DNA from: an uncultured Chloroflexia bacterium
Lineage (GTDB): Bacteria > Chloroflexota > Anaerolineae > Anaerolineales > RBG-16-64-43
Reading direction: 5' to 3'
NCBI GenBank assembly: GCA_963780865.1
Contig: CAWADT010000006.1
Location: 20,858 to 84,857, forward strand
Length of the DNA stretch: 64,000 nucleotides
Numbering within the stretch: the first letter of the stretch is position 1; every line of letters begins with the position of its first letter. The notes beneath the pieces were generated by a model. It had not been told where the DNA came from, did not search any database, and was given only the letters and a program-made list of their open reading frames with translations. This document shows, in pieces, positions 1 through 64,000 of the stretch. Both the position numbers and the translations under genes were made by a program.

Positions 1-109
1 CTAGACCATCGGCCAGGGCATGCTCGAAGTAACTGACGTAGACCGCGTTATTCACATGGCCGTAGCTGTCACAATCGCTGGGCCGGATCTGCAACGGAAG
101 GATCTTCAT
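1..109 (-). CDS. acyl-CoA thioesterase (4HBT/YbgC-like hotdog fold), N-terminal part only; gene runs off the left edge
   Basis: Reverse-strand ATG at 109-107, then MKILPLQIRPSDCDSYGHVNNAVYVSYFEHALADGL. The D-x-x-GHVNNxxY pattern is typical of hotdog thioesterases. Absent from the ORF track because it is truncated. Confidence 0.45.
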   Translation of the reverse strand, partial: MKILPLQIRPSDCDSYGHVNNAVYVSYFEHALADGL

Positions 110-258
110 CGTCGGGTTTTCCTGCTCTCTCTTTAGCGCCGTGGGTGAATTGTATCAACCCTCGCCCGCGGTCAAGCGAGGAACGGCCGACGGCGGCGGT
201 TTTCCTGGCATCCGCTCTTGCGGGCGCCCGAGGAGCCGGACCTTCTGCGCGGGGCAAA

Positions 259-987
259 TTAAAACGATGTGCCATTAACCAACGTCCAGAAGATGACCGG
301 GCCCCAAGAAGAACGAGTGCCTTTCAGTAATAGTCCCACAAGTAATCCGATGAAAAACATTATTAACACATTGGGGATGGCGCCCAATCCATAGAAGAAG
401 ATATTAAACAGATGCGGCAATGCCCAGAGGATCGAGGTAATAAATACTCCCCGCGAAAAAATCCCCGCTTGGCCTCCAAGCGAATTATCAAAAGCGAGGA
501 TCAAATACACGACAAAGATGGCTTCTCCCGGGCCGTAGGCCAACAAAGCGGAAATCGCTGCAAGCATGTTCCAAGGTTGAGGCAGGCTTAAGGATTGAGT
601 GAAGGCCGGCACTTCTCCCATAAAACGTCCGCCCATGAGCTTTCCGGAAAGAAAAATTCTTACCCCCGCCAGAAGCATCGCCAAAAGGATTCCCAGGATG
701 AGGCTAACTGTTCGATGTTGCCATTTGGCGGGAGCGGCAGTTTTATTTTTCAATCGAAAAAATAGGAAGACCGCTGGAAGATCCATAGCCAATTGTCCGA
801 TCGTTCCGACAACGTAAATGTGATTTGTTAAATAATCCTTTGATCCATGAAGGAAGAGCGCCGGCCAGAGCAATACCAGGGCGGAAATCAAAAGCGATAA
901 TCCATAAACTACGAGGGGAAAAAGAAGCGAATATTTCGTTGGGGCCGCTTGTATTTGGCTTGGGTCGTCCTTCATCCTATACCTCAT
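259..987 (-). CDS. polytopic membrane protein, function unknown
   Basis: 242-aa ORF with 6-7 hydrophobic segments. The tail resembles CPBP/Abi only weakly (LWALPHLFN, WTLVNG), which is not enough to name a family. Confidence 0.55.
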   Translation of the reverse strand: MRYRMKDDPSQIQAAPTKYSLLFPLVVYGLSLLISALVLLWPALFLHGSKDYLTNHIYVVGTIGQLAMDLPAVFLFFRLKNKTAAPAKWQHRTVSLILGILLAMLLAGVRIFLSGKLMGGRFMGEVPAFTQSLSLPQPWNMLAAISALLAYGPGEAIFVVYLILAFDNSLGGQAGIFSRGVFITSILWALPHLFNIFFYGLGAIPNVLIMFFIGLLVGLLLKGTRSSWGPVIFWTLVNGTSF

Positions 988-1048
988 GGTGATAAGCGCC
1001 GGCTTCTGGTTTAGGCGGCCGTGTTATCCTGTGAACTTCGGCCTTGAG

Positions 1049-1678
1049 TCAACCGGTTTCCGGCAAGCCGTCAAAAAAATCCACGACCCCCGTTTCCAGT
1101 GCATACTCGGCGGCTACGATCCGAAGCTCGTCGTTGTGGATGCGTTGCTCGAGGATCGGTGAATCCTGCCGCAGACGGTTTATCGAAGCGCGGATGTTCG
1201 TGCGAACGGCTTGCCGTACCAGTTCATCCGGATTGTGGCGGAGCTCAGAATCCGGCAACCTTTCAACGGAAGGCCGGATCCGATCTATGATCGAACGGAG
1301 ATTCGGCGATAAGTTGTCCGTCGGATGCTCAATTTCGCTAAGGGCGGCCAGGACGGCTCCGCAATGTGAATGGCCCAGAACGACGATCAGCCGGGTGCCG
1401 AACCGTTCCGCCGCGTACTCGACGCTGCCGGTTTGGGAGGGAGTGACGATATTCCCCGCCACGCGGACGACAAAAAGGTCCCCCGGGCCCTGGTCGAAGA
1501 TGATTTCCACCGGCACCCGCGAATCGGAACACCCGAGAACTACGGCGAACGGCGATTGCCCCGCCACCAATTCGCTGCGTCTTGAGCAGATTGAGACTGT
1601 GCTACGGATCGGCGCGTCCGACACAAAACGCCGATTCCCCTCCCGCAGGCGTTCCAGCGCTTCCTGCGCCGATGGCAT
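1049..1678 (-). CDS. beta-class carbonic anhydrase
   Basis: Zinc-ligand motifs CSDSR and HSHCGA plus FVVRVAGN. Start moved to the internal ATG at 1678 (MPSAQEALERL), which follows a GGAGG. Confidence 0.85.
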   Translation of the reverse strand: MPSAQEALERLREGNRRFVSDAPIRSTVSICSRRSELVAGQSPFAVVLGCSDSRVPVEIIFDQGPGDLFVVRVAGNIVTPSQTGSVEYAAERFGTRLIVVLGHSHCGAVLAALSEIEHPTDNLSPNLRSIIDRIRPSVERLPDSELRHNPDELVRQAVRTNIRASINRLRQDSPILEQRIHNDELRIVAAEYALETGVVDFFDGLPETG

Positions 1679-1992
1679 TATGGTGTATTCACCTCCGCAG
1701 GATCCTCTGCCCAACATCCTCGAGAACGCGTTCCATCGGAAAATCGATTTCATAGCATTCCAGGATGCGAGGCATTGTTCTCCATGAAACTACTCAGGTA
1801 TGGTTTTCCATTTATTCATGGAAAATTCAGATTATTTTCGCAAAGCCGAGATTGGGAAGGCGGAGGATACCCCGGCATAAAAAAGATGGGTGGGGAGGCT
1901 GGTGGCCTTCTATTGCTCAGGGGTAAGCAATAACTGCTGCGATGATGCCGTTTCGATGGCGGCCGCGTAAACCTTCCACTCGCGCGCCCGAC

Positions 1993-2406
1993 TCACCCCT
2001 TGCGATATTTCCGCGCCGCGTCCAGCCGCAGCTGCGAGCGGCGCAGGGAGGTCATCGCCTTGAGGTAGGCCTCGTTGGTCTGGTCCGGCGCGTGCTTGAG
2101 CATTTCCTCGGCCCGCGCCTTGGCCGCCTCGGCCCGCGCCACGTCGATCTCCTCCACCCGTTCGCCCACGTCCGCCAGCACCGTCACCGCGTCCGGCAGC
2201 ACCTCCATGATCCCGCCCGCGATCGCGAAGGCTTCCTCCCGGCCGGCTTGCTTTACCACCAGCACGCCGTAGGTGAGCGAAGTCAGGAGCGGCGTATGGT
2301 GCGGAAAAATCCCGAGCAGACCTTCGCTGCCGGGGGCGACGACCATATCCGCGTCCCCGGAGAAGAGCGATCGATCCTGGCTGACGATATCGCAATGGAT
2401 GGGCAA
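1993..2406 (-). CDS. atpC: F1 ATP synthase epsilon subunit
   Basis: 137 aa. DIVSQDRSLFSGDADMVVAPGSEGLLGIFPHHTPLLT followed by a helical C-terminus. Lies directly downstream of atpD. Confidence 0.9.
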   Translation of the reverse strand: MPIHCDIVSQDRSLFSGDADMVVAPGSEGLLGIFPHHTPLLTSLTYGVLVVKQAGREEAFAIAGGIMEVLPDAVTVLADVGERVEEIDVARAEAAKARAEEMLKHAPDQTNEAYLKAMTSLRRSQLRLDAARKYRKG

Positions 2407-2424
2407 GTTCGAGTCCTTTTTATT

Positions 2425-2517
2425 CCCTCATCCCGTCGGGAGAGCACCGACTCCCTTCTCCCAGCGCCTGCCCCTGCGAAGCGGGGGTATGGTGGGAGAA
2501 GGGTTGGGGATGAGGGG
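2425..2517. repeat. REP-like imperfect palindrome (ccctcatcc ... cttctccca ... tgggagaagg ... ggatgaggg) in the atpD-atpC spacer
   Basis: Inverted arms read directly from the sequence. The same arm sequences recur at 6992-7076. Confidence 0.6.
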
Positions 2518-2519
2518 TG

Positions 2520-3965
<1,446 letters not shown>

Positions 3966-4011
3966 TTATTAAGTTCTTCTTCGTGCTTTTCGTGTCCTTC
4001 GTGGATTTTCT

Positions 4012-4906
4012 TCATCCCACCCGTCCTGCTCCTTGCGCGGCGAGTGCCTCCGTGCCGGCGGCGATGTCGAGCAAATCGCCGGTGATGCTTTCCTGGCGCG
4101 CCTTGTTGTACTCCAATTGCAATCCGCCGATCAGTTCGCCCGCGTTCTCGGTGGCGTTGCGCATCGTCACCATCCGCGCCGCGTGTTCGCTGGCCAGGCT
4201 CTCGAGGATCGATTTCATAAACCTCGACCGAAACCAGATGATGGATCGCGGTGTCAAGCAGTTGGGTTTGGCCGGGCTCGAATAAATACACCGGCCTGGC
4301 GCCGCCGGGGGCTTCCTCCGCCGGCGCCGCCAGACCCGAGAGGGGCAGAAGCTGCTGCACGGCGGTTTGCTGGTGGATCAGATTGATGAATTGGGTGAAG
4401 ACGATGAAGACTTCGTCGGCTTTGCCTTCGGCATATTCTTCGATCGCCAACCGCCCGATCGGCGAAAGGTCCGCGTAGGAGGGGGCGGGCGGCAGGTTGC
4501 TGAATTCGGCGGTGATGGGCACGCCCGCGCGGCGGAGCATCTCGCGTCCTTTGCGGCCGATGACGATGTAATGGACGGTAGCCTGCGAATCCGCGAAGGT
4601 GCTCAGCGCCCGGCGCACGACGCTCGCATTGTAGGCGCCCGCCAGCCCGCGGTCGCCGCTGACTACGATCGCCAGGATGTTTCGTACCGGCGCGCGCGGC
4701 GTAAGCATCGGGTGCTTGATCGTGTTGCGCCGGCCGGCCAGATGCCCCAGCACCTCGAGCGCTTTGGTCGCGTAGGGCCTCGTGGCCAGCACCGCCGCCT
4801 GCGCGTGGCGTACTTTGCTCGCGCTCACCGTTTGCAGCGCGCGGGTCACTTGGGCGATGTTCCGGACGCTCCGGATGCGGAGCCGCATTTCGCGGAGGGA
4901 GGCCAT
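4012..4906 (-). CDS. atpG: F1 ATP synthase gamma subunit, reading frame broken once (T3/A3 run at 4213-4215)
   Basis: The N-terminal 225 aa ([25 protein letters not shown]...) lie in ORF 3914-4906. The conserved C-terminus [23 protein letters not shown]...[12 protein letters not shown] lies in ORF 4012-4257. Removing one A from GAAATCG joins ...VSVEVYE to [10 protein letters not shown]. Confidence 0.85.
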
Positions 4907-5003
4907 CGGCTATCCCGCTCCGCGGGAGGAAAAAATCACGACAGCTTGCAGCGAAGGCTTCCGGCCGGTATGGATTGGCTGGGTGCGGAAAAACAAAAAG
5001 GAT

Positions 5004-5092
5004 GTCATTGCGAGCGACCGAAGGGAGCGAAGCAATCTGGTTTTCGCGTCAGAAAAATCAGATTGCTTCGTCGCTTCGCTCCTCGCAATGAC
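5004..5092. repeat. MITE-like palindromic element (gtcattgcgagcgacc ... gaagcaatct / agattgcttc ... ctcgcaatgac) in the atpA-atpG spacer
   Basis: Near-perfect inverted arms. An expanded relative sits at 63545-63746. Confidence 0.6.
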
Positions 5093-5150
5093 AAAGTCTG
5101 ACATTTTCCGCACCATGTTTGGGATCCTGTGCGCATCATCATGCGGTCGC

Positions 5151-6812
<1,662 letters not shown>

Positions 6813-6991
6813 CGAGGAACCTATGGTCGAATTGAAATTCTCCCTATGTGGGATTATCTTGGCATGCCCTTGGACCACAATCCTTTATACGCGGATTTCG
6901 CCGATTTTTCGGATTTCTAAGAATTCATATATCTACTCAGCCCAACCCAAGCTGGAAGGAATATCACGGGATTGATGCCCGGTTTTTCTCT

Positions 6992-7076
6992 CCCTCATCC
7001 GGCCTTCCCCCCGGAAAATCACCAAGGGTCCGGCCACCTTCTCCCAGCATAAGCCGGGAGAAGGACGGGATGAGGG
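6992..7076. repeat. REP-like palindrome, same family as 2425-2517
   Basis: Shares the ccctcatcc ... ttctcccag ... gggagaagg ... ggatgaggg arms. Confidence 0.55.
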
Positions 7077-7237
7077 GAAAGGCTGAGTAGTTACGAATTC
7101 ATTTAAAATTGTTTTCCCGCGCCCGCCCTCGCGCAGCGGGGGAAATCCGTTTCTTTCCGGTACTCCGCGTACTGCATTTTCCAAGTTGAGTCATTGCCAC
7201 TTACTTTGTATGGTGGTCGGTCAACCGCTCCATCGGA

Positions 7238-8308
7238 TTACGCCGTCAGCGAGGCGGCCGTGACGGCGTCCAGTTTGCGCAAAACCGCCGTCACCAGTTT
7301 CAACGCCGCGTCGTAATCGTCGCGGTGAATGATGCTTGAGTGAGAATGGATGTGGCGGGCCGGAACGCCGAGCACAACGGTGGGCACGCCGACTTTATGC
7401 AGATGGATGGCCGCGCCGTCGGTGGCGCCGCCCTCCATGGCCGAAACCTGCAGCGGGAGCCCCAGGTCGCGCGCGGTGTCCATCAACAGATCGCGCAGCT
7501 TCAGGTTGGGGATCATGCGCGCGTCGTAGAGCAGCACCGACGGTCCCTTGCCGAGTTTCACCGCCGACTGGTCCTCGGTGATCCCCGGCACGTCGCCGGC
7601 GATGTCGGATTCGAGCACGATGGCGGCGTCCGGATCGACGGCTTCCACGCTGGTGGTGGCGCCGCGCACGCCCACTTCCTCCATCACGGTTGCCACGCCG
7701 CAGACGGTGTTGGGATGGCCCGCGGTCTTAAGCGCTTCCAGCGTCTGGATCATGAGCGCTACGCCGACCCGGTCGTCGAACGCCTTGGATAGGTAGGTTT
7801 TGCCGCCGGAAAGAACAGCGAAGCCCGCCTGCGGAATGACCGGATCGCCGGGACGCACGCCGGCCTGCTCGACTTCCTCCTTGGAGGTGGCTCCGATGTC
7901 GATGTACATATCTTTCTTGGGCACAACTTTTTCGCGCTCGTCGGCCGGCAGCAGGTGCGGCGGCTTGGCGCCGATCACGCCCTGCACGTCGCCCCTGGCG
8001 GTTTGAACGATCACGCGCTGCCCCAGGAGCACCTGGTCGAACCATCCGCCCAGGGGGACGAACTTGAGAAAGCCCTCCTTGGAGATCAGCTTGACCATGA
8101 ACCCGATCTCGTCCATGTGGCCCGCGATCATGATCACCGGAGCTTTGGCGGCGCCGGTCTGCCGGCAGATCAGGCTGCCGATCTTGTCTTTTTCGATCGT
8201 CCCGAGGCCTGTTAAGCGTTTTTCGACCAGGGCGCGGATTTCGGCTTCATGCCCCGAAACGCCCGAAGCTTCGGTGAGCTCCTTAAGAAGAAGGGTTGTC
8301 GAATCCAT
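7238..8308 (-). CDS. M42 family aminopeptidase (FrvX/CelM-like)
   Basis: 356 aa. SGVSGHE, IMIAGHMDEIGFMV, FDDRVG and EEVGVRGA are the metal-ligand blocks of M42 peptidases. Confidence 0.85.
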   Translation of the reverse strand: MDSTTLLLKELTEASGVSGHEAEIRALVEKRLTGLGTIEKDKIGSLICRQTGAAKAPVIMIAGHMDEIGFMVKLISKEGFLKFVPLGGWFDQVLLGQRVIVQTARGDVQGVIGAKPPHLLPADEREKVVPKKDMYIDIGATSKEEVEQAGVRPGDPVIPQAGFAVLSGGKTYLSKAFDDRVGVALMIQTLEALKTAGHPNTVCGVATVMEEVGVRGATTSVEAVDPDAAIVLESDIAGDVPGITEDQSAVKLGKGPSVLLYDARMIPNLKLRDLLMDTARDLGLPLQVSAMEGGATDGAAIHLHKVGVPTVVLGVPARHIHSHSSIIHRDDYDAALKLVTAVLRKLDAVTAASLTA

Positions 8309-8559
8309 GGGAGGAATCCTCCAGAGAGTTGGGGAATGTTATCCCAACGGGTGTGTTTTGTCTAGCAAAGCGAGTCGGAAGCAGAGTTCCCGGCGGATGC
8401 GCTTGCGCCGGTCCGCGACCCGGACATTCATTGAACCGGCTTGTTGGGCTTCGAATAGGATGGTTATAATGAAAATCATCGCGCTGAGGTGGAGGATGGG
8501 ATCGAAAATGTTTCCTAAAAGGAATCGAGACAAAAATCCCCTCCGATAACTGGGATGGA

Positions 8560-9390
8560 ATGGCCACAAAAATAATCTGGATGTACTGGCATCAAGGTTG
8601 GGAACAGGCGCCGGATTTGGTGAAGCAATGCGCCGAATCCTGGCGTTTGAAAAACCCCGACTTCGAGATTTATTTGCTGGATCGAAACTCGGTGACGGAT
8701 TATGTTTCCTTGCCAAAGGAAATTACCTTTCGCCGCAGGAAACTCACGATTTAAAAGAATTCCAACCTAATCCGATTGGCTTTGCTTTCCAAATATGGAG
8801 GGGTTTGGTCCGACGCTTCCGTTTTCTGCAACCGGTCCTTGGGCGGATGGCTTGGCGAATATTATGGCTCCCTTTTTTTTGCTTTTCGAAATCCCGGAAA
8901 GGATCGCCTTTTAGCGAATTGGTTTCTCGCGGCAGAATCGGAAAGCGTCATCCTGCAGCGGTTATATGCCCGGTATTCGAAATATTTTGCCGATAATTCT
9001 TTCTCGAACCAAGGCACGGCGTTGGGGAAAATGCTCGTTAACTATTTCAACCGTCGATGGAACGCGGATTATCGAACCACGGGAAAATGGCTCTCCTGGT
9101 TTGCGCGAAAGATATTGCGCGTTTACCCGTATTTTATTTTTCACTACACTTTTAATCAGCTTATTCTCACCGACCCGGAATGCGCGGCGCTTTGGAATAA
9201 GGCCAAACCGTTTCCGGCCGAACCATTGCTAAGAATAAAATATCTCGATCCATCAGAGGATGGCTTGCTTCAGGCCAAACGCGAAATAGACTCTCGACTC
9301 GCACCTATGCACAAATTAAATTGGCGGATTGATAGTACAAGCAGCTTCTGGGCTACCGTGCTTCAATATTTACACGGGCAAACCGAATAA
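8560..9390 (+). pseudogene. Caps_synth-type capsular polysaccharide glycosyltransferase, copy 1, with an in-frame TAA at 8752-8754
   Basis: ORFs 8560-8754 and 8776-9390 share one frame and align end to end with the intact paralogue 10149-10979. Motifs IWxYWHQGW and LLSKYGGxWxDASV are present. TAA replaces the paralogue's CAG (10341-10343). Confidence 0.75.
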
Positions 9391-9471
9391 GCAGTATGCC
9401 TCCCAACGCCTAGCCTTTTTAATCTCATCGTGGAAAAAAGAATATCGCCGGCAATGGAGGAGTCCCCCGGT

Positions 9472-9810
9472 TTATGCGTCCGCTAGAGTTCGGCTGCCTT
9501 CAGTAGAGGTGGAGGGGGAAATCGATATACAGAATTCCGGAAATTGATAATCGCCGAGGTATCCGGTTTGCACATTCCACATGGCGTCCTCTGCGAGGCG
9601 CGTGTCCGATTCGGCGGGATAGCGGTGCGTGGAGAGATCGTCGGAGGGAATCATCGGCCGGGGGGCAAGCCCGAGTTTTTGCTAGAGGGTGTTAAAAACT
9701 TCGGCAAGATTTTCCTGCCGCCCGATAAAGAAAAAATCACCTTTCCGTAGGGATAAAAACTCTTCATTTTCAAACCAGTATTAGTATGAATCAAAAACGT
9801 GCTGGATGCC
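9472..9810 (-). pseudogene. C-terminal relic of a sulfotransferase, copy 1, with in-frame stops
   Basis: Translation ...IQHVFDSY*YWFENEEFLSLRKGDFFFIGRQENLAEVFNTL*QKLGL...PSDDLSTHRYPAE...DYQFPEFC parallels 11057-11395. Stops at 9781-9783 and 9682-9684. Confidence 0.5.
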
Positions 9811-9996
9811 AGGCACGCCCACTGCCTTCACTACAGGGGCGCAGCCGCACACGGTGTTGGGATGTCCGCCCATCTTGAGCGCTTCCAGTTTCTGGATCAT
9901 CAGCGCTAGCCCGACGCGGTCGTCGAATGACTTGCAAAGATAGGTTTTGCCGCTGGAGAGCGCCACGAGCCCCGCCTGCGGGACGACCGAATCGCC
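9811..9996 (-). pseudogene. internal fragment of the M42 peptidase gene, created by the segmental duplication
   Basis: GDSVVPQAGLVALSSGKTYLCKSFDDRVGLALMIQKLEALKMGGHPNTVCGCAPVVKAVGVPG matches peptidase residues encoded at about 7664-7850. Confidence 0.6.
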
Positions 9997-10148
9997 GTTC
10001 TCCATGCCGGATAGATTTTTATCGTGGATTTGTCGGGCTTTGAATAGATTGGATATAATGGGCAGCAACGCGCTTGTTTATGTCATTGAAAAAATAGTGT
10101 GTCCGTTGGAATCGGGGAGGATATTCTGCCTTCGGCAATCAGGATGAA

Positions 10149-10979
10149 ATGATTACAAAAAAAATCTGGCTTTACTGGCATCAGGGCTGGGAAAAAGCGC
10201 CGGATTTGGTGAAGCAATGCGCCGATTCCTGGCGTTTGAAAAACCCCGATTACGAAATCCATTTGCTGGATCAAAATTCCGTGGCCGAATATATTTCCTT
10301 TCCAAAGGAAATTGATTTTCGGCGCAAGAAACTCACGGTTCAGAAGATTTCAAATTTAACCCGATTGGGCTTGCTTTCCAAATATGGTGGGGCGTGGGCC
10401 GACGCTTCCGTCTTCTGCAACCGGCCGTTAAGCGAATGGCTGGGGGAGTATTATGGCTCCCATTTTTTTGCTTTTCGAAACGCCGCGAAGGACCGGATAT
10501 TATCCAATTGGTTCCTTGCGGCGGAATCGGATAGCGTCATCCTTCAGCGATTGTCGGAGAGGATGTTCAAGTATTTTTCGGAAAATTCCTTTTCGAACCA
10601 AGGCACAAATTTTGGGAAATTGCTACTAAAATACTTCAACCTTCGATGGAACAAGGATATCCAGAGCACACGAAACTGGCAATCCTGGTTCGCGCGCAAG
10701 ATGTTGCGCGTTTACCCATATTATATTTTTCACTACATCTTTAACGAGCTCATATTCACCGATTCGGAATGCGGCGCGCTTTGGAATCAAGCTAAGCCGT
10801 TTCCCGCCAGACATACGCTGAGATTAAAACGACCGGAGGAATCAGAGGAGGAGATTCTCCGCGCCAAACGCGAAATAGATTCCCGCCTCGCGCCCATGTA
10901 TAAATTAAATTGGCGGATAGATACTACGAGCGCCTTCTGGACTACCCTGCTCGAGTATTTGCGGGAACAACCGAAATAA
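10149..10979 (+). CDS. Caps_synth-type capsular polysaccharide glycosyltransferase, copy 2 (intact)
   Basis: 276 aa uninterrupted. KIWLYWHQGWEKAPDLVKQC...LLSKYGGAWADASVFCNRPL. Confidence 0.8.
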   Translation: MITKKIWLYWHQGWEKAPDLVKQCADSWRLKNPDYEIHLLDQNSVAEYISFPKEIDFRRKKLTVQKISNLTRLGLLSKYGGAWADASVFCNRPLSEWLGEYYGSHFFAFRNAAKDRILSNWFLAAESDSVILQRLSERMFKYFSENSFSNQGTNFGKLLLKYFNLRWNKDIQSTRNWQSWFARKMLRVYPYYIFHYIFNELIFTDSECGALWNQAKPFPARHTLRLKRPEESEEEILRAKREIDSRLAPMYKLNWRIDTTSAFWTTLLEYLREQPK

Positions 10980-11056
10980 GCCGTATCTCTACCGATGGCT
11001 TGAGGTTTTCGGCCCGAACAAAACGGGATTATTTTTCCGGGAAGTGACTTCTATCC

Positions 11057-11814
11057 CTACGTGTTCGCAGCAATCCGTTCGTCGGAAACCGACGGGAAGT
11101 CGAAAACCGATGAACAGAATTCCAGAAATTGATAATCCCTTCCATACCATGCTTTCAAGTTGCGTACGGTTTCTTCCTCGAGGTGTTTGCCCAAATCGGC
11201 GGGATTGCGGTGCGCGGAGAGATCGTCGGAGGGTAGGGGCAAGCCGGCAGCAAGTCCGAGTTTTTTCTTCAAGATATCAAAATCGACACCTAGATTCTCC
11301 TGCCTCCCGATGAAGAAAATATCCCGTTTTCTTTAGGGCAGAGACGCTTCGTTTTCAAACCAGTACCAGAAAGAATCGCGAACGTGTTGGATGCCGCGCA
11401 TGGCTCGCTCCGCCACAGCTTTTTTCTACTGAGAGCCGGGCGAAAGCGCCAGGGCCAGTTCATTGGGCGAATGAAAAATACCAAACGCCTCCGCCGCGCT
11501 CTAGGGCGAGTAGATGCGCGGCCGGCTTTGGTGTTGGCGCGAGTAGAAACCGCTGTCGAAGCGGTTGAGAGGATCCCGGAGGAGAAAGAAAACCTGCTCG
11601 CCTTCGGGAACGTCGCGCAGCCGATCCGGTGTGGATGCAGAAAAATGGCGTAGCGCTGCGTGACCGGCTGATTTTGCAGCGCGAACTTCATCGCTGTGCC
11701 GCCCGTCTCTCCGACGTGGAGCGTGTGGACGAATTGCTTTCCTTGCAAACGGTTAATCCTCAGGCGCAGAACGGCTTGCTGTGACGGAGAACCTTCACGC
11801 GGCATGCATACCAT
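11057..11814 (-). pseudogene. sulfotransferase (FVHxxKTGGT-type family), copy 2; one frameshift and three in-frame stops
   Basis: FVHTLHVGETGGTAMKFAL, then after a shift near 11615-11630 FFLLRDPLNRFDSGFYSRQ. In-frame TAG at 11501-11503, TAG at 11426-11428 and TAA at 11333-11335. The C-terminus IFFIGRQENLGVDFDILKKKLGL...DYQFLEFC stays in that same frame. Confidence 0.6.
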
Positions 11815-11872
11815 CCTAATCGCGAACGTTCGGACCGACAGCGGCCGTGATGGTTAATGAAGTGGAAGAAGG

Positions 11873-14790
11873 CTATGCTTCCGCGGATGGCCGGTGCAAG
11901 TGGGAATCGATGTTCTGCACATGGATCGATTTGGGGGCCGCCTGCCAGGACCTTTCCACGAAGGCGCCGTATTGGTTGAGCAGGTGCTCGATTTTGGCCG
12001 GAAAATCCGGTTTGTCCTCTCCGTTGTCGAAGGGCGGATCGAAATGGGTCAGGAGACAGCCGTCGATCCGGCGGGTGGTATAAAGCGGCACCACGACGGC
12101 ATCGGACAGCAGGGCCAACTGCGCAAAGCCCGGTTTGATCAGGTATCGGTGCGCCGCGATATTCACCGGGAGGCCGTCGGCGGCGTCGTATCCGAAATCG
12201 GGAATGATCTGGATTATTCCACCGCGCTGAAGCTCGCGCTGAGCTTCCACCGTGGCGTTGGCGATCAGCGCGGCCTGACTTTTTCTTCGTTCCGGGGCGG
12301 ACCGTTCCTTTTGATCCATTTTCCAGGCATAACCCGCGCTGAGCGTTGGGAAAGGCGCAACATGCATGTAGTGAGACAACGCAGGAGTGGAGAAACGGTG
12401 AGACATGCCGTGATACGTAACCAGGATTAGCCCCTTCCCCTGGCGAAGCGGCGGAGTGACGTTTTCGAGTCCCTCGACGGTGAAAAAATGCTTGAATACA
12501 TCCGATGTGCCCGACGCGATAATTCGGCCTGCGTCGCGGAAAAACGGGGAGGAAGACCGCTGCAGCGCCTTTTCGAAATTTTCTTCGGACCGAAACGGAA
12601 TGCGCGCCTGAAATTTGCGCGACCAAAGAATGCTGCTCAGTAGGTTGATATTCAGCGCCTCGGCCGGGGCGGCGGGGCAACCGCCAAGGCTGTCTACCCA
12701 ATGACGGAAAAGTTTTGCTTCGGCCGGATAAAAATGATCAACCACCCATGGCCGCCGGCACCAAGCCGAGAGCCAGCGCAAGCCTTGAGGGTAGTTGAAA
12801 AACAGGGTCAGGTATTCTGCGGCGAAGCGCAGGAAATAAATTGGCAAGGTGATCGAGCCGAATCCGAACTGCGCGGGGCGATACAGGTATTGCTTCTTAT
12901 AATCCGTCGTTTTCTTCCAGCGGCGGGGTTTCCCGGGATTGACCGCCGAGGGCGGGATTACCGTGATCGGGGATTCTCCGGATGCTGCCTCCCGCCGATC
13001 TCCTGTCCGTTCCTCGCTTTCCCAAAGTTCGCCGAGCCGGGCGATCGTCGGGTCATTATAGAATGCGAACGGGACGATCCGGTGGAAGGATTCCTCGACC
13101 TGCATCACCATGGTCATGGCCAGGAGCGAATCCCCCCCCAAGAGGAAAAAGTCGTCGTTCACCCCGACCCGATCCACCCCGAGGATCTCGGCCCATAGGG
13201 AACACAGCCGGCGCTGGGCGTCGTTGCGGGGTGCTTCCAGTGGCGTGCCGATATCGGGGCGGCCCATGCCCGGTTGAGGCAGCGCCGAACGGGACACCCG
13301 GTTGTTCGACGTCCGCGGAATCGCGTCGAGGAATACATACGTCGTCGGAATCATATGCGGGGGCAGGAGGGCGATCAGTTCCTTGCGCAGCTTGCGCACG
13401 GAAAGCTCCCCGCCGCCGACGCGGACGACGTAGGCCACCAGACGCTGATTTCCCGCCGGGGAAGAGCATTGGCGCGGTGGCGGCATCCGCAACGCCGGGT
13501 ATTTTCAGCAGGGCTGCCTCCACCGCTTCCAGTTGGATGCTGAAGCCCCGCACTTTGACGAGGTTGTCTTTCCGCCCGATATGTTCCAGCAGTCCGCCCG
13601 GCAACAACCGCCCCAAATCGCCGGTCAGGTAGATCCGACGGTCTCCCCCATCCGGGTCCGGAAGGAATTTGGCTTTGGTCAACTCGGGTTTCTGCCAATA
13701 CCCGCCCGCCAGATAGCGGCTGCGGACGGCGATCTGGCCCGGCTGATCGGGCGCGGCCGGTCGGCCATTCTCGTCCAGCAGGAGCAATTCCTTGTCCGGG
13801 ACCATTCGGCCGACGGGAATTTTCTCCCAAGGGATCGGGCCATCGAGGGGAATGCGCATTTCGCTCACCATCTGAGCTTCGGTGGAGGCGTAGCGTTGGG
13901 AAAATTGGGTGCTTTTCGGAAAGAGTTTCCGGAACTGTTCCACGTCCTCGCGCCTCAGTTCCTCGCCGCCGACCAACACCTGACGCAGGCGGGGCAGGGA
14001 GAACCTGGTGGTTACGGATTGATGCCGTAAAAACGCGCAGGAGGGCATGGAGAGAATCGTTATTTCTTCCTCGCGCAGCAATCCCATCAGCGAAGGTAAT
14101 GGGTAGGTTTGGTCCGTGATCGGATAAAGCATTACGCCGCTGAGGATAGCAGCCAATGCCATGGCCAAGCCCACGCCGCTGACGGGGGAAAGCAGGACGA
14201 ACTTGTCATTTTCCGTGAGCCGGTATCGGTCGTGGTTATACCAAGAGGTATGCAAAATCAATTCGTTGGAAATAATTACCCCTTTGGGTTCGCCGGTCGA
14301 GCCGGAAGTGTAAATGAGGGAAGCCGTCGAATCCGGCCGGATGCGAACGGATTCCAAGCCGGCGGTTCGAACTCTTAGGTTCGGATAGATCCATCCAGTC
14401 ACCGGTGGTGCGGGTGAGCTCATCCGCCAGCGGACCGAACGACGGATTCGTGATCACCAAAGGTTTTCGAGCGTCCTCCCAAACGGCGGCCAGTCCATTC
14501 AGCGGAAAACCCGGATTGAATACGACGGTGCTCTTCCCAGCCTTGAGGATTCCCAATGACGCCGTGAGGAGCTCTGTCCCTTCTTCGAGCAGCAGTCCGA
14601 CCGGTTCCTCGACCGGCCCGCGTTTGGCGAGGATCGAGCGCGCCAAATCATCCGAAGCCCGGTTCAATTCGGCATAGGTCAGCGAGGAATGCGGGGTTTT
14701 CACCGCGATCCGGTTGGGAACGGCTGCGGCCACCCGCCGGAAGCGCTGGGCGAGGTTCCCGCGTAGCTCTTCTCGGGGAAAGGGGATCAT
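11873..14790 (-). CDS. adenylation domain - carrier protein - LpxL/HtrB-like acyltransferase fusion; two frame breaks
   Basis: A-domain cores LIYTSGSTGEPKGV, YLTGDLGR and GRKDNLVKVRGFSIQLEAVE. Carrier motif FFLLGGDSLLAM. C-terminal GKGLILVTYHGMSHRF ... LQRGGIIQIIPDFGYD ... GFAQLALLSDAVVVPLYTTR resembles lipid A lauroyl-acyltransferase-type domains. Three ORFs (14236-14790, 13056-14423, 11873-13492) join at about 14340-14400 and 13452-13461. Confidence 0.8.
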
Positions 14791-15818
14791 GGCGCGGCGG
14801 TGCCCAATTTTTTATTTGCGGCATCCACAAACCGCGGGTCCCAGAGGGCGTCCAAGCCGGCGACCTTGTCCAATTTGCCCTTGCCCACCGCCCACTGCTG
14901 AAAATCGATGAGCCCCGACAGGTCGGTGCTCCCATCGTTGTGAATGGCGGGCCAGCAGATTTGTTTGAGGAGATCCGACGGGAGTTTGGTGTACTTTGCA
15001 AGGATTTCAAGGTTGCGGTCGGTTTTTCCCTGATTATATTGGTGGATGGCCTGCAGATAGGCAATGAGGAAGCGGTCACCGATTTCCGGATGGTCTTTGG
15101 TGAAGAGTTTGCCGAAGTCGAGGAAGCCGACGGGCATATTCGGGACAATTTCCTGGTATCCCTTCCAGACCACCATCTTGTTCGTAGCGACCAGGCGGGT
15201 GATCCATGGTTCGGCCGTATTGATGAAATCCACCGAACCATTTTGGGCCGCCGCGATCAAAGCGGTCGGCGGAAGATATTGGGTCTTGACGTCGTTTAAG
15301 GTGAGGCCGACCGTCCCCAGGAGCTTTTCGACGACAAATGCGCTGAAGCTGTTGGGTTCGACGGCGACGCGCATTCCCCGAATTCCGTCCGCCGAAAGCG
15401 TGGGATTCTTGGCCACCCATTCCGGAGTGGCGAGGATTGCCGAGTACGTGCAGCCGGTGGGCTCCAGATACCCTTTGTCGGCGACGATTTTAATGTTCCC
15501 CGTGGTATTGATGGCGTTGAACAATCCAATCGTCGGAGAGTCGCCTGCCGCGTCCAGGGTTCCCGCCTCCAGAACAGGCGTCATCAGGGTGGCGGAGTCG
15601 AAGGTCTGAAATTCCACATCCAGGTTTTGTGCGGTGAAGTACCCTTCATCCTGGGCGATGAATAAAGGCGCGGTGGAAAGAAATGAAGTGGTGCCTACTT
15701 CCACCTTTTGCGGCGCTGCATGTGTGGCGGGTTTGCAGGACGAAAACAGCAAACCAGCGGTTGCGAGTACAAGGAAAGAGGAAAAATGCAATTGATGCGT
15801 GCTTCGGAGGGATGGCAT
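14787..15818 (-). CDS. ABC transporter substrate-binding lipoprotein, NitT/TauT (NMT1/SsuA-like) family
   Basis: 343 aa. Signal peptide with lipobox LLFSSC. Periplasmic-binding pattern of the SsuA/TauA/ThiY type. Its stop overlaps the next gene's start as ATGA. Confidence 0.8.
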   Translation of the reverse strand: MPSLRSTHQLHFSSFLVLATAGLLFSSCKPATHAAPQKVEVGTTSFLSTAPLFIAQDEGYFTAQNLDVEFQTFDSATLMTPVLEAGTLDAAGDSPTIGLFNAINTTGNIKIVADKGYLEPTGCTYSAILATPEWVAKNPTLSADGIRGMRVAVEPNSFSAFVVEKLLGTVGLTLNDVKTQYLPPTALIAAAQNGSVDFINTAEPWITRLVATNKMVVWKGYQEIVPNMPVGFLDFGKLFTKDHPEIGDRFLIAYLQAIHQYNQGKTDRNLEILAKYTKLPSDLLKQICWPAIHNDGSTDLSGLIDFQQWAVGKGKLDKVAGLDALWDPRFVDAANKKLGTAAP

Positions 15819-15864
15819 GGGCTATCTCCTTCTCATAAAAAATAGGGTGGATTCTTCCTGTGCT

Positions 15865-16743
15865 CTAAATCTCGGGAATGGCTTTTCCCGGCAGTTCATA
15901 ATCTTGATCGATTTGCCAGGGGATCAGACGGCGGGAAAGGAATTCCAGCAAAACATGGCTTCCGATCCCGAGCAGAGCCGCCGTCAGCAACGCGACGTAA
16001 AGGATCTCGGTCTGCAGGGTCTGCCACGACGTCCAAATCAGCGCTCCCAATCCAATCTTGGCGTTGATCAGCTCAACGGCGATGGTGAGCATCAGGGATG
16101 ATCCCACGGCCAGCCGCACTCCGGAGAGCACCGATGGCAGGCTGCCCGGAAAGACCACGCGCCGCAGGAGCAGAAACGGCGAAGTTCCGTAGGATCTGGC
16201 GATCTCGATGTAATCCGGGTTGATCTGGCGTACGCCGGCCATCGAGTTGATCAGCAGCGGAAAGAATGCCGCCAGCGCAACGAGCACGATCCGCGAAGAT
16301 TCGCCCAGACCGAAGAGGATCAGGAACAGCGGGAAGAGCGCCAGTTTGGGCAGCGCATAGAGGCCGCTAACCAACGGATCGAGGATCCGCCTGAGGCGGG
16401 GGGATAAACCCAGCGCAATTCCCAGCAGGAGCCCCGCCGCACCCCCCGCCACCAGCCCGAATCCGAACCGGTAAAGGGTTGCCGCCAGATTCACCGCCAA
16501 TTCTCCGTTCCTGATCATCCTCACCAGGGTGACGGCAATCGACGAGGGGGCGGGGAAAAACAGAGTGCTGATCCAACCGGCGCGCGCGGCCAGCTCCCAG
16601 ACCGCGAGCCCCGCCAGCACCAGCAGCAGCGAGGCCCAACGCTCCAGTGCGCCGGGCCGCCAGCCGCGGGCCGCAGCGGTTACCGCCGGTGTTAACCCGC
16701 GTTCGGTTGAACTTCGGCTTCGATCGTCTGCCATATCTTCCAC
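15865..16743 (-). CDS. ABC transporter permease, NitT/TauT family
   Basis: 292 aa, about 6 TM segments, with the EAA-like loop IARSYGTSPFLLLRRVVFPGSLP. Confidence 0.8.
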   Translation of the reverse strand: MEDMADDRSRSSTERGLTPAVTAAARGWRPGALERWASLLLVLAGLAVWELAARAGWISTLFFPAPSSIAVTLVRMIRNGELAVNLAATLYRFGFGLVAGGAAGLLLGIALGLSPRLRRILDPLVSGLYALPKLALFPLFLILFGLGESSRIVLVALAAFFPLLINSMAGVRQINPDYIEIARSYGTSPFLLLRRVVFPGSLPSVLSGVRLAVGSSLMLTIAVELINAKIGLGALIWTSWQTLQTEILYVALLTAALLGIGSHVLLEFLSRRLIPWQIDQDYELPGKAIPEI

Positions 16744-17459
16744 TTAAGTGCCGTCGCTTCCGGTTGAGTGGCTGCACGCAGCGTGCGCGGTCGGGGGAGC
16801 GGCACGCGGTACTCCTCCAGAATCCTCCCCGGACGACGGCTCATCACCAGCACTCGGTCGCCCAGAATGATCGCTTCATCGATGTCGTGGGTGACATACA
16901 CCACGGTTTGTTTTTTCGCCGCCCAGGCTTGCAACAGCTCGGCTTGCAGGAGAAGCCGCATTTGCGCGTCCAATGCGCTGAACGGCTCGTCCATCAGCAG
17001 CACCGAGGCATCGGTGAGGAACGCTCGCCCCAGCGCGGCCCGCTGCCGCATCCCCCCCGAGAGCTCGTGCGGATAGTTTGGGGAAAAAGATTCCAACCCC
17101 ATGGTTTTCAGCCATCGCTCGGCTTCCCGGCGGCGATCGGCAAGGGGAACCCCCTGGGCTTCCAAACCGAAGGCCACGTTGTCGAGGATGGTCATCCAGG
17201 GGAACAAGCCGTGATCCTGAAACACCATCGCGCAGCGCGGAGTGTGCTTCGGCAATGGCCGCTCGAAGTGGATGCTTCCCGAGTTGGGCGATTGGATCCC
17301 GGCGATGAGTTTGAGCAGGGTGGTCTTCCCGCAGCCGCTCGGTCCCACCACGCACAGGAACTCATGGGGCTCAACCCGCAACTCCAGATGGTCCAACGCG
17401 GTCACTCGGCCATTGCTTGAAAAATACGCCTTGGATATATTGGAGCAGGAGAATTCCAT
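16692..17459 (-). CDS. ABC transporter ATP-binding protein, NitT/TauT family
   Basis: Walker A GPSGCGKTT, signature LSGGMRQR, Walker B LLMDEPFSALD. Confidence 0.85.
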   Translation of the reverse strand: MEFSCSNISKAYFSSNGRVTALDHLELRVEPHEFLCVVGPSGCGKTTLLKLIAGIQSPNSGSIHFERPLPKHTPRCAMVFQDHGLFPWMTILDNVAFGLEAQGVPLADRRREAERWLKTMGLESFSPNYPHELSGGMRQRAALGRAFLTDASVLLMDEPFSALDAQMRLLLQAELLQAWAAKKQTVVYVTHDIDEAIILGDRVLVMSRRPGRILEEYRVPLPRPRTLRAATQPEATALKWKIWQTIEAEVQPNAG

Positions 17460-17632
17460 CGCCGACGGGTCCCGGGGATCTCTATTTTCAGCAAGGGGAT
17501 AATTATAGCGCAGGAATCCCGGGTTTAGGTCCGAGATCGCAGTCGTTGTTCAGGCGACTGTCCCATTTTCGCGATTTTCCGTGGGACGAAAATCGGCTCC
17601 GAATGGCGCCCGATTCGAACCGCATGGCCCGT

Positions 17633-18406
17633 TTAGTGGTATCCCAGTTTTTCCATGACGGGGCCGGCGATTTCAAGAACGGCTTGCACCTCGGAGGCCG
17701 AAAGATCCTTGCCAAATTTGCCGATACTCTTGTCGTGGATTCGTTTGGCGTGAAAACCGGCTGGGTCCACCTGTAAGTAATCCGCCAGCCGCTGCAGCTC
17801 GCCGTTGGGGCGCTGGACAAGGTCCTCGTAGCGGAGAAGGAATAGGTCCTCGCGGTATTTTTCCATGGCGTCGATCGCGCGCACCCACTGCCGGGCCGCG
17901 TCCTGGACGGATTGAAACTCCTCCGCCCAGGGCAGCCCCTTCCATTTTGTGCGAACCATCTTCATGAAGGAGCTGATGACATCGCGCGCGTCGCGGTAGA
18001 TGATCACCCGGCGCAGCGCCTGCTGGCCGACGAGCGCGGGCAGGTCGAAGACATAGTGGGGGTATTTATCCCCGACGACGGGCTTATGCATTACACTCCG
18101 CAGCGCCTGCTCCACGTCGGCGAGTGTTACTTTCCCGGATGAAATCCGGCGTAAATGGGAGCGGTACATCTCCAGGAAGATTCCGCTGGCGAGCTTGAAA
18201 TACCATGGCGTCCTGCGGCCGATCCGCCAATAGAAACTGACGTGGCGCCAATCCGTTTCGATCGACCGGTAGTATTCCGTATACGGCGAATCAAGGTTCC
18301 GGAAGCATTTAAACTCGCCGGTGATGCCGATCTGCGGATGGTCGCGGCAGAGTTGAAATAGGAGCGTAGTGCCGGAGCGTGGATGACCGCCGATGATAAA
18401 GGCCAT
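17633..18406 (-). CDS. sulfotransferase (PAPS-dependent type), paralogue 1
   Basis: Start at ATG 18406 (MAFIIGGHPRSGTTLL, a 5'-PSB loop). IIYRDARDVISS (3'-PB). Shares C-terminal HxKSIGK...LGY with the neighbouring gene. Confidence 0.8.
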   Translation of the reverse strand: MAFIIGGHPRSGTTLLFQLCRDHPQIGITGEFKCFRNLDSPYTEYYRSIETDWRHVSFYWRIGRRTPWYFKLASGIFLEMYRSHLRRISSGKVTLADVEQALRSVMHKPVVGDKYPHYVFDLPALVGQQALRRVIIYRDARDVISSFMKMVRTKWKGLPWAEEFQSVQDAARQWVRAIDAMEKYREDLFLLRYEDLVQRPNGELQRLADYLQVDPAGFHAKRIHDKSIGKFGKDLSASEVQAVLEIAGPVMEKLGYH

Positions 18407-18417
18407 GCTGCTCCCGC

Positions 18418-19203
18418 CTAGGAATACCCGAGCCGGGCGAGCGTTTCCCCGGCGATCGATTCCACCGCGGCGAGCGCTTGGGGCTCGAGTCCGGCGCGGT
18501 GTTTCCCGATGCTCTTCTCGTGCAGGATGTGGATTGGAAAATCCGCCGCCTTGACGCCGAGCGCCAGGCCGAGTTCCTCCGCCACGGCCCTGGGTTCGGA
18601 CATCAGCCGTTCGTAGCGCACGGGAATGATCTTCCCCGCGCAGCTTTCCATGAGCTGGATGGATTTCACCCAGCGCATGGCCACTTTCTCCGGCGTGTCG
18701 AAGGCGTGGACGAAGTCCAGGTCTTTCCAAACCGACCGCGCGATGGCCAGCGTGGAGCTGACCACATCGCGCGCGTCGCGGTAAATGACGATGCAGGTTA
18801 GCTTATCGCATCCGGCGAAGTACTTGAGACTCCAAATATAATCGGGGAATTTATCCCCCACCCAGCGCCGATGGGGAAACAAACCGTGGAGGGCGGATTC
18901 CGCGCCGGTAAATCCGATCCGCCACGAACGTGTCCCCTGAATTCGCAGCAAATAGCTTGCGATAAACAGAAGATTCGAGCGAAGCGGGGTCGGTTCATTC
19001 CGGAAAAAGTTGACGCGGCCGCCTTTGCGCGCGATGGCGACGGTTTGGCGAAGAATGTAGGTGGAATAGTACGCCCGCGATCGGCCCAGGTATTTCAGGT
19101 TTGAAAATTCATTAGTGACGGCGATCTCCGGATGGCTGTTGAGGAGACTTCGCAGGATCGTCGTTCCGGAGCGTTGATGCCCGGTCACCAGCAGCAGCGG
19201 CAT
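18418..19203 (-). CDS. sulfotransferase (PAPS-dependent type), paralogue 2
   Basis: Start at ATG 19203 (MPLLLVTGHQRSGTTIL). VIYRDARDVVSS. Tandem paralogue of 17633-18406. Confidence 0.8.
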   Translation of the reverse strand: MPLLLVTGHQRSGTTILRSLLNSHPEIAVTNEFSNLKYLGRSRAYYSTYILRQTVAIARKGGRVNFFRNEPTPLRSNLLFIASYLLRIQGTRSWRIGFTGAESALHGLFPHRRWVGDKFPDYIWSLKYFAGCDKLTCIVIYRDARDVVSSTLAIARSVWKDLDFVHAFDTPEKVAMRWVKSIQLMESCAGKIIPVRYERLMSEPRAVAEELGLALGVKAADFPIHILHEKSIGKHRAGLEPQALAAVESIAGETLARLGYS

Positions 19204-19211
19204 GGTCGAGG

Positions 19212-21071
19212 TTAGCGTTCCTTTCGCAGGGAGTCCATCTGTTTGGATTGCATGGTGTAGAGCGCCGCATACACCCCCTTCTTCCGCATCAATTCCGGAT
19301 GGGAGCCGTCCTCGACGATTTTCCCCTGGTCCATCACGATGATCCGGTCGGCCATGCTCACCGTGGAAAACCGATGGGAGATGATGATCGTTGTCCGGTT
19401 CTTGGCCAGGTCGCGGAAAAGGCAGAAAATCTCGTACTCCGAACGCGGGTCGAGCGACGAGGTCGGCTCGTCCAGGACCACAACCGATCCGTTGCTGGCA
19501 AATGCGCGGGCGATCGCGATCTTCTGCCATTGGCCGCCCGAAAGATCCACCTCGCCGAACATCCTCCCCAGGATGGTTTCATACCCTTGCGGAAGCCGGT
19601 GGATCAGCGGGTCGATCCCGCACATCTTGCCGATGGCCTTCACCGCCTCCGGGTCGTCCATCAGGCGCTTCCAATCGCCGTAGGCGATGTTCTCGTGCAC
19701 GCTGCCCTCGTATTTGCCAAACGGCTGGAAGACGCTGGAATATTGCTGATAGAGGAACTCCTGGGAATATTCGTCGAGCGGATGGTTATCGAGGAGAATC
19801 CGGCCGTGGGTGGGCGCATACAGGCCGGAGAGCAATTTCACCAGCGTGGTTTTTCCGGCGCCGTTTTCACCCACTAGCGCCACCACCTCCCCTTTGCGGA
19901 TGTGCAGCGACACCCCCGAGAGCGCCGGCGCGGCGGTCCCCGGGTAGAAAAAGGTGACATGCTCCATCTTCAGGTCGCCATCGATGGCGGCGGGCCGGTA
20001 GGAGCCCTCGATGGTCAGGACGGGTTCGGTCCGCAGCAGCACGCGGATATGGTGGATGTAGATCGTATCCTCCAGCGCGTTTCCGGCGGTGAGCACCGTC
20101 TGCTCGATATCGCGCCGCAACCGAAGCGCGGCGCTCCCGAAAATCGTCAGGTCGCCGAGGGTCAGCGCGTGGTCGCGGATTTTTGTGACAATTCGCCACA
20201 GCAGATACGTCACCAGGCCGCTGGTGAGGAGGGAATAGATCGTCTGCATGATCAGCGCCGCACGGCGCATCCCCTGGTCCTGTCCGATGAATTCCTTCAG
20301 GAGGTCGTCGAACTTACGTAGCAAAAACGGGCCGAGGCCGAGCAGTTTGATTTCCGGCAGGAAGGATGGTGTGGTCAGACGACCGGTGAAATAGCGCGTC
20401 CAGCGCCGCTTGGTCGTCCGCAATTGTTCCAGTTCCGTTCGGCGGATGACGAGCCGCCATTCGAACCAGAAATATCCCAGCATGATGGGCAGGAAGATCG
20501 GCAGGATGATCGGGTCGATTTGGAATAAGAGGGCTGCCAGGATGGCGCTCTCCAGGATGATCGATCCCAGATTGATGATGTTGGAGAGAAAGTTGGCGAA
20601 GGTGCCCCCGGCGTTTTGCTGGGCGATGCTGAGAGTATCCTGGAATTGCAGATCTTCCAATTGCGCTAGGTCCAGTCGGGAAGTGTGTTCCAGCACGTCC
20701 ACGGTGATGTTCCGGCTGATCGTATCCTGGAAATACAGGTTCACGTAATTTTCCACCAGGGAAATCAATGCGTCCATCAGCGCCGCGCCCAGGCCGACCA
20801 GCAGCCACAAGTAGATCCGGTTGTCGTTGGCGGAGTGTCCGTTAACGGCCGCGGCGACCGCGTTGACCAGCCCGCGGGTGGAGACGGCCAGCAGGGCCGG
20901 GATGCTGCTGGAGGCGGCCGCCAGCGCGATCATCGCGATCACATGGAAGGGCTTATGGGAGAAGGAATATTTAAGCGTCCATGCACCCTCGCTAAAGAGG
21001 GTGCTGAGATTGGAACGCAAACCTTTTTGAAGCAGGTTGATTCTAAGCTGGGAGGAAGTGCGATAATTCAT
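19212..21071 (-). CDS. ABC exporter, fused permease/ATPase half-transporter (MsbA-like)
   Basis: 619 aa. Six-TM N-terminal domain, GENGAGKTT, LSGGQWQKIAIARAF, VVLDEPTSSLD. Its ATG overlaps the upstream stop as ATGA. Confidence 0.85.
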   Translation of the reverse strand: MNYRTSSQLRINLLQKGLRSNLSTLFSEGAWTLKYSFSHKPFHVIAMIALAAASSSIPALLAVSTRGLVNAVAAAVNGHSANDNRIYLWLLVGLGAALMDALISLVENYVNLYFQDTISRNITVDVLEHTSRLDLAQLEDLQFQDTLSIAQQNAGGTFANFLSNIINLGSIILESAILAALLFQIDPIILPIFLPIMLGYFWFEWRLVIRRTELEQLRTTKRRWTRYFTGRLTTPSFLPEIKLLGLGPFLLRKFDDLLKEFIGQDQGMRRAALIMQTIYSLLTSGLVTYLLWRIVTKIRDHALTLGDLTIFGSAALRLRRDIEQTVLTAGNALEDTIYIHHIRVLLRTEPVLTIEGSYRPAAIDGDLKMEHVTFFYPGTAAPALSGVSLHIRKGEVVALVGENGAGKTTLVKLLSGLYAPTHGRILLDNHPLDEYSQEFLYQQYSSVFQPFGKYEGSVHENIAYGDWKRLMDDPEAVKAIGKMCGIDPLIHRLPQGYETILGRMFGEVDLSGGQWQKIAIARAFASNGSVVVLDEPTSSLDPRSEYEIFCLFRDLAKNRTTIIISHRFSTVSMADRIIVMDQGKIVEDGSHPELMRKKGVYAALYTMQSKQMDSLRKER

Positions 21072-22525
21072 AGGATTCTTTTCTTGGCCACGGCAATTCT
21101 ATTCTGTTTTCTCGACTTTGGGGAAAGGAAATATTCTACCGCCGCCCGCACAAACCGGCTCCAGGTGGGTAACGCTCGGATCGATGCCCCGTTGCGAATG
21201 GCGCGGGACACGGCGACCGCCGCCGATCGCACATCTTTCCGGAAAACCGATTGCGCGAAAACTGTCAAATAGAGGGTCGTGACTTCCCCCCGATCGGAAT
21301 GGGGTACCACCCCGGTATTGAGGAGATCGCGCCAGATTGCATCGATGCTCGCGATGGGGGTACCACCTGATGCCCCGATCAGCGCCGATTGCAAGCTTTT
21401 GACGATCTCCCGCGTGCTCAAACCGGAGGAGAGCGCCCTCATCTTCCCCGGGTCCGGTGTGCGACCCCGTTGGTATTCCCACCATAGTAAATGCAGCCAA
21501 TCCAGAATCTTCCGGACCCGCTCCGGATACGGATTCCCCGGCAGTGGAATCCGGCAAAGGATTTCCCCCAGCGATGCGGTTTTTTCCCAGGCAACTCCGT
21601 ATTCCAGCGCCTGGTGAATCAGTTGACTTTGCCATACGAGGGGTATCTGGTCCGGAGATTGCTCGGCGAAGGGGATGGTTCCCTCTAAAAGGGCTGCCAT
21701 TCGCGCGTGGTCGCCGTTGCGCCACAAATCGAACGCCAGCCAGAGCAGGGTGTAGTAGCGCACTGACGGTTCCCATTCCCGCACGCCGGCGGAAAGGGTG
21801 GGCATCGCGAAGAAGCTGTCGACCGCAGCCATCAGATCGCCGGCTTGGCGCTGGCTGTCGCGCGTGATATTGGTGGCGTGCTGCCGGTAGCAGACGGTGG
21901 GTTCCCGAAGCCAGCGCATCCGGCACCCGGCGGCGGCCAGCCGGAACATCATCTCCACATCGTCGGTCTGGAACAGGCGCGGGTTGAACGCTCCGGCTTT
22001 CCGCAGCCAGTCCGAGCGCACGAGGAGGCCGCCCAGGAAAACGGGCTTCCACATCAGCCAGGTTTTCAAGTCGAGAATCGGGGCAATCTTCCAAGGTTGG
22101 ACAATTTGGAGCAGGTTTCCGCGCTCGTCGACCGTCTGCCAGCCGCTGTGAACGGCGCCCAGCTGCGGATGGGCGGCAAGTAGTTGCGCCTGCGCTCTTA
22201 ATTTCCCCGGTAGAAAAAAATCGTCGGAATCCAAAAACGCAATAAACCTTCCGCGGGCTTTCGCGATCCCCGCGTTGCGGGCGGCCGCAGGCCCTCGCCG
22301 ATCCTGACGCAGGTAATGAATGTTGGGAGCGGTGAAGGCCGCCATCAGCGAGGGCGTTGTATCGGTCGAGCCGTCGTCGACGACGATCAACTCCCAGTTC
22401 GGATAATCCTGCGCCCGCACGCTGTCGACGGCTTGCCGGATAAATTCGGCATGGTTGTGCGTCGGCATGATCACGCTGATGGAGGGGGGATCCGGAACCG
22501 GCGATGATTTGGAGAAGAAGGTCAT
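21068..22525 (-). CDS. family 2 glycosyltransferase with a roughly 250-aa C-terminal domain of unknown function
   Basis: ISVIMPTHNHAEFIRQAVDSVRAQDYPNWELIVVDDGSTD and FLDSDD. Start set at ATG 22525, which overlaps the upstream TGA as ATGA. Confidence 0.8.
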   Translation of the reverse strand: MTFFSKSSPVPDPPSISVIMPTHNHAEFIRQAVDSVRAQDYPNWELIVVDDGSTDTTPSLMAAFTAPNIHYLRQDRRGPAAARNAGIAKARGRFIAFLDSDDFFLPGKLRAQAQLLAAHPQLGAVHSGWQTVDERGNLLQIVQPWKIAPILDLKTWLMWKPVFLGGLLVRSDWLRKAGAFNPRLFQTDDVEMMFRLAAAGCRMRWLREPTVCYRQHATNITRDSQRQAGDLMAAVDSFFAMPTLSAGVREWEPSVRYYTLLWLAFDLWRNGDHARMAALLEGTIPFAEQSPDQIPLVWQSQLIHQALEYGVAWEKTASLGEILCRIPLPGNPYPERVRKILDWLHLLWWEYQRGRTPDPGKMRALSSGLSTREIVKSLQSALIGASGGTPIASIDAIWRDLLNTGVVPHSDRGEVTTLYLTVFAQSVFRKDVRSAAVAVSRAIRNGASIRALPTWSRFVRAAVEYFLSPKSRKQNRIAVAKKRIL

Positions 22526-23925
22526 AGGGTGCCGCGATTCGGCTCGCGCCGGTTGCGGAGATAGAATTGGGCGCCGGATCGCATGAATCGATACCAAGGG
22601 AATACTGCCCGGAAACCGGTGGAACTTTTCAGCGCCTTACCAAGGCATACGCTCGCCGAACCGATCCTGCCGGCGGAGAGGGCGCGAAGGTAACAATTTA
22701 AATACAGGGTAATGACCTCACGCCGATCCACCGGGGGGACGATTCCGATCTTCACGGCATCCTGCCATAACCGATCCACCACCGCCGGCGGCGTTGGATG
22801 CCGATCGCTGCTGATGCAATCCTGCGCCAGTTTTACCAGATCGCGCGTCGAGCCGATGTTCGGGTTCCCCGCGGTGAGCAATCCGTTCCCGGTTCCCAAT
22901 GCATAGGAAAGCCAGACAGTCCACCACCAGCGGAACAGGATCCGGACTTTTTCCTCCTCCGGTGCTGGAAGCGCAAGGATCGGAAGCGTCAGATCGAGAA
23001 AATCGTCCAAGCCGATCGGCGCAAGGCCGTTCTCTGCGGAGAGTTGGTGAAACGATTCCCGCCAATTCTTTAATTGAATGAATGCGGTTTCCTGCCGAAA
23101 TCGTTTCACTTCCTTGAGGGCTTCCCCCGCCTGGAAGGGAAAACCCCGCGACCACAGATACCACGCCAGCCAGAGATTGGTCGCATTCCGGATCGAATCT
23201 TCCTTTGGGCAAAGTTCCGCAGGCAGCTGTGGGGAGGCGAAAACTTTATCGAGAGCACGGAGGAGAAAGAACGCCTGGCGGGGGGCATTTTGCATGATGC
23301 TGACCGGATGTTGGCGGTAACCATAAGTGGTTTTCCGGAGCCAGCCTATCTTTCCACCTGCGAGAAGAATCCGGAAAACCAGATCGGTATCCATCGACGC
23401 GTCAGATTCCGGATCGAATCCGCCAACCCGATCGAGGATCTCCCGCCGGAACAATTTTGAACAGAGCATGGTCGGTTTCCAGATTAAGCAGGATTCCAGA
23501 TCAAACACCGGCGCATGTTCCCAGGGGGCGATCTCGGCGAGATTCTTTCCCTGGACATCGACAATTTGCCATCCTGAGGAAACGACATCCAATGACGGTT
23601 CGGCGGAAAAACAGCCCAGGGCATCGCGGAGGGCTTCCGGGTAGAGATAATAATCATCGGAATCTAAAAACGCAATCCAGCGTCCGCCGGCGTGGGTTAA
23701 GGCTGTGTTGCGGGCATGCGCCGCTCCCCGATGGTCCAGGAAATAAGGCCGGATCTTCTCACCGTATGATTCCAGCAGTGCCCGAGTTCCATCCGTGGAG
23801 CCGTCATCCACGACAAGAATTTCTTTGGATGCGGACGATTGCATCAAGGCGCTGTCGATCGCCTGACGCAGGGTGCCGGCGCGATTATAGGTGGCGATCA
23901 GTATGCTGATATCCACGGAACTCAT
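22522..23925 (-). CDS. family 2 glycosyltransferase, paralogue of 21068-22525 with the same C-terminal extension
   Basis: ISILIATYNRAGTLRQAIDSALMQ...EILVVDDGSTDGT and FLDSDD. The C-terminal halves are colinear (for example EVITLYLNCYL against EVTTLYLTVFA). Confidence 0.8.
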   Translation of the reverse strand: MSSVDISILIATYNRAGTLRQAIDSALMQSSASKEILVVDDGSTDGTRALLESYGEKIRPYFLDHRGAAHARNTALTHAGGRWIAFLDSDDYYLYPEALRDALGCFSAEPSLDVVSSGWQIVDVQGKNLAEIAPWEHAPVFDLESCLIWKPTMLCSKLFRREILDRVGGFDPESDASMDTDLVFRILLAGGKIGWLRKTTYGYRQHPVSIMQNAPRQAFFLLRALDKVFASPQLPAELCPKEDSIRNATNLWLAWYLWSRGFPFQAGEALKEVKRFRQETAFIQLKNWRESFHQLSAENGLAPIGLDDFLDLTLPILALPAPEEEKVRILFRWWWTVWLSYALGTGNGLLTAGNPNIGSTRDLVKLAQDCISSDRHPTPPAVVDRLWQDAVKIGIVPPVDRREVITLYLNCYLRALSAGRIGSASVCLGKALKSSTGFRAVFPWYRFMRSGAQFYLRNRREPNRGTL

Positions 23926-24833
23926 GCGGTCCTTGCCGGCGGAATGGAACGGCGCTGCCGGGCCGGCCGTTCCCAGCGAATGCCGGCGCTATGGGCAAGG
24001 ATTCCACCCCAAACCAGCAAACCTTCCCGCAGGCCCGGTCCTTTTTGGCGCATGGTTCGCAATAGAGTGAGGTGGAATTGCGGCCGGCGGCGCTGCCCGA
24101 TATTCAGCGGGATGCCGAGGCTTTGGAGATGATCCCGCATCAGTGCATACCCGCGTCCGTATTGGAATTGTTGTCGCAGGTATCGGCCGGCGGTGCGCGG
24201 ATGGGCGTGGCGCAGGCGCGCTTCCGGGACGTAATGCTGTCGATATCCGCGCGCGCATAAACGATGGCTCAGATCCAGATCCTCCGCGCCGGGGCGGGGG
24301 AAGCAATCCGCGAATCCACCCAGTTCAAGAAACACGTCGCGGCGATAGATGGCATTGTTGCTCATTAACAGATACGGATCCCCGTTGGGCAAATGCTGAT
24401 ACCCCCGGTAAAACTCCAGAAAATATTGATAGGCGCGCGCCGAAAAATTTTCCGGGAATAGGTTGAGAGTTTGCCCGCCGCACGCGTGCCAAGGCGATTG
24501 CCAGATCCCGGTGGCCATCTCGCGCAGCCAGCCGGGTTCGAGAACGCAATCATCGTCCAGGAAGGCCACCAGATCCGCTTCGGCATGACGTGCGCCGAGA
24601 TTGCGCGCGGCGGCTGGACCCTGCGCGGGGGTGGAGAGCAAAGTGGCGGAGTTGGAATCGAAGAAACGCCCGGTGATGATCGCCGAGGGATCCTGGCCGC
24701 CATCGTTAATCACAATCAGCCGCCAATTCTCGCGCGGGTAGTCCTGCCGGGCGAGACTTTCCACGCACTGGGTTAGGTATTCCAAACGATCTTTGGTCGG
24801 GAGTACAACGCTAATCCGGGGAAGATTTATCAC
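23922..24833 (-). CDS. family 2 glycosyltransferase
   Basis: ISVVLPTKDRLEYLTQCVESLARQDYP...LIVINDGGQD and FLDDDC. Stop and next start overlap as ATGA. Confidence 0.8.
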   Translation of the reverse strand: MINLPRISVVLPTKDRLEYLTQCVESLARQDYPRENWRLIVINDGGQDPSAIITGRFFDSNSATLLSTPAQGPAAARNLGARHAEADLVAFLDDDCVLEPGWLREMATGIWQSPWHACGGQTLNLFPENFSARAYQYFLEFYRGYQHLPNGDPYLLMSNNAIYRRDVFLELGGFADCFPRPGAEDLDLSHRLCARGYRQHYVPEARLRHAHPRTAGRYLRQQFQYGRGYALMRDHLQSLGIPLNIGQRRRPQFHLTLLRTMRQKGPGLREGLLVWGGILAHSAGIRWERPARQRRSIPPARTA

Positions 24834-24838
24834 GGACG

Positions 24839-25996
24839 CTAATGCCGGATAACCATGCGGATGGAATCCAAGAAAACCTTGGAGACCGAAGTGGCTTCAA
24901 AGTGCTGCGCGACCAGCAAGCCTCGCGCGGAAAATTCCTGCGCGAGCGCCGGATCTTCCAGAAGGCGTTGGATGCGATTGGCAAAAAGCGTGGTGTCCTG
25001 CGGATCGACAATAAAACTGTTTTCTCCATTTTGCAGGTAATCTGCAACACCCGCGAACGACGAGCATATTACCGGCACCCCGCTGGCCATGGCTTCAATC
25101 ACGACCACCCCAAAGGTATCCTCGCGGGAGGGGAGGATGAACATCTTCGCCCGGGCATACTCGGAGGAAATGCTCGCCGGATCCACAAAGCCGGCGAATT
25201 GGACCCGATCGGATAACCCGGCCAATCTTGCCTTCTTTTCCAGTTTATTCCGAAGCGACCCGGTGCCGACGATGCGCAAGAGGACATCGGGTTTTGCGGC
25301 GGCCACCTGGAAAAACGCCTCCAGCAAGAGATCAATGCCTTTCCGTTCGGTGAGCGAACCCACGAACAGAATGGGTGGTCGGGAATCCGCCTGGCTGCGC
25401 CTGGCTGCTTCGGCTTTCGTGGTGAACCGCGCCGTATCGTAAACCTGGGATGCCTCCAAAACGAATTTCGGATCCGCACCCAGGTGAATGAGATTCTCAC
25501 AGGCGCTGCGGCTGGTTCCCAAATACCCCTGGGCCCGGGGGACGATGATCCGGCGGGTCCACCGTTGGCCGCGGGAAAGCGCGCGGTCCGTGAAGGCTGT
25601 GCATTCCGACCAGGTGATATAGGGGCGACGGAATAAACGGCAATACACCAGGGCGGTTATCGCCGGGATGGAAAACTCATAGCCGATGATGACATCCGGC
25701 CGAAACCGGATCAGTTCGAAAAAAAGCGTAGGATTGAAGAACAGGGTTCGGTTTTCATGGTAATGGGTTTTGGGGAGTTGAATCGAGAAACCGGGCAAGA
25801 CGCGATTGGGAAACGCCAGAGTCGCCGGATCGATTTCCCATTTTCGCTCCCAACTCCGGAATGTGCTGAACAAGACGAGCAGCTCCACGGCGCCGGATTG
25901 ATGGATCGCCCGGAAGAGTGGAATTCGATACGGCATGATTTCATTATTCAGAAGGACAACGCGGGGGAGAGCGCGGACGGAGGATGAAGGGGCCAT
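24839..25996 (-). CDS. family 4 (GT-B, group 1) glycosyltransferase
   Basis: ILFVGSLTERKGIDLLLEAF...FILPSREDTFGVVVIEAMASGVPVI (E-x7-E region). Confidence 0.85.
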   Translation of the reverse strand: MAPSSSVRALPRVVLLNNEIMPYRIPLFRAIHQSGAVELLVLFSTFRSWERKWEIDPATLAFPNRVLPGFSIQLPKTHYHENRTLFFNPTLFFELIRFRPDVIIGYEFSIPAITALVYCRLFRRPYITWSECTAFTDRALSRGQRWTRRIIVPRAQGYLGTSRSACENLIHLGADPKFVLEASQVYDTARFTTKAEAARRSQADSRPPILFVGSLTERKGIDLLLEAFFQVAAAKPDVLLRIVGTGSLRNKLEKKARLAGLSDRVQFAGFVDPASISSEYARAKMFILPSREDTFGVVVIEAMASGVPVICSSFAGVADYLQNGENSFIVDPQDTTLFANRIQRLLEDPALAQEFSARGLLVAQHFEATSVSKVFLDSIRMVIRH

Positions 25997-26012
25997 TCGC
26001 GGAGGATCCTTC

Positions 26013-26588
26013 CTATTTGCCCATCGCCTGCAGCGCCAGCCGCAGCCTGGTTTCCGTATCCGGCGGCGCGTCCGCCGGGATTCGCTGCAGGGCGGTTTGC
26101 GCTTCCACGATGGAATACCCCAGCGCGGTGAGCGCCGCGATGACTTCGGTGTCGGTTTCGCTCCAGCCCGGCGCGCCCGCGCCGCCTTCTCCGGCCAATT
26201 TATCTTTCAAATGAAAGACGATCTTCTCGGCAGTCTTCTTGCCCACGCCGGGAATTCCGGACAAACGGTCGGGCGCGTTGCGCGCGATCGCCTGCCGCAA
26301 CGCATCGGTGGAAAAGTGCGACAGCAGCGAGAGCGCCACCTTGGGGCCGATTCCGCTCACGCCCAGCAGCAGTTCGAAGAAGGCCAGCTGGTCGGGGGTT
26401 TCAAACCCAAAGAGGGCCAGCGCGTCCTCCCGTACGAGCAGATGGGTGAACAGCGCCAGGGTTTGGCCGGGGCGGGCGCGGGCGGCGAGCGGAACCGGAA
26501 CCGAAACCCGGATCCCCATCCCGCCGAGATCGATCACCACCCAGGCGTCCCCCGATTGCTGGACGTTCCCGCGAATGGATGCGATCAC
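26013..26588 (-). CDS. ruvA: Holliday junction DNA helicase subunit RuvA
   Basis: (V)IASIRGNV..., LLGVSGIGPKVALSLLS, and the IPGVGKKTAEKI HhH motifs. GTG start at 26588 overlaps the ruvC stop as GTGA. Confidence 0.9.
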   Translation of the reverse strand: MIASIRGNVQQSGDAWVVIDLGGMGIRVSVPVPLAARARPGQTLALFTHLLVREDALALFGFETPDQLAFFELLLGVSGIGPKVALSLLSHFSTDALRQAIARNAPDRLSGIPGVGKKTAEKIVFHLKDKLAGEGGAGAPGWSETDTEVIAALTALGYSIVEAQTALQRIPADAPPDTETRLRLALQAMGK

Positions 26589-27082
26589 TTGGCCTCCGCA
26601 GAGAGTTGGGCGATTTTGTAGGAATGGGCGTGGCAGATCGCCACCGCCAGCGCGTCGGCCGCGTCGTCCGGTTTGGGCGCTTCCGGAAGCGAGAGCAGCG
26701 CGCGCACCATGGCTTGCACCTGCCGCTTTTCGGCCCCGCCGTAGCCGGCCACCGCCTGCTTCACTTGCATCGGCGTATACTCGCTCACCGGCACGCCGCC
26801 GCGGGCGAGGGTCAGCAGGATCACCCCGCGCGCCTGGCCGACGGTGATGGCGGTGCGGACGTTTTTTTGGAAAAACAAACTCTCCACCGCCGCACTGTCC
26901 GGCGCGTGGAGAGCGAGCAATTCGGTCAGCCGGTCGTGAAGCTCCAGGAGCCGGCGGGGCATCGGCAATTCGGCGCCGGTGCACACCGTCCCGAAGGCGA
27001 TCAGCGTAAGCCTCCCGGCGGATTCCTCGATCACCCCGTATCCGGTCGTCGCGGTGCCGGGATCGATGCCCACGACGCGCAT
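26585..27082 (-). CDS. ruvC: crossover junction endodeoxyribonuclease RuvC
   Basis: MRVVGIDPGTATTGYGVIE ... ESLFFQKN ... DAADALAVAICH catalytic acidic residues. Confidence 0.9.
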   Translation of the reverse strand: MRVVGIDPGTATTGYGVIEESAGRLTLIAFGTVCTGAELPMPRRLLELHDRLTELLALHAPDSAAVESLFFQKNVRTAITVGQARGVILLTLARGGVPVSEYTPMQVKQAVAGYGGAEKRQVQAMVRALLSLPEAPKPDDAADALAVAICHAHSYKIAQLSAEAK

Positions 27083-27093
27083 GATGGCCGCCC

Positions 27094-27852
27094 CTATCCG
27101 GCGGCTTCCATTGCCGCCACCGCTTCGTCGGTTATCAGCAGATTGGTATAAACCATATTCACATCATCCAGCTCTTCGAGCGATTCGATGACTTTCATCA
27201 CCTGCACGGTTTGATCCGGTTCCAACTCGGTTTGCTGGTTGGGCTCCATCCGCAGCGCGGATTCCTCGGGTTTGATCCCCTCCTTGCGCAACCTTTCGCT
27301 GACGGATTTGAAGGCTTCCACAGGGGCGTAGATTTCGATCGTTTCTTTGCCGATCTGCACGTCGTCGGCGCCGGCGTCGACCGCGAGTTCGAACACCGTA
27401 TCCGGGTTGTGCCCGGCGGTCGGGACGGAGAAGTAGGTTTTGCGGGCGAACTGCCAGGCGACCGATCCGCCTTCGCCCAGGCTTCCGCCCGCGCGGGAGA
27501 GAATCCGCCGGATCTCCGACACCGCGCGGTTGCGGTTGTCGGTTACCACGTCGATCAGCAAGGCGATCCCGTGCGGGGCATAGCCTTCATAGGTCACCTG
27601 CTCGATCGTGCCGCCTTCCTTGTCCTCGCCGGTCCCGCGTTTGATGGCGCGCTCGACGTTCTCCTTGGGCATGTTATTGGCCCGGGCTTTTTCGATCGCC
27701 AGCCGCAGTTTGAAGTTGCTTTCCGAATCGCCCCCGCCTTCGCGCGCCGCCAGCACGATCTCGCGCGCGAGCCTCGTGAAGAGCTGGCCGCGCTTGGCGT
27801 CGGCCGTCCCTTTTTTGCGTTTGATGGTTGCCCATTTCGAATGGCCGGACAT
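27094..27852 (-). CDS. YebC/PmpR family DNA-binding transcriptional regulator
   Basis: MSGHSKWATIKRKKGTADAKRGQLFTRLAREI is the invariant YebC N-terminus. 252 aa. Confidence 0.9.
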   Translation of the reverse strand: MSGHSKWATIKRKKGTADAKRGQLFTRLAREIVLAAREGGGDSESNFKLRLAIEKARANNMPKENVERAIKRGTGEDKEGGTIEQVTYEGYAPHGIALLIDVVTDNRNRAVSEIRRILSRAGGSLGEGGSVAWQFARKTYFSVPTAGHNPDTVFELAVDAGADDVQIGKETIEIYAPVEAFKSVSERLRKEGIKPEESALRMEPNQQTELEPDQTVQVMKVIESLEELDDVNMVYTNLLITDEAVAAMEAAG

Positions 27853-28213
27853 GGGAATTTCTCCTGACTTAAGCGCCTTGGCGCGAAGGATCGGAGTTCG
27901 TCAAACAGGCGGATTATACCATCCCCCTCCTCTTTCCTCCCCCATTTATCCGCCGGCAAAATTCGATCGGGCGTTTATTTTGGATTTTTTTCCAAACGAT
28001 CCGGGTTTGGATAAACGGGGGAGGATGAAGGAGGGGGGAGCGGCCGTCAAGCCCTAGGCGGCGGGATTCGCCCGTGAATCCCGCGATCGATAACCTTATT
28101 TCACTAAACTAGTTCTACGTCTGCAATCGGGGAAATTTGCCGTTTCCCAAGGGCGCAATGTTATAATTTTTTTTGGTAAAAAATATTTTAAGTCGCCTCG
28201 GCCAGGAGGAAAG

Positions 28214-29345
28214 TTGAAAAAAGCATTCTTCATCTTGTTTTTGTTGGCGCTGCTTATGGCAGGATGCAAAACGGCTTCCAACCAGGCTCCGTCTCTCGAG
28301 CCAGCCTCCGCCCGGGCAGTCACCGCCTCGTCCACAGCTTTGGTTTCCCCGACCCTGGAGATGCAGGAACAGGCAACGGTAACACCCCGGAATACGGAAA
28401 CCGCCACGCCCCTTGCCCATTTGGGGATGGGGGACGGGCATCTGGTCGTTTATTCGCCCGACGGCAAATTTCTGGCCATCGGTTTTGCCAATGGAATTGC
28501 CGTGCTGGATGCACGCACGCTTCAGGAATTAAAACTTATCCGTAGCTCTTCCTATGTTAGCTTCGTCCTATTTTCTTCCGACAGCCGATTCCTGATCACC
28601 AGCGGGTCGGAAGAGGGAACCGTCGAATTTCGGAACGTGGACGATTGGTCGCTGGCGAGGACGATGACGATTGGCTCCGTCTCGGTGATTGGGGCGGCCG
28701 TCTCTCCTGACGGGAAGCTACTGGCGACGATTAGCGATTTCGGAATATATGATCAGGTTATGGAATCTCTCCGACGGTTCCCTGATTCGCGAGCTCTCCA
28801 GCAATTTCTCGTTTATTCGGTGCTTGGCGTTTTCACCGGACGGAACGATGCTGGCTTCCGGATCGGAGGACTATACCGTGCGGTTGTGGCGCGTCGCGGA
28901 TGGATCCGAACGGATGAAATTGGGCAAGGAATTGGGACCCTCGGCGGGGGCCGAATGGAGCACGGTTCTCAGCGTCGCCTTTTCCCCGGATGGGAAAACG
29001 CTCGCTTCCGCGTCGGGTTACGGATTTATTCATTTGTGGAGCGTCTCGGACGGATCGCAATTGAAAAAAGTCGACGAAAAATTTTCTTTGGAAAGGAAGA
29101 TAAAAGTTGTATTCTCCCCGGACGGGAAGTCGATCGCGTATGGTTCTATGATGGAGAATATTATCCGCGTGAGGAATGCCGCCACAATGGATCTGGCGGC
29201 CACCCTGGAGGGGCATACGGATGTCGTCTTCGATATTGCCTACCGTCCGGATGGGAGCGAGCTGGCTTCGGTTTCGCGAGACGGGACTCTCAGGACGTGG
29301 AAGATGCCGGAAGGATCGGCCTTGGTGACTCTTATCCTCAACTAA
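28214..29345 (+). CDS. WD40-repeat lipoprotein; one frame break
   Basis: TTG start after AGGAGG. Lipobox LLMAGC. Repeated SPDGK/SPDG...LASxS units. ORFs 28214-29506 and 28689-29345 join at about 28731-28760 (..GKLLATISDF / IRLWNLSDGS..). Confidence 0.7.
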
Positions 29346-29575
29346 TCCGTATCCCTGCGTTTTGTCCTCTGGCAAAGGCATCACAGACACCGGAGGAAAT
29401 GAATCGCGACTTCCGCTCGATGCCGGGGTCGGAAAAAATTTTCCCGGGCTACGCTAACGAAAGAAATTGGATATTGGGTCGTGGTTCCTTTTCGGCGCAG
29501 CGGTAAATCCCTCTGAGGTTCGTTCCCGTAGTGAATCGTCAATAAAGCCAAAGTCGATTATTATTATCGCTCATC

Positions 29576-30193
29576 ATGGAAGAACGAACCCTGCTCGATA
29601 ACGCGCGCCGGGGCGATGTAGACGCATTCAACCAATTGGTGCTGGCCCATCAGAGCCACGCCTATTCCTTCGCCTACCGGATGCTCGGCGAGAAGGAAAG
29701 CGCGGCCGACGCCGCGCAGCAGGCGTTCCTCTCCGCCTACCGCCACCTCGGCGAGCTGCGGGGCGAATCGTTCCGATCCTGGCTGCTGCGGATCGTGGCC
29801 AACGCCTGCCTCGACGAACTGCGCCGGCGCAAGCGCCGGCCCGCCGTCTCGCTCGAGGACCTGGCCGCCGGCGAGGACGGAGACCGCAGCGAGGAATCCC
29901 TCTCCATCCTGGCCGATCCGGCCATAGGGCCGGAAGCGGCCGCCATCCGGTCGGACCTACGCCATTCGATCGAGGATTGCCTCGCGCTTCTGCCCCCCGA
30001 GCAGCGCGCGACCGTGCTGCTGGTGGACGTGCACGCCATGGATTACGCCGAGACGGCGCGCACGCTGCGCGTCGCGCTGGGCACCATCAAGAGCCGCGTG
30101 GCCCGCGCCCGGGCCGATCTGCGGGATTGCCTCCGCGCCAAAGGGGAACTTCCGCCGCCGGCGCGCCGTCTGGAGAGTGAGGCGCGCGCATGA
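29576..30193 (+). CDS. ECF-type RNA polymerase sigma factor (sigma-70 family)
   Basis: Region 2 FNQLVLAHQSHAYSFAYRML...WLLRIVANACLDELRRR and region 4 MDYAETARTLRVALGTIKSRVARAR. Confidence 0.85.
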   Translation: MEERTLLDNARRGDVDAFNQLVLAHQSHAYSFAYRMLGEKESAADAAQQAFLSAYRHLGELRGESFRSWLLRIVANACLDELRRRKRRPAVSLEDLAAGEDGDRSEESLSILADPAIGPEAAAIRSDLRHSIEDCLALLPPEQRATVLLVDVHAMDYAETARTLRVALGTIKSRVARARADLRDCLRAKGELPPPARRLESEARA

Positions 30194-31044
30194 ATTCCCC
30201 GGAAAGGCTCGACCCGCAACTGCTGGAATTGTTATCGGCCTATCTCGATGGCCGGCTGGAAGGCGCGGAGAGGACCGCCCTGGAAGCGCGACTTAATAAT
30301 GAAGAGAACCTCCGCCGGCAGCTGGTGGAATTGCGCTCGGTCCGGGATTCACTTCGCGCGCTGCCCTTGTTAACACCGCCGCGCTCGTTTGCGCTGACCC
30401 CGGCGATGGCCGGGAAGGCGGCGGGAAAACCGGCTGTTTTCACACCGCGCCGGATGGCATTCGGCTCGGCGCTGGCCTCTCTGGCGTTTGTCTGTGTGCT
30501 TTCATTGGAAGTGCTTTCCCGCGGGGTTTTCCTTCCAGCGGCGAGCGCTCCCCGGGCGCTATCGGTGAATGAGTCGCTGGCCGGTCCGCGGCCGTCCGAG
30601 ACGGAAACCGGCGCCGGGAAATCCGCCGCGGTCGCCGCCACTTCTGCTCCCGCGGCGACCGAGCTTCCCCCGTCCGCCGCCACTGCGCAGGCGGTCACCG
30701 GCTCCGGCAATTCCGTTCCAACCGAGACGCCCACGGAGGCGCCGGTTACGCCCCTGATGCTTGGAGGCGGCTGCGGAGAATGTTCTCCAACCGAAACGCC
30801 GACAATCGAACCCTCACCGACGGCAACGTTTAATTTTCCCGAATGCGGTTGCCATCCGACGAAGGTGCAGCCGGCTATTTTGGCCTCTACCGCCGTGGTT
30901 TCTCCGAGCAGGAGTTCTCAGCAATCCATCCGCGTTGATGTTCAAACCGCCACCCCGTTTGTGGAGGCGTTCTTCGGGCTGGCCGCCGTCTTGCTGGCCG
31001 CCGCGGCCGCGCTGACCGCAGTTTTCTCGCGCCGGCGGCATTGA
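30190..31044 (+). CDS. putative anti-sigma factor, membrane-anchored with a Pro/Thr/Ala-rich outer region
   Basis: 4-nt overlap with the sigma gene. N-terminal LLELLSAYLDGRLEGAERTALEARL is typical of anti-sigma N-domains. One central and one C-terminal TM segment. Confidence 0.65.
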   Translation: MNSPERLDPQLLELLSAYLDGRLEGAERTALEARLNNEENLRRQLVELRSVRDSLRALPLLTPPRSFALTPAMAGKAAGKPAVFTPRRMAFGSALASLAFVCVLSLEVLSRGVFLPAASAPRALSVNESLAGPRPSETETGAGKSAAVAATSAPAATELPPSAATAQAVTGSGNSVPTETPTEAPVTPLMLGGGCGECSPTETPTIEPSPTATFNFPECGCHPTKVQPAILASTAVVSPSRSSQQSIRVDVQTATPFVEAFFGLAAVLLAAAAALTAVFSRRRH

Positions 31045-31053
31045 CCGAGAATT

Positions 31054-31572
31054 TTGAGAATCGATATGCCAAAAAATATTCCCCTAAAAATCCGCCCTCT
31101 CTTGCCGGAGGATTGGCCCGCGGTCAGAGCCATTTTCCAGGAAGGCATTGACACTCGCAATGCCACCTTCGAAGACCAACCCCCGGACTGGGGAGAATGG
31201 GATTCCTCTCATCTCCGGGACGGCAGGATGGTTGCCGCCCTGGATGGAAAGGTGGTCGCCTGGGCGTCGCTCACTTCCGTTTCCGGCCGGTGCGTGTATT
31301 CCGGGGTGGCGGAAGTCAGCATTTATATCGCCGCGGCGATGCGCGGGAAGGGGATCGGCGGAACGCTGCTGGAAGCGCTGATCATGGAATCCGAGCGGAA
31401 AGGGTACTGGACGCTCCAGGCGGGGATCTTCCCGGAAAACGAAGCCTCCATGGCTCTCCATCAAAAATGCGGATTTAAGATCGTCGGCCGGCGCGACCGG
31501 CTTGGCAAGATGGACAACCGTTGGCGGGACGTGATGCTGTTGGAAAGGCGCAGCAGCGTCGCCGGAAGCTAG
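31054..31572 (+). CDS. GNAT N-acetyltransferase (phosphinothricin acetyltransferase-like)
   Basis: IRPLLPEDWPAVRAIFQEGIDTRNATFE ... RGKGIGGTLLEALI ... ENEASMALHQKCGFKIVG. Confidence 0.8.
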   Translation: MRIDMPKNIPLKIRPLLPEDWPAVRAIFQEGIDTRNATFEDQPPDWGEWDSSHLRDGRMVAALDGKVVAWASLTSVSGRCVYSGVAEVSIYIAAAMRGKGIGGTLLEALIMESERKGYWTLQAGIFPENEASMALHQKCGFKIVGRRDRLGKMDNRWRDVMLLERRSSVAGS

Positions 31573-31679
31573 CGGATTTCCTCGGCGCCCGGTTTCCGTT
31601 CCCGAAGGCGCCCCTCGCGTTTTTTCCCACGGCGGATGGTATATAATCTTTGCATTCGCCGTTCCAAGGGGAACGCTCC

Positions 31680-32390
31680 ATGAACTGGCTTCAACGATTA
31701 TTCTCCCGGCCCGAAAAACAACCTCCCCTCGAGCAAAAATCCGCGCCGCCGGCCGCGGTTCCTCCCCCCGCCGCGGCTCCCGTTCTCCCCCCGGCTGCCG
31801 ATTCCCGCGACCAAGCCGAGAGCCATCTGCGCGAGGTGCAGGCCAAAACCAACAAGCTGGCGGAAGACTTCGCCCGCGGGGAAATCAACCGCTCCACCTT
31901 CATTCACCTCTACGAACATTATCAGCAGCAGCGCCAGGCCATCGAGCGGTTGCTGGAGATCTCGCCGGAGAGCTGGCGCGAAGCCGTCAGCCAGGGGAAG
32001 AGCATCGCCATCCGCCGAGAACATTTTGCCAAGCCTCTGGGATTTTCCATCTACGAGAACGCTTCGGGCATGCCGCTTTCGACGCTCGGCAAGTTCGATC
32101 TGGACCCGGCGCTGATGGTGCCGATGCTTTCCTCCTACCGCGAAGCCGCGCGCGAGATGTTCGGCTCGCGGATGCGCTCCACCCAGATCGAGAACGGCCG
32201 TTGGGTGTGCTTCGTCTCGGGTCAATTCACCACGCTGATCGCGCTCTATAACACCGAACCCGCCGCGCGGCAGCTGCAGCTGATGGAAGAGACGCACCTG
32301 TTTTTCGAACGCGCCAACAAGCCCAGGTTGCAGCAATCGCCGATCAACCTCGACGGGATGGTCTTCCCCCACGAGTATTACCTGCAGTAG
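31680..32390 (+). CDS. hypothetical protein: Pro-rich N-terminus, coiled coil, C-terminal Roadblock/LC7-like region (tentative)
   Basis: ATG 31680 follows TATAAT (31642-31647) and AAGGGGA. The C-terminal 120 aa (GFSIYENASGMPLSTLG...RWVCFVSGQFTTLIALYNTE...) has the alternating pattern I associate with Roadblock/MglB folds. 29 nt upstream of a small GTPase gene. Confidence 0.55.
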   Translation: MNWLQRLFSRPEKQPPLEQKSAPPAAVPPPAAAPVLPPAADSRDQAESHLREVQAKTNKLAEDFARGEINRSTFIHLYEHYQQQRQAIERLLEISPESWREAVSQGKSIAIRREHFAKPLGFSIYENASGMPLSTLGKFDLDPALMVPMLSSYREAAREMFGSRMRSTQIENGRWVCFVSGQFTTLIALYNTEPAARQLQLMEETHLFFERANKPRLQQSPINLDGMVFPHEYYLQ

Positions 32391-32419
32391 CCAATCCCCG
32401 CTCTCCAAGGAGCCTGAAG

Positions 32420-32917
32420 ATGTCGGACATCCCCCTGTATAAAATCTCGATCGCGGGCGATGAAGCCGTCGGGAAAACCTCCCTCATCCGGCGATATTGC
32501 GAGGGCAAGTTCGAAGAGTCGCGCGTCGCCACCATCGGCGTGGATTTCCAGACGAAGGTGGTCGAGCTGCCCTTGGGCGCGGTTAAGCTTTCCATCTGGG
32601 ATATGGCCGGGCAATCCCGCTTCGAAGTGGTGCGGACGGGGATGTACCGCGGCAGCCGCGCGACGGCGCTGGTGTTCGATCTTTCCAATCCGGCCACGCT
32701 CCAGCACCTCCCCGCTTGGCGCAACGAGGCGCAGACCAACGCGAAAGGCACAAAGCTCCTAGTGGTCGGCAACAAATTGGATCTGGCCGCGGAGCGCGGC
32801 GCCGGAAAAGCGTTCGCGGATACCATCGGCGCGGCCTACGTCGAAACCAGCGCGCAAACCGGCGAAGGCGTGGCGGAGCTGTTCACCGCGCTGGCCGCAC
32901 TGGCGGCGCAAGCATGA
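32420..32917 (+). CDS. Ras-superfamily small GTPase, Rab/Ras-like rather than MglA-like
   Basis: G1 GDEAVGKTS, switch I TIGVDF, G3 WDMAGQSRF, G4 GNKLD, G5 ETSAQ. 165 aa, no CAAX box. Confidence 0.85.
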   Translation: MSDIPLYKISIAGDEAVGKTSLIRRYCEGKFEESRVATIGVDFQTKVVELPLGAVKLSIWDMAGQSRFEVVRTGMYRGSRATALVFDLSNPATLQHLPAWRNEAQTNAKGTKLLVVGNKLDLAAERGAGKAFADTIGAAYVETSAQTGEGVAELFTALAALAAQA

Positions 32918-32963
32918 TCTGAACGCGCCCGGATTATTGCACCACCGGCTTTGCGGACGACTC

Positions 32964-33730
32964 ATGTGGACCGGACGAAGAATCCCCTACCTGTATAATA
33001 AATACCTTCGAGGAGTCCGTCTGGATAAATCGCCCATCTTCATTGTTGGATGCGGCCATAGCGGCACTTCCCTGATACATGCAATTCTGGATTCCCATTC
33101 GAGAATATTTGCCATTCCTCCCGAGACTCGCGTCGGATTTAGAAAAATCCCGAGCCTTGGTTCCGTACATTCGCCTTTGCGACCATTAGCGCCGGGAAAC
33201 GCCGCTGGGTGGAGAAAACTCCCAAGCATATCCATCGGATGGAATACCTTTGGCAATTGCTCCCGGATGCAAAATTCCTTCTCGTCCTGCGCGATGGGCG
33301 GGATGTAGCTTGTTCCATCCAAGAACGAACGGGAGATTTGGAGTCCGGGATCCGGCGATGGGTGACAGACAACCTGGCCGGGGAGAAATATTGGGGAAAT
33401 CCGCAGGTTTGCTTGGTCCGATACGAGTTGCTTATCCTTGAATTCGAGAATACCATTGCCCGCATTCTGGATTTTCTCGGAGAGGAATATGAGGTTGGAT
33501 TAAAAGAATATTACCGCAAGCCCCGATTATTCTATGCGGATGTCATTGAAAAACCGGCCGGTATTTTTGGGGATAACCATGCTCAATACCGCAATTGGCA
33601 GATTAATCAACCGCTCTTCGATGGCCGTGGAAAATGGATGCGGATGACCGGAGAAGAGAAGCGTGTTTTCAAAGTATTGGCCGGCGAATTGCTGGAAAGA
33701 TACGGCTATGCCGACGGGATGGATTGGTGA
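32964..33730 (+). CDS. sulfotransferase; one frame break in an A5 run
   Basis: PIFIVGCGHSGTSLI (PSB loop) lies in ORF 32937-33308. WVEKTPKHIHRMEYL...FLLVLRDGRDVACS lies in ORF 33209-33730. The join is at AAAAA 33143-33147. Confidence 0.7.
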
Positions 33731-34158
33731 TTTTTCCTCGGTCCGTTATCCGCGCATTGCCGATTCGCAAAAGTCTTTTCTCCCGTCTCCCCTTTTTCGG
33801 GAAAAGATCGCCTTTGCCGAAAATCGCTGAGATATGATTGATGAAATGTATCGGCTCAGGCATAAACAATTTGTACGCGGATTTCTCGGAGAGCCGGATT
33901 TCCCGGAGGAATAGAAAAAGTATTATTCTCCCCTCATCTTGGAATTATCCGTAAAATCCGGAGAATCCGCGCAATCCGCGTACTGTTGATTTGAGATACA
34001 GGAAGTGCCCGAGTAGATACGATGAAATCATCCGAAAGGAAAAATATTTTCGGGCGATCTTCGGGTAGAATTAGCAGGGACAATTCCTGAAGCGGAGTTG
34101 GGGACGATGGGATTGGCATCGATTCGAATCCTGCGGGAGGAAGGCGCGAGGCTCCGGA

Positions 34159-34887
34159 ATGTCTTGGAACAGATGGTTCGGTGGGAAGAACGATAACCCG
34201 TCGCTGCCGCAAAACCGGAAAAGCATTCGGGTCCGCCCGATTCACGGTTGCGATGTTTTTCTGGATATTAACCATCGTCTTCCCGGGCTATCCATGGAGA
34301 CGATCTTTGATGTTGGTGCAAACATCGGACAATCGGCTCAGGAATACCGGCGCCGCTTTCCAGCGGCCGATCTGTACTGCTTCGAACCGGTGCCTTCCAC
34401 GTTTCAAGAGCTTTGCAAGAATCTGGAGGTATCGGATAAAACTCACGCCTTTCCACTGGCTTTTGGTTCCAAGCCGGGGCGCGTCGGCGTCGTCCTCCAA
34501 TCCCATTCTTCCATTAATTCCTTGCTGAATACAGTGGAGCCACCGTTCCCGGAAGGAATCCAGGCGGAAATCGTTGATGTCGACACGATGGATAATTTCT
34601 GCCGCATCCACGAGATCTCGCAGATGGATTATCTGAAAATCGACACCGAAGGCTATGATTTGGAAGTATTAAAGGGAGCGGAGGACCTGTTGCAACGGCG
34701 ATGTGTGACGTTCATTCAGGTCGAAGCCGGAATGAACCCGTACAACCAAAAACATGTCCCCCTGAAAATCCTCCAGGATTTCCTGGAGGCGCATCACTAT
34801 GTGTTGTTCGGCCTGTATGACCAAACGTTTGAATGGCGCGGCGAGGCCAGGTTGCGCTTCCTCAACGCCGTTTTCATCCTTTCCTAA
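34159..34887 (+). CDS. FkbM family methyltransferase
   Basis: IFDVGANIGQSAQEY ... YCFEPVPSTF ... MDYLKIDTEGYDLEVLKGA. Confidence 0.8.
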   Translation: MSWNRWFGGKNDNPSLPQNRKSIRVRPIHGCDVFLDINHRLPGLSMETIFDVGANIGQSAQEYRRRFPAADLYCFEPVPSTFQELCKNLEVSDKTHAFPLAFGSKPGRVGVVLQSHSSINSLLNTVEPPFPEGIQAEIVDVDTMDNFCRIHEISQMDYLKIDTEGYDLEVLKGAEDLLQRRCVTFIQVEAGMNPYNQKHVPLKILQDFLEAHHYVLFGLYDQTFEWRGEARLRFLNAVFILS

Positions 34888-34952
34888 TTTCCCGGCGGGA
34901 GGAGCGCTGCGTACGGCCAGCGGCGGGTTCTCTCCGGAAAAAGGAAATATCC

Positions 34953-35729
34953 ATGAAGCAAACTCCCGCATTTTATTTCGACATTCTGGAATTGCTTTCC
35001 CGCGGACGGTGTCCGGCGTGCGAGCTCACGCGCAGCAAAGCGATGCATTACATCGACCACGCCCTGTACGGGCTGGTGACCGACCCGCACGCGCAAAATT
35101 TGTTCGCCGACACCGGCGGGTACTGCCGCCGGCACGGCGAGATGCTGCTGAAAATCCCCTGGGGCTCGGCGCTGGGCGTGGCCATTCTCTATAACCGCCT
35201 GATCGAAGACGCGGCCGAGGAATTAAAAACCCAGCAGAACGAATCCGCCGCCGGAGAAAAGCGCGGCGCTCCCGCGTTGAGGTTGTTCCCGGCCAAAAGC
35301 CGCCGAAAGCCTCTCGTACGCGGCGATAACCCGGATTGTCTGGCCTGTAAAGTGGAGCGCGAGACCGAAGACGGCGTATTGCACACGCTGGTCGAATCCA
35401 TGCGCGCTGGGGACGAGCGCATGCTCGCGGCGGTGGGCGGCTCGGAGGGATTCTGCCTGTACCATCTGGACCGGATGCTGAAAGATCCGCTGCCCGGGAA
35501 AGTGGAAACGGCGTTGCGGCGCCATGGGTTGCGGCGGGCCGAGCAGTTGCTTGCCGAGTTGAAGGAATTCATGCGAAAGAGCGATTACCGGTTCACGGGG
35601 GAGCCGATGGGAGCGGAGGGCGACAGCTGGACGCGGGCGGTCGCGTGGGTGACGGGAGTGGGCATGGAGAAGGATGAACCCGGATCGCATCCGGGGGATT
35701 TAAAAAGGCAGATGCGGGGGGAAGGGTAG
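34953..35729 (+). CDS. Cys-rich hypothetical protein with two CPxC...C-x2-H units (resembles the DUF6062-type pattern, from memory)
   Basis: Start at ATG 34953 (MKQTPAFYFDILELL). CPACEL...GGYCRRH and CLACKV...EGFCLYH. Confidence 0.6.
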   Translation: MKQTPAFYFDILELLSRGRCPACELTRSKAMHYIDHALYGLVTDPHAQNLFADTGGYCRRHGEMLLKIPWGSALGVAILYNRLIEDAAEELKTQQNESAAGEKRGAPALRLFPAKSRRKPLVRGDNPDCLACKVERETEDGVLHTLVESMRAGDERMLAAVGGSEGFCLYHLDRMLKDPLPGKVETALRRHGLRRAEQLLAELKEFMRKSDYRFTGEPMGAEGDSWTRAVAWVTGVGMEKDEPGSHPGDLKRQMRGEG

Positions 35730-35984
35730 CCGGATGGTTTTTGACTTTCCGGCTCTTCTAAAATTCTAAATCCTTATCCAAGCGGAAAATAAGATTTTGT
35801 ACGCGGATGACCCTCGTCACGCTTCGCGCTCCGGGGGCAGGTACGGAAAAGATCCGATTACGCCGAGAAAACAGCCTCCAAAATTTTTTGGTAATTCTCC
35901 GTTAATCCGTAAAATCAGCGAAATCCGCGAACAAGGTTTTCCATTGAAATTCACCACCGATGCTCGGCGCGAACCCCTAATCAC

Positions 35985-36012
35985 TTGACGAAATTACGGA
36001 AACGTCTATAAT
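35985..36012 (+). promoter_or_regulatory. sigma-70-type promoter for the pyr cluster (TTGACG-N16-TATAAT)
   Basis: TTGACG at 35985-35990, TATAAT at 36007-36012, 140 nt upstream of pyrC. Confidence 0.5.
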
Positions 36013-36053
36013 TCGCGCGGCATGAAAAACAATCGAGCTTCGATCCTCCCCGG

Positions 36054-36132
36054 CGCCCGAATGGGGCTTACCCCCCATGAGGGCGTTTTGTTTTTTCCAG
36101 CCGTTTCCGAGAGCCGAAAGGCTCTCTTTTTT
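36054..36132 (+). terminator. two tandem terminator-like hairpins in the pyrC leader (candidate attenuator)
   Basis: Hairpin 1 at 36054-36085 (cgccc..tgggg/cccca..gggcg) followed by TTTTGTTTTTT. Hairpin 2 at 36109-36126 (GAGAGCC-GAAA-GGCTCTC) followed by T6. The ATG is at 36153. Confidence 0.5.
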
Positions 36133-36152
36133 ATACCGCAACCGGTGGCGCC

Positions 36153-37247
36153 ATGCTGACCCTTCCGGGATTGATCGACCCGCACGTGCACATGCGCGAA
36201 CCGGGGCAGACGCATAAGGAAGATTGGCAAAGCGGCACCGCCGCCGCGCTGGCCGGCGGGTTTACCTGCGTTCTGGCCATGCCCAATACCGATCCGCCGG
36301 CGACGGATTCGAAGTCGCTGGAGGACGCGGAGGAATTCGCGCGGAGGAAGGCCCTCTGCGATTACGGTCTCTTCCTGGGAGCCGGCGAAGACAACGCCGC
36401 CACCGCCTCCTCACTCGCGCCCAAAACCGCCGGTTTGAAAATGTACCTCGATAAAACTTTCGGCCCGTTGCGGCTGGCGGACCCCGGCGCGATCGCCGCC
36501 CACATGGCCAACTGGCCGAAAGCCAAGCCGATCGTGGTCCATGCCGAGGGGAGGCGGATCGCGTTGGCTATCCAAACGGCCGCCCGCCTCGGGCGCGGTG
36601 TGCACATCGCCCACGTCAGCCGCAAGAGTGAAATCCTGCTGATCAAGGCATCGAAGGAAAAAGGGCTCGCGGTTACCTGCGAGGTGACTCCCCACCATTT
36701 ATTTCTCACCAAGGAAGATATCCCGCGTCTCGGCGCGGGGCGCGGCGAGGTCCGCCCCAAACTCGCCACCAAGGCCGACCAGCAGGCGCTGTGGGAAAAC
36801 CTGGCGGTGATCGATTGTTTCGCAACAGATCACGCACCGCATACGGTCGCCGAGAAGGATGGAGAAAATCCGCCGCCCGGATTTCCCGGCCTCGAAACCG
36901 CGCTGCCGCTCCTGCTGGGCGCGGTGCGCGAGAAGCGGTTGACGCTCGAGGATTGTCTCCTGCGGATGGTCGACAACCCGCGGCGGATTTTCCATCTGCC
37001 CGAACAGGTGGCGACGCTGATCGAGGTGGACCTCGAAGCCCGGTGGACGATCCGCGGGCAGTACCTGCAATCCCGCTGCCTCTGGACTCCGTTCGAAGGG
37101 CTGCCCGTCCAGGGCAGGGTGGTCGAGGTTAACCTGCGAGGCAAGCTGGTCTATCAGGCGCCGGACATCCTCGCTCCGCCGGGGTACGGAAGAAATCTTT
37201 TCGGGTTGTCGCTCCCGCCCGAGCCGGTCAAACCGATCCCGATGTAA
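36153..37247 (+). CDS. pyrC: dihydroorotase
   Basis: [15 protein letters not shown] ... [17 protein letters not shown] ... FATDHAPH. Confidence 0.9.
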
Positions 37248-37312
37248 CCTCGCGGGACGCCATTCCCCGCCGCCCGAAGGACGGGCGCGGCGGAAATAGA
37301 AAGGATGCCACC

Positions 37313-38312
37313 ATGGCCACGTATGTTCCACCAACGCAACGCCGCGAAAAGAGCCCGCATCTTCCCTTCGGCGAAATGCGCCAGACGCCGTTTTACGGAA
37401 AAGACATTCTTTCCGTCTCGCAGTTCGACCGCGAAAAACTGGAATACGTCTTCGGCGTCGCCGAGGAGATGCGTTCGATGGTCGAGCACGTCGGCACCTT
37501 CGACCTGCTCAAGGGGAAAATTCTCGCCAACCTGTTCTATGAACCGTCTACCCGCACCTCGTCGTCCTTCATGGCGGCGATGCAGCGGTTGGGCGGAAGC
37601 GTGATCCCCATCAACGAAGTGCGATACTCCTCGGTGGCCAAGGGAGAATCCCTGCCCGATACGGTGCGCACGCTGGAATCGTACGCCGACGTGATCGTCA
37701 TCCGCCATCCGGAAGTGGGTTCCGCGGCGATCGCGGCGATGTACGCGCGCAAGCCCGTGATCAACGCCGGCGACGGCGTGGGCGAGCATCCCACCCAGGC
37801 GCTGCTGGACCTCTTCACCATCCGGGAGGAACTCGGCCGGACGGATGAGTTGACCGTGACGATGCTCGGCGACCTCAAATACGGCCGCACGGTGCATTCG
37901 CTCTCGCGGCTCCTGGCGCAGTTCCAGACGAAACTGCATTGCGTCTCGCCGGATATCCTGCGCATGCCGCCCGAGTTCGTGGCCGAATTGAAAATCCAGG
38001 GGATGTCCATCCAGGAGCACACGAACCTGGACGAGGTTCTGCCGGAAACCGACGTGCTCTACGTCACCCGCGTGCAGAAGGAGCGGTTCGAGGACCAGGC
38101 GGTGTATGAATCGGTCAAGGGCGCGTTTGTCGTCACGCCCGAAATCCTCAAGCTTGCCAAGGACCAAATGATCGTGATGCATCCGCTCCCGCGCGTGGGG
38201 GAGATCGCGATGGACTGTGGACGCCGATCCGCGCGCGGCCTACTTCCGCCAGATGGAATACGGGCTGTACATCCGCATGGCGCTCCTGGCGATGGTGCTG
38301 GGGAAAGCGTAG
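37313..38312 (+). CDS. pyrB: aspartate carbamoyltransferase catalytic subunit; one frame break near 38216
   Basis: [30 protein letters not shown]. After dropping one T in ATGGACTGTGGAC the C-terminus reads [32 protein letters not shown], with TAG at 38310-38312. Confidence 0.9.
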
Positions 38313-38313
38313 G

Positions 38314-38367
38314 GGACCATGGACCATGGACGATGGACCATGGTCGATGGCCCATCGTCGATGGTCT
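38314..38367. repeat. short tandem/dyad array built on ggaccatgg / cgatgg units
   Basis: ggaccatggaccatggacgatggaccatggtcgatggcccatcgtcgatggtc. A related array lies at 52641-52714. Confidence 0.55.
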
Positions 38368-38395
38368 TTCGTTCGAAAAGAAAGGGAACACTCCG

Positions 38396-39789
38396 ATGAC
38401 GAAATTCTCAAGCTTGCTGGATCAACGCGCCCGCAAGGTTCGTTCCCTGCTCTGCGTAGGCCTGGATCCGCATCCGGAACTCCTGGCCCAGCCGACGGCC
38501 AGTGCGGCGCTGGAATTCTGCCTGCGGATCATCCGCGAGACGTCCGATCTGGCGCTGGCGTTCAAGCCCAACAGCGCGTTCTTCGAGGCGTTCGGGCCGG
38601 AGGGGATCCGGGCGCTGCAGGAAGTGATCGGCGGCGTGCCGCGAAACTGGGTGTGCCGGTGATCCTCGACGCCAAGCGCGGGGACATCGGCGACACTTCC
38701 AAAGCGTACGCGCGCGCGGCGTTCGAAACGCTCGGCGCCGACGCGCTGACGGTCAATCCGTACCTGGGCGGCGATTCGGTCGCGCCGTTTCTGGAACAGG
38801 AGGAGCGCGGCGCGTTCATCCTTTGCCGCACCTCGAACCCCGGCGCGGCCGATCTGCAGCTGCGGCGCGTGGACGGCGTGCCGCAGTATGAGACGGTGGT
38901 CGCGCTGGCGCGGAAGTGGAACACGCGCGGCAACGTCGGTCTGGTGGTGGGCGCGACCGACCCGGCGGCGATCGCCCGCGTGCGCGCGCTCGCCCCGGAC
39001 CTGTGGCTGCTGGTGCCGGGCGTGGGCGCGCAGGGGGGCGACCTGCGCGCCGCGGTGGAGGCCGGAATGCGCGCGGACGGCCTGGGCGTGGCGGTGAACG
39101 TCTCGCGTTCGCTTGCCAAGGCGGCCAGCCCGCGCGCCGAAGCCGAGAAGCTCGTTGCCATAATGCGCGATGCGATGACGGCGACCCGTCCAAAATCGGA
39201 TCCGGTCGTGCCGGAGCATCTGGAGGTGGCGGAAATTCTCAGCGCGTCGGGTTGCGTCAAATTTGGCAATTTCACGCTGAAATCCGGAAAGCAATCGCCG
39301 ATCTACTTGGACCTGCGCCAGCTGGTGTCGCATCCGGAGCTGCTGGCCCGCGCGGCGGCGGTGTACGTCCCGCTCCTGCGCGAAATGAAATTCGACCGCA
39401 TCGCCGGGCTGCCCTACGCCGCGCTGCCGATCGCGACCGCCATCAGCCTGCAGACGGGCTGGCCGATGATCTACCCGCGCAAGGAAGCCAAGGACTACGG
39501 CACCAAGGCGCAGATCGAAGGAGCGTACAAGCCGGGCGAACGGATCGCGATGGTCGACGACGTGGTGACCACGGGAGGCGCCAAGCTGGAAGCGCTCGAA
39601 AAATTGCGCGGCGCGGGCCTGGTGGTGGAGGACCTGGCGGTGCTGGTCGACCGCGAAAGCGGCGGCGCGGACAGCCTGCGCGAGATGGGCGTGCGCCTGC
39701 GCGCCGCGGCGCGCCTCCGCGATCTACTCCCGATCTGGCAATCGCAGGGAAAACTCACCGCCGAGCAGGTGGCGCAGGTGATGGCCTAA
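38396..39789 (+). CDS. pyrF: bifunctional OMP decarboxylase (N-terminal, long type 2) / orotate phosphoribosyltransferase (C-terminal); one frame break
   Basis: [27 protein letters not shown] is in the frame of ORF 37313-38662. The protein then continues as [14 protein letters not shown]... in ORF 38326-39789, joined at about 38625-38650. The C-terminal half [19 protein letters not shown]...[14 protein letters not shown] is PyrE-like. Confidence 0.85.
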
Positions 39790-39973
39790 TACGCGTGGGT
39801 GGGATCGCAAAGCTCTATGGTCGTGGTCTATAGTAGATGCAGCCGGGATCGACGATCCCGGCTACGAGGAAAAACCAACCGACGCGGCCTAGAAGACGAG
39901 TCCCAGCTCGGAAAACACTGCGTAGTCTATCGCGGCGCAGAAAACTGCACCGGGAGTGGAATAACGAGTATTA

Positions 39974-40006
39974 AAACCGACGCGGTCTTTTAGACCGCGT
40001 CGGTTT
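39974..40006. terminator. bidirectional stem-loop aaaccgacgcggtc-tttta-gaccgcgtcggttt
   Basis: 14-bp perfect stem flanked by A and T runs, between convergent pyrF-E and the WXG100 gene. Confidence 0.6.
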
Positions 40007-40079
40007 GCATGTGCAAGGCTGTTTATTTAGAATCTAGAATTATCCGTGAAATCCGTGTTTTACCCGTGCCCCCCGTGAT

Positions 40080-40337
40080 TTATTTCTCCTGCTCTGCCGT
40101 CATCCTCCGCAGTTGGTCCGCGGATTTCTTCATCGCGGCGGTATGCAGGTCGACGCCCTTGCGCCAGTCGCCGTAGAAGCGGAAGAACGCTTTTTGCGCG
40201 TCGCCCTGCCATTTCGGCTCCACTTCCTTGACGGCTTTGGCGATTTTTTCCGCCGCGTTCTGGATTTGGGCGTTTGCTTCGTCAATTTCCTTAAGGAACT
40301 TGGTGATCTCTTCGGGATTGAAATCGATAACGGCCAT
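40080..40337 (-). CDS. WXG100 (ESAT-6-like) family protein
   Basis: 85 aa, two predicted helices with a central W-Q-G (EPKWQGDAQKAFFRFY). Confidence 0.8.
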   Translation of the reverse strand: MAVIDFNPEEITKFLKEIDEANAQIQNAAEKIAKAVKEVEPKWQGDAQKAFFRFYGDWRKGVDLHTAAMKKSADQLRRMTAEQEK

Positions 40338-40358
40338 GTTTACCTCGCGGCGGAAAAA

Positions 40359-40688
40359 TTAACCACTGCCTCTTTGATAAGCTTCCCAATCGGGATTGAC
40401 GTACTGCTCCCGGCGGGTAACCTTGATCGTGCGGAAATATTTTTCCTGCTTGATCAGATTTTCAAGCTGGGGGATGATTTTCCTTTTATGAGGATCGATC
40501 TCGGAGATAAAAGAATCCTTCCGGTGCCCCTCCCAGTTGAAATCCAAAAACTTGGCGGAGGATTCCACCCTGTCCTTTTCCATGGTTAATAGGTGGATCT
40601 GCGCGAGAATTTTATCCGCCAGGCGGTCAGCCTCGGGCGGATGGAAGAGGACATCACGATATAGGTATTGTGGAGGTATGGAAGCCAT
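40359..40688 (-). CDS. WXG-like small helical protein, probable partner of 40080-40337
   Basis: 109 aa. Central NWEGHRKDSF (W-x-G). Located 21 nt upstream of the WXG100 gene on the same strand. Confidence 0.55.
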   Translation of the reverse strand: MASIPPQYLYRDVLFHPPEADRLADKILAQIHLLTMEKDRVESSAKFLDFNWEGHRKDSFISEIDPHKRKIIPQLENLIKQEKYFRTIKVTRREQYVNPDWEAYQRGSG

Positions 40689-40799
40689 TGGTCCCCCAAA
40701 TACATAGTTGAAATGGATTATAAATCATGATATTATCAATGTCAATAGATCACCGGCAAGTTTATAGAATTATTTTCAGAACGACAAAGAGGGGACATT

Positions 40800-41630
40800 A
40801 TGGCGCGCATCCGGGTCGATACAGACGATCTTAAAGCCAAAGCCAAGGATTTCGAAACGGCCGCCAATGCATTTAACAAGGCAGGCGATGAGATCGCCGC
40901 CGCCGCGATGGGGATGCCGAGCTACGACGGCCAGCTTTCGGGCCCGGCCCGCGCGGCGGGATACGAAATCCAGCGCCAGAGCCGGGAAGTGCAGGCCCTC
41001 CTCGCTGGCGATGCGCAATCGCTGCAAAAGACGGCGCAGGCGTTTGAAGAGGCGAATAATCAGGCCATTGATGCATTTGGACAAAACCAAGAATTACTTG
41101 CCTCACATACCCCTGATAAGCTGCAAGGAATTGATATCGGAAATGCCTATCTTGGGTACCGGGATGATGGTCTGAGTGAGACAGTTATCCTATGTATGTA
41201 TGGCGTTTGCAATGTAATCCCGCGCAAGGGTAATGAATTGGTTATTGCAGACTTTGAGAAAAAGGTCGATGATTATGTGAAAGATGAGAAAACAATGTGG
41301 GATGAATGGAATAAAACTGTAGAGGCGGCGGTTATCGCATCGGGTTTATTAATTGGATTAACAATCATTACGGGAGGAACTGCTGCATTCGTCGCCGCAG
41401 GTTTGGGGGCGGCAGGTTCCATAGGTGGTGAAATCCTTGAATCGAAGGCCTGTAAAGATGCTCAGACAGATATGGCGAAGGATACTTATGGTGCAGCCTA
41501 TTACTGGAACATAATGTTTGGAAGCAAGGGTCTTGGACCGTGTACCACAGGGGATGATATTCAGGATCCAGTTGATCTTTGGAAACGGCAAAATCAAGAT
41601 ATTTATGATCCAACGGCACCTTGCACTTAA
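40800..41630 (+). CDS. polymorphic-toxin-like protein: WXG100/LXG-like helical N-domain plus an AT-rich C-terminal domain with a glycine-zipper membrane segment
   Basis: N-terminal 90 aa form a helix-turn-helix hairpin (RVDTDDLKAKAKDFETAANAF...SYDGQLSGP...LQKTAQAFEEAN). The C-terminal part carries AAVIASGLLIGLTIITGGTAAFVAAGLGAAGSIGG. RBS AGAGGGGA precedes the ATG. Confidence 0.65.
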   Translation: MARIRVDTDDLKAKAKDFETAANAFNKAGDEIAAAAMGMPSYDGQLSGPARAAGYEIQRQSREVQALLAGDAQSLQKTAQAFEEANNQAIDAFGQNQELLASHTPDKLQGIDIGNAYLGYRDDGLSETVILCMYGVCNVIPRKGNELVIADFEKKVDDYVKDEKTMWDEWNKTVEAAVIASGLLIGLTIITGGTAAFVAAGLGAAGSIGGEILESKACKDAQTDMAKDTYGAAYYWNIMFGSKGLGPCTTGDDIQDPVDLWKRQNQDIYDPTAPCT

Positions 41631-41664
41631 GAACCGTGCAATCGAATGAGATAGAGAGGTATTT

Positions 41665-42161
41665 ATGGACTTTCATCAAATATTAATTTATCTCAATGGG
41701 TTATTCTTTCTTGTAGCGGCATTATTCCAATTTTATCTTTTGCTGCGAGGCAGAGTTTTTTAATTAGATTAAGTATTCTTTTTTTACTTTGTTGTTTCCT
41801 AAATTCATGGATTATTCTATTGGATCTATCCTCATCTCGGGGTTTTGATTTATATGAAGGTCTCCTATTATGCCTACTTATTTTCATATTTATTGTTGTC
41901 CTCTTGGACGAAAGACAACGGAGAATATTCTTTGGGATTAGTCTAAATCATTTTATGTTGGCAATTAATGATTACCTAAATAAGAACGATTTGAAATATA
42001 AAAAAGAATCATTGACGATTATATCTATTAATAATCCCCTAATAGTATTTGATCTCAAGCCTATTCTAGGAAACCTTGGAACAATGATATCACGAAGAAT
42101 GGATAAGAATATAAAGGAGGATTCAAATTACAACCATTATTTTCCAATAGAATCTGATTAA
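41665..42161 (+). CDS. small polytopic membrane protein, candidate immunity protein; probably needs a 1-nt correction in a T6 run
   Basis: ATG 41665 gives MDFHQILIYLNGLFFLVAALFQFYLLLRGRVF*. A shift in TTTTTT (41756-41761) continues as LIRLSILFLLCCFLNSWIILLDLSS...LLLCLLIFIFIVVLL (ORF 41820-42161). Confidence 0.4.
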
Positions 42162-42171
42162 GAATATTAAA

Positions 42172-42273
42172 ATGAATTGGCCTAGCAAAATATCCATATT
42201 CTTGCTCTTTTGTATTTTTTCTCTGCTTCTATATATATTTTTAATTTCAAATGGAATTCACATTTCGTTTTGA
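42172..42273 (+). CDS. 33-aa hydrophobic peptide (speculative)
   Basis: MNWPSKISIFLLFCIFSLLLYIFLISNGIHISF. A single TM-length segment, too short to score. Confidence 0.2.
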   Translation: MNWPSKISIFLLFCIFSLLLYIFLISNGIHISF

Positions 42274-42295
42274 CATTTATTGAGGAGGAAAAAAA

Positions 42296-42925
42296 ATGGA
42301 AAACCAATCTTATAAATTATCGAAGCGGGCCGAGGGCTATTTTTCTACCATAAAAGAAAAGATGATGGAATTGAATGAGAAGATGGAATCCAATTTACTA
42401 TTAGTGAAAGATGAAAACCAATATGTACATATTGTTATTAATGGTAAGCAAAGAATTCAATCAATGGTAATTTCGGATTTATTACTAAATTCAAAAGATA
42501 AGCAAGAAGTTTGTCGATATCTTCTCGGAATAATCAATTCCGCAATACAAAAATCCAATTTTGATAACCTAATAAATGCGCAAAAAACTATTTCGGTTAA
42601 AGAATATCATGAAATGATTAATCAGGAAAAACAATCTATAACTGAAACAATAAAGGGAATGGAGAAGTCATTTCAGGCGGAATTGAATGAATTAGCATAT
42701 ATTAAGAAACATACGATTTCGGACGCCGGAAATATATCAGTGGTGATGTCTGGATTGCAGCAAATACAATTATTGGAAATTGATCCTCTCTATATTACGA
42801 GTGAAAACAAAAATAAGTTAATAAATGAAATTATTGAGGTTGTTAATAAAGCCACGATTGAAATTCAAAAAGAAGCTATTGATAAAATAAAGCAACAAGA
42901 TAATGAGTTATTACAATTATATTGA
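42296..42925 (+). CDS. protein made of two tandem YbaB/EbfC-like domains
   Basis: Domain 1: IKEKMMELNEKM...ENQYVHIVINGKQRIQSMVISDLLLNSKDKQEVCRYLLGIINSAIQKS. Domain 2: ISDAGNISVVMSGLQQIQLLEIDPLYITSENKNKLINEIIEVVNKATIEIQKE. Both follow the E. coli YbaB pattern G.V.V..NG......v.IDP.ll..d...LedLi..A.N.A. RBS GAGGAGGA. Confidence 0.6.
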   Translation: MENQSYKLSKRAEGYFSTIKEKMMELNEKMESNLLLVKDENQYVHIVINGKQRIQSMVISDLLLNSKDKQEVCRYLLGIINSAIQKSNFDNLINAQKTISVKEYHEMINQEKQSITETIKGMEKSFQAELNELAYIKKHTISDAGNISVVMSGLQQIQLLEIDPLYITSENKNKLINEIIEVVNKATIEIQKEAIDKIKQQDNELLQLY

Positions 42926-42997
42926 TATAATTAATTAATGAAAAACATTTAGTGATTAATTGCAATCTCCGATAGCAATATTATCAATAAATCCTGT

Positions 42998-43918
42998 TTA
43001 CACCGCTTTTCCAATCAGCTCGCGTATCGATTTCACCCCATGTTTCAGTAAATATTGTTGCATTCCCTTCGCCGTCGTTTCAAACACGTTCGGCTGACGG
43101 AACATCGCCGTTCCGATCCCGACGCAGGTTGCGCCAGCCAGGATGAGCTCAAGCGCCTCCTCCGCGTTCGTCACTCCGCCCAGGCCGACGATGGGGATGT
43201 TGTTTTTCTTGCAGCAGGAGGTGTAGCATTTGTACACCGCGTACACGGCCACAGGGTGAATGCCTATCCCGCTCAAGCCTCCGATCCGGTTTCCAAGCGC
43301 CGGTTTCTGCGTCTCCACGTCGATCGCCATGCCGCGCAGCGTGTTGATCACGCACAACGCGCCCGCCCCGCCGCGGATCGCCGCCTGGGCGATCGCGGCG
43401 ATGTCGGTAACGTTCGGCGTCAGCTTCACGATCAGCGTCTTCCCCAGCACCACCTTGCGGACCCGCGCGACGAGATCCTCGAGCACCGCTTCATCGCAGC
43501 CGAATTCGATCCCGCCCTTTTCAAGGTTCGGACACGATACATTGAGCTCAATCGCATGGATTTCCTCGCGCGGGGCGAGGATTTCCGCGCACTGGACGTA
43601 TTCGTCGATTTCGGATCCGGAGACGCTCGCGATTACGGGAACCTCGAGCTTCCGCAGCTTGGGGATTTCCTCCGCCACGAAAGCGGCGATGCCCGGGTTC
43701 TGTATCCCGATCGCGTTAAGCATCCCGGCCCGCGTTTCGACGATGCGCGGTTCCGGATTGCCCGCCCGCGGATGGAGCGAGACGCTTTTGAGCACGGCCG
43801 CGCCCATCCAGGGGCGGCTCGCGGCGAGCGCTTCATAGTCCAGGCCGTAGACGCCCGACGCCGAGAGCAGCGGGGTCTCCAGACGCAGCGATCCGAGACG
43901 GGTTTCTAATCCTTCCAT
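42998..43918 (-). CDS. pyrD: dihydroorotate dehydrogenase (class 1B) catalytic subunit
   Basis: Start at ATG 43918 (MEGLETRLGSLRLETPLLSASG). NAIGIQNPG, ELNVSCPN, GGLSGIGIHPVA. Confidence 0.9.
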   Translation of the reverse strand: MEGLETRLGSLRLETPLLSASGVYGLDYEALAASRPWMGAAVLKSVSLHPRAGNPEPRIVETRAGMLNAIGIQNPGIAAFVAEEIPKLRKLEVPVIASVSGSEIDEYVQCAEILAPREEIHAIELNVSCPNLEKGGIEFGCDEAVLEDLVARVRKVVLGKTLIVKLTPNVTDIAAIAQAAIRGGAGALCVINTLRGMAIDVETQKPALGNRIGGLSGIGIHPVAVYAVYKCYTSCCKKNNIPIVGLGGVTNAEEALELILAGATCVGIGTAMFRQPNVFETTAKGMQQYLLKHGVKSIRELIGKAV

Positions 43919-44889
43919 GGGATGTCCCTCGCTTCGAAGACCGGCCCTTCTCGGCAGACCCGCTTGCGGGAAATTGTGCCGTCCGGCCCGATCACCCGGG
44001 TGGTGCAGGAGTAACAGGAGCCCACTCCGCACGCCATGCGTTTCTCGAGCGTAACTTGGCAGTCCAGGGAATGGCGCGCGGTAATTTCCGCAACCGCGCG
44101 CAGCATTCCCTCCGGTCCGCAGGCGTACAGGCAAACGCTTTCGCGCGGAACGCAACCGTCGCGGAGGCCCTGCTCAAGCATTTCGGTGACGAGGCCCTTC
44201 TCTCCAAGCGACCCGTCGTCGGTGCATACGGTCAGCACCCGGGCGCCGATCTCGTCGAATTCCGAGTGGATTGCGTCGTAGAGAGCCTGATCCTCAACCT
44301 GGCCTCCCATTTCCGAATTGCTGGGCGTCGAGCTGACCGCCAGGCTGAGCATTTCTTTTTTCACCGCGCCAAGGTAGATCAGGACTTCCTTGCCGTGCTG
44401 CCGCAGCCGCTCCGCGAGCGCCGCCAGCGGCGCAACGCCTATGCCGCCCGCGACGATCACGGCTGTGCGGGCCGCGCCGATGGCAAATCCGTTTCCGCAC
44501 GGACCGATCGCGCGGAGGACCGCTCCCCGGCGGGTGCGGCTCAGGATGTCCGTTCCTTCGCCTGCCACCCGGTATAGAAAATCGATCCGGGCGGGATGAC
44601 GGGCGATCGCTTGGCGCAGCTCCTCCGGCAAATCCTCGGCCTGGGCGAGCGCCGCGCGGTGAAAATGGGGATACTCCGCGCGATGAATGCTGAGCGGCCG
44701 CCTCAGGGTCAGCGGGTAGGCGCGCGGTTTCCCAACCTCCGGATCGCACAGGACGTGAAAAAACTGGCCCGGAAGAAAATCCAACTGCGCGGCTTTTGGA
44801 AGCTCCAATTCGATGAGGAAATGCCCCTCGCAGATTTTTCTGTTTTGCACGACCTTGAGTTTGAGGTCGCGGATCGGCGAAGCGTTTAT
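43906..44889 (-). CDS. pyrK: dihydroorotate dehydrogenase electron-transfer subunit; start uncertain
   Basis: RRPLSI, GPCGNGF, VAGGIGVAP, and C-terminal 2Fe-2S MACGVGSCYSC. The ORF stays open to 45189, but homology begins near IRDLKLKVVQNRKI (about 44880). No canonical start codon is nearby except GTG at 44850. Confidence 0.8.
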   Translation of the reverse strand: MNASPIRDLKLKVVQNRKICEGHFLIELELPKAAQLDFLPGQFFHVLCDPEVGKPRAYPLTLRRPLSIHRAEYPHFHRAALAQAEDLPEELRQAIARHPARIDFLYRVAGEGTDILSRTRRGAVLRAIGPCGNGFAIGAARTAVIVAGGIGVAPLAALAERLRQHGKEVLIYLGAVKKEMLSLAVSSTPSNSEMGGQVEDQALYDAIHSEFDEIGARVLTVCTDDGSLGEKGLVTEMLEQGLRDGCVPRESVCLYACGPEGMLRAVAEITARHSLDCQVTLEKRMACGVGSCYSCTTRVIGPDGTISRKRVCREGPVFEARDIPWKD

Positions 44890-44911
44890 CCACGCGTCGG
44901 CGGGGCGGCCT

Positions 44912-45424
44912 TCAAGGAAATCGCCGATACGGTGCGAAGGGCCTGGGAAGATCGGCGTCCGGAGCGGTATCTCTATGACGCCACGCGCAAAAGCGGCGTT
45001 CCAATTCAAGATAGGAAAGGCCGCCCCATTCGGAAACGGTTCCGTCGCGTCCCAGACTCGCAATTCGAATTTCGGTTTTTCCAAATGTGAAACCGACGCT
45101 CCGTTTTGCAGACGTCTTCCAGGCGATTTTTCCGGGAATGTTTTGCGAAGAGCGGACGGAATAACCAAGCGCTTTGCCCCACTCGCCAAGCAGGGCGGCG
45201 GTCCGTTTCCGCCGGTGGCGCAGAATTTCCGCCACCGTAAGGCTTTGGCGAATGGCGGATACGTCCTCCACCGTCAGGCCGTCTTGGCTAAGACGTTCGA
45301 CCGCCAGATGGCGGGCGGCGGCTATGTCGTCCGGGCTCCCCGCCGCGAGCGATTCCGCGTCGAGGACGATCCGGCGCCAATCTCTCTGGGATGTCCCTTC
45401 GCCCGGCAGTCTTGCCTTTTCCTT
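44912..45424 (-). CDS. unresolved open frame between the methyltransferase and pyrK; possibly the methyltransferase C-terminus after a frame slip
   Basis: A frame open for 171 codons reads KEKARLPGEGTSQRDWRRIVLDAESLAAGSPDDIAAARHLAVERLSQDGLTVEDV...GKALGYSVRSSQNIPGKIAWKTSAKRSVGFTFGKTEIRI. No family recognised. It begins at the A4GGA4GG tract where the methyltransferase frame turns to nonsense-like sequence. Confidence 0.3.
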   Translation of the reverse strand, partial: KEKARLPGEGTSQRDWRRIVLDAESLAAGSPDDIAAARHLAVERLSQDGLTVEDVSAIRQSLTVAEILRHRRKRTAALLGEWGKALGYSVRSSQNIPGKIAWKTSAKRSVGFTFGKTEIRIASLGRDGTVSEWGGLSYLELERRFCAWRHRDTAPDADLPRPFAPYRRFP

Positions 45425-47016
45425 TTAATGAACGCTAGCTTGTCGTTCCGATAGCGCGCGAAGGGGGCGGCTGCGGGAAGGAGAATTTCATCGATCGGAG
45501 ATTCCGGAAGGGCGGCAATTTCTTCCCGATCGAGCCGTTGGTAAAAAGACCGCAGGATTTTATCGGCCGTGATCTTATTGCCATAGAGGCCGAACAATTC
45601 GCGTGCCGCGGCGGCCGCCTTTTTATGGAGCCTTTCCGCAGGAACTCCTATGACCGGCCCCGTTTGTTTTTTAATTACCGGCGCGCGCACCACGTATCCG
45701 CTGTTTTGCGATCCGTTGCCACCCGTCCCTGGCTGGTAGTGGATGTGTTCCGCCGCCAATCCGCCGCTCGCAAGGATGCCCAGGAACTGCGGAAAAAATT
45801 TTCCGCCGGAGTTTGCGCAGAAAAAATGCGCGCAGCTTCCTTCCTTGGCGACGCGGTGGAGCGCGCGTACAACGATGGACATCCGCTCGCGGTATTGATC
45901 GACGCTCCGGCCGCTTTCCGGGGCAATGACAATTTCCCGGCTGTGATCGAATTCCATCTTCAGCCAGGCCGCCTGGATGGCCGGCAGGAGGAACATGTCT
46001 CCGGGGGCTTCGAACGGCGGTTCCGTCAACACATAGTCGATGGAATTCTCGGGTAGTTCACAAATCAACGCATCCTCGGCGGATTTCCCCAGGATCACCA
46101 CGCTGGCCTGCCGCGATTCCAGCTCTCCATAACCGTAGCCAATCGTGGCGCGGTTTAAAACGGAATTGCTTTCCTTTTTTCCGTCGTAAATTCTTTGGAA
46201 GCTCCCGGCAAACGCGTCCCAGGGGTTTGCCACCGTGCATTTTTGCACCCCGCTTCGCCGGACCGATTGTTTTTCCTTCGCACGGCCCCGCGCAGCGGCG
46301 GTCGCCCGAGGAAGCAGCGGAAAGGGGCAATGGCATGCGGCCAAAGAGGAAGCGAAGGCTGATTTCATCGCATCCCGGACGGAAGGTTCGGTGATATTGT
46401 TGATCGAATTTAAAATGATGGAGAACGCGGCAACCGTCCGGCGGCGAAGAAAATCAGCGGGATACCCCCAGCTTGCGTCCGGATTCACCGGTAGGGGTAG
46501 GCGGGTCGGATGCCAGAAGGGGATGTCCGTGTCCGCGTTCTCCACTTCCACCCGCCGGTCGCCCGCATCGGGTGTTTTCGAAAGCCTTGCCGGGGAACAG
46601 GGGCAGGAATAATCCAACCGGGTTAGTTTCCCGTTTTCCCGGTGAAGGACATGCACGATGCCTTTTTTACCGCATTTCGGGCAGGTTGTCGCGAACAGTT
46701 CGGAGATCACGTCCCGGCAAGTTTCGCGGAGGTCCTCGTAAGCCCATTGCAGCCTCGGGAGGCTGACGGGAGTGAAAACTACTTCGGTGAAAAAGGATGC
46801 CAGGGGACTGGGATCAGTCGTCACCGCCCGGCGGCCCAAGCGCAAGGCTTCGATGGCCGTGGTTCCGTTGCCGCCGAATGGATCGAGGACGACGTCGCCT
46901 TCGTTGGTGTATGCGCGGATGAGTTCCGCGGCCACCGCTGGGGGCAGGTTTCCGCCGCGGGGATGCATCGCTTGGATCGGGTCGCTGCCGGCGCCGGCCG
47001 GCAAATCAGATTCCAT
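45322..47016 (-). CDS. Zn-ribbon-containing N6/N4 DNA methyltransferase-like protein with permuted motif order (AdoMet motif first, then xPPF)
   Basis: HPRGGNLPPAVAAELIRAYTNEGDVVLDPFGGNGTTAIEALRLGRR (motifs X-I), CPKCGKKG...CPC (Zn ribbon), IDYVLTEPPF (motif IV-like, with E instead of D/N/S). Confidence 0.7.
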   Translation of the reverse strand: MESDLPAGAGSDPIQAMHPRGGNLPPAVAAELIRAYTNEGDVVLDPFGGNGTTAIEALRLGRRAVTTDPSPLASFFTEVVFTPVSLPRLQWAYEDLRETCRDVISELFATTCPKCGKKGIVHVLHRENGKLTRLDYSCPCSPARLSKTPDAGDRRVEVENADTDIPFWHPTRLPLPVNPDASWGYPADFLRRRTVAAFSIILNSINNITEPSVRDAMKSAFASSLAACHCPFPLLPRATAAARGRAKEKQSVRRSGVQKCTVANPWDAFAGSFQRIYDGKKESNSVLNRATIGYGYGELESRQASVVILGKSAEDALICELPENSIDYVLTEPPFEAPGDMFLLPAIQAAWLKMEFDHSREIVIAPESGRSVDQYRERMSIVVRALHRVAKEGSCAHFFCANSGGKFFPQFLGILASGGLAAEHIHYQPGTGGNGSQNSGYVVRAPVIKKQTGPVIGVPAERLHKKAAAAARELFGLYGNKITADKILRSFYQRLDREEIAALPESPIDEILLPAAAPFARYRNDKLAFIKRKRQDCRAKGHPREIGAGSSSTRNRSRRGARTT

Positions 47017-47387
47017 TTTGCAGGGTGCGAAGGATCCTGGTCATTGGCGTTTTCCGGACCGTCGCGCGTGGTGATGGTCTATTTCGCCCGCCCGCGAGTC
47101 CGTGAATGGCAGACATTGTTGTGAATCAATGGGATATTCGATGGTTATATTATTGAGTGAAGGGAAGAAGAATAAAGGTGCGCTCATACTCCAGGCCGAT
47201 TACGAACCATTGCAATTTCCCGCAATCGTAAAAAGCCGCTCGCTCCGGTCTTCCTCGCGATTATATCAGGTCCAAGACTTGCCCAAGATAATATTGTGGT
47301 TTTTATAGGGTAATTCGACGATTTCAATACTTTTGCCTCTAACAGGCTGCTGAAAAACGTTGATTTTGTTTTGGGCATCCACGCCCG

Positions 47388-47440
47388 CCCCCCTTTCATC
47401 CCCCCATTTTCCATTGGAAAATGGGGGGATGAAAGGGGGG
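47388..47440. repeat. long perfect-stem hairpin cccccctttcatccccccattttcc / ggaaaatggggggatgaaagggggg
   Basis: Read directly from the sequence. Flanked by a second inverted pair (caggctgctgaaaaacg at about 47343-47359, gtttttcaacaacctgc at about 47481-47497), giving a roughly 150-bp MITE-like unit. Confidence 0.6.
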
Positions 47441-47543
47441 ATGGTTTCCCACAGGGAAGATAACACCAGCATGAATTGAGTTTTTCAACAACCTGCTAAA
47501 ACAATCGAAAAACTGGCTCTTGACAAAACGCCATATTATTTAT

Positions 47544-47577
47544 AAGATACTATCACGATATATCGTGATAGTATCTT
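47544..47577. promoter_or_regulatory. perfect 34-bp palindrome, candidate PadR operator, with TTGACA at 47520-47525
   Basis: aagatactatcacgata|tatcgtgatagtatctt ends 4 nt upstream of the RBS (AAGGAGG) and 15 nt upstream of the TTG start of the PadR gene. Confidence 0.5.
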
Positions 47578-47591
47578 GAAAAGGAGGTAGC

Positions 47592-48080
47592 TTGAGTCGA
47601 TATTCGCATTTCGGGAAGGAAAGCCATTTCGGAAAGGGGGACATCAAATACGTCGTGCTGGACCTGCTGCGCGAAAAGCCTTCCTACGGCTACGAGATCA
47701 TCCGCGCTTTGGAGGAGAGGTTCGGGGGACTCTACACTCCCAGCGCGGGGACCGTTTATCCGACGCTTCAGATGCTGGAGGAAATGGGGTACGTTACCTC
47801 CAACCAGTCGGACGGAAAGAAAAACTACACCATCACGCCCGAGGGAATCCATTTCCTGGAGGAACAGAAAAGCCAACTGGCGGACGTGCGCGAACGGATG
47901 CACGGCTGGTGGGACCGGCGAACCGCGTCGGAAGAGGTGCACGAGGTTTTGGATATGTCGAAGAATTTGCGAAAACTGATTAAGCAACGCCGCCGGGCCA
48001 TCAGCCCGGCGAAATGGCAGCAAATCCGGACGGTGCTCGAACGCGCCTACCGGGAAATCGAAGTTCTGTTGAACGACTAA
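47592..48080 (+). CDS. PadR family transcriptional regulator
   Basis: YVVLDLLREKPSYGYEIIRALEERFGGLYTPSAGTVYPTLQMLEEMGYV, a winged-helix PadR signature. Confidence 0.85.
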   Translation: MSRYSHFGKESHFGKGDIKYVVLDLLREKPSYGYEIIRALEERFGGLYTPSAGTVYPTLQMLEEMGYVTSNQSDGKKNYTITPEGIHFLEEQKSQLADVRERMHGWWDRRTASEEVHEVLDMSKNLRKLIKQRRRAISPAKWQQIRTVLERAYREIEVLLND

Positions 48081-48150
48081 CCCTCGTCGCAAAAACTTCA
48101 TCGAGAAAATTCGATCGACAGCCGATCAAAAGGATTCGGAGGTTACCTTC

Positions 48151-49074
48151 ATGTCTGCAATCGAAGTTCGCGATCTGAAAAAGAGTTACGGCGCCACCCG
48201 CGCCGTCGACGGGGTGAGCTTTGCCGTCGGGCGGGGGGAAATCTTCGGGATGCTCGGCCCCAATGGCGCCGGCAAGAGCACCACGACCGAAATCCTGGAG
48301 GGCCTGCGCCCGCCCAATTCCGGATCGGTTCAGGTGTTGGGGCTGGACGTCGCCCGCGAGCCGAAAAAGATCAAGGAGCGCATCGGGGTGCAGCTCCAGA
48401 CGACGGCGCTCTATCCGCGGCTGACCATACGCGAAGTGCTCGATCTATTCGCCACTTTTTACCGCGGGGAAAAGCGCAGCACCGACGAGCTGATCGGGAT
48501 GATGAACCTGGGCGAGAAACAAAATACCCAGAGCAAGGACCTTTCCGGCGGCCAGCGGCAACGGCTCTCGGTGGCCCTCGCGCTGATCAACAAACCGGAA
48601 ATCCTCTTTCTCGACGAGCCGACGACCGGGCTGGATCCGCAGGCGCGCCGCAGCCTGTGGGAGGTGATCCGCACGGTCAACCGCGAAGGGACGACGGTGT
48701 TCATCACCACCCACTACATGGACGAGGCGCAAACGCTCTGCCAGCGCGTGGCCGTCGTCGACGGCGGGCGGATCATCGCGCAAGGTTCCCCGCAGGAATT
48801 GATCCATCAATCGTTCCGGGAAACCGCGATCGAGTTCGATCAGAAAGGCTCCAAGGCGCCGGAGGGCACCTTCCGCAGCCTCTCGGGCGTCACCCGCCCG
48901 GCGATCCGCGAGAACGGCCACGTCACGATCTACACCGACAACGCAACCCTGACCCTCGGCGGCCTGACGGATCTGGCGGAAGCCGGCACGATCCACTTCG
49001 ACGACCTCCACCTGCGCCGCGCGACGCTCGAGGACGTGTTTCTCAAATTAACCGGAAAACGCATTCGGGAGTGA
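48151..49074 (+). CDS. ABC-2 type transporter ATP-binding protein
   Basis: GPNGAGKSTT, LSGGQRQRLSVALAL, LFLDEPTTGLD. Confidence 0.9.
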   Translation: MSAIEVRDLKKSYGATRAVDGVSFAVGRGEIFGMLGPNGAGKSTTTEILEGLRPPNSGSVQVLGLDVAREPKKIKERIGVQLQTTALYPRLTIREVLDLFATFYRGEKRSTDELIGMMNLGEKQNTQSKDLSGGQRQRLSVALALINKPEILFLDEPTTGLDPQARRSLWEVIRTVNREGTTVFITTHYMDEAQTLCQRVAVVDGGRIIAQGSPQELIHQSFRETAIEFDQKGSKAPEGTFRSLSGVTRPAIRENGHVTIYTDNATLTLGGLTDLAEAGTIHFDDLHLRRATLEDVFLKLTGKRIRE

Positions 49075-49078
49075 AGCC

Positions 49079-50164
49079 ATGAAAACTTTCTTTCAGCTCT
49101 ATCTTTCCAATCTGCGGGAATTCACGCGCAATCGGCTGGCGATGTTCTGGTCGGTCGCCTTCCCGGTCCTGTTCATCCTGCTGTTCGGAACAACCTTCAG
49201 CGGAAGCGGCAATACCACCTTCAACGTCGGCGTGGCGGTCGAAGACCCGGGAACCATCGGCACGGCGCTCGGGCAGGCGTTCGACGGAGTGCAGGCGTTT
49301 ACAGTGGCGCAAGGGACAAGCAACGAGCTCCTGGATAATCTCAAACAGGGAAAACTCAGCGCGGTGATCGTCGTTCCGGACGGCATCTCGGCTGCGGTGG
49401 CGGCCGGCAAACCCGCGAGCGTGGAAGTGCACTACGATCCATCGAACCAGACCACCTCACAGGTTGTGCTGACCATCGTTGAAAAAGTGGTCGGCGGTTT
49501 CCAGCAGTCGCTCATGCGCCAACCCGCGCTGCTCACCATCCAGCCTTTCACCACAACCGTTTCCTCGCTGCGCACGGTCGACTTTCTGCTGCCGGGGATT
49601 CTCGCCATGGCGCTGATGCAGCTCGGCGTGATGGCCACCGCGCCGCCGCTGGTGCAGTTGCGCGAGCAGCAGATCCTGCGCCGGCTTGGCGCCACGCCGC
49701 TTTCCCGGTCGATGCTGCTCTCGGCGCAGGTCTGCCTGCGGCTGACCATCGGCCTCACCCAAACCGTTTTGCTGATCCTGGTCGGCAGTCTGGTGTTTCA
49801 TGTTCATATCTTGGGAAACTGGTTCGTCCTGGCGGCGTTTGTGGTCCTCGGAGCTTTGATGTTCGTCTCCCTGGGTTATCTGATGTCGGGCCTGGCCAAA
49901 ACGCAGGACAGCATCATGGGACTCAGCCAGCTTGTCAATTTCCCCATGATGTTTCTTTCGGGGCTGTTCTTCCCGGTGGACATGATGCCGGGGTGGATCA
50001 AGCCCGTCATCAACGCCATGCCGCTCACTTACCTGGCCGACGGGTTGCGTCAAACCATGGTCGGCGCGATACCGCTGCATTCCTTGCAGGTCGACCTGAT
50101 CGTACTGGCTGCCTGGTTGGTGGTTTGCGCGGTCCTGGCGGTGCGGTTCTTCCGTTGGGAATAA
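49079..50164 (+). CDS. ABC-2 type transporter permease
   Basis: 361 aa. N-terminal TM, a large extracytoplasmic loop, then five TM segments. Immediately follows the ATPase gene. Confidence 0.85.
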   Translation: MKTFFQLYLSNLREFTRNRLAMFWSVAFPVLFILLFGTTFSGSGNTTFNVGVAVEDPGTIGTALGQAFDGVQAFTVAQGTSNELLDNLKQGKLSAVIVVPDGISAAVAAGKPASVEVHYDPSNQTTSQVVLTIVEKVVGGFQQSLMRQPALLTIQPFTTTVSSLRTVDFLLPGILAMALMQLGVMATAPPLVQLREQQILRRLGATPLSRSMLLSAQVCLRLTIGLTQTVLLILVGSLVFHVHILGNWFVLAAFVVLGALMFVSLGYLMSGLAKTQDSIMGLSQLVNFPMMFLSGLFFPVDMMPGWIKPVINAMPLTYLADGLRQTMVGAIPLHSLQVDLIVLAAWLVVCAVLAVRFFRWE

Positions 50165-50221
50165 GAGTACCAATCGGAAACTGAAAAGGTGACATAGGTA
50201 ATTTGCGTAAGGAGGAAAAAA

Positions 50222-50311
50222 TTATCCACGGATTACACGGTTGTTCCGGAAAAAATCTTTTCCATCCGTGTGATCCGTTCTTATCAGTGTCATCCGTGGT
50301 CTCTTTTTTTT
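50222..50311 (+). terminator. structured region ending in T8, probable terminator of the PadR-ABC operon; built from atccacgg/ccgtg repeat units
   Basis: atccacggattacacgg ... ccatccgtgtgatccgt ... catccgtggtctc followed by TTTTTTTT (50304-50311). Confidence 0.45.
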
Positions 50312-50357
50312 AGCCTCCCGGATAAGTACGGGAAAAAGTGGCATAAAGCTTGCCCTA

Positions 50358-50385
50358 TTGACAACTAGAACGCTTGTTCTATAAT
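50358..50385 (+). promoter_or_regulatory. TTGACA-N16-TATAAT promoter whose spacer and -10 carry a perfect TAGAAC-N4-GTTCTA box (LexA/Cheo-box type)
   Basis: TTGACA at 50358-50363, TATAAT at 50380-50385, tagaacgcttgttcta at 50366-50381, ATG at 50409. Confidence 0.55.
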
Positions 50386-50408
50386 GCTGAAATCTCGGAG
50401 GTAGAGAC

Positions 50409-51038
50409 ATGCAAAACGCACAAACTCAAAAATCGTTACAATTTTCGCTGGCTTCCTACGTCCCAAAGGTCCGACTACCGGAACGCGGTGCGGCCTTCCT
50501 CAGCCTGATCGTCGGCGCTACGGTGCTTTTCGAAATCTTCAACTACAGCACCACCGAACACGCGCTCGGCGACGTAATGGGCGGGCTGCGCTTTATAGAG
50601 ATTCCCTGGGCGACAATCCTGGCCCTGGCTTTCTGCGGGATCGATTTTGCCGGCATCGCGCGGCTGTTCTCGCCTGAGGAAAGGGATGGAAAAGGGCGCC
50701 TGGAAAGTATGTATCTTCTGGCGGCGTGGCTGCTGGCGGGAGTAATCAACGCGGCCATGACCTGGTGGGCGGTGACTATTGCCCTGCTCGGTCAGCCGAA
50801 TATCGGCAACGAACTTGTCTCCCGGCAGGATCTCATCCTATATGTTCCGATCCTCGTGGCCGGCGCTGTCTGGCTGATCCGCATCCTTTTAATCGGGATG
50901 CTGACGATGTCCGGCGGAAAAGCCGCCAAGCCGGCAATTGTACCGTTGGGTAAACCATCCCTTCCCGTTCAAACTATTCCCGTCCGGCCCTCTCCCTCCG
51001 CTTCGATGGTGCGCCCCTTCACCGGCGGCCGGTCCTGA
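50409..51038 (+). CDS. membrane protein of unknown function (4-5 TM segments, Pro-rich tail)
   Basis: 209 aa ORF with the strong promoter described above. No family recognised. Confidence 0.6.
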   Translation: MQNAQTQKSLQFSLASYVPKVRLPERGAAFLSLIVGATVLFEIFNYSTTEHALGDVMGGLRFIEIPWATILALAFCGIDFAGIARLFSPEERDGKGRLESMYLLAAWLLAGVINAAMTWWAVTIALLGQPNIGNELVSRQDLILYVPILVAGAVWLIRILLIGMLTMSGGKAAKPAIVPLGKPSLPVQTIPVRPSPSASMVRPFTGGRS

Positions 51039-51149
51039 TAAAATTCCCGCGGCTGGAAATACCTTCGCCTCCCCGCGCCCGTGAAAACTAGCGGTGCGGG
51101 GAGGCGCTTGGAGAAAAGCCCCGGCCCTTCTTCTCTATTCGGTGGACTC

Positions 51150-51779
51150 ATGAACCGGCGACGCATTCGTTTGAATCCGTATGTGATGGTCAGAGTGCTT
51201 CCCTTATTCATCGGGATGATCCTCTTGGCGGCCGTTTGCTCCATCGCCTCCCTGGTCGACGTCGTCGGCTCGATCGTCCAGCGCGCCGGGGCCGCGGATC
51301 GAACGCTAGCGCCTCTTTTTGCGCCTCAGGTCCTGGCGTGGAAGCCGCAAATCCTCCGCTGGTCGGATTCCTACGGCTTGGATCCAAATTTAACCGCGAC
51401 GGTCATGCAGATCGAATCCTGCGGCAACCCGCGCGCGGTATCGCCGTCCGGCGCGCAGGGCCTCTTCCAGGTGATGCCGTTCCATTTCGCCGCCGGGGAG
51501 GATATGCAGGATCCGGAGACGAACGCCCGGCGCGGGCTGGAATACCTCGCGGAATCGCTACTGCAATCGAAAGGCGATGTCCGCCTGGCGTTGGCTGGAT
51601 ATAACGGCGGGCACGGCGTGATCGGATTGGATCCTTCGCAATGGAGCGCGGAAACGCAACGCTATGCCTACTGGGGCGCGGGCATTTTCGCGGACGCATC
51701 CGTCGGGAAAACGGAAAGTTCCCGGCTGGAGGAATGGATGGCGGCGGGCGGAAGCGGCTTGTGCCGTCAGGCCGGGTAG
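51150..51779 (+). CDS. lytic transglycosylase (SLT/GH23 domain) with an N-terminal membrane anchor
   Basis: VMQIESCGNPRAVSPSGAQGLFQVMP ... LAGYNGG. Start taken at ATG 51150 rather than GTG 51081. Confidence 0.8.
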   Translation: MNRRRIRLNPYVMVRVLPLFIGMILLAAVCSIASLVDVVGSIVQRAGAADRTLAPLFAPQVLAWKPQILRWSDSYGLDPNLTATVMQIESCGNPRAVSPSGAQGLFQVMPFHFAAGEDMQDPETNARRGLEYLAESLLQSKGDVRLALAGYNGGHGVIGLDPSQWSAETQRYAYWGAGIFADASVGKTESSRLEEWMAAGGSGLCRQAG

Positions 51780-51813
51780 GATCGGCATGGGTTTGGCCGG
51801 GGAGATTGAGACG

Positions 51814-52236
51814 ATGGAAAAGGACGAAGCCGTTCAAAAAGCTTCAGCGCTCGTGGATCGTTCGAAGATCGCGCTCCTTGGAACCAACGGAGAGGACGGC
51901 TACCCGCAGATCAAGGCGATGCTCGTACCAGATCATGAAGGCCTGAAGCGGATCTGGTTCAGCACCAACACTTCTTCGCGGCGGGTGGGCCAGCTTGGGC
52001 GAGATCCGAAAGCCTGCGTGTATTTCGTCGATTTTCAGATCTGGCAAGGATTGATGTTGGTGGGCACGATGGAGATCTTACAGGATAAAGAATCGCGGTT
52101 GCGGCTCTGGCATTCCGGCGATGAGCAATATTACCCGCAAGGCCTCGACGACCCGGATTACACCGTTCTACGGTTCACCGCGGAATGGGGCAATTATTAT
52201 CATGCGCTGTCGAATGTGACGTTTCCCGTTGATTAA
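51814..52236 (+). CDS. pyridoxamine 5'-phosphate oxidase-family protein (general stress protein 26-like)
   Basis: Start at ATG 51814. ALLGTNGEDGYPQIKAML...RIWFSTNTSSRRVGQLGRDPKACVYF... Confidence 0.7.
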   Translation: MEKDEAVQKASALVDRSKIALLGTNGEDGYPQIKAMLVPDHEGLKRIWFSTNTSSRRVGQLGRDPKACVYFVDFQIWQGLMLVGTMEILQDKESRLRLWHSGDEQYYPQGLDDPDYTVLRFTAEWGNYYHALSNVTFPVD

Positions 52237-52276
52237 AATTCCAATCACGGATTTCGCGGAAAAAGGAATGGTTGTC

Positions 52277-52566
52277 ATGCCCGCGCCTGCCCTCGCGCAG
52301 CATCCCGGCTCGCGTCTGGTTCATGAGCCGGGATGAATGCAAAGCGAGGGTGGGTGCAGCGGGCATCCACGAGGTAGATGCGGCTATCCTTTATGGAAAT
52401 CCTGGATTCCCGATAAGGACACTCGGGAATGACAGCAGTTCTAAAGTTTATCCTACCCACGAAGGATGCCCTCGCGAAAGCGGAGGGCTGGTGTCCAGCA
52501 ATGATGAGGGAAAAATAACTATGTATTCGAGAGAAAGGTCGACTGGATTCCCGCGGAAGCGGGAAT
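52277..52566. repeat. cluster of three hairpin repeats (atgcccgc...gcgggcat nested hairpin; attcccga...tcgggaat; attcccgc-ggaa-gcgggaat)
   Basis: Stems at 52277-52284/52359-52366 with an inner pair at 52301-52311/52325-52335. Further stems at 52406-52413/52423-52430 and 52547-52554/52559-52566. Confidence 0.55.
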
Positions 52567-52640
52567 GAGATCAGGTCGGAATAGGTTCGGTTAAACTACA
52601 GATGAAATTAGCTGTCTTTAATCGATAATCCTCGGTCCAA

Positions 52641-52714
52641 GACCTATGGTCTATGGTCGATCGTCCATCGTCGATGGTCAATGGTCCATCGTCCACGGTC
52701 TATGGTCCATGGTC
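52641..52714. repeat. tandem/dyad array on ctatggtc / ccatcgtcgatgg units, related to 38314-38367
   Basis: gacctatggtctatggtcgatcgtccatcgtcgatggtcaatggtccatcgtccacggtctatggtccatggtc. Overlaps the last codons of the kinase gene. Confidence 0.55.
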
Positions 52715-54082
52715 GGTTTTCTTCAGCGGGAGCCACACGGAGAACGTCGTTCCCTTCCCGGGCTCCGACGCCACTTCGATCCGGCCGTCGTGGCTCTGCG
52801 CGATCCATTGCGCGATGGAAAGCCCCAGCCCGGAGCCGCCCAATGCGCTGCGGCTGCGGGATTTTTCCACACGGTAGAAACGGTCGAAGATGTGCGGCAA
52901 TTCATCGGGCGGAATACCCGGCCCGTTGTCGGAAACCGTGATATGAACACAGTCTTCGACCACGCGCAGGGAAAGAAGAACGCGTCCGCCGGATTGAGTA
53001 TATTGCAGCGCGTTCACCACCAGGTTCAGGAGCAACTGCTTCAGCCGGTCGCGGTCGCCGATGACCACCGTCTGTTCGAGGTTGCCAATGCTGACCTCCA
53101 CCTTTCCCTGGGCTAGAACGATCGCCTGCTGCAACACCTCAAGCAACAGCGTGTCGATCTCCACCGGCGCTTTGGCTAGCGGCAACGTACCCGCCTCCGC
53201 CCGCGATAGCAACAACAGGTCGCCCACCAGGCGAATCATCCGGTCAACCTCTGATTGCACCGCGTCGAGCGATTCGGCGTCCGGCCCCATCCGGCGGATG
53301 AGATCGACGTTCCCGCGGATGGTGGTGAGGGGGGTACGCAATTCATGGGAGACGTCGGCCAGAAAACGCGATTGGGAAGAAAACAGCGCTTCCAGCCGTT
53401 CGAGCGTTTCGTTGAATGCTTGGATGAGATTTCCCACTTCGCTCCCGGCGGGGACTTCGAGCGGAATTCGGCGGGAGAGATCGTCGGCGTGGGTGATCTG
53501 CAGCGCGGTAGCGGTTACCGCGTCGATCGGATGCAACGCGCTGCGAACGATCCCGTTTCCGAGCAGAATGGACAACAGCACAGCCGATGCGCTTCCGATG
53601 AGGAGCACGAGCAGCAGGATATATTGAGCCCGATCGACTACCGTCAGCGGGGTGCCTACCTCTAGTTGGCCGGCATTCACGCCCACAATCATTAAGGGCT
53701 TGGTCATCACGCGCAGGTGAACGCCGCGGATGCGGTTGTCGGAAAACCCTTCGCTGGGAAGGGGTTGCGTTCTTGAGTCGAGCGGTTCGGTTACGCCCTG
53801 GAGATTAAGCGAAGAAGCCAGCAGGTTCCCCTTCGAATCCCAGACCTGCACGTACGCGTTGGAAGACGAGAACGGGAGCGGCGGAAGGATCAGGAGCTGC
53901 AAATCCTCGACGTTTTGGATCTCCATCGACGACCGGATCAGATCGGCGGATTCCCGCAACGTCTGATCGATCTGTTGCGTGAGCGTATATTGCAGGACGA
54001 AGTATACGCTTGCGCCAAACAGTATCAGGACTGTGATCAGAACTATCGAATAACCAAAAATCAAACGGGCGCGGAGGGACAT
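52700..54082 (-). CDS. sensor histidine kinase (two TM segments, HAMP, HisKA, HATPase_c)
   Basis: H-box ADVSHELRTPLTTIRG, N-box LVVNALQYT, DNGPGIPPDE, GGSGLGLSIA. Confidence 0.9.
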   Translation of the reverse strand: MSLRARLIFGYSIVLITVLILFGASVYFVLQYTLTQQIDQTLRESADLIRSSMEIQNVEDLQLLILPPLPFSSSNAYVQVWDSKGNLLASSLNLQGVTEPLDSRTQPLPSEGFSDNRIRGVHLRVMTKPLMIVGVNAGQLEVGTPLTVVDRAQYILLLVLLIGSASAVLLSILLGNGIVRSALHPIDAVTATALQITHADDLSRRIPLEVPAGSEVGNLIQAFNETLERLEALFSSQSRFLADVSHELRTPLTTIRGNVDLIRRMGPDAESLDAVQSEVDRMIRLVGDLLLLSRAEAGTLPLAKAPVEIDTLLLEVLQQAIVLAQGKVEVSIGNLEQTVVIGDRDRLKQLLLNLVVNALQYTQSGGRVLLSLRVVEDCVHITVSDNGPGIPPDELPHIFDRFYRVEKSRSRSALGGSGLGLSIAQWIAQSHDGRIEVASEPGKGTTFSVWLPLKKTDHGP

Positions 54083-54105
54083 TCGGATCTGCTTTTCCCG
54101 GGGGA

Positions 54106-54786
54106 TCAGCTCTCGTCTCGAAGAACGTATCCCACTCCCCGCACGGTGTAGAGCAGCCTGGATTTGCCTTCCAATTCCAATTTCTGCCGCAAATAGCGGA
54201 TGTACACTTCGATGATGTTGCTTTCCCCACCGAAATCATACCCCCAGACGCGGTCGTATATGGTTTCGCGGGTGAGCACTTTCCGCGGATGGCGCAGGAA
54301 AAGTTCCAGCAGATCGAATTCCTTTGACGTCAGCTCGATCATTTTGTCCGATCGATGCACCTGCCGGGTTCCGGTGTCCAGTTTCAAGTCTCCGAACTGA
54401 AGCAGCTCGGGCTCGCCCGGCCCCGCCCGACGGAGCAGGGCGCGGACGCGGGCCAGCAATTCGGCCAGCGCGAACGGTTTGACCATGTAATCGTCGGCCC
54501 CGGCATCCAGCCCCTGCACCCGGTCTGAAACCGAATCGCGCGCCGTCAGGACCAGAATCGGAAGCGAGGAATTGGCCGTCCGCAGGCGGCGGCAGACTTC
54601 CAGCCCATCCATGCCCGGAAGCATCAGATCCAGTACGACCAGATCCATTCGCGTTTCGCGCGCTTTGGTGAGGGCGACCGTCCCGTCGGGGGCGGCGTCC
54701 ACCTCGTAGCCCTCGTACGTCAACCCCCGCCTTAGGAATGAGGAAATCTGTTCTTCATCTTCCACGATAAGAATTTTCGGCGCCAT
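54106..54786 (-). CDS. OmpR-family response regulator
   Basis: [11 protein letters not shown]...[13 protein letters not shown] receiver domain. Winged-helix C-terminus [16 protein letters not shown]...YTVRGVGY. Confidence 0.9.
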
Positions 54787-54900
54787 CTTTTTGTCCCTGT
54801 GCTCTTGCCCGAAGAATTTCTCTCTTCGGAAAATGGTTCCCCGGCGGATCTTTTTGATCCGGATCTCCGGCGGGAAGGAAAGGAACGAAGCCTGCGGACT

Positions 54901-57472
54901 CTACCCCGCGGAGGATGGCCGGGAATCCATAAACGGCTGCCCGACCTGGACCGGCAGCAGAATGAAGAAGGTGGTCCCATGCCCGAGCTGGCTCTCCAGC
55001 CAGACGCGCCCTCCCATGGCCTCGGCCAGGGTGCGCGCCACCGCCATCCCCACGCCGGTATCCCCCAGCCCTTCGATCAAAGGCCCTTCCGTCCGATAGA
55101 GCCGGGTGAAAACGCGCGGTTGGTCTTCGGCGGCGATGCCGGGCCCGCTGTCTTTGACCGTGATCAGCATGGCCCGCTGCTGGTTTTGCGTGGCTTGCGG
55201 CGAATGCGCGGTCAGGACGACTTCTTTGTCCGGCGCCGTAATTAAAACGGCGTTTTGAATCAGGTGGTTGAGGATTTGCTGCAGCGCGTCGCGGTCGATC
55301 TCGACCGGCGGCAAATCGTCCGATACGTCCAGGTGCAGCACGAGATTCTTTTCGCGGACGATTTCACTCACGCCGGTGATGGCGCCGTCGATGATGCCGG
55401 CCACGTCCACCGGCTGCATCGGCGGAGCGGCAATCTTTTCCGGCAGCAGCAGCAATTGCAAAAGGTCTTCGAACAGCGATTCGGTCCGGGTGATGCTGGC
55501 GCGGATCCGGTCGAGGAATTTTCGTTGCATGGCGCCCAGGATCCCCGCCGATTCCGACAGCAGCAGGTCGGTGTACCCTACCATGGAGGAGAACGGCTGG
55601 CGAATTTCCGAAATCAAGCTGGTGACCATGGCGATATCCGCGTGGAAGCTGGGTTTCTTTCCCGCTTCCGGAGGCAGGGGCGGTTGAAGCAAAGCGGATT
55701 GCAGATGGGCGTATTCTCCCAAAGTCTTGCGCAATTCGTTTTGGATGTTGGAAATTTCCGCTTGATAGCGGTTCTCGGTTTCCTCGAGCGCCCTCCGCAA
55801 GCCCTGAGTCTCCGTGTCGGAAGAGGGTTGGGCCGGGGAAGCCGCCGTTCCCTCCGCCCGGAGATGATCGAGTTCGGACTGCAGGGCGCGGTTTTCATTC
55901 TCCAGGGCGGTGGCGGCGGCGACCATTTCTCCAGCGCGCGCCGAATCTTGGCGTGAAGTTTCCAACTCCGCGCGCGCCTTCCGCAATTCTTCCTGAAGCC
56001 GGACAATCGAAGCATCGATTAAGCGCCTTCCGCCGTCCTCTTCGCCTTCCGCTTCCCCCTCCGCCGCCAGAGAGTCCTGCTCCTGCACGAGCGATGCCAA
56101 TCCTTCGGCGCGTTGGCGTTCCTCGCGCCACGCTTCCTCGGCCTGCTGGCGTTCCGTCTCCAGGTTCATCTTCTCCGTCTGCAGGTGTTCATTTTCCTGT
56201 CCCGCCTGAAGGAGGGTTTGCCGGATTTCCTCCAATTCCACGGTTATTTTATTCCGCGCGTGGATTTGCTGGAAGGCGGCGGCGCAGGCCTGGGCGAATA
56301 GACGCGCGGCGGATTCGTCCTCGTCTCGCCATTCCTCGTCGGAGTAGGAAGCCAGCAATAAAATGCCGACGGCGGGTTCCTCGGAAAGCGCGAGGGGAAC
56401 GAACAACACCGGCCCGGTGCGGGCCAGCCCCGCTTTCTCGGCGACGGCTTGCAGGGTTGCGCCCGCCTCCGTCTTCTCCAGCCGCAAGGTCTCCCGGCCG
56501 GCAAGCGCAAAATGAAGTTGCGGGACGGCGTCGGACGTCAATTGAAAAGCGGGCAGTGCGGCGGCGCTGATCCGGTCGAACCCGGCGATGAAATCCACTC
56601 CGTTGCCCTGCTGCGTGTTGGCCAGGAAGTAACTGGCTTCCACCTGCATCGCGCTGCAAACCCAGGCGGTCATGGCCTGCGGAAGGTCCGGCTCTTCCAG
56701 GGTCAGGATTAGGTCCGAGAGCGGCGGGATGGATTCAGACGCGGCTAGTCTGGCTTGCCTGGCCTGGCTGCCTCCGCCGGTCAGGGCTGCGCCGGAAGCC
56801 GTGGAAAGCGAAAACCGCATCGCCACGAGCGGAAAAGCAAACAGATTAAACAATCTGGCCAGGCCGGGAAGATTGGTGGAGCCGTCCCCGAGCATCACTT
56901 GCAGACTGGTTCCGGCCAGCAGCAGCAGCAGCGCCAGAAGGGAAAGGCCCCATCCTGCGGGCCGGCGGATCAGAAGCAGCAAGCCACCCGCGAGGATCAC
57001 AACCCAGCGCGCGGAATCCCAGATCAGCGAAAGGATGTTGGCATTGAACGCGCCGGTGGCCGGATTGAGATAGAGGAAGACAAAGGATCCGGCGGCGCCG
57101 AGGATCGCGAGGAGCGCAGCGCCGATCATCATCCCGTCGCCGGTCTTGCTCCGGCGGGGAAAAAGGAAGAACCAGACAAGCGCCAGGGCGACCAGAAGTT
57201 CCAGCGCCCGATCGCCGTTGGCCTGGAGGGAGGGCAGCGCGGGCGAGTTCTATATAGGAAGGAAGCAGATCGCCCACCAGGCCGGCCGTTTCCAGAAGGA
57301 GAATTGAACCGGCCAGCAGCAGACCGCGCCTCCATTCCCAGCGCGGCTTCTTTGCGACGAGCAGGAACGCCGAAGCGAGCGCAGTCAGGAGGATCCAGGC
57401 GCGGAAGAAAATAAAACCGGGAACGCCGAGCAGAAATACTTCGTAAGTGTGGAGTGAGACGGCCATAGCCAA
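54901..57472 (-). CDS. membrane GAF / coiled-coil histidine-kinase-like protein with Ser at the phospho-acceptor position; one frame break
   Basis: HATPase N/G1/G2 boxes are intact (LIQNAV, DSGPGI, GDTGVGMAV). The DHp helix reads LISEIRQPFSSMVGY, with TCG at 55609-55611 where H is expected. The N-terminal TM region in ORF 56846-57472 joins at GGAGGGAGGG 57225-57234. Confidence 0.75.
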
Positions 57473-57508
57473 GGCGCCTCCGCGCGGAAAATCGCGGCGG
57501 TAGATATC

Positions 57509-59998
57509 CTATTCTTTGGGATGTTCGGCGTGCATCGTGCGCAACGCCCACAAGGCTTCGAAGGCCGGGCTGCGCACGGAACTTTCGCCGTCGCTCAATC
57601 CCATGCACAAATCCTGAAGGAACCGGTTCTCGGCCATGGCACCGAGCGCTTCCACCGCGGCGGCCCGCTGGCGCGGTTCGCCCTCGCGGATCGCGCGCTC
57701 GAGCATGGCCAGGGTGGGCGCGCCAGGCGCGAGGCCCGTCTTTCGCTGTGCGGCAAACGACACCAGCCAGGGCAAATTCGCGGGGGATGGCATGGGAACC
57801 AGCGGGCTTTCGGATTCTCCATGCAGCCGTTCCACGGCCTGCGCGGCCGCCGACTTCACCGCCCACTGTCCGTCTTCTATCTGCACCCGTTCGAGGATTT
57901 CCAGCGCCCAGGGTTGTCCGGTGCGCGCCAGACCGAAGACCGCAGCGCGGCGGACCAGTAGTTCCGCGTCCTGGATGGCTTCCCGCAGGATGCCGTGCCC
58001 TTCGATCGGATCCAGGGATAGTCCCTCGGCGACGGCGCGGCGCAGATCGTCCTCGCCCTGAAGGAGGGTTTGGCCCAAGACGTCGATGGCGGCGTGGGAA
58101 GCGATCCGGCCGAGGGCCAGCGCGCCGGCCCAGCGCAACTCCCGCGAATCGGATTCCATTTGTTTGGAGAGCAGCTCCACAGCGCTCTGGTCGGCCATCG
58201 CCCCCAGGCCCAGCGCCGAAAGGATCCGTGCTTCCAGGTCGGAATCCGGAGCAGAGAGAAGCTGCCGAAAAAGCTGGGTGGCGGATGAGTCGCGGCTGTT
58301 GAGGAATGCGGCCAGCGCCCGGGCGCGGAGCGGAAATGGCTGGCTGGGAGTGCGCACCACTTTCATCAACCGGCGGAAAACCTCCACGCGCCATCCGGCG
58401 GTGGGCGGGGCATCGCGCAGCCAGGCGGCCACGTGAAGCAGTTTCCAGCCGTCCTCCACCAGCGGCGGCATCCGCGGCTCGCCGGATGCGGCCTCGCCTT
58501 CCTTTATTAAGGTTGGCGTGAGCCGGGCCGAGACGAGCGTGGCGACGTCGGTTTGCGCCGCCAGCGCGGTAGCCGAAAGCTCCGCCAGAGGCGTGCGGGA
58601 GCTCGCGAGAAACGCCGGCAGGTTTGCCTCGTTGCCCAGGGCGAGGGAGGAAAGCCGCGCGGCGATGACGATGTGGCCGAAGCTGACCCGCCCGGCGGGC
58701 CGTTTGCGCAACACGCCATGCGTGATCATCTCATCGAAGAAATCTTCCACGGGCGGGAGTGATTGTTCCGAATGCGGCCAGGCCAGCGCCATCGCGGTTT
58801 CCACTTGCTTGCGCGTGGGGGCGGAAATATTTTCGGCGATCATCCCCCGCACCACCTGGGCCAGGGCTTCTTCGGCGGCCGGAGGCAGGTGGCGGGTGAC
58901 GTAGGCTTGTTGGTCGGAAGCCGCCGTCGTTCCCTGCAAATCCCCGCTGAAGGCCGCCCAGGCTCGGAGGGTGATATCGAGCGGTGAAAGGCCAAGCGTT
59001 TGCCGGGAGAGCCAGCCGAGCAGCAATGCGGGATCCGCCTTTTCGGTCGTCTTCCGGTCCGAGACCACGATTTCCTGCCAGCGCTTCCCCCATTGTTCCA
59101 GGAACCTGCGATGATCCGCGGGCAGCCAGGGGGCCGGAGTGGCGACCGCGAACCCCATCGGCCGCCAGTGATTGATTTCCTCGGGATCGACCGTGATGAT
59201 CAGCCGCGCCTTCGGATATTGGGCCATCAGCGAGCGGACCCACTCGCGCACTTCGTCCTGGGCGGAGTAGGAGAGCTCGTCGACGGAATCCAGGAGCAGC
59301 AGCGAACCTTCGCTTTTTAGGTTGCCCTTCAAGTAAGGGGGAATTTGAGACGCGGAAAGGGTGGAGGCGTAGTGCTGGATGGCCGACTCCAGCGGCACGA
59401 GCGCATCTTTGGTTGAATTCGGCAGGGTCAGATCGTGCGCGTTAACATAGAATAGCGATTTGGGAATTCCGGCGGCCGGGGCGCCCGTCTCCACCGACCG
59501 GCGCAACCACTCGAGGGTCAACGCGGCGAGCACGGTCGACTTGCCGCTTCCCGGCAGACCGGCCAGGAGAAGTTGCGGTTTGAGCGAAAGCAACTGCGTG
59601 ACGGGGATTCCGACCGTGCCGTACGATTCGGCGAGCTGCGGCCAATCGGGTGCGAAGGGGAAGAGGGTCGGCGCGTCGTATTCCGGGGGCTGGTCCGGAT
59701 CCAAAGGCGGCGGAGCGGCGAGAAGGCGCGGCGGAAGCAGGATCTCTTCCAGCGCAAACAGGTGGGTGACCATGTGCGACGATTGGGCCCACCGCATCAG
59801 GTCGTTGCGATACCCCTGGGCTGCCGTGGTGGTTAAAGCTTCCAGGGCGGTCCGGTAGGATTCCCCCATGGCTTCCCGGAACGATGCGATCCGCGGGCGG
59901 AGCCGGAAGAGCACGAAGGCCAGCAGGACGGCGAGGAGGAATCCGATCCAAAAGGAAAGCGAATCAAATCGCCAGTCGGTGAGGAATTTCATGCTCAT
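57509..59998 (-). CDS. STAND NTPase: N-terminal TM helix, NACHT-like P-loop module, C-terminal HEAT-type repeats
   Basis: Walker A GLPGSGKSTVL, Walker B LLLLDSVDEL, C-terminal repeated ...RRAA...ALG... units. Start at ATG 59998 (MSMKFL) overlaps the upstream TGA as ATGA. Confidence 0.75.
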   Translation of the reverse strand: MSMKFLTDWRFDSLSFWIGFLLAVLLAFVLFRLRPRIASFREAMGESYRTALEALTTTAAQGYRNDLMRWAQSSHMVTHLFALEEILLPPRLLAAPPPLDPDQPPEYDAPTLFPFAPDWPQLAESYGTVGIPVTQLLSLKPQLLLAGLPGSGKSTVLAALTLEWLRRSVETGAPAAGIPKSLFYVNAHDLTLPNSTKDALVPLESAIQHYASTLSASQIPPYLKGNLKSEGSLLLLDSVDELSYSAQDEVREWVRSLMAQYPKARLIITVDPEEINHWRPMGFAVATPAPWLPADHRRFLEQWGKRWQEIVVSDRKTTEKADPALLLGWLSRQTLGLSPLDITLRAWAAFSGDLQGTTAASDQQAYVTRHLPPAAEEALAQVVRGMIAENISAPTRKQVETAMALAWPHSEQSLPPVEDFFDEMITHGVLRKRPAGRVSFGHIVIAARLSSLALGNEANLPAFLASSRTPLAELSATALAAQTDVATLVSARLTPTLIKEGEAASGEPRMPPLVEDGWKLLHVAAWLRDAPPTAGWRVEVFRRLMKVVRTPSQPFPLRARALAAFLNSRDSSATQLFRQLLSAPDSDLEARILSALGLGAMADQSAVELLSKQMESDSRELRWAGALALGRIASHAAIDVLGQTLLQGEDDLRRAVAEGLSLDPIEGHGILREAIQDAELLVRRAAVFGLARTGQPWALEILERVQIEDGQWAVKSAAAQAVERLHGESESPLVPMPSPANLPWLVSFAAQRKTGLAPGAPTLAMLERAIREGEPRQRAAAVEALGAMAENRFLQDLCMGLSDGESSVRSPAFEALWALRTMHAEHPKE

Positions 59999-60696
59999 CC
60001 CAAGTAGAGGATCCGCCCGCAATTACCGCATTGAATGATTTCCTGCCCGGAACGGGCGGAGTCGACGCGCGCCGAAGAGGGGGCCACCCCGCAGGCGCCG
60101 CAGGCTCCGCTTTCAAACCGGACGACGGCCATTCCGTGCTTGCTCCGCCGCAGGGCGGAATATCTTTCCAGGTCTTCCGGAGTCACCGCGGAAACGGCCG
60201 CTTCCCGCTGGTATCCAATCGTCTCGAGGGTGGATTGCACAACGGCTCGTTCCGCGAGCAGCTTCTCGTCCAGTCCGGACCGCAACCGCTCCTGCTCCTC
60301 CCGCGCCGCTTGCGCGGCGGCCACGGCTTTCTCGGATTCTTCGCACCGCATCATCGATTGCAATTGCCGTTCCTCAAGCACCGCGAGGTACCGGCGCAAC
60401 GAGGCGGATTCCTCTTGCACTTCCTGCAATTCCTTGGGGTTGCTCACGCCGCCGCCGTACAGCGTTTTATCGGTTTCCGCTATCCGCTGCTGCTGGCTCC
60501 GGGTTTCTTCCTCGGTTCGATGAAGATCCTTTTTCGCGTCGTCCCACAGGGCGCGCGCGGCTTCCTCCTCCGCTTGCGCGCGGTCCAGATCCGGATGCTG
60601 CTTGAGGCCCGTCTCGATATCCGACAGCCGCGCCTGATGGGAATCGATTTGACTGTCCAGGGTTTGCAATCGGAAAAGGTTGGAAATACGCGTCAC
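59995..60696 (-). CDS. coiled-coil protein with a C-terminal C4 zinc ribbon (COG1579/DUF164-like)
   Basis: NLFRLQTLDSQIDSHQARL..., long heptad region, CGACG...CGNCGRILY. GTG start at 60696 is preferred over TTG at 60726. Confidence 0.7.
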   Translation of the reverse strand: MTRISNLFRLQTLDSQIDSHQARLSDIETGLKQHPDLDRAQAEEEAARALWDDAKKDLHRTEEETRSQQQRIAETDKTLYGGGVSNPKELQEVQEESASLRRYLAVLEERQLQSMMRCEESEKAVAAAQAAREEQERLRSGLDEKLLAERAVVQSTLETIGYQREAAVSAVTPEDLERYSALRRSKHGMAVVRFESGACGACGVAPSSARVDSARSGQEIIQCGNCGRILYLG

Positions 60697-60805
60697 GGGT
60701 TGAATTATAGGGCAAAAAGGAAGCAAGTCAACACGCGCCCGGTTGGATTGACCTGACTTTTTCCGGGCGGTACAATCCGGACGGTTTTGCTACCGGAGGC
60801 AAAGA

Positions 60806-62035
60806 ATGAACCAACCCAAACAGGTATTCCTTCGCCGATGCGCCCCCTTGCTCCTGATCCTTCTGGCGCAGGCGTGCAATCTCGGAGTACGGCGTCCCGC
60901 GTCCACCCTGCTGCCCTTCTCCACCGCAGAATCATCCACTCCGGGGAGCAGTGCGACGGAAACGTTGCCGGCAGTCGCCGCTTCCACCGCGACACCGACC
61001 CCTATCCCTCCCACCCCGACCCAGACGCCGATCCCCCTGGTGTATCCGGTCGGCCCCTCGGGGTTCCCTTCCAACGTCGATCCCCTCACGGGGCTTGTGG
61101 TGAGCGACCCGTCGCTCCTGGATCGCAGGCCGCTGGCCATCAAGGTTTCGAATTTTCCGCGCACGGCGCGGCCGCAGGCCGGACTCTCGAAGGCGGACAT
61201 CCTCTGGGAGTTCTATACCGAATTCGGCAATACGCGCTGGATTGCGATGTTCTATGGCCAGGACGCCGATAAGGTGGGACCGATCCGTTCGGCGCGCGTG
61301 CTGGATACGCGGATCGTGCCGTTGTACGACGCCATCCTGGTCCACGTTCAAGCGTACGAAACCGTGTGGACGGAGATCAGCAAATCCGGGATCGATACGA
61401 TCAATGAGTTCCCGGCTTCGTGTCCCGCCATCTGCCGCGATACGACCGAACCGGTCGTTGAGAACAGCGCCTTCGGGAATACCGTCGAACTGACGAAATA
61501 CGCCAAACGGATCGGGATGCTCTCCGGCGGACGGCCCACCCTCGACGGGATGGTGTTCGATCCGGCGGCGCCGGCGGGAGCCGATCCCTCCACCGGGGTA
61601 TGGCTTTTCTTTTCATCCTCCGCCATGGCGCAATGGAAATACGACCCCTCCAGCGGCCGCTACCTCCGGCTTTCCGAGCGAGATCCCTCCGGCGTGATGA
61701 TTCCACTCACCGACCGGACCACCGGTGCGCAACTCGCGGTGGACAACGTGCTCATCCTGGATGTGAATATCTTCGGTTACTCCGGGAAGACGGGCAACGG
61801 AGAGCAATTCGACATGGACCTCTCGTCGTCCGGAACGGGATTTTTCTACCGGGACGGCGTCGTTGTGCAGGGCAAGTGGAAGAGCGGGGGTCCCAACGCC
61901 CCGCTTCAATTCGTCGATAAAAACGGCAACCCGTATGCGCTGCACCCCGGCACGACCTACATCGCCATTCTCGGGAACGGCTCCACGGGCGGCCGCACAG
62001 CCTCGACGGAATACCGCTTCTTCAATGTGCCGTAA
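60806..62035 (+). CDS. DUF3048-like (YerB-type) secreted lipoprotein, copy 1
   Basis: Signal peptide ending LLAQAC, Pro/Thr linker, DPLTGL...RRPLAIKVSNFPRTARPQAGLSKADILWEFYTEFGNTRW. Confidence 0.75.
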   Translation: MNQPKQVFLRRCAPLLLILLAQACNLGVRRPASTLLPFSTAESSTPGSSATETLPAVAASTATPTPIPPTPTQTPIPLVYPVGPSGFPSNVDPLTGLVVSDPSLLDRRPLAIKVSNFPRTARPQAGLSKADILWEFYTEFGNTRWIAMFYGQDADKVGPIRSARVLDTRIVPLYDAILVHVQAYETVWTEISKSGIDTINEFPASCPAICRDTTEPVVENSAFGNTVELTKYAKRIGMLSGGRPTLDGMVFDPAAPAGADPSTGVWLFFSSSAMAQWKYDPSSGRYLRLSERDPSGVMIPLTDRTTGAQLAVDNVLILDVNIFGYSGKTGNGEQFDMDLSSSGTGFFYRDGVVVQGKWKSGGPNAPLQFVDKNGNPYALHPGTTYIAILGNGSTGGRTASTEYRFFNVP

Positions 62036-62177
62036 TCGGAGCCCACGGTCGGTATAAACAACACGTAAATTCGCGGATCCTCGCTTCCCGAGGGATGAAA
62101 ACGAAGCCGCCCCCGGACGTTTTTCGCTCCCCGTATTTCCGCGCCATGGTGTACAAAGAAGGAAAGAGACTCGAAAA

Positions 62178-63417
62178 ATGGACATCCGCTTTTTGATCAC
62201 GCCTGCGCCACCCAGGGAGCGGGGGGAGTTCGGTTTTCGCGCGCTGGAGCGAAGTTTTTTTTTGTGGGGAGCCGTTGGATTCTTTGCCTTGGCGGGTTGC
62301 AGTTCGCCTGCACGCGCGAGCGTGGCCACACCCACTCTCCACCGAATCGGTTTTGGATTCGGCTACCCCGACCGCGGCTGCCGCGTTTACTCCCACGGAC
62401 GCATTAACCCTCACCGAAACCCAAACTCCAACCCCGTCCCAGACCAGCACGCCGGCGATCCTCAATCCCCTCACCGGCCTTCCGGTTTCCGACGCTTCCC
62501 TGATCGAGCGGCGTCCGCTGGCGATTAAGGTCTCCAACTTTCCGCGCACGGCCCGGCCGCAAGCCGGGCTTTCCTATGCGGACTTGCTGTTCGAGTTCTA
62601 CCAGGAATATGGATTGACCCGCTGGCACGCGATTTACCTCAGCCGGGACGCCGATAAGGTCGGCCCGATCCGTTCCGGCCGGAGAATCGATGTGCCCTTG
62701 ATGCGGGCGTACCAATCCATGCTGACCTTCTGCGCCGAGTACGACACCACCTGGGATTACATGGACGAGGAAGGAGTCCGCAATCTCCTGTTGTATTACG
62801 GGCCGGTCGGCCCGCCGGCCATGTGGCGGGATAATTCCCAGATCCCCATCAACGGCATCTACGGAAATACCGCCGAGCTTCGCAAAGCGGCCAAATACCT
62901 GAAAATCCCCGACATCAATCCGGATCTCGGGGGAATGGTTTTCTCCGAGACGCCGCCCGCGATGAGCGGTCCGGGCGACTCGCTCCAGGTGAGATTCCTC
63001 GCCGATACGGCGATCGCCCAGTGGCGCTACAACCCCGACGACGGAAAATAATACCGCTGGTCCGAGACCGACAATGGCTCGATGGCGCCGCTCCTGGACC
63101 GGGACACAGGGCAGCAGCTCTCCGTCTCCAACTTGATCGTGGTCTACGTCAATTACATCCAGCGCAACGGGGACCAGATCTACGAATTGGAATTGTTCGG
63201 CGGCGGCAAGGCGATGTTCTTCCGGGACGGGAAGGAATTGGACGGTATCTGGCGGCTCCCGAAACTCGATCGGCCGCTGCAATTCTTCGGACCGGATGGA
63301 CCCTATGATCAAAAACCGGGCGTGTCGTGGATCGTCCTGGTGGAAGATTCTTCGACCGAATCCCAGACCGGCGGGGATTGGACCGTTAAATTCGGCCAGC
63401 CGACGATGGGAACGTAG
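62178..63417 (+). pseudogene. DUF3048-like lipoprotein, copy 2; one frameshift and one in-frame TAA
   Basis: Lipobox FFALAGC lies in ORF 62178-62528. A frame switch at about 62328-62340 leads into ORF 62275-63051 (RRPLAIKVSNFPRTARPQAGLSYADLLFEFY). TAA at 63049-63051 sits where copy 1 has Tyr. The same frame continues through ORF 63082-63417. Confidence 0.65.
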
Positions 63418-63544
63418 ACTGCCGAAATTGAATTTTTTTGTTCGCTGGAAATAATCTGTACGCGGATTACCCCCGCTTCGCAAGGGCAGCCCCTGCGCGG
63501 AAAATTCCTGGTGGAAAATACCAGCCGCCTATTCATAAAAAGTT

Positions 63545-63746
63545 GACATTGCGAGCGACCGCCTGCCCTCGTGTACTTCGGGGGAAGGGAGGGAAACCCG
63601 CCCCGGCAAGCCCGCCGGGTGGGCCGGGGCAATCTCGCTGTTCGCGTTGGAAAGCCCAGATTGCTTCGCCCGCCCCGGTTGGGGTGGGCCGGGGTCGCTT
63701 CGCTCCCCCGGCCTCGCGGCGAAGCCGGGGCGGGGCTCGCAATGAC
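63545..63746. repeat. expanded member of the cattgcgagcgacc / ctcgcaatgac palindromic element family
   Basis: Same terminal arms and central caatct...agattgcttcg core as 5004-5092, with GC-rich internal additions (gggccgggg repeats). Confidence 0.55.
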
Positions 63747-63876
63747 AAACTCAGACTTTTTCAACATCCCATTAATTGTTTTTTATCCACGTAATCCGGT
63801 TTAATACCGGCCCGGGGAATGCGCAAGGCCATCCGAGAAATCCGCGTTTCGTTTTTTTTTCGGTCGTCTACGAAAC

Positions 63877-64000
63877 TCAGGTGGGAATTTCCTGCGACGA
63901 ATCGCCGATCGGCGGGAAGGGGTTTCGGATCGCGGGCAGGTATAAATCGCGCACGTATTCCTTGAGCATCCGGCGGGTGTTAAAAGTTGGCGCGATGGTG
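63877..64000 (-). CDS. C-terminal end of an alpha-glucan (glycogen) phosphorylase-like gene; runs off the right edge
   Basis: The reverse frame reads ..TIAPTFNTRRMLKEYVRDLYLPAIRNPFPPIGDSSQEIPT*. FN(S/T)xRM(L/V)xEY...YLPA is the usual C-terminus of alpha-glucan phosphorylases. Confidence 0.4.
   Translation of the reverse strand, partial: TIAPTFNTRRMLKEYVRDLYLPAIRNPFPPIGDSSQEIPT

Follow-up and report, generated by a model that had tools for sequence, protein, structure and literature searches.

A conserved gene cluster of uncultured Anaerolineales bacteria that may direct synthesis of a sulfated and acylated surface oligosaccharide

Results

A gene cluster on the minus strand of a 64,000-nucleotide stretch of DNA from an uncultured Anaerolineales bacterium (the window) is real and conserved across uncultured members of this order. 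On balance, the locus appears to make a small sulfated and acylated, membrane-anchored oligosaccharide that is moved to the cell surface. What has been observed directly is gene family membership, folds and motifs, synteny, and a conserved promoter box. Positions 11873 to 25996 hold eleven coding units, which run in one direction and in the order originally proposed: four glycosyltransferases (a GT4 and three GT2s, here GT2a to GT2c), an ABC exporter, two sulfotransferases, a three-part ABC importer, and an adenylation-carrier-acyltransferase gene. Every predicted family scored above its Pfam gathering score, including the sulfotransferase and LpxL-like assignments that had been singled out beforehand for profile searches. 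The four ATGA overlaps lie exactly where they were predicted (23922-23925, 22522-22525, 21068-21071, and 14787-14790), and 17460-17632 is indeed the sole sizeable gap. The tight co-directional array does not begin at 25996, however, since yebC, ruvC, and ruvA stand upstream of the GT4 gene in the same direction; yebC and ruvC are 11 nt apart, ruvC and ruvA overlap by GTGA, and the ruvA stop lies 16 nt before the GT4 start.

The same gene set recurs in nine other contigs of related organisms, mostly beside ATP synthase genes, which supports the proposal that the genes work together to produce a glycoconjugate that is sulfated, acylated, and exported. In close relatives, the order is GT2-GT2-ABC exporter-sulfotransferases (two or three), followed by ATPase-permease-binding protein-A-T-acyltransferase (one to three copies). 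Genes for an M42 peptidase and/or ATP synthase flank seven loci, where the contig extends that far; the contigs of L001, L008, and L012 do not show this flank. The more distant L012 (34% identity) has the order binding protein-ATAT-binding protein-ATAT-ST-ST-GT4-GT4.

Most likely, the cluster comprises two linked transcription units, from 25996 to 17633 (unit 1) and from 17459 to 11873 (unit 2), because a TATAAT sequence is invariant in all five orthologous gaps between them and the two halves of the cluster are convergent in L008, where the sulfotransferase block lies on the other strand. These features argue against the single 14-kb translationally coupled operon of the original prediction. 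The −10-like box in the 173-nt gap (17460..17632) had been placed at about 17508-17513; it is present, but at 17502-17507, about 6 nt away, inside the block TTCCTGCGCTATAAT and 42 nt 5′ of the ATPase ATG. Its flanking bases are likewise invariant, whereas the remaining gap sequence is poorly conserved. The hairpin ascribed to the gap folds no better than shuffled sequence (z = 0.23), an Rfam search of the gap returned no family, and conservation of a 40-aa ORF within it was not found across the orthologous gaps.

Unit 1 opens with the GT4 protein (24839..25996; 385 aa; Pfam Glycos_transf_1, 9e-42), whose PDB sequence matches, PimB′, BshA, and PimA, are confined to its C-terminal half. GT2a (23922..24833; 303 aa; Glycos_transf_2, 3e-25) starts with GTG 5 nt past the GT4 stop and has an MftF-like protein as its best NCBIfam match (146 bits; cut-off, 280). 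GT2b (22522..23925; 467 aa) overlaps the preceding gene by ATGA and carries a C-terminal extension of ∼230 aa without family assignment. GT2c (21068..22525; 485 aa), with ATGA overlaps on both sides, is a paralog of GT2b as judged from 36% identity over the full length; Glycos_transf_2 E values of the three GT2s range from 3e-25 to 1e-35, the latter for GT2c. No transmembrane segments are predicted in these four enzymes, including the soluble GT2a, save for one hydrophobic stretch in the GT4 protein. A Caps_synth-type glycosyltransferase gene (10149..10979; Caps_synth, 4e-41) on the plus strand, opposite to the cluster, keeps its position and orientation in three relatives (a JGI 22.8-kb contig, L013, and L014) and possibly encodes a fifth transferase of the pathway.

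The next gene (19212..21071; 619 aa) encodes a fused TMD-NBD ABC exporter. It matches ABC_tran, with ABC_membrane below cut-off, and has four strongly hydrophobic segments above a simple hydropathy threshold. Its profile likeness to MsbA holds at superfamily level only (273 bits against an NCBIfam cut-off of 602), and MsbA-fold relatives also export soluble glucans and peptides. A Nitrospirota MAG carries a homolog of 41% identity followed by a gene for a double-GT2 protein, a link between exporter and GT2 that counts for the oligosaccharide explanation. Between close relatives, transferase sequences have changed far more rapidly than those of the transporters (GT2b and exporter orthologs of the window and L013 are 50% and 88% identical, respectively), as is seen for surface glycans. 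Unit 1 ends with sulfotransferase 1 (18418..19203; 261 aa; Sulfotransfer_3, 1e-17), whose ATG lies 8 nt past the exporter stop, and sulfotransferase 2 (17633..18406; 257 aa; Sulfotransfer_3, 2e-20; Sulfotransfer_1, 7e-11), 32% identical to it. Both contain RSGTT and YRDARDV motifs, which in sulfotransferase 1 read GHQRSGTT and IYRDARDVVSS. PDB matches of sulfotransferase 2, to tyrosylprotein and CurM sulfotransferases, are weak. Genes for PAPS synthesis were absent from the window ORFs scanned and from every locus.

Unit 2 begins with the importer ATPase (16692..17459; 255 aa; ABC_tran, 2e-31), whose nearest NCBIfam models are SaoA and the taurine and nitrate ATPases, all below cut-off. The permease (15865..16743; BPD_transp_1, 7e-25) is SsuC/TauC-like, below cut-off, and has multiple transmembrane segments. 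Its start is uncertain; a GTG at 16743 gives a 52-nt overlap with the ATPase gene, which also occurs in the L008 and L010 orthologs. The gene for the NitT/TauT-type substrate-binding lipoprotein (14787..15818; 343 aa; NMT1_2, 3e-17) is preceded by AAGGAG and overlaps the next gene by ATGA. The signal peptide ends in LLFSSC, and all orthologs have lipobox-type N termini. In its AlphaFold model (pLDDT 91), the predicted fold is nearest to the solved TauA and SsuA structures (target-normalized TM scores of 0.75 to 0.81). Of the two roles initially suggested for the importer, supply of a sulfur source or of the acid activated by the adenylation domain, the evidence favors the latter because the binding protein gene directly precedes an A-T-acyltransferase gene in nine of nine loci. 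This includes L012, where no permease or ATPase gene is adjacent; in L011, the binding protein persists as a fragment. Consistently, neither the window cluster nor any other locus contains a desulfonating enzyme (TauD/SsuD type).

The last gene (11873..14790; conceptual product of 976 aa) combines an adenylation domain (∼13290-14790), a carrier domain with a GGDS motif (∼13028-13213), and an acyltransferase domain (∼11876-12850), recovered as AMP-binding, PP-binding, and Lip_A_acyltrans in a Pfam run on three reading-frame pieces. The predicted fusion thus has all of its domains but no intact ORF in the window sequence. In its structural model (pLDDT 86.7), the acyltransferase domain folds like PatA, the closest match (E value, 4e-10), and LpxM, the next (4e-7), so that the LpxL-like assignment passes a structure test as well. 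Its His and Asp are invariant over 20 homologs; unlike LpxL/LpxM, it reads H-G-x-x-N/H-R and so departs from the strict HX4(D/E) motif, whose acidic residue is missing. The adenylation pocket, proposed earlier as a guide to specificity, reads VGMCLGRMV(R). Asp235 is missing from the window gene and from 41 of 41 homologs, whereas Arg322 is present in the window gene and in 38 of the 41, the three exceptions being outlying sequences. The pocket Asp of adenylation domains binds the α-amino group, and the amino-acid adenylation model TIGR01733 scored below cut-off. With the Asp absent and the Arg nearly invariant, the activated acid is probably something other than an α-amino acid, and it may bear an anionic group recognized by this Arg. 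In this clade, the catalytic A10 lysine is replaced by arginine, which could mean unusual or weak adenylation chemistry.

No full-length protein can come from the acylation gene as deposited. Two +1 insertions spread it over three frames (14236-14790, 13056-14423, and 11873-13492). The first falls within 14337-14376, a segment that exceeds 13 codons by one base when set against intact homologs; the simplest candidate for the additional base is an A at 14366-14367. The second is in AAA at 13449-13451, where the window has GGGAAATCAG and its close relative L013 GGCAATCA. Assembly errors are the probable cause, because two housekeeping genes of the window, pyrB and pyrF, also carry a single-base frameshift each. 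Sister contigs with long-read-style names are more fragmented still, with many split genes, including that of ATP synthase alpha. True inactivation, which would leave the strain with a sulfated, nonacylated product, is less likely, although it has points in its favor: the insertions are independent, fall within 900 nt, and lie outside long homopolymers; the 3′ flank (8.3 to 11.9 kb) shows real decay in the form of a diverged duplication and gene fragments; and the gene, single in the window genome, is present two- or threefold in relatives. Yet tblastn with intact homologs (∼960 to 1,000 aa) revealed 49 to 60% identity end to end over the three frames and no further lesion.

Discussion

The cluster has a partial likeness to several known systems. 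In the mycobacterial phosphatidylinositol mannoside (PIM) pathway, a membrane glycolipid is built on the cytoplasmic side by the GT4 enzymes PimA and PimB′ together with an acyltransferase of the PatA fold, which esterifies one of its sugars. PatA itself, which adds an acyl group to a glycolipid mannose, is the closest structure to the cluster acyltransferase domain, and both GT4s are among the PDB matches noted above. Sequence identity is only ∼15%, however, the acyl donor in the PIM pathway is acyl-CoA rather than a fused, ATP-loaded carrier domain, the inositol lipid genes are absent from the cluster, and nothing in the PIM pathway corresponds to the sulfation, the three GT2s, the ABC exporter, or the importer. 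The Dlt system for teichoic acid D-alanylation (adenylation enzyme DltA, carrier DltC, and DltB/DltD) shares the route from NRPS-type adenylation through a carrier to decoration of an envelope glycopolymer, and DltA models are among the better matches of the adenylation domain (174 to 188 bits, below cut-offs of 476 to 560). Unlike Dlt, the cluster has a pocket without the amino-group-binding Asp, an LpxL/PatA-type transferase in place of an MBOAT protein, all three parts fused in a single protein, and a dedicated importer attached. With LpxL/LpxM (PF03279), the acyltransferase shares the family, matched above cut-off, the LpxM fold, a carrier-protein-bound donor, and the invariant His; lipid A pathway genes are nevertheless absent from the locus, and Chloroflexota are generally regarded as devoid of lipopolysaccharide. 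The Nod-factor- or sulfolipid-like product initially envisaged did not hold up beyond the overall idea of a sugar core that is PAPS-sulfated, acylated, and exported. Compared with the sulfolipid-1 locus (Stf0, Pks2, PapA1/2, FadD23, MmpL8) and the rhizobial Nod genes (NodABC, NodH/NoeE, NodIJ), the protein families differ at almost every step, and the cluster lacks a polyketide synthase, PapA-type acyltransferase, MmpL, NodA, and NodB.

A diffusible signal, either a Nod-factor-type lipo-oligosaccharide or a glycosylated sulfated peptide, is highly improbable as the product. Short, weak matches of sulfotransferase 2 to NoeE and tyrosylprotein sulfotransferases, the resemblance of the exporter to HlyB-type peptide exporters, and the PqqD-like and NTP_transf_5 genes adjoining the distant locus L011 point that way, but the scores of the NodC and NoeE models fall well short of the cut-offs (46 against 550 bits and 31 against 500 bits, respectively), NodIJ are also missing, no precursor peptide or peptide-recognition protein occurs in the window cluster or close relatives, and the short gap ORF is not conserved. 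Rather than a discrete glycolipid, the oligosaccharide might be a polyprenyl-linked repeat unit or side chain that is built into a larger sulfated polymer (exopolysaccharide or wall component) through polymerization or ligation by genes elsewhere. We consider this unlikely. The best NCBIfam neighbors of the transferases, all below cut-off, are EpsD/EpsE, TuaG, and Hps (exopolysaccharide and teichuronic acid), the Caps_synth transferase is a conserved neighbor, and the distant L012 has a 449-aa multi-pass membrane protein that is a possible polymerase. Against this, Wzx, Wzy, a chain-length regulator, a priming transferase, and a ligase are absent from the window cluster and close relatives, and the acyltransferase is closest to enzymes working on glycolipids.

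The importer could also serve an end other than acyl donor supply, bringing in sulfur for PAPS, as a sulfonate or sulfate ester, or an acceptor such as taurine, from which acylation by the A-T-acyltransferase would give an N-acyl sulfonate lipid. This is quite unlikely, even though the binding protein is nearest to TauA and SsuA, the permease and ATPase models to SsuC, TauC, and the taurine ATPase, and the sulfotransferases are always close by. Likeness to TauABC/SsuABC (NitT/TauT family) is a matter of three-part architecture and family-level profile matches, at 15 to 20% identity and with all equivalog models below cut-off, and two cysteines invariant in the binding-protein clade set it apart. 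The importer sits in a biosynthetic cluster, coupled to an adenylation enzyme and not to TauD/SsuD; the tie of the binding protein to the acylation gene survives even in L012 and L008; and sugars are the substrates acylated by PatA/LpxM relatives.

For the membrane-anchored oligosaccharide that we favor, four points are inferred: what the acceptor is, in which order the steps run, which acid is used, and that the exported product is linked to a lipid and not soluble. Weighing against this reading, the cluster has no gene for an initiating phosphoglycosyl transferase, a polymerase, a ligase, or lipid synthesis. Working on the cytoplasmic side, the GT4 and the three GT2s would add a few sugars to an acceptor, either a lipid or a polyprenyl, the two PAPS-type sulfotransferases would sulfate the sugar intermediate, and the MsbA-like half-transporter would flip or export the product. 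Unit 2 would be driven by its own promoter. The TauA/SsuA-like lipoprotein, permease, and ATPase would import an external carboxylic acid, which the NRPS-type adenylation domain would activate and load onto the fused carrier domain, and the fused PatA/LpxM-like domain would then move it from the carrier onto a sugar of the membrane-bound intermediate.

Eleven genes in at least two predicted transcription units

Profile searches with the eleven coding units, which run on the minus strand from 25996 to 11873 in the originally predicted order, placed each of them in its Pfam family above the curated cut-off. The series opens with a GT4 glycosyltransferase (24839-25996) and three GT2 glycosyltransferases (GT2a, 23922-24833; GT2b, 22522-23925; GT2c, 21068-22525), followed by a fused membrane/ATPase ABC exporter (19212-21071) and two Sulfotransfer_3 proteins (sulfotransferase 1, 18418-19203; sulfotransferase 2, 17633-18406). 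It continues with an ABC importer, i.e., ATPase (16692-17459), BPD_transp_1 permease (15865-16743), and NMT1_2 binding protein (14787-15818), and ends with a gene that combines AMP-binding, PP-binding, and Lip_A_acyltrans domains (11873-14790), hereafter termed A-T-acyltransferase. Four ATGA start/stop overlaps lie exactly where they had been placed (23922-23925, 22522-22525, 21068-21071, and 14787-14790), three further junctions span 5 to 11 nt, and AAGGAG precedes the binding-protein gene. The original description of this locus was thus largely correct, and three of its elements had to be revised: the single operon, its 5' border, and the integrity of the last gene.

Sulfotransferase 2 and the importer ATPase gene are separated by a 173-nt gap carrying a TATAAT box at 17502-17507. 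Alignment of five orthologous gaps, from loci with 50 to 80% identical proteins, left TTCYTG.G.TATAAT as the sole invariant block, 42 to 50 nt ahead of the ATPase start. In the related contig L008, the importer and acylation genes face the transferase, exporter, and sulfotransferase genes convergently from the opposite strand. The conserved box and this inverted arrangement argue against the single operon and for at least two linked transcription units that remain together. A consensus scan of the gap revealed no canonical -35/-10 pair, the -10 box alone being conserved. The hairpin formerly assigned to the gap has the fold energy of shuffled sequences and no above-chance structure. Neither did the gap yield an Rfam match at the gathering threshold indicative of a riboswitch or other known RNA (a lone microRNA match, E 5.5, is meaningless), and its 40-aa ORF is not conserved.

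Upstream, yebC (27094-27852, minus strand), ruvC (26585-27082, minus strand), and ruvA (minus strand; true GTG start at 26588, 191 aa) occupy the region 26013-27852 in the same orientation as the cluster. Their junctions are an 11-nt gap, a GTGA overlap between ruvC and ruvA, and 16 nt to the GT4 start. Since this tight array adjoins GT4, the 5' transcription border is not fixed at 25996, where it had been set. A 323-aa ORF listed as ruvA is an over-extension running across ruvC. On the other side, 8300-11870 is a low-GC stretch (0.51) with a diverged tandem duplication of ~1.59 kb (8540-9805 versus 10129-11390, 70 to 82% identity), together with a second, broken copy of Caps_synth elsewhere assigned to this stretch. 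The stretch also holds a fragment (9781-10068) 77% identical to the neighbouring M42 peptidase gene and an ORF (~11060-11814) that is frameshifted multiple times and has no Pfam match. A third, Sulfotransfer_2-type sulfotransferase had been guessed in this broken gene (~11060-11800); its conceptual translation gave no Pfam match, and the guess is not supported.

Conservation of the locus in relatives

The same cluster occurs in one Anaerolineales MAG, where the exporter is 67% identical, and several metagenome contigs from JGI and ENA carry it as well. Like the window cluster, seven of these loci have M42 peptidase and/or ATP synthase genes as neighbours where the contig extends far enough; such a flank is not seen on contigs L001, L008, and L012. 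The number of copies ranges from two to three for the sulfotransferases, from one to three for A-T-acyltransferase, and from one to two for the binding proteins. In a more distant locus (34% identity), two successive pairs, each of a binding protein followed by A-T-acyltransferase, precede two sulfotransferases and, after these, GT4 genes; no permease or ATPase is adjacent. A binding protein lies directly upstream of an A-T-acyltransferase gene in all nine loci, including the fragment on the distant contig L011. A binding-protein scan of metagenomes returned a single, irrelevant match (25% identity). Positions 1-10000 of L011 hold a 35%-identical A-T-acyltransferase gene beside three or four sulfotransferases and two GT2 genes, near ScmC, PqqD-like, and NTP_transf_5 genes, which may indicate that peptides are modified in this lineage.

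Sequence divergence is uneven along the cluster. In comparison with L013, the closest relative, the window proteins are 95% (permease) and 88% (exporter) identical, and only 62% (GT2a) and 50% (GT2b) among the transferases. Fast divergence of transferases and slow divergence of transporters is the pattern that would be expected for a surface-exposed glycan.

Transferases, sulfotransferases, and exporter

Among the four transferases and two sulfotransferases, no membrane segment was predicted except one hydrophobic stretch in the GT4 catalytic domain, so none resembles a processive membrane synthase. The C-terminal extensions of GT2b and GT2c matched no Pfam family. Sulfotransferase assignment, on which the original prediction depended, passed the profile search with Sulfotransfer_3/Sulfotransfer_1 scores of 65.3 and 74.3 bits (cut-off 27). 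PAPS sulfotransferases carry a 5'-phosphosulfate loop (xRSGTT) and a 3'-phosphate motif (RDxRDxxxS). The translations read GHQRSGTT and YRDARDVVSS in sulfotransferase 1 and GHPRSGTT and YRDARDVISS in sulfotransferase 2, which classes both, by these two nucleotide-binding motifs each, as predicted PAPS-dependent enzymes. An additional Sulfotransfer_3 gene lies at 33020-33730 on the plus strand, split by one frameshift into an N-terminal GCGHSGTS part and a C-terminal half in another frame (ORF 33209-33730); once joined, the two parts align to the whole profile (1e-23).

The exporter did not reach the MsbA equivalog models (TIGR02203, 273 versus 602 bits; PRK11176, 224 versus 867 bits), and this half-transporter has only exporter architecture in common with the lipid A flippase. 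A 41%-identical homolog in a Nitrospirota MAG is encoded just upstream of a double-GT2 protein, which ties this exporter subfamily to glycan synthesis.

A rare adenylation-carrier-acyltransferase fusion

The adenylation-carrier part of A-T-acyltransferase matches AMP-binding (55 and 126 bits) and PP-binding (51 bits), contains the core motifs YTSGSTGEPKG, TGD, and GGDS, and has LgrA as the best solved relative of its adenylation domain (6e-137). By these criteria, it is assigned as an NRPS-type didomain. The amino-acid adenylation model TIGR01733 gives intact homologs 271 bits, short of its cut-off of 317. We also carried out the pocket-residue analysis suggested with the original prediction, placing the ten specificity positions through the LgrA alignment. 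The window gene has the code VGMCLGRMV(R). Asp235, the residue that binds the alpha-amino group, was found in none of 41 homologs, which have Ala, Ser, Thr, His, or Gln at this position; the window gene has Val there. Arg322 is nearly invariant: 38 of the 41 homologs carry it, as does the window gene itself. The A10 lysine (Lys517, NGKVDR) is replaced by Arg (NNRVSR; window 13266-13286, minus strand) here and in all members of the nearest clade, and persists in family members further removed. The exchange is a naturally occurring one, at a site generally regarded as invariant across the adenylating superfamily.

The LpxL-like domain, the other assignment open to doubt, passed both profile and fold tests. 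It matches PF03279 at 25.3 bits (cut-off 22.3; E 1e-5), a match precomputed on most intact homologs. Its structural model (pLDDT 86.7) retrieved PatA (E 4e-10; TM 0.62 to 0.65 on target) and LpxM (E 4e-7) in Foldseek searches; the next match, GPAT1 at 3e-3, is not comparable. A PDB sequence search with this domain alone gave no match, so that the relationship emerged through structure. The catalytic-motif His and a downstream Asp are invariant across 20 homologs. At the HX4(D/E) position, five residues after the His, nearest relatives usually have Arg and farther ones vary, none with Asp or Glu. The fusion family comprises 410 cluster representatives at E up to 1e-3 (148 at E ≤ 1e-10) among 1.84 billion, mostly about 960 to 1000 aa long. 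We found no literature describing this three-domain fusion or sulfated glycolipids in Chloroflexota.

The importer and its probable role

The jointly encoded importer components score above Pfam cut-offs (binding protein, 63.7 bits; permease, 88.3; ATPase, 109.7), making assignment to the NitT/TauT family sound at the family level. Models for the substrate-defined equivalogs SsuA, TauA, NrtA, and CmpA were not reached (SsuA_fam, 67.5 of the required 163.5 bits, with lower scores for the others), and no PDB sequence match of the binding protein was better than 1e-4. At its N terminus, the binding protein has a signal peptide that closes with a lipobox-like ...LLFSSC, and N termini of this type are shared by all orthologs. 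By fold, its model (pLDDT 91) is closest to TauA and SsuA, followed by bicarbonate, nitrate, thiamin-precursor, and PQQ binding proteins. Two cysteines, C123 (...GC.Y...) and C288 (...CWP...), are invariant across 30 homologs and may be disulfide-bonded to each other or take part in ligand binding.

No desulfonating enzyme is encoded in any locus examined. With the fixed adjacency of binding protein and A-T-acyltransferase, this makes delivery of the acid loaded by the adenylation domain the simplest reading of the importer. The fold, which resembles that of TauA and SsuA, and the arginine in the pocket lead us to speculate that this acid may bear a sulfonate or a second carboxylate.

Frameshifts in the last gene

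The A-T-acyltransferase gene had been taken as intact, yet it changes frame twice and is not one ORF here; public gene calls for this contig include only a 537-aa tail. In tblastn searches with two intact homologs, residues 1-138, 152-449, and 449-971 aligned to three different frames. The first shift falls within 14337-14376, where 13 codons plus one base stand against 13 residues in homologs. At the second, the window reads GGC GGG AAA TCA and L013 reads GGC GGC AAT CAA, the surplus base being in the AAA at 13449-13451. The gene is otherwise 49 to 60% identical to intact 960- to 1000-aa homologs over its whole length, a comparison that disclosed no further lesion. One intact ortholog, of 974 aa, is encoded in locus L006.

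Assembly error and true inactivation in this organism could each account for these shifts. Programmed frameshifting is implausible, as the two +1 sites are separate and have no motif in common. The housekeeping genes pyrB and pyrF of the window carry one frameshift each, pointing to scattered single-base indels in the assembly, and in comparably assembled sister contigs the splitting extends to the ATP synthase alpha gene. Most other long window genes are intact. Weighing these intact genes together with the shifts in pyrB, pyrF, and the 33020-33730 sulfotransferase gene and the split sister-contig genes, we regard assembly error as the probable cause, and genuine loss of A-T-acyltransferase function as a less likely one that still deserves serious weight. 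Split genes in this indel-carrying assembly should not be taken as pseudogenes by default; a read check is needed first.

In the pyrB/pyrF region (37313-39789, plus strand), the pyrB C terminus lies in another frame after ~38215. The N terminus of pyrF shares its frame with ORF 37313-38662; the remainder, fused to a phosphoribosyltransferase domain, belongs to ORF 38326-39789, with the shift at ~38640. A 564-aa ORF (45322-47016, minus strand), of which N-terminal residues 24-68 match only the last quarter of a DNA methylase profile, has either an unusual architecture or is another broken gene.

Other features of the window

A Ras-family small GTPase of 165 aa (32420-32917, plus strand; Pfam Ras, 7e-40) is encoded in this bacterial genome and adjoins an unannotated 246-aa ORF. 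The interval 40000-44000 is a low-GC island (0.45 versus about 0.6) with unusually low third-position GC in its ORFs (0.28). It contains a protein with two YbaB/EbfC-like stretches (42296-42925) and may be foreign DNA.

DISCUSSION

Around the families, folds, motifs, synteny, and promoter box observed in this cluster, we propose a pathway whose acceptor, acid, order of steps, and lipid-bound product we infer. The four glycosyltransferases would build a short oligosaccharide on a membrane acceptor, to which the predicted sulfotransferases would add sulfate from PAPS. A-T-acyltransferase would then esterify the imported acid onto a sugar, and the half-transporter would move the product across the membrane.

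The original interpretation, a Nod-factor- or sulfolipid-like molecule, is supported in part: sulfation and acylation of a glycan fit the gene content, whereas the cluster belongs to neither system, whose defining proteins are absent or below model cut-offs. The best GT2 score on the NodC model TIGR04242 is 46 bits against 550, in the N-terminal region only, and the cluster GT2 proteins have no TM segment. Pfam families for the NodB deacetylase, NodA N-acyltransferase, and NodIJ ABC-2 exporter are missing from the eleven genes, and in the NodH/NoeE comparison the NoeE model gives 31 bits against 500 over a 40-residue stretch. Nor is the cluster a lipid A pathway. The combination of GT4 and a PatA-like acyltransferase resembles the phosphatidylinositol mannoside pathway, in which PatA acylates a mannose, and the adenylation enzyme, carrier, and envelope decoration resemble the Dlt system. 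By analogy, the cluster would work most like a mix of the two with sulfation added. The cluster is of interest mainly because the three-domain fusion is rare and always accompanied by a TauA-like binding protein.

This pairing may represent a device to scavenge and attach, in which binding protein and A-T-acyltransferase import an organic acid from the environment, which may be an organosulfonate or another doubly anionic acid, and esterify it onto a sulfated surface glycolipid. The TauA/SsuA-like lipoprotein would recognise the acid outside and the nearly invariant pocket arginine inside, and the built-in carrier would be loaded by an adenylation domain naturally using Arg instead of the universal A10 Lys. 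We consider this full scheme unlikely as it stands; if true, it would be a previously undescribed envelope decoration in single-membrane Chloroflexota with a compound not self-made.

Members of the Anaerolineales abound in sludge, sediments, and mats, and to our knowledge almost nothing is known of their envelope chemistry. The locus suggests that a glycoconjugate decorated with sulfate and acyl groups is a conserved part of their surface. Its fast-evolving transferases suggest a surface glycan exposed to selection from phages or neighbours, and the constant pairing with the TauA-like binding protein provides a directly testable hypothesis of import and attachment of an external acid.

Follow-up and report, generated by a model that had tools for sequence, protein, structure and literature searches.

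An NRPS-type adenylation domain, a carrier and an LpxL-like acyltransferase domain in one predicted protein of an uncultured Chloroflexia bacterium, a member of a recurrent but uncharacterised family

The normal donor for acyltransferases of the LpxL/PatA fold is a phosphopantetheine-linked thioester: acyl-ACP in the case of LpxL and LpxM, acyl-CoA in that of the PIM acyltransferase PatA; LpxXL uses a dedicated ACP, i.e., AcpXL. Aas, a bifunctional 2-acyl-GPE acyltransferase/acyl-ACP synthetase, carries an ANL domain fused to a transferase of the LPLAT superfamily and relies on an ACP-bound donor. In the D-alanylation of teichoic acids (DltA, DltC, DltB and DltD), an A domain and a carrier supply the groups with which a membrane acyltransferase modifies a polymer of the envelope. 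In Vibrio cholerae, glycine is added to lipid A by AlmE, AlmF and AlmG, a ligase, a carrier and a transferase that are separate proteins (PMC4278540; 2017 work cited in PMC12012098); the ligase, which is similar to DltA and NRPS ligases, loads the small acid on a phosphopantetheinyl carrier, and the transferase is related to LpxL.

Judged against AlmEFG, a likeness that is one of logic (AlmG was compared by description), putative counterparts of the ligase, the carrier and the LpxL-related transferase are all present, in the same order and in one ORF, in a 64,000-nucleotide stretch of DNA from an uncultured Chloroflexia bacterium (the whole stretch analysed is hereafter called the window). By this analogy, the logic of an adenylation domain, a thiolation (carrier) domain and an acyltransferase (A-T-acyltransferase) is already known, unfused, as AlmE/AlmF/AlmG. 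Unlike the three separate Alm proteins, the window encodes a single polypeptide of approx. 971 aa; its A domain is without the Asp that binds the α-amino group, making an amino acid such as glycine an unlikely substrate, and the context is not that of lipid A but one of glycosyltransferases, sulfotransferases, an SsuABC-like importer and an MsbA-like exporter. The Dlt system, whose DltA models scored 182-190 bits on the A domain, differs in that its transferase DltB is an MBOAT and not of the LPLAT/LpxL fold, in its separate polypeptides and in its amino acid substrate. Aas also unites an ANL adenylating domain and an LPLAT-superfamily acyltransferase in one protein, but in reverse domain order, with a PlsC-type transferase, a fatty acyl-type ligase and no fused carrier. 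The fused A-T-LpxL-like architecture was not found in the literature searched.

The gene is split into three overlapping ORFs on the minus strand (14790-14236, 14423-13056 and 13492-11873), each shifted by +1 as compared to the previous one. Deletion of one base at approx. 14354/14355 (TTGGAATC) and of one base at 13449-13451 (GGGAAATC) yielded a frame-corrected CDS of 2916 nt with 971 codons and zero internal stops. An earlier note on this DNA had proposed that the three ORFs are one gene with breaks at 14340-14400 and 13452-13461; the first extra base falls inside the proposed interval, and the second lies just beside it, within a base or two. Both break sites are crossed in a single frame by the related contig L001, and the site of break 1 is also crossed by P0006, an uninterrupted ORF of 977 aa that is present in two independent assemblies. 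With reference to the A-domain motifs, the breaks are located before A3 and between A8 and A10, respectively. These comparisons support the reading that the three ORFs represent one gene for a predicted three-domain protein. Pfam analysis of the corrected 971-aa protein found AMP-binding, AMP-binding_C, PP-binding and Lip_A_acyltrans, in that order (Table 1), and no condensation or thioesterase domain, in agreement with the earlier note. The motif strings quoted there (YTSGSTGEPKG, YLTGDLG, GRKDNLVKVRGFSI, GGDSL, GSITLPIYFLRFAAEYLTLFF, GKGLILVTYHGMSH, IIPDFGYD and GFAQLALLSDAVVVPLYTTRR) are all present, and the overlap of the start with the stop of the binding-lipoprotein gene (ATGA) is real; the same 4-nt overlap is repeated in L001 and L007.

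Table 1. Features of the fusion gene and its neighbours (positions in the window)
Feature	Position	Strand	Evidence or remark
A-T-LpxL-like gene, whole	11873..14790	-	971 codons plus stop once two single-base insertions are removed
Adenylation core (AMP-binding, aa 17-365)	13695..14742	-	Pfam 2e-53
A-domain C-terminal subdomain (AMP-binding_C, aa 423-495)	13304..13523	-	Pfam 5.9e-8
Carrier (thiolation) domain (PP-binding, PF00550, aa 526-587)	13028..13213	-	Pfam 4e-13; 49.9 bits vs cut-off 20.8
Linker (aa 588-644)	12857..13027	-	Low confidence (pLDDT <50 for model residues 1-54); polybasic stretch KPRRWKKTTDYKKQ
LpxL/PatA-like acyltransferase domain (aa 645-971)	11876..12856	-	Pfam, AlphaFold model, Foldseek, alignment
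Frame break 1	14354..14355	-	Extra base in CTTGGAATCC, GG vs expected single G, at GAATC; inside A-domain core
Frame break 2	13449..13451	-	Extra A in GGGAAATCAG; L001 has GGCAATCAA (G-G-N-Q) there
Sulfotransferase-like gene, immediately downstream of fusion	11050..11814	-	Decayed: one frameshift and three in-frame stops
SsuA/NMT1-family substrate-binding protein, lipoprotein-like N-terminus	14787..15818	-	TIGR01728 67.5 bits, below cut-off; stop overlaps fusion start (ATGA)
SsuC/TauC-like permease	15865-16743	-	Same ABC importer as SsuA-like protein
ABC importer ATPase	16692-17459	-	Same importer as permease
Two Sulfotransfer_3 sulfotransferases	17633-18406, 18418-19203	-	Homologues in L001, L003, L006, L007, L009
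MsbA-like ABC exporter (619 aa), transmembrane and ATPase parts	19212..21071	-	TIGR02203 MsbA 273 bits, below cut-off 602
Three GT2 glycosyltransferases	21068-22597, 22522-23925, 23922-24833	-	
GT4 glycosyltransferase	24839-25996	-	

The N-terminal part is an NRPS-type A domain of the ANL superfamily, with the motifs YTSGSTGEPKG (A3), YASTE (A5) and YLTGDLG plus GRKDNLVKVRGFSI (A7/A8). Among proteins of solved structure, it was closest to NRPS A domains (LgrA, 230 bits per domain), and the model for amino-acid-activating A domains (TIGR01733) reached 265.3 bits, under its cut-off of 317.4. The α-amino-binding Asp235 is absent, the sequence being SPVSGVGLAMAL in place of the expected FD.S, and activation of an amino acid is therefore unlikely; the Arg that occupies pocket position 322 hints at an anionic acid. 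The catalytic Lys of A10 (K517 of PheA) is replaced by Arg497 (13298-13300), i.e., PRTSNNRVSRSAL (NNRVS) as compared to P.T..GK.DR, a replacement that could cripple adenylation. This Arg is common to the window, L001 and P0014, and Lys is found in all other members among the aligned rows listed. Thus, of the A-domain cores named in the earlier note, A3 and A7/A8 stand, and the "A10-like" motif needs the correction that it has Arg for the catalytic Lys. The GGDSL carrier motif was correctly recognized: its phosphopantetheine Ser554 (GGDS, 13127-13129) is kept in 73 of the 75 family members, and PP-binding scored above the Pfam cut-off. Basic linkers like the one that follows the carrier were found in relatives too.

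The approx. 330 C-terminal residues are predicted to form the LPLAT/LpxL-like fold that the earlier note had suspected from its landmarks. Lip_A_acyltrans (PF03279) spans aa 749-921, with 26.4 bits on the C-terminal 382 aa (gathering cut-off, 22.3). When the AlphaFold model of these last 382 residues (pLDDT 85.8, pTM 0.83) was compared to solved structures with Foldseek, PatA (E 3e-9; TM to target 0.62-0.66), LpxM (5e-8) and PlsC (9e-4) were retrieved; the 14 best PDB matches were PatA and LpxM, followed by PlsC and GPAT1. A profile of 24 family sequences was needed to reach PatA among the PDB sequences (E 1e-7), as a 3-sequence profile gave no match there. Comparison of the family profile with a canonical LpxL (L005) by hhalign (96.3% probability) paired His793 with the HFGNWE histidine and Asp864 with the first-block Asp of PDQD, and the landmark strings align to the His of H-x4-E, to PDQD and to the G-x-A..L...A.I.P block; with PatA, the family His falls on the His of PHSGNWD. 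His793 (12410-12412) is invariant (75/75 aligned members), and position 864 (12197-12199) is Asp in most aligned members and Glu in a few. Overall, the modelling supports the conclusion that the C-terminal domain adopts an LpxL/PatA-type acyltransferase fold.

The domain thus shares with LpxL, LpxM and LpxXL (PF03279) and with PatA the fold and the aligned, conserved catalytic His and PDQD-type Asp. It differs from them in that Arg takes the place of the acid at +5 of the catalytic His (H-x4-D/E; the window reads H-G-M-S-H-R, and the family varies here, with Arg in most members), in that it is without an N-terminal membrane anchor, and in that it is fused to its own loading module; in addition, the NCBIfam equivalogs for LpxL, LpxM and LpxP scored only 11-24 bits against cut-offs of 298-540 (best, 23.8 vs 540). 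The string that had been described as a hydrophobic segment is present, but its Kyte-Doolittle maximum of 1.34 over 19 residues indicates an amphipathic helix of the fold and not a clear transmembrane helix; for this reason, and because the model packs the helix with confidence, GSITLPIYFLRF... was not accepted as a membrane-spanning segment.

The architecture recurs. An exhaustive HMMER search returned 798, 351 and 87 representative proteins at E<=1e-3, 1e-10 and 1e-30, respectively, and half of the best 148 representative proteins (74) have at least 900 aa with the match at the C-terminus, so that the A-T-LPLAT arrangement is found repeatedly. Among 52 family members analyzed with Pfam, Lip_A_acyltrans was detected in 46 (best E 2.8e-12), PP-binding in 45 and AMP-binding in 44. 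The LpxL-like domain is also located behind FAAL-type ligases and, in P0067, behind a full C-A-T module. Extreme rarity, as suggested by the three clusters that word-indexed protein searches (C-terminal domain; 3-sequence profile) had given, was overturned by the HMMER search. The "rare domain fusion" of the earlier note therefore holds for absolute rarity, but the fusion is no one-off, given 351 representatives at E<=1e-10. A scan of GTDB genomes returned solely a canonical LpxL from an Omnitrophota SAG, which was used as comparator, and tblastn against plasmids gave no match. A-T-LpxL-like proteins are a recurrent but uncharacterised family.

The importer, sulfotransferase, exporter and glycosyltransferase genes that accompany the fusion (Table 1) recur, in whole or in part as the contigs are short, in L001, L003, L006, L007, L008, L009 (27% identity) and L010, and the L007 homologue of the exporter contains an ABC_membrane domain. 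No lpx, kdt or lpt genes were found in this conserved neighbourhood. The locus is 39-68% identical between strains, as compared to 87-98% in its flanks, and such variation is typical of variable surface glycan loci. A split of a GT2 gene at 22522-22597, considered as a frameshift error, was set aside because this is an ATGA-coupled gene pair and not clearly an error. In NCBIfam, the importer subunits matched "SaoA/SaoP" best, but these names belong to an unrelated system and were discarded as uninformative on the substrate. Rfam and tRNA scans of the 64-kb window found nothing.

From these observations on domain identities, fold, conservation of the catalytic residues, recurrence of the architecture and gene neighbourhood, we infer which chemistry the protein would perform, which donor acid and acceptor it would use and what the importer would contribute. 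The NRPS-type A domain would activate a carboxylic acid other than an α-amino acid (no Asp235; Arg322), and the activated acid would be bound to the fused carrier through a thioester with the phosphopantetheine arm of its Ser554. His793 and Asp864 of the LpxL/PatA-like domain would then move the acyl group directly from the carrier to a membrane-associated acceptor, at a hydroxyl or an amine, and neither a condensation nor a thioesterase step would be involved. Direct transfer of a carrier-bound acyl group, as proposed in the earlier note, is a natural inference from the sequence; the aminoacyl group that it offered as an alternative is unlikely, Asp235 being absent. Because of the conserved glycosyltransferases, sulfotransferases and exporter, a glycolipid or lipid-linked oligosaccharide is the most likely acceptor. 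The GT2/GT4 enzymes encoded nearby would assemble this molecule, the neighbouring sulfotransferases would sulfate it and the MsbA-like ABC transporter next to them would export it; the acid may come from the SsuABC-like importer, which is translationally coupled to the fusion. Taken as a whole, we consider it reasonably probable that the gene encodes a self-contained acylating enzyme of approx. 971 aa, with direct carrier-to-acceptor transfer, a glycolipid-type acceptor and frame breaks that are assembly errors. Against this proposal stand the Arg at A10, the Arg in place of the H-x4-D/E acid, the low Pfam and NCBIfam scores of the acyltransferase domain and, for the frame breaks, the gene decay seen next to the fusion. 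A more far-reaching proposal is speculative and, in our judgement, rather doubtful: an undescribed pathway of uncultivated bacteria, in which an anionic carboxylic acid (possibly one that bears a sulfonate) would be imported by the SsuABC-like importer, activated by the A domain with its Arg322 and without Asp235, and joined as an ester to a sulfated glycolipid by the LpxL-like domain, after which the MsbA-like exporter would flip the glycolipid outward, the LpxL-like domain being a new off-loading (release) domain of carrier-protein assembly lines.

The frame breaks admit other explanations. That the three ORFs are separate functional proteins, i.e., a split A domain and a carrier-acyltransferase protein, is extremely improbable: the ORFs overlap, an internal ATG, GTG or TTG offers each of them a formal start codon, and gene callers recorded the third as a 537-aa protein, but the breaks cut inside the A-domain core, the out-of-frame tails are without homology, homologous sequence runs on through both joins with a 1-nt offset, and relatives carry a single ORF of about 970 aa. 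It is unlikely, though a good deal less so, that the gene is a genuine pseudogene, recently inactivated here by two real insertions, with functional family members in other organisms. This single 2.9-kb gene holds two of the four frameshifts detected in the window, A10 Lys is Arg, and the locus is hypervariable relative to its flanks. Real decay does occur in the locus, as the adjacent downstream gene has three substitution-type in-frame stops and a frameshift, and a truncated Caps_synth paralogue and an M42 peptidase fragment, 2-3 kb away, represent duplication remnants; it is this truly decayed neighbour that keeps a pseudogene in consideration. However, the 971 codons are without any substitution-type stop, the A10 Arg is also found in the intact P0014, and dN/dS against L001 is 0.21 for the whole gene, with 0.18-0.30 for each of its segments, although this mostly reflects older divergence. 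Moreover, both breaks are +1 insertions at GA(A)ATC, the essential atpG is interrupted near 4215 by a similar insertion (GAAATC in the window vs GAATC in L003), and pyrB, also in the window, is broken near 38215 by a further +1 insertion. Similar breaks occur at other positions in the related long-read-style contigs L001 and L010, and those of L001 fall at GATTC sites. The GAAATC:GAATC ratio showed no useful difference among the window, L001 and L003, so a link between a methylation motif and the errors rests on individual sites only. As similar insertions interrupt atpG and pyrB, single-base insertion errors of assembly are the most likely explanation for the two breaks, and the organism therefore probably makes the full-length enzyme. 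Since such insertions split real genes, ORF-level annotation of the window is unreliable.

The acceptor was weighed in the same manner. An enzyme that modifies lipid A sensu stricto, adding an unusual secondary acyl chain or a small acyl group as LpxXL with AcpXL or AlmEFG do, would fit the fold and motifs, which are those of lipid A late acyltransferases, the MsbA-like exporter gene nearby and the precedent of AlmEFG for the logic (PMC4278540). We regard this as improbable: the equivalog scores are far under their cut-offs, PatA, which acts on mannosides, is a better match than LpxM, and the neighbourhood is without lpx, kdt and lpt genes, with GT2/GT4 enzymes and two or three sulfotransferases always present instead. 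The locus variation described above also argues against lipid A. A glycolipid or lipid-linked oligosaccharide thus continues to be the acceptor that we prefer.

If the proposed mechanism is true, an NRPS-like module would be unloaded by direct LpxL-type transfer to a membrane glycolipid, in addition to release by condensation, thioesterase and reductase domains, and the envelope-decoration strategy of AlmEFG and Dlt would be packed in a single protein. As the locus varies between close relatives in the manner of O-antigen loci, it would probably matter for interactions with phage, host or predator. The conserved partnership of sulfotransferases, glycosyltransferases, MsbA-like exporter and SsuABC-like importer points to uncharacterised acylated, sulfated surface glycolipids or glycans, products that would belong to bacteria so far known mostly from metagenomes.

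The homologous reading of the fusion gene (14790-11873, minus strand) is continuous across three ORFs, with ORF 1 ending meaningfully at ...DWMDLSEPKSSNRRL, ORF 2 picking up at ESVRIRPDSTASLIYTSGSTGEPKG... and ending meaningfully at ...IPGVADAATAPMLFPGG, and ORF 3 resuming at NQRLVAYVV... and running to its stop. Joined, the ORFs encode a 971-aa protein with adenylation (A), carrier (T) and acyltransferase domains, in the order AMP-binding, AMP-binding_C, PP-binding and Lip_A_acyltrans; neither a condensation nor a thioesterase domain was found in a Pfam scan of this protein. Lip_A_acyltrans scored 26.4 bits (cut-off 22.3) in a separate scan of the C-terminal 382 aa. The architecture described in the earlier note is thus confirmed; the strings quoted there are all found in the sequence, and the ATGA overlap of the gene's start with the stop codon of the binding-protein gene upstream is borne out.

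Features of the fusion gene, its product and the surrounding window
Feature	Position	Strand	Detail
ORF 1 of fusion gene	14790-14236	minus	overlaps ORF 2
ORF 2 of fusion gene	14423-13056	minus	frame +1 relative to ORF 1
ORF 3 of fusion gene	13492-11873	minus	frame +1 relative to ORF 2
AMP-binding	aa 17-365		Pfam, 2e-53; joined 971-aa protein
AMP-binding_C	aa 423-495		Pfam; joined protein
PP-binding	aa 526-587		Pfam, 4e-13; joined protein
Lip_A_acyltrans (PF03279)	aa 749-921		Pfam; joined protein
Sulfotransferase-like gene	~11050-11814	minus	directly downstream of fusion gene
5'-truncated Caps_synth glycosyltransferase copy	8776-9390 or 9808-10008 region		70% identical to intact gene 10149-10979
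M42 peptidase gene fragment (aa 150-216)	8776-9390 or 9808-10008 region		66% identical
SsuA-family binding protein, SsuC-like permease, ATPase			neighbourhood of fusion gene
Sulfotransfer_3 enzymes (two)			neighbourhood of fusion gene
MsbA-like exporter, 619 aa			neighbourhood of fusion gene; TIGR02203 273 bits, under cut-off
Glycosyltransferases (three GT2, one GT4)			neighbourhood of fusion gene
atpG	3914-4906	minus	+1 insertion near 4215-4219
pyrB (aspartate carbamoyltransferase)	37313-38662	plus	+1 insertion at ~38210-38225

The first break between the ORFs is an additional base in CTTGGAATCC (14354/14355) and the second an additional A in GGGAAATCAG (13449-13451), where the homologue on contig L001 reads GGC AAT CAA. 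The L001 homologue (amino acid identity ~72% for the full protein and 80% for its C-terminal domain) covers an equal 2918-nt span and keeps one frame across both break sites, and a more distant homologue, P0006, is a single intact 977-aa ORF in two independent assemblies. Both breaks are probably artefacts. Removal of one base at each yields 2916 nt without an internal stop, and dN/dS against L001, though largely a record of older divergence, is 0.21 overall (0.30, 0.18, 0.20 and 0.21 in four segments), which argues against the alternative that the fusion gene is a genuine recent pseudogene in this organism. Decay in this locus is nevertheless real, because the downstream sulfotransferase-like gene differs from its L001 counterpart by one frameshift and three substitution stops (TGG to TAG, GAG to TAG and GGC to TAA), and is a genuine pseudogene here, and because the Caps_synth copy and the M42 fragment are remnants of local duplication at 8776-9390 and 9808-10008. 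While these neighbours favor the pseudogene alternative, we consider it rather unlikely, as similar +1 insertions occur in housekeeping genes of the window.

One of these insertions, in atpG (GAAATC, as compared to GAATC in the 94% identical contig L003), shifts the frame of the last ~67 codons; its extra A is most likely an assembly error. The other, in pyrB, lies near GGACTGTGG, which is not a GANTC site; the pyrB tail HPLPR...YF.Q...RMALL continues in the +1 frame after the insertion near 38215. The frame breaks of L001 itself (~9788 and ~11560) are at GATTC sites; one of them is in the GGDS carrier motif, whose Ser codon also reads TTG (GGDLLLAM), which suggests that the L001 assembly miscalled GANTC sites systematically, rather than that the carrier domain is dead. 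We infer that the window and L001 breaks may represent systematic long-read errors near GANTC sites. Window-wide, GAATC and GATTC together occur 186 times, as compared to 46 for GACTC and GAGTC.

The last 382 aa were modelled with AlphaFold from an alignment of 52 sequences; the model had a mean pLDDT of 85.8 and a pTM of 0.83, with residues 56-382 confident. Its top 11 Foldseek matches in the PDB were all Mycobacterium smegmatis PatA (E ~3e-9, TM to target 0.62-0.66), followed by Acinetobacter baumannii LpxM (5e-8) and then PlsC and GPAT1. A 24-sequence family profile matched the PatA sequence with E 1e-7, pairing the family motif GRGVIL.SYH with PatA GRGAVLALPHSGNWD, and hhalign aligned it with 96.3% probability to a canonical LpxL (from an Omnitrophota SAG, adjoining lptC/A/B-like genes, with motifs HFGNWE and MPDQD), pairing His793 (frame-corrected numbering) with the catalytic His and Asp864 with the Asp of PDQD. 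In an alignment of 75 full-length sequences, made up of 73 from the database and the frame-corrected proteins of the window and L001, every sequence has the His at 793, and position 864 holds Asp or, in a few, Glu; the acid of H-x4-D/E is not retained, being Arg in the window protein and variable across the family. Its score, its fold and its catalytic His and Asp place the protein in the PF03279 superfamily, as the LpxL/HtrB-like assignment had held. An LpxL or LpxM orthologue was rejected (equivalog scores of 11-24 bits against cut-offs of 298-540, neither membrane anchor nor lpx context). The segment previously called hydrophobic is present, following a disordered polybasic linker; its Kyte-Doolittle peak of 1.34 and its well-packed helix in the model lead us to read the protein as probably peripherally membrane-associated and not membrane-spanning.

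Among solved structures, the A domain is best matched by those of NRPSs (LgrA, ~230 bits per domain); the scores with DltA models were 182-190 bits. It has intact A3, A5, A7 and A8 motifs, and the carrier domain has its Ser. At the FD.S position (Asp235, which binds the α-amino group) the window protein has SPVSGVGLAMAL, and the Asp is missing in most family members too. The substrate pocket, which we take to be S278, L299, G301, R322, M330 and V331 in PheA numbering, includes an Arg common to 24 of the 75 aligned members, all close relatives among them, suggesting that the substrate may be anionic. The A10 Lys is replaced by Arg497 (13298-13300) in the window protein, L001 and P0014, which are related but come from different assemblies, and is Lys in every other member among the aligned rows listed; as the Arg codon is CGG, this is not a single-base error.

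The fusion itself stands; it is rare in absolute numbers, yet it recurs as a family. Word-indexed searches found only 3 clusters, and HMMER, run exhaustively against 1.84 billion representatives, returned 798 proteins at E ≤ 1e-3, 351 at E ≤ 1e-10 and 87 at E ≤ 1e-30; 74 of the best 148 matches were at least 900 aa long with a C-terminal match. Among 52 members scanned with Pfam, Lip_A_acyltrans was found in 46, PP-binding in 45 and AMP-binding in 44. Variants include a FAAL-type ligase at the front (e.g., P0040), Asp235 (P0110, P0116 and P0119; the gene context of P0110 differs), a C-A-T-LpxL-like module (P0067) and two LpxL-like domains per protein (P0074 and P0136). Fragments carry the JGI label 'lauroyl/myristoyl acyltransferase/acyl carrier protein', and no description of the fused architecture was found in the literature searched.

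The neighbor set is strikingly conserved and recurs, whole or in part on short contigs, in L001, L003, L006, L007, L008, L009 (only 27% identity) and L010. Two A-T-LpxL-like genes lie in tandem in L006 (208-6171) and L010 (7140-13030; one NRPS-type copy, broken in three pieces, and one FAAL-type), suggesting that each product receives more than one acyl group. Within window positions 3200-26400, the flanks (RuvA, M42 peptidase, AtpA, AtpG and AtpD) share 87-98% protein identity with L003, whereas the glycan/sulfotransferase/transport cluster shares only 39-68% and is partly reordered, a pattern that points to a hypervariable surface-glycan locus. The L003 double GT2 protein (952 aa) corresponds to two window ORFs with an ATGA stop/start overlap at 22522-22597, which may reflect either a true split of the gene or another error. 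Scans of the 64-kb window for tRNAs and Rfam families gave no match.

LpxL and LpxM use acyl-ACP donors and PatA uses acyl-CoA, and the normal donor of the fold is therefore a phosphopantetheine thioester. With a loading module fused ahead of such a fold, the simplest reading would be that the A domain adenylates an acid, that the acid is thioesterified on Ser554, and that His793 and Asp864 catalyze its transfer onto a membrane-bound acceptor, at either a hydroxyl or an amine. The direct transfer of a carrier-bound acyl group proposed earlier is supported as an interpretation: domain identities, fold, residue conservation, recurrence and synteny are what the analysis shows, and the chemistry, donor and acceptor are inferred. 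The gene neighborhood suggests a glycolipid or lipid-linked oligosaccharide as acceptor; after its sulfation, the MsbA-like exporter would flip it. The acid may be supplied by the importer, which is translationally coupled to the fusion gene in the window as well as in L001 and L007.

The closest known logic is that of AlmE/AlmF/AlmG in Vibrio cholerae, where a carrier protein is charged with glycine by a ligase and AlmG then passes the glycine on to lipid A (PMC4278540). The ligase-carrier-transferase scheme is shared, whereas the fusion protein unites it in a single polypeptide, its A domain is of a non-amino-acid type and its context is not that of lipid A. Dlt, Aas and LpxXL/AcpXL offer further parallels. 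Overall, the fusion represents a recurrent uncharacterised enzyme family, of moderate interest for its recurrence and its conserved, suggestive gene neighborhood.

Follow-up and report, generated by a model that had tools for sequence, protein, structure and literature searches.

Small GTPases combined with Roadblock/longin platforms represent a recurring design, found in the control of polarity by MglA/MglB, in Rag/Ragulator and in the Rab-GEF complexes, and such pairs feature in arguments on the origin of the regulation of eukaryotic membrane traffic. Among them, MglB is a dimer that serves as a platform and stimulates hydrolysis through the placement of residues intrinsic to the GTPase. To our knowledge, the prokaryotic Ras-like GTPases have been the subject of a single systematic survey. 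In that study MglA was defined by a G3 motif TVPGQ or GTPGQ, without Asp, and none of 121 proteins of the Rup clade was coupled to MglB (Wuichet & Søgaard-Andersen 2014, PMC4316618). According to the same source, Rup group 1 has no G3 Gln and is encoded beside DUFX, DUFY, OmpA-like and signalling-output (DGC/histidine-kinase) genes, the Chloroflexi species Sphaerobacter thermophilus is listed with an unclassified Rup of 167 aa, and the GTPase of the actinobacterial conservon belongs to MglA group 2 (GTPGQ), in an operon that adds a histidine kinase and CvnC (PMC4316618). GTPase and Roadblock genes seldom share an operon in the Asgard strain MK-D1 (PMC10933270), and cognate GTPase-Roadblock pairs are therefore hard to assign.

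The locus described here lies in a 64-kb window (the whole stretch of DNA that was analysed) and consists of a gene for a protein that we call the partner, followed by a gene for a small GTPase (Table 1). Both ORFs and the 29-nt gap match exactly the coordinates proposed in an earlier note on this DNA. They are real genes, with 98 homologues of the partner at E<=5.8e-51 and 1107 homologues of the GTPase at E<=1e-10; no paralogue of either was found within the window, and a scan of the spacer between them predicted no terminator. The ECF sigma, anti-sigma and GNAT genes located upstream of the pair are common only to its 9-10 closest relatives.

Table 1. Positions in the window of the genes, protein regions and motifs of the partner-GTPase locus.
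Feature	Position	Strand	Remarks
Candidate -10 box TATAAT	31642..31647	+	Read from sequence; 33 nt 5' of partner start codon
Partner gene, 236 aa	31680..32390	+	ORF; ATG 31680, stop 32388-32390
N-terminal peptide MNWLQRLFS, residues 1-9	31680..31706	+	Consensus xxNWLxRL in homologue alignment
Pro/Ala-rich linker, residues 10-39	31707..31796	+	pLDDT 44-55; length widely variable across homologues
Helical hairpin, helices 40-65 and 71-93	31797..31958	+	AF2 pLDDT 88-98
Roadblock/LC7-like domain (predicted), residues 96-212	31965..32315	+	α1-β1β2-α2-β3β4β5-α3 in AF2
Helix α2 and strand β3, residues 143-169	32106..32186	+	Predicted dimer interface/GTPase-binding face, by analogy with MglB and LAMTOR platforms (PMC3747258)
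Intergenic spacer, 29 nt	32391..32419	+	AAGGAG ribosome-binding site before GTPase ATG (from sequence)
GTPase gene, 165 aa	32420..32917	+	ORF; ATG 32420, stop 32915-32917
P-loop GDEAVGKT, residues 13-20	32456..32479	+	G13, V17, G18, K19 and T20 invariant (76 orthologues)
Switch I RVATIGVDF, residues 35-43	32522..32548	+	R35 in 75/76, T38 in 76/76 orthologues
G3/switch II DMAGQ, residues 61-65	32600..32614	+	D61 and G64 invariant; Q65 in 75/76
G4 NKLD, residues 118-121	32771..32782	+	N, K and D invariant (76 orthologues)
G5 ETSA, residues 142-145	32843..32854	+	TSA invariant in orthologue alignment

The partner was found in 145 GTDB species genomes, and of the 79 best partner loci with enough downstream sequence, 76 have the GTPase gene immediately behind that of the partner, in the same orientation. 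The apparent gap between the two genes, as given by tblastn, ranges from -2 to 137 nt across the 76 loci, and the pairing spans partner identities of 42-87%. Clustering of all ORFs at 80 loci revealed no third conserved gene, since every other family is confined to 14 loci or fewer. The conserved adjacency on one strand supports the co-transcription that the earlier note had proposed, and comparison of the sequences points to a two-gene operon conserved across the Anaerolineae (Chloroflexota). The pair is unlinked in one clade, in which three loci (L023, L034 and L040) have the partner alone; in genome CP070708 the GTPase gene is located elsewhere, adjoining an unrelated membrane protein. A 257-aa protein encoded upstream of this unlinked GTPase, considered as a partner homologue, turned out to be unrelated to the partner. 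Additionally, a distant subfamily of about 205 aa showed no adjacent Ras gene in five out of five sampled loci. The existence of family members without an adjacent GTPase indicates that the domain is not obligately coupled to a GTPase.

Upstream of the partner gene, TATAAT is found exactly where a -10 box had been claimed, and it is conserved: nine related loci keep it inside the GGATnnnATATAATC block, with the rest of the intergenic DNA diverged. A -35 counterpart did not emerge, as a consensus promoter scanner returned no -35/-10 pair at the candidate site and no full sigma-70 promoter. On these bases, the TATAAT is a plausible candidate for a functional promoter element. An extended -10 (TGn) motif is absent from the adjacent bases, and a conserved RNA structure in the 5'-UTR was discarded as unconvincing, with an alifold energy of only -2 kcal/mol.

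The GTPase displays all the motifs attributed to it beforehand, namely WDMAGQSRF at residues 60-68, TIGVDF at 38-43, NKLD at 118-121 and ETSA at 142-145. It matches the Pfam family Ras (PF00071; E 6.9e-40, 136.7 bits against a cut-off of 21.6) and TIGR00231 (82.4 bits against a cut-off of 42.5), its best 60 PDB matches are all Rab, Ypt or Sec4 proteins, including the Thorarchaeota Rab, and its orthologues carry the NCBI name 'Rab family GTPase'. A profile of 76 orthologues scored 146-165 bits with Rabs, 116 with Ran, 97 with Rho, 95 with Ras, 33 with Arf and 22 with MglA, in a panel whose reference sequences, MglA, Sec4 and Rab14 aside, were entered by hand. BLASTP of the GTPase against Myxococcus xanthus MglA, in a sequence identical to PDB 6hjh_A, gave 16.5 bits and an E-value of 0.21. 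Judged by its sequence, the GTPase is a Rab-like member of the Ras superfamily that falls outside MglA, because its BLASTP and profile scores with MglA are low, without significant similarity, and its G3 is of the DxxGQ type (DMAGQ, with the invariant Asp61). The earlier note had likewise described it as not of the MglA type, naming clustering within MglA as the outcome that would speak against its proposal, and the GTPase does not cluster there.

The five Rab family motifs RabF1-F5 of Pereira-Leal and Seabra (from 2000) are reportedly IGVDF, KLQIW, RFrsiT, YYRGA and LVYDIT. Compared with these motifs, RabF1 is exact and invariant in the GTPase (IGVDF), RabF2 (KLSIW) agrees in four and RabF4 (MYRGS) in three of five residues, RabF3 (RFEVVR) agrees in RF alone, and RabF5 (LVFDLS) is partial, with LVYDVT as the orthologue consensus. 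A prenylatable C-terminal Cys motif is absent from the GTPase, which ends in ...LAALAAQA, and no Cys was found in the last 20 residues of 13 sampled orthologues, whose tails vary. The Ras Gly12 position is occupied by Glu15, and among the 76 orthologues by Gly (64), Glu (9) or Ala (3). The position of Arg35, three residues before Thr38, is Phe in the aligned Sec4 and Cys in Rab14. The catalytic Arg of Gα shows RxxT spacing before the switch I Thr. Given its conservation and the RxxT spacing, Arg35 may act as a finger in cis.

No credible match to the partner was found in Pfam, NCBIfam or PADLOC or, using phmmer and hmmsearch with the family profile, in the PDB. Its 98 homologues are all 'hypothetical' and without a Pfam domain, Robl_LC7 (PF03259) is absent at E<=1 from all 105 family members searched, and the family, which comprises 281 clusters at 50% identity, has no Pfam model. 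The AF2 model of the full partner has a pLDDT of 80 and a pTM of 0.72. The N-terminal peptide would be amphipathic if helical (hydrophobic moment 0.68-0.79), and we conjecture that it anchors to the membrane or to a partner protein. The Pro-rich region described previously is present, with 11 Pro and 8 Ala within residues 10-45. The region called a coiled-coil is indeed helical, at residues 40-93, but is predicted to be a two-helix hairpin; it bears the motif K..LAEDFAxGxINRxQFxxLYxHYQ, and the conservation of K56, G67, Q73, F74 and Y81 reaches 90% or more in 105 diverse members. Among the ten longest family members there are no partner-GTPase fusions; the extensions are of low complexity, and one member has TIR_2.

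The assignment of a fold to the C-terminal part of the partner rests on predicted structure, because sequence methods detect no Roadblock. In the AF2 model of the full partner this domain has helices at residues 96-114, 143-160 and 196-212 and strands at 119-126, 132-137, 166-169, 175-180 and 184-190, in agreement with the Roadblock order α-ββ-α-βββ-α (PMC3747258), and the AF2 model of the domain alone (pLDDT 88.6, pTM 0.80) reproduces these elements. Foldseek against the PDB retrieved, with probability 1.00, dynein LC7, the Streptomyces Roadblock 3kye, Asgard Roadblock2/3, LAMTOR and MglB (6hjm, 6izw), with further matches to Rag C-terminal domains and MglC, and then to longins. The E-values are modest, from 4e-4 to 5e-3, and the TM-scores are 0.5-0.6 when target-normalised and 0.4-0.55 when query-normalised. 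These data support a predicted Roadblock/LC7-like fold for the C-terminal half of the partner. A Roadblock look had been attributed to the C-terminal third, the lack of any Roadblock/longin-like fold being the other outcome that would have told against the proposal; AF2 and Foldseek, with MglB among the matches, gave a Roadblock-like fold, but its extent has to be corrected to about residues 96-212, or roughly half of the protein. In partners of at least 40% identity, conservation is highest in helix α2 and strand β3 (0.78 and 0.82), and in members of less than 36% identity it is lowest there (0.26 and 0.29); part of this contrast comes from the linked group being less diverged overall.

We propose, with a probability of about 0.6, that the two genes encode a self-contained switch module in which the partner is a Roadblock regulator, most likely an MglB-style GAP. 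That they form a cognate pair of Roadblock-type regulator and GTPase is quite probable; that the partner is specifically a GAP is argued by analogy and held tentatively, at somewhat less than even odds. In this module the GTPase would be the switch, with a complete catalytic set (P-loop, Thr38, DxxGQ with Gln65, NKxD and ETSA), and the partner, co-transcribed from the upstream gene, would be its dedicated regulator. By analogy with MglB, LAMTOR and the Rag C-terminal domains, the partner would dimerise via β3 and α2, and the α2 'top' face of the dimer would be the platform for the GTPase. As an MglB-style GAP, it would supply no catalytic residue and would reposition Gln65 and possibly Arg35. 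No conserved Arg was found in the partner across 105 diverse members, and the tolerance of Glu or Ala at the Ras-Gly12-equivalent position argues against insertion of an Arg finger in trans. The hairpin (residues 40-93) would be an accessory element, and the amphipathic N-terminal peptide, on its flexible Pro-rich tether, may localise the complex. The analysis demonstrates how the genes are arranged, to which family the GTPase belongs, which fold is predicted for the partner, that the operon linkage is conserved and how conservation is distributed; physical binding, dimerisation, the direction of regulation (GAP versus GEF) and the cellular role are points that we infer.

The GAP assignment is weak because Roadblock/longin platforms act more often as GEFs or scaffolds (PMC3747258). 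The partner might thus be a GEF or a membrane scaffold of the Roadblock/longin type, comparable to Ragulator with the Rags or to TRAPP/Mon1-Ccz1 with Rabs, with the hairpin prying the nucleotide pocket open or the N-terminal peptide recruiting the GTPase to a site. LAMTOR/Ragulator, the TRAPP core, Mon1-Ccz1 and CPLANE subunits are indeed among the Foldseek matches, and the partner has an extra conserved domain in addition to the amphipathic peptide. The longin and Roadblock regulators of Rabs known to us are GEFs, which would suit the Rab-like GTPase. It has also been stated that these platforms bring in additional elements 'more typically as GEF' (PMC3747258). Nevertheless, the only bacterial Roadblock partners of small GTPases to have been characterised, of the MglB and CvnB/MfpD type, are described mainly as GAPs (PMC4316618, PMC9481161), no nucleotide-displacing element is identifiable in the sequence, and we regard a GEF or scaffold as the less likely but still serious alternative, at about one chance in four.

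Two other explanations appear weaker still. The partner could be a downstream effector or adaptor, or could be co-expressed with an unrelated job, without regulating the nucleotide cycle. Some Roadblock proteins are adaptors, as dynein LC7 is, one family member bears a TIR domain, and the distant members have no adjacent GTPase; such a role is nonetheless improbable, given that partners of 42-87% identity have the GTPase gene beside them in 76 of 79 loci, where no further neighbour is conserved, and that the conservation specific to the linked subfamily lies in α2 and β3, the canonical elements of the platform. We consider it very improbable that the C-terminal domain is a profilin-like or longin-type α/β sandwich that arose by convergence or was wrongly predicted, which would make the analogy with MglB misleading. 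Sequence profiles give no support for Roadblock, the TM-scores lie only around 0.5, chains of profilins and longins likewise match at E about 1e-3 to 4e-3, and the longin chains Sec22b, COPZ1, TRAPP and AP2 sigma do so at E-values similar to those of Roadblocks. However, two independent AF2 runs with different alignments gave the same element order with high confidence, and the large majority of the top 50 Foldseek matches in both searches are Roadblock/LC7 or longin. Moreover, longins have the order ββ-α-βββ-αα, without an N-terminal helix (PMC3747258), whereas the model of the partner has the N-terminal helix of the Roadblock order together with a long C-terminal helix, and its genomic neighbour is a small GTPase, as expected of a Roadblock fold.

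The locus provides, in bacteria and on the Rab-like branch, a one-to-one pairing that is clean and strongly conserved. The structural model would place the Roadblock-GTPase partnership also on the eukaryote-like, non-MglA branch of the bacterial Ras-superfamily GTPases. The partner defines an unannotated protein family, which suggests that sequence-only searches undercount Roadblock partners, and the pair offers a tractable two-protein system for studying how a Roadblock platform regulates a Rab-type switch. A more speculative and rather doubtful hypothesis is that a vertically inherited Rab-like GTPase of the Anaerolineae is operon-locked with a Roadblock regulator invisible to sequence searches, and that the pairing of Roadblocks with GTPases goes back to the ancestor of the entire Ras superfamily; if true, the pairing would include the Rab/Ras/Rag-like branch and would not be peculiar to MglA or to Asgard archaea and eukaryotes. 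As part of this hypothesis, the module may also represent a third catalytic design, in which a Roadblock dimer, with the helical hairpin as co-factor, positions the cis Arg35 (RxxT) and Gln65.

The locus resembles MglA-MglB of Myxococcus xanthus and Thermus thermophilus in having a small GTPase gene beside a gene for a (here predicted) Roadblock fold, the order with the Roadblock gene first is also seen at some MglB-MglA loci, and MglB chains (6hjm, 6izw_C) are Foldseek matches of the partner. Unlike MglA, the GTPase is Rab-like (DxxGQ; 146-165 bits with Rabs against 22 with MglA), and its conserved Arg is three residues before the switch I Thr, whereas Arg53 of MglA is adjacent to the Thr. 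Unlike MglB, the partner is invisible to Robl_LC7, and its 236 aa include an added conserved helical hairpin as well as the Pro-rich linker and the motif at the N-terminus. The actinobacterial conservon (CvnB/MfpD with CvnD/MfpB) is likewise a bacterial operon coupling a Roadblock/LC7 protein to a small GTPase, but its histidine kinase and CvnC are not conserved at the partner-GTPase loci.

Like the GTPase described here, the bacterial small GTPases of the Rup family fall outside MglA and carry eukaryote-like G1-G5 motifs (Wuichet & Søgaard-Andersen 2014, PMC4316618). With respect to group 1, the GTPase differs in keeping Gln65 (75 of 76 orthologues) and in a neighbourhood in which only the Roadblock-like partner is conserved; the comparison with the broad Rup family used motif and score criteria only (DxxGQ and Rab-like scores). 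Eukaryotic platforms (Ragulator/LAMTOR, Rag C-terminal domains, TRAPP and Mon1-Ccz1) pair the same fold class with GTPases of the Rab/Rag type, and the best structural matches of the partner include chains of LAMTOR and of Rag C-terminal domains. Those platforms are multi-subunit, membrane-associated and mainly GEFs or scaffolds, whereas here the pair is a two-gene bacterial operon whose GTPase has no lipidation motif. The Asgard systems (Tran et al. 2024, PMC10933270) also include a prokaryotic Rab-like GTPase: the Thorarchaeota Rab 7ezb matches the GTPase at E 1.7e-27 and, like it, has an Arg in switch I, and the partner's top structural matches include the Asgard Roadblocks 7yh1, 9jq8 and 9jue. 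In contrast to Asgard MK-D1, the linkage of the two genes is here nearly invariant, and the lineage that carries it is bacterial (Chloroflexota).

ORF reading recovered the two same-strand genes, encoding the partner and the Rab-like GTPase, that the earlier note had placed here. They are separated by a 29-nt spacer with an AAGGAG ribosome-binding site, and a site scan of this spacer found no terminator-like site. The promoter proposed in that note stood in part: a TATAAT is present at 31642-31647, inside a GGATnnnATATAATC block that is kept in nine related loci while the rest of the intergenic DNA has diverged, but the promoter scan recognised no -35 element, so this site is regarded only as a plausible candidate promoter.

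Positions of the features discussed, within the window unless a locus or residues are named
Feature	Position	Strand	Basis or remark
ECF sigma factor	29576-30193	+	upstream neighbour
zf-HC2 anti-sigma-like protein	30190-31044	+	upstream neighbour; overlaps ECF sigma gene
GNAT acetyltransferase	31054-31572	+	upstream neighbour
Partner ORF, 236 aa	ATG 31680 to stop 32390	+	ORF reading
GTPase ORF, 165 aa	ATG 32420 to stop 32917	+	ORF reading
GTPase Glu15, Ras-Gly12 equivalent in P-loop	32462-32464	+	orthologue alignment
Short conserved peptide MNWLQRLFS	partner residues 1-9		AlphaFold2 layout
Disordered Pro/Ala-rich linker	partner residues 10-39		AlphaFold2 layout
Confident helical hairpin	partner residues 40-65 and 71-93		AlphaFold2 layout
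Roadblock-like domain (96-212), part 1	α1 96-114, β1 119-126, β2 132-137, α2 143-160		AlphaFold2
Roadblock-like domain (96-212), part 2	β3 166-169, β4 175-180, β5 184-190, α3 196-212		AlphaFold2
Conserved 74-aa ORF	L083 4691-4915; L086 4695-4919		upstream of distant ~205-aa gene

Analysis of the best 80 loci carrying a partner relative, 79 of them with room downstream, revealed the Rab-like GTPase downstream on the same strand in 76 of the 79, with the two genes apparently -2 to 137 nt apart. Across the linked loci, identity ranges from 42 to 87% for the partner and from 48 to 91% for the GTPase. When all ORFs of the 80 loci were clustered, no third gene family recurred in more than 14 loci, which makes the module a gene pair complete in itself. 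L023, L034 and L040, the three exceptions, belong to a single clade (Anaerolineaceae) in which an orphan partner is followed by a convergent ORF of ~640-650 aa, whose sequence suggests an ABC transporter. One exception genome, CP070708, carries a GTPase orthologue (62% identity) elsewhere (L088 2206-3534), where an unrelated membrane-anchored protein of 257 aa precedes it and a ParA/MinD-like ATPase lies nearby; the MAG holding L040 also has a linked pair (L026). When one genome per GTDB species was scanned, 145 proved to encode a partner relative, and every named carrier among them falls within the Chloroflexota class Anaerolineae (Anaerolineales, Promineifilaceae, Ardenticatenales, Leptofilum and Leptolinea).

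The ECF sigma, anti-sigma and GNAT genes are common to the 9-10 closest relatives only, and for this reason are considered syntenic neighbours outside the module. A WD40 beta-propeller gene at 28214-29506 (+) is apparently split by a frameshift: WD40 models match only residues ~62-178 of its 430-aa ORF and an overlapping ORF in another frame (28689-29345) has strong WD40 repeats (E 2e-29). Either the gene is a pseudogene or the assembly is in error there. Directly downstream of the GTPase, a sulfotransferase gene (32937-33730, +) is read as two overlapping ORFs in different frames, 32937-33308 and 33209-33730, corresponding to positions 1-33 and 106-215 of the Sulfotransfer_3 profile, likely due to a frameshift or sequencing error.

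The GTPase matches Pfam Ras (PF00071, E 6.9e-40) and TIGR00231 (2.9e-23), which identifies it by sequence as a member of the Ras superfamily, and the motifs WDMAGQSRF, TIGVDF, NKLD and ETSA quoted previously are all found in it. In PDB, all of its best 60 sequence matches fall among Rab, Ypt and Sec4 proteins (~1e-30 to 2e-26), and they include a Thorarchaeota Rab. A profile of 76 orthologues scored Rabs at 146-165 bits, Ran at 116, RhoA at 97, HRAS at 95, Arf1 at 33 and MglA at 22, on a panel whose MglA matches PDB 6hjh_A exactly and whose Sec4 and Rab14 come from the PDB match alignments. These scores indicate that its closest resemblance is to Rabs, and orthologues already bear the NCBI label 'Rab family GTPase'. 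The view that it is not of the MglA type was confirmed by this score and by direct BLASTP against MglA (16.5 bits, E 0.21). MglA is moreover defined by a G3 of TVPGQ or GTPGQ, without Asp (PMC4316618), and the G3 here reads DMAGQ: none of the 76 orthologues departs from Asp61, and 75 of them keep Gln65. MglA identity is thus ruled out. We also rejected Rup group 1, in which the G3 Gln is missing (PMC4316618) and the conserved neighbourhood differs, and a bona fide eukaryotic Rab, since RabF motifs other than the exact RabF1 (IGVDF) match only partially and neither this protein nor the 13 orthologues sampled end in a Cys motif. Sthe_1175, an unclassified 167-aa Rup of the Chloroflexi species Sphaerobacter thermophilus listed without a recognised neighbour (PMC4316618 Table S2), may belong to this family and have an unrecognised partner. 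Similarly, the 'DUFX' coiled-coil gene adjoining rup in Rup group 1 loci (PMC4316618) might hide a Roadblock fold.

For the partner, sequence searches of Pfam, NCBIfam, PADLOC and PDB gave no match, its family profile found no credible match in PDB, and a Pfam scan (E<=1) detected Robl_LC7 in none of 105 diverse members. Its 98 close homologues, each annotated 'hypothetical', and the 281 clusters at 50% identity found by exhaustive search indicate that it belongs to a real family. The AlphaFold2 model (42-sequence alignment; pLDDT 80, pTM 0.72) and a second model of residues 94-236 on a deeper 105-sequence alignment (pLDDT 88.6, pTM 0.80) share the same layout. Foldseek against PDB agreed for both: the top matches, with probability 1.00, are Roadblock/LC7 proteins, namely LAMTOR/Ragulator subunits, dynein LC7, Streptomyces Roadblock 3kye, Rag C-terminal domains, Asgard Roadblock, Roadblock2 and Roadblock3, MglB (6hjm, 6izw_C) and MglC, followed by the longins Sec22b, COPZ1, TRAPP and Mon1-Ccz1. 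The matches have modest E-values of 4e-4 to 5e-3, with target-normalised TM-scores of 0.5-0.6. The modelled element order, α-ββ-α-βββ-α, is exactly that of Roadblock, whereas longins are ordered ββ-α-βββ-αα (Levine et al., PMC3747258). Because of these matches and this order, we accept a predicted Roadblock-type fold, as the earlier note had supposed, with a probability of about 0.8. The full-length model also matched 2gnx (a mouse hypothetical protein) and KICSTOR-entry chains (9o5a_F and 9van_D) over 161-237 columns spanning the helical region and the Roadblock-like domain, at a low TM of ~0.3; a common helical-plus-Roadblock arrangement is a hint too weak to interpret.

Conservation was compared per structural element between the linked type, meaning partners that share at least 40% identity with the window's protein, and members below 36%. 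In the linked type, which is less diverged overall, conservation peaks at α2 (0.78) and β3 (0.82), with the motif DPALxVPMLSSYRxATxEIFG...RSTQIE, whereas in the distant set it is lowest there (0.26 and 0.29); the helical-hairpin motif and a FExAN motif in α3 are common to both. In solved Roadblock platforms the dimer interface consists of β3 and the top helix, and the GTPase is bound on the top-helix face (PMC3747258), so the subfamily-specific constraint would lie at the GTPase-binding platform, which provides indirect support. The distant subfamily (~205 aa, ~30% identity) lacks the N-terminal extension, and no Ras gene adjoins it in the five loci examined. In several sampled loci of this subfamily (L083, L084, L086 and L087) the gene is preceded by the 74-aa ORF, whose amphipathic end, LLTRLLRAITGRR or FFARLIRTITGKK, is loosely similar to the long form's N-terminal NWLQRLF motif; a convergent LysM-domain gene lies downstream in these and in L090. 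At L081 a distant ~208-aa member is directly followed by a second paralogue (370-996 and 1243-1353), a tandem pair reminiscent of heterodimeric Roadblock pairs. One 326-aa family member, P0225 (L082 298-1278), fuses an N-terminal TIR_2 (E 2.4e-15) to the hairpin and Roadblock-like core, on a contig too short to reveal its neighbourhood.

As a Roadblock platform, the partner would probably form a dimer and bind the GTPase. We favour an MglB-style GAP that would supply no catalytic residue, since the 105 diverse partners have no conserved Arg in common and the GTPase retains Gln65 of its own as well as a conserved Arg35 in switch I. Arg35, three residues ahead of Thr38, is nearly invariant in the alignment of 76 orthologues; the position is Phe in Sec4 and Cys in Rab14 in the aligned PDB Rabs, and Tyr in the Rab1A and Ran sequences of the panel. 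The Ras-Gly12-equivalent position also tolerates Glu and Ala (Gly in 64, Ala in 3 and Glu in 9 of the 76, the last being the window's clade), which would obstruct an Arg finger in trans. Substitutions of this kind in Ras compromise GAP-stimulated hydrolysis, and for this reason the GTPase of the Glu15 clade may cycle differently. Characterised bacterial Roadblock partners have mainly been described as GAPs (PMC4316618, PMC9481161), which further favours this role. A GEF or scaffold is a serious rival, since platforms of the Roadblock and longin kind, and notably Rab regulators, more typically act in these ways (PMC3747258). The conserved hairpin could be an accessory element, and the amphipathic N-terminal peptide on its Pro-rich tether a localisation device, both conjectural.

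These data support well the gene pair as a conserved module, and the regulatory mechanism set out above is proposed for it. We found no literature on such pairing in Chloroflexi or Anaerolineae; in a 2014 survey, 0 of 121 Rup-clade proteins were coupled to MglB (PMC4316618), and in the Asgard strain MK-D1 GTPase genes generally lie outside operons with Roadblock genes (PMC10933270). An operon of a Roadblock protein and a small GTPase is an already known design, found likewise in MglB/MglA and the actinobacterial conservon. Unlike in both of these, the GTPase here falls, by motifs and scores, on the eukaryote-like (Rup/Rab-like) branch, and the predicted Roadblock partner escapes sequence profiles and carries extra conserved modules; these three features set the pair apart.

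Follow-up and report, generated by a model that had tools for sequence, protein, structure and literature searches.

In the type VIIb LXG toxins of Bacillota (TelC/TelD, EsaD, TspA), the effector is accompanied by two small WXG100-type helpers, Lap1/Lap2 or EsxB/C/D. [quoted passage not shown] LXG cassettes can sit far from the secretion genes, and a C-terminal tail motif on one helper is a candidate export arm (PMC10765036, PMC10801868); the genes for the LXG toxins TspA and TslA lie apart from the T7SS locus (PMC10765036). In the glycine-zipper T7SS toxins (TelE, EsxX, TspA-type), a small C-terminal domain has a Gly/Ala-rich hydrophobic segment, and a gene for a polytopic membrane immunity protein follows; TelE and EsxX depolarise membranes (PMC10434224, PMC12744356). 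For the YbaB/EbfC-fold proteins EspH, EspD, and EspL of mycobacterial ESX-1, a role in stabilising particular substrates has been proposed (PMC6109436, PMC6107294, PMC6319747), and YbaB/EspL-like genes occur in satellite ESX-4 substrate operons (PMC13491425). For Chloroflexi, Zhang et al. (2012) catalogued T7SS WXG-headed polymorphic toxins, with a WXG-type N-terminal trafficking domain and diverse tails (PMC3482391), and WXG100-calpain fusions are known from Herpetosiphon (PMC4631099).

We analysed a 64-kb stretch of an Anaerolineales (Chloroflexota) chromosome (the window), in which positions 40080-42925 probably hold a toxin locus of the type VII-exported kind (Table 1). Systems of this kind are already known, although the lineage has been little studied, and the cassette is not a new secretion machine. 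It shares with the LXG toxins the two small putative helpers by the effector, a predicted helical N-terminal head followed by a variable tail, the adjacent gene for immunity (toxin and immunity functions are both predicted here), a location that would be distant from the secretion genes, and, in the 109-aa protein, a C-terminal tail motif as a candidate export arm. It differs from the LXG/Lap systems in its head, a predicted WXG100-like hairpin of ~100 residues rather than an LXG domain of ~200, in the transcription of the helpers divergently from the effector, in the pairing of one canonical WXG100 helper with a member of a tiny uncharacterised family (16 clusters), in having a tandem YbaB gene, and in its lineage, Chloroflexota rather than Bacillota. 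To our knowledge, no T7SS of Chloroflexota has been studied experimentally. The small tail domain, its Gly/Ala-rich hydrophobic segment, and the polytopic membrane gene that follows recall the TelE/EsxX/TspA-type toxins. However, no sequence similarity of the tail to these toxins was detected, their strict GxxxGxxxG is seen in some cassette effectors only, and the cassette tail has an additional beta domain, in which two cysteines are invariant. The architecture of a predicted WXG-type head and diverse tails is that of the catalogued Chloroflexi toxins, and the calpain-like tail of one family member, P0046, resembles the Herpetosiphon fusions. Neither of the two Chloroflexi surveys (PMC3482391, PMC4631099) reports the conserved five-gene cassette, the fixed helper pair, or the YbaB partner, and the word "YbaB" does not occur in the accessible text of the former.

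Every gene named in a preliminary description of this DNA is present at its coordinates, and the flanks are pyrimidine genes, as stated there, with pyrC matched only weakly. The inverted repeat to the left of the cassette is probably a bidirectional terminator, and homology to the cassettes of relatives starts ~30 bp to its right, at 40037. The strongest GC dip of the window lies at 41600-43000 (0.28-0.30 vs ~0.62-0.68 in the flanks). The composition breaks at ~41000-41060, the head/tail junction of the effector, close to the start of ~41045 given earlier for the AT-rich stretch. The YbaB-pyrD junction was found again in an independent Logan assembly, L001, with YbaB 100% and pyrD 99% identical, and the locus is therefore not an assembly chimera.

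Table 1. Features of the cassette and its flanks; positions are those of the window.
Feature	Position	Strand	Evidence or remark
Inverted repeat, perfect 15 bp (AAACCGACGCGGTCT / AGACCGCGTCGGTTT, 100% complementary)	39974..40006		Between convergent pyrF/E and WXG100 genes
Constant module	40037-41063		85-aa and 109-aa genes, bidirectional promoter, effector head (~100 residues)
85-aa canonical WXG100 protein	40080..40337	-	Pfam WXG100 43.1 bits, E 5e-11; constant module
109-aa divergent WXG100-like protein	40359..40688	-	Conserved W52-E53-G54; constant module
Conserved divergent promoter region (predicted)	40689..40799	both	Between 109-aa and effector genes
276-aa effector	40800..41630	+	Predicted WXG100-fold head and variable tail; divergent from helpers
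Variable AT-rich module	41064..42997		Effector tail, membrane gene, YbaB gene; no DNA homology to L045
Candidate immunity gene, ~200-aa polytopic membrane protein	41665..42265	+	tblastn with L003 208-aa protein
209-aa tandem YbaB/EbfC-fold protein	42296..42925	+	Pfam YbaB_DNA_bd 57.4 bits, two stretches; variable module
pyrB			OTCace match (profile search)
pyrF/E			OMPdecase match, weak PRTase match (profile search)
pyrC			Weak Amidohydro_1 match only (profile search)
pyrD			DHO_dh match (profile search)
pyrK			DHODB Fe-S match (profile search)

The 85-aa protein is a canonical WXG100 protein, as had been noted: its Pfam score lies above the PF06013 cut-off of 27.3 bits, and W43 and G45 of the W43-x-G45 motif are invariant in 20 homologues. 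With TIGR03930 it scores 41.8, just below the cut-off of 44.85. The family is narrow, with 52 proteins, nearly all of 85 aa and 71-100% identical to the window protein, and the gene has a GC3 of 0.73. We propose that this small helical protein partners the effector head or serves as its co-substrate. The 109-aa protein, first picked out as a second, W-E-G protein, gave no match in Pfam and an E of 0.099 with TIGR03930. Its homologues are 57-79% identical to it, and the 16 representative clusters of the family were the only ones among 1.84 billion proteins. The family profile matches EsxB of B. anthracis (E 2e-7) and, less strongly, other EsxA chains (E 4e-3 to 2e-2), while its hhalign probability with the 85-aa family is just 26%; remote members have sub-threshold PF06013 matches of up to 25.5 bits. 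The protein begins with an HPPEAD motif, and in a single-sequence model W52-E-G54 falls in the turn of a predicted hairpin whose helices span residues 17-51 and 57-90. On these profiles and this model, we read it as a divergent member of the WXG100 superfamily that falls under the curated cut-offs. Its conserved C-terminal tail, QYxNPxWEAYQRG, includes a candidate YxxxD/E export motif, Y96xxxD/E100, which is not kept across the wider family, position 100 often being Ala. The intergenic region between this gene and the effector gene has a mean column identity of 82% in 11 aligned loci and holds an invariant palindrome, ATCATGAT, together with a conserved AGAGGGG ribosome-binding site. Two predicted sigma70-like promoters face each other here, at 40745-40717 on the minus strand (12/12 consensus match) and at 40708-40736 on the plus strand (10/12, with TG).

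The effector had been credited with a WXG/LXG-like head. The WXG100-like fold is suggested by sub-threshold matches and by a model, but the LXG part of this description fails, with no LXG domain (PF04740) at E ≤ 1 in Pfam and NCBIfam. Residues ~1-100 form the constant, predicted WXG100-fold targeting head, in which a PSYDGQLSGPAR loop replaces WXG; the loop motif is PSYDGQLSGP, with neither a WXG nor an LXG motif. All matches of residues 2-94 to WXG100, EspC, and DUF6317 are sub-threshold, that to PF06013 being 14.5 bits vs the 27.3 cut-off, while the heads of relatives reach 20-25 bits. The model of the effector head is a helical hairpin. The best PDB matches are EsxA/EsxB for the effector (target TM-scores 0.8-0.87, E ~0.5) and EsxB/CFP10-ESAT6 for the 109-aa protein, from models of moderate pLDDT (68 and 61), with Foldseek E >0.1 and for a shape, the helical hairpin, that always resembles WXG100. 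The head is followed by a predicted four-strand beta domain (residues ~108-141), in which C132 and C137 are invariant, and by a long predicted helical hairpin (146-239) whose hydrophobic tip is rich in Gly and Ala. Hydrophobicity peaks over the 40 residues that start at 174, of which 50% are Gly/Ala/Ser; only some family members have a canonical (G/A/S)xxxGxxxG zipper. The protein closes with a conserved DIYEP-like end. Profile searches gave no match of the tail to known toxin domains.

The "hydrophobic small ORFs" reported downstream are indeed hydrophobic but are not separate genes. The 113-aa ORF at 41820-42161 and its neighbours are fragments of one ~200-aa gene that is split over three frames (41665-41754, frame 3; 41718-42128, frame 2; 42160-42264, frame 3). 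The intact 208-aa protein of L003 matches it at 43% over 145 aa, with both termini in another frame. Either the frameshifts are assembly indels at T6/T7 runs or the gene is a pseudogene. In L003, L013, L043, and L046, this membrane protein family lies between the effector and YbaB genes, and in L002 YbaB follows the effector with no membrane gene between. The variable proteins downstream of effectors are all small multi-TM proteins. Orphan head-tail-small-TM pairs exist elsewhere, one beside an IS element, and a gene for a DsbD-like thiol-disulfide protein recurs near the cassette loci.

In blastn, the window matches the relative L045 at 40037-41063 (83.7%) and 42998-47270 (74.4%), with no match between, and homology returns exactly at the pyrD stop. 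The L045 cassette is directly beside orthologous pyrD-pyrK-Mtase-PadR-ABC-ABC2 (67-93% protein identity; pyrD 88%, ABC 93%) and has, at this orthologous site, another tail and no YbaB. Across all loci examined, GC3 is host-like (0.5-0.8) in the two WXG genes and in the head and ~0.27-0.49 in the tail, TM gene, and YbaB gene, with the break at the head/tail junction in 7 of the 7 loci analysed. In the window, the GC3 of the variable module is 0.28-0.37 vs 0.59-0.78 for its neighbours. The same gene order, with the 85-aa and 109-aa genes pointing away from a head-X effector and its variable downstream genes, was found in ~15 loci, all from Anaerolineales. Most other relatives have the cassette beside an aldolase/Ara cluster, and at the site between AraA...aldolase and GGDEF, three genomes have effectors of 264, 320, and 342 aa and different downstream genes. 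The heads are ~45-79% identical to that of the window, and the tails are unrelated or 40-60% identical, the tail of P0046 being a calpain-like peptidase. Over ~100 residues, heads that carry different tails are 50-79% identical; ~18 full-length homologues retain the whole tail, with 41-62% identity to the window protein and invariant Cys, Tyr, and Trp. A shared trafficking domain is thus joined to unrelated C-terminal domains, and tail and downstream gene are swapped together at orthologous loci with a composition break, as in the polymorphic toxins of Zhang et al. Judged by sequence comparison, this is a predicted polymorphic-toxin locus, and a WXG-headed protein with polymorphic C-termini is what the preliminary description had proposed.

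Taken as a whole, the locus has a good chance of being a cassette for a polymorphic effector and its immunity from the type VII (WXG100/ESX-like) world. In the mechanism that we suggest, the two small proteins would pack on the effector head to give a long helical bundle. The WXG turn and the C-terminal tail of the 109-aa protein may form a bipartite export signal, like that from Lap1/Lap2 for LXG toxins and from EsxB/C/D for EsaD, and an EssC/EccC-type ATPase machine with genes at another place in the genome would export the helper-effector complex. The Gly/Ala-rich hydrophobic hairpin of the tail would then enter the competitor's membrane and may be depolarising or pore-forming, like TelE/TspA/EsxX, while the ~200-aa membrane protein, as candidate immunity, would shield the producer. 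The tandem YbaB protein may be a covalent mimic of a YbaB dimer and would keep the hydrophobic tail in soluble or stable form until export, a role that has been suggested for EspH, EspD, and EspL.

Where is the secretion machine? The window contains no ORF of at least 1000 aa and no FtsK/SpoIIIE ATPase among its ten large ORFs, which include all those of at least 500 aa; the ORFs with a Walker A motif encode ATP synthase, ABC, Ras-like, and NACHT proteins. Neither the window nor the 10 kb around each of 48 related loci contains EssC/EccC or another core T7SS gene, in agreement with the earlier remark that no EssC-type ATPase is nearby, and EssC/EccC is not encoded with the WXG100 genes in this span. 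A phmmer search of the same 484 kb with the E. coli FtsK motor, a query that detects EccC and YukB in the PDB, gave no match. Two readings had been offered, and the better fit to the evidence is a satellite cassette of substrate and immunity genes that would depend on a type VII-like machine encoded elsewhere. The other, a self-contained minimal module in which the WXG100 proteins, the membrane-inserting protein, and YbaB export or insert the effector with no EssC-type ATPase, is extremely unlikely. It would accord with the empty search under a working control and with the retention of the gene content at several unrelated chromosomal sites. However, it has no positive evidence, profile searches finding no NTPase, channel, or energy-coupling domain in the cassette. 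Moreover, the view at other loci spans 10 kb per side, and T7SS substrates such as TspA and TslA are often far from their machine (PMC10765036); what defines ESX/type VII is the presence of WXG100 proteins together with FtsK/SpoIIIE-family ATPases, and such systems are predicted for several Chloroflexi (PMC4010439, PMC10765036). The preliminary description had also taken the whole 3-kb segment for a recently acquired foreign island wedged between convergent pyrimidine genes. The depth of the GC dip, a gene content unrelated to pyrimidine metabolism, and a left flank (pyrF/E) that differs from the aldolase flank of relatives all fit an island, but we regard one as very improbable: the constant half has a near-host GC3 of 0.59-0.73 and is shared with L045 beside pyrD, and only 41064-42997, which is AT-rich, has been exchanged. 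A search around the cassette found no integrase, tRNA, or flanking direct repeats, and a plasmid search gave no match.

Our reading of the satellite cassette as one that encodes a toxin also has to be weighed. The 276-aa family might instead be self-acting, as a factor of the envelope or of signalling that is anchored in the membrane, or be an accessory of a T7SS, with the multi-TM protein and YbaB as partners and its variability reflecting diversifying surface functions. The ~18 homologues with the whole tail and its invariant residues, the failure of known toxin domains to match it, the missing membrane "immunity" gene of L002, and the recurrent DsbD-like neighbour are compatible with such a role. 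It is nonetheless unlikely, because polymorphic toxin/immunity loci are recognised by just such features (PMC3482391): heads joined to unrelated tails, a calpain-like peptidase among them, orphan pairs, and, at orthologous sites, swaps of whole modules that come with a composition break. What, then, is the function of YbaB in a toxin cassette? The 209-aa protein scores above the PF02575 cut-off of 25.5 bits in two stretches, as expected for the tandem YbaB protein first described, and 40.3 with TIGR00103; both halves have weak PDB YbaB matches. It had no relative close enough for shared 5-mers among 5.8 billion proteins. It is doubtful that this protein is a nucleoid-associated DNA-binding regulator or silencer of the AT-rich module, or part of the immunity. 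In favour of such a role, DNA binding as a dimer is the founding function of the family (PMC6109436), the gene is always within the AT-rich variable module and diverges fast (19-48% identity to the window protein), like immunity and module-specific genes, and it is found chiefly with tails of the type that the ~205-aa membrane protein accompanies too. Against this, type VII studies of YbaB-fold proteins cover only EspH, EspD, and EspL, which stabilise particular substrates or bind to them (PMC6107294, PMC6109436, PMC6319747), and a cytoplasmic immunity protein would make poor sense against a membrane-targeting tail. By analogy with these three proteins, which like the cassette protein are encoded with type VII substrates and not with recR/dnaX, the tandem YbaB protein is probably a tail-specific chaperone. 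Unlike them, it has two domains fused in one chain and belongs to an exchangeable AT-rich module in another phylum. L003 has two tandem homologues of 210-217 aa, and such homologues also occur in L002, L013, L043, and L046, all at 19-40% identity, and the tandem architecture is kept in 7 homologues.

The GC content falls from 0.62–0.68 in the pyr genes to about 0.5–0.58 across the first three genes of the cassette, and the drop runs through the 276-aa gene to reach 0.28–0.30, the window minimum, at 41600–43000. The AT-rich stretch and the gene inventory of the preliminary description are both borne out, the latter by the ORF listing and the composition. The positions are collected in the table. 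Pfam identifies the flanks as OTCace (pyrB), OMPdecase with a weak PRTase match (pyrF/E), DHO_dh (pyrD), and DHODB Fe-S (pyrK). Three further patches of lowered GC (0.47–0.52) are seen in the window, at about 8–11, 33–35, and 47–48 kb.

Positions of cassette features in the window and of recurrent neighbours in related loci
Feature	Locus	Position	Strand	Remark
pyrF/E, end	window	39789		
Perfect 15-bp hairpin	window	39974-40006		between pyrF/E end and 85-aa gene
85-aa gene	window	40080-40337	minus	WXG100
109-aa gene	window	40359-40688	minus	divergent WXG100-like
Gap between 109-aa and effector genes (divergent promoter region)	window	40689-40799		111 bp
Effector gene	window	40800-41630	plus	276 aa
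Hydrophobic ORF fragments	window			665-bp stretch between effector and YbaB genes
Tandem YbaB gene	window	42296-42925	plus	209 aa
pyrD stop	window	42998	minus	
DsbD/CcdA-type neighbour	L002	7108-8835		
DsbD/CcdA-type neighbour	L013	7194-8921		
DsbD/CcdA-type neighbour	L003	15442-17238		
DsbD/CcdA-type neighbour	L042	6673-8403		
~869-aa protein	L012	14506-17115		
~869-aa protein	L013	14545-17154		
~869-aa protein	L043	12215-14821		

The effector family was used to scan collections of genomes and metagenomes; together with contig look-ups, this gave 48 related loci, which were mapped by tblastn. The cassette had been regarded as an island wedged between convergent pyrimidine genes, and the synteny of the pyr junction was checked in relatives. 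In one of these, L045 (GCA_936416935.1), the cassette also lies beside an orthologous pyrD. The left flank of L045 is AraA-FGGY-aldolase, and its right flank is orthologous to that of the window, with protein identities of 88% for pyrD, 74% for pyrK, 67% for the methylase, 80% for PadR, 93% for ABC, and 88% for ABC-2. At the DNA level, 40037–41063 of the window aligns with L045 at 83.7% and alignment is found again from 42998 on, while nothing in 41064–42997 aligned; in place of this segment L045 has another tail and a small TM ORF, without YbaB. The flank orthology and the DNA alignment show that the cassette–pyrD adjacency is shared and that only the AT-rich half has been exchanged. The cassette as a whole is probably not a foreign island; it is a two-part locus, in which a fixed targeting module is followed by a replaceable AT-rich module. 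The apparent recombination junction is placed by the alignment within a few bases, at 41063/41064.

One syntenic site, between AraA...aldolase(-DsbD) and GGDEF...GH38, holds the cassette in three genomes, with effectors of 264, 320, and 342 aa and differing downstream genes. The left side of L043 and L046 is as at this site. L045 ties the aldolase site to that of the window, whose peculiarity is its left flank, pyrC-B-F/E in place of the aldolase. A break in GC3 is present in all seven loci analysed, with values of 0.49–0.81 in the helpers and head versus 0.27–0.49 in the tail, membrane gene, and YbaB. There is no tRNA, integrase, or flanking repeat at the window cassette, and no convincing att site, so flanking repeats and att sites were rejected as marks of insertion. 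No match to plasmids was obtained. The junction between YbaB and pyrD is also present in an independent assembly.

The arrangement of the 85-aa and 109-aa genes on one strand, diverging from a gene with the effector head, is found in about 15 of the 48 loci. The tandem YbaB follows downstream in about 12, and in several a membrane protein of ~205 aa lies between effector and YbaB. Some heads are orphans, for example adjoining an IS3-type transposase. On the 15.5-kb contig L048 (842–5505), two effector-family genes on opposite strands surround such a transposase (HTH_Tnp_1 + rve), which hints at how orphan modules move. Downstream of YbaB in L046 (11793–15093) are a protein of 615 aa, which matches the Ig-like Big_13 weakly, and three consecutive proteins of ~150 aa without a Pfam match, possibly an array of tandem paralogues.

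The 111-bp divergent promoter region has 82% identity across 11 loci (the window with L002, L004, L009, L012, L013, L017, L021, L043, L045, and L046), above that of the neighbouring proteins. It contains face-to-face sigma70-like promoters, that on the minus strand matching the sigma70 consensus at 12/12 positions, and an invariant palindrome, ATCATGAT. The palindrome and the conservation of the promoter suggest a conserved operator.

The 85-aa protein is a bona fide WXG100 protein (PF06013, 43.1 bits). Its family is narrow, with 52 proteins of 71–100% identity, nearly all of 85 aa, in which W43 and G45 are invariant. The homologue search gave only this tight clade and no paralogue that might mark a core T7SS locus. 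The 109-aa protein has no Pfam match, and only 16 clusters of relatives emerged when 1.84 billion representatives were searched exhaustively with HMMER. A profile from these relatives matches B. anthracis EsxB over nearly the full length (E 2e-7) and several EsxA chains (E 4e-3 to 2e-2), and three remote members have sub-threshold PF06013 matches. The single-sequence model (pLDDT 61) places the conserved W52-E-G54 in the turn between helices 17–51 and 57–90; EsxB and CFP-10/ESAT-6 are the best matches of this model in the PDB. Alignment of the shallow 109-aa family with the 85-aa family by hhalign was uninformative, with a probability of 2%, higher only once the remote members were included, and the shallow profile had no match in the PDB. 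We read the 109-aa protein as a divergent member of the WXG100 fold because of the EsxB and EsxA profile matches, the sub-threshold PF06013 matches, and the predicted hairpin with its WEG turn. It also has an N-terminal HPPEAD motif and a conserved C-terminal tail, QYVNP[D/E]WEAYQRG, predicted to be unstructured, which agrees with YxxxD/E in the majority of Anaerolineales copies but not across the family at large.

The effector was modelled from 18 homologues (pLDDT 68). Helices 8–38 and 47–102 form a hairpin in the model, and the top Foldseek matches of this hairpin in the PDB are EsxA/EsxB, with target TM-scores of 0.8–0.87; hhalign of the head with the 85-aa family was uninformative. Residues 111–141 are modelled as a confident four-strand beta unit, with C132 and C137 invariant, followed by a long hairpin, 146–190/195–239, whose tip is a 40-residue hydrophobic stretch of 50% Gly/Ala/Ser. 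There are 79 effector homologues, most of them metagenome proteins; the source names that give a taxon are all Anaerolineales. About 20 are full-length, with 40–63% identity, and the remainder share only the first 35–45% of the protein, with 60–70% identity. One of the latter has a calpain-like tail. Close to the cassette, a membrane thiol-disulfide protein of the DsbD/CcdA type, with a thioredoxin-like domain, is found recurrently. This proximity may be mere synteny or may reflect a functional link, the beta unit of the effector having two invariant cysteines.

The homologue of the segment 41665–42265 in L003 is a polytopic membrane protein of 208 aa that is intact, but the segment itself is split over three frames, with breaks at 41750–41790 and 42128–42160, the first at T6/T7 runs. 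The frame also changes in pyrB (C-terminus) and pyrF (N-terminus), at 38200–38700, where the match to OTCace ends at position 128 of the 157 in the profile and that to OMPdecase begins at profile position 45. Because pyrB and pyrF change frame too, the breaks suggest indels of a long-read MAG assembly as the simplest reading; otherwise, there would be several pseudogenes. The 209-aa protein has two YbaB domains, and a search for its homologues returned only the query itself. PADLOC defence models did not match.

Taken together, the analysis demonstrates the tandem YbaB and the WXG100 identity of the 85-aa helper; the 109-aa helper and the effector head are probably of WXG100-type fold as well. 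By analogy with Lap1/Lap2-LXG and EsxBCD-EsaD (PMC10765036, PMC10801868), helpers and head would form a helical bundle before secretion, and export would go through an EssC-type machine encoded elsewhere. The tail may act on membranes, like the glycine-zipper toxins TelE and EsxX (PMC10434224, PMC12744356), with the polytopic membrane protein as the putative immunity factor. The tandem YbaB would be a fused mimic of a YbaB dimer and a tail-specific stabiliser, comparable to the YbaB-fold chaperones EspH, EspD, and EspL of ESX-1 (PMC6107294, PMC6109436, PMC6319747). Genes of EspL type are found in satellite ESX-4 substrate operons as well (PMC13491425).

What, then, would power export? The absence of an EssC-type ATPase near the cassette, noted previously, holds in the window. 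No ORF reaches 1000 aa, and the proteins with a Walker-A motif comprise ATP synthase subunits, ABC transporters, one Ras-like GTPase, and one NACHT protein. A phmmer search with the E. coli FtsK motor found no match in ORFs of at least 60 aa in the window and the 48 loci (484 kb); as a positive control, the same query detects EccC (5e-16), YukB (1e-15), and EccC5 (3e-11) in the PDB. No EssC was seen in 12 contig contexts or in the effector-family scans of the genome and metagenome collections. At L011 (12008–15654), an orphan head-tail gene and a 267-aa multi-TM gene lie directly upstream of a NurA-HerA pair. Although HerA is a member of the FtsK-HerA superfamily, NurA-HerA is a known DNA-processing pair, was seen at one locus only, and was rejected as the missing ATPase. 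A polytopic membrane protein of ~869 aa, conserved just past the GGDEF gene in syntenic loci, was dropped as a T7SS membrane component; it has no Pfam match and no window homologue, and was taken as unrelated synteny.

It could be argued that, in Anaerolineales without any EssC/EccC, the WXG100 pair, effector, and tandem YbaB are a delivery module that is ATPase-independent or otherwise powered. We consider this improbable, and a machine-free export module has no positive support. All T7SS have in common WXG100 proteins and an ATPase of the FtsK/SpoIIIE family, ESX systems are predicted for several Chloroflexi, and the genes of T7 substrates often lie at a distance from those of the machine (PMC4010439, PMC10765036). 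Put more mildly, the tandem YbaB may represent a new type of partner, either a chaperone or an immunity protein, that is specific to its module and moves together with the toxin tail in polymorphic toxin loci of the type VII-like kind. A new secretion mechanism is not shown on present evidence.

The kind of system is already known, since WXG-headed polymorphic toxins of Chloroflexi are catalogued in a 2012 survey (PMC3482391) and fusions of WXG100 to calpain have been described from Herpetosiphon (PMC4631099). What is new is the precisely delimited swappable module with a tandem YbaB as part of it ('YbaB' does not occur in the accessible text of the 2012 survey), the strongly conserved pair of helpers, one of which represents a tiny, uncharacterised subfamily of WXG100 type, and the conserved bidirectional promoter. 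The cassette, from environmental Chloroflexota, is compact and recurrent, its constant and swappable parts are clearly set apart, and both the two small WXG proteins and the promoter that separates them from the effector gene are unusually conserved. To our knowledge, experimental work on type VII secretion and on its toxins has been confined almost entirely to Actinomycetota and Bacillota. The fused-dimer YbaB protein connects the mycobacterial YbaB-fold ESX chaperones to another phylum. If the helper, chaperone, and immunity roles are true, the logic of two small helical partners plus a headed toxin would be older than the T7SSa/T7SSb split, and the membrane toxin and its immunity protein would be new families.

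Beyond the cassette, a DNA methylase of the N6/N4 type and PyrK, with its DHODB Fe-S domain, are called as one 1043-aa product in L045 (12587–15718), either a real fusion or a read-through artefact. In the window (43906–47016), the methylase (45322–47016) adjoins, on the same strand, a pyrK ORF with a long N-terminal extension. The window also codes for a Ras-family small GTPase (32252–32914) and an 837-aa NACHT-HEAT repeat protein (57509–60022).
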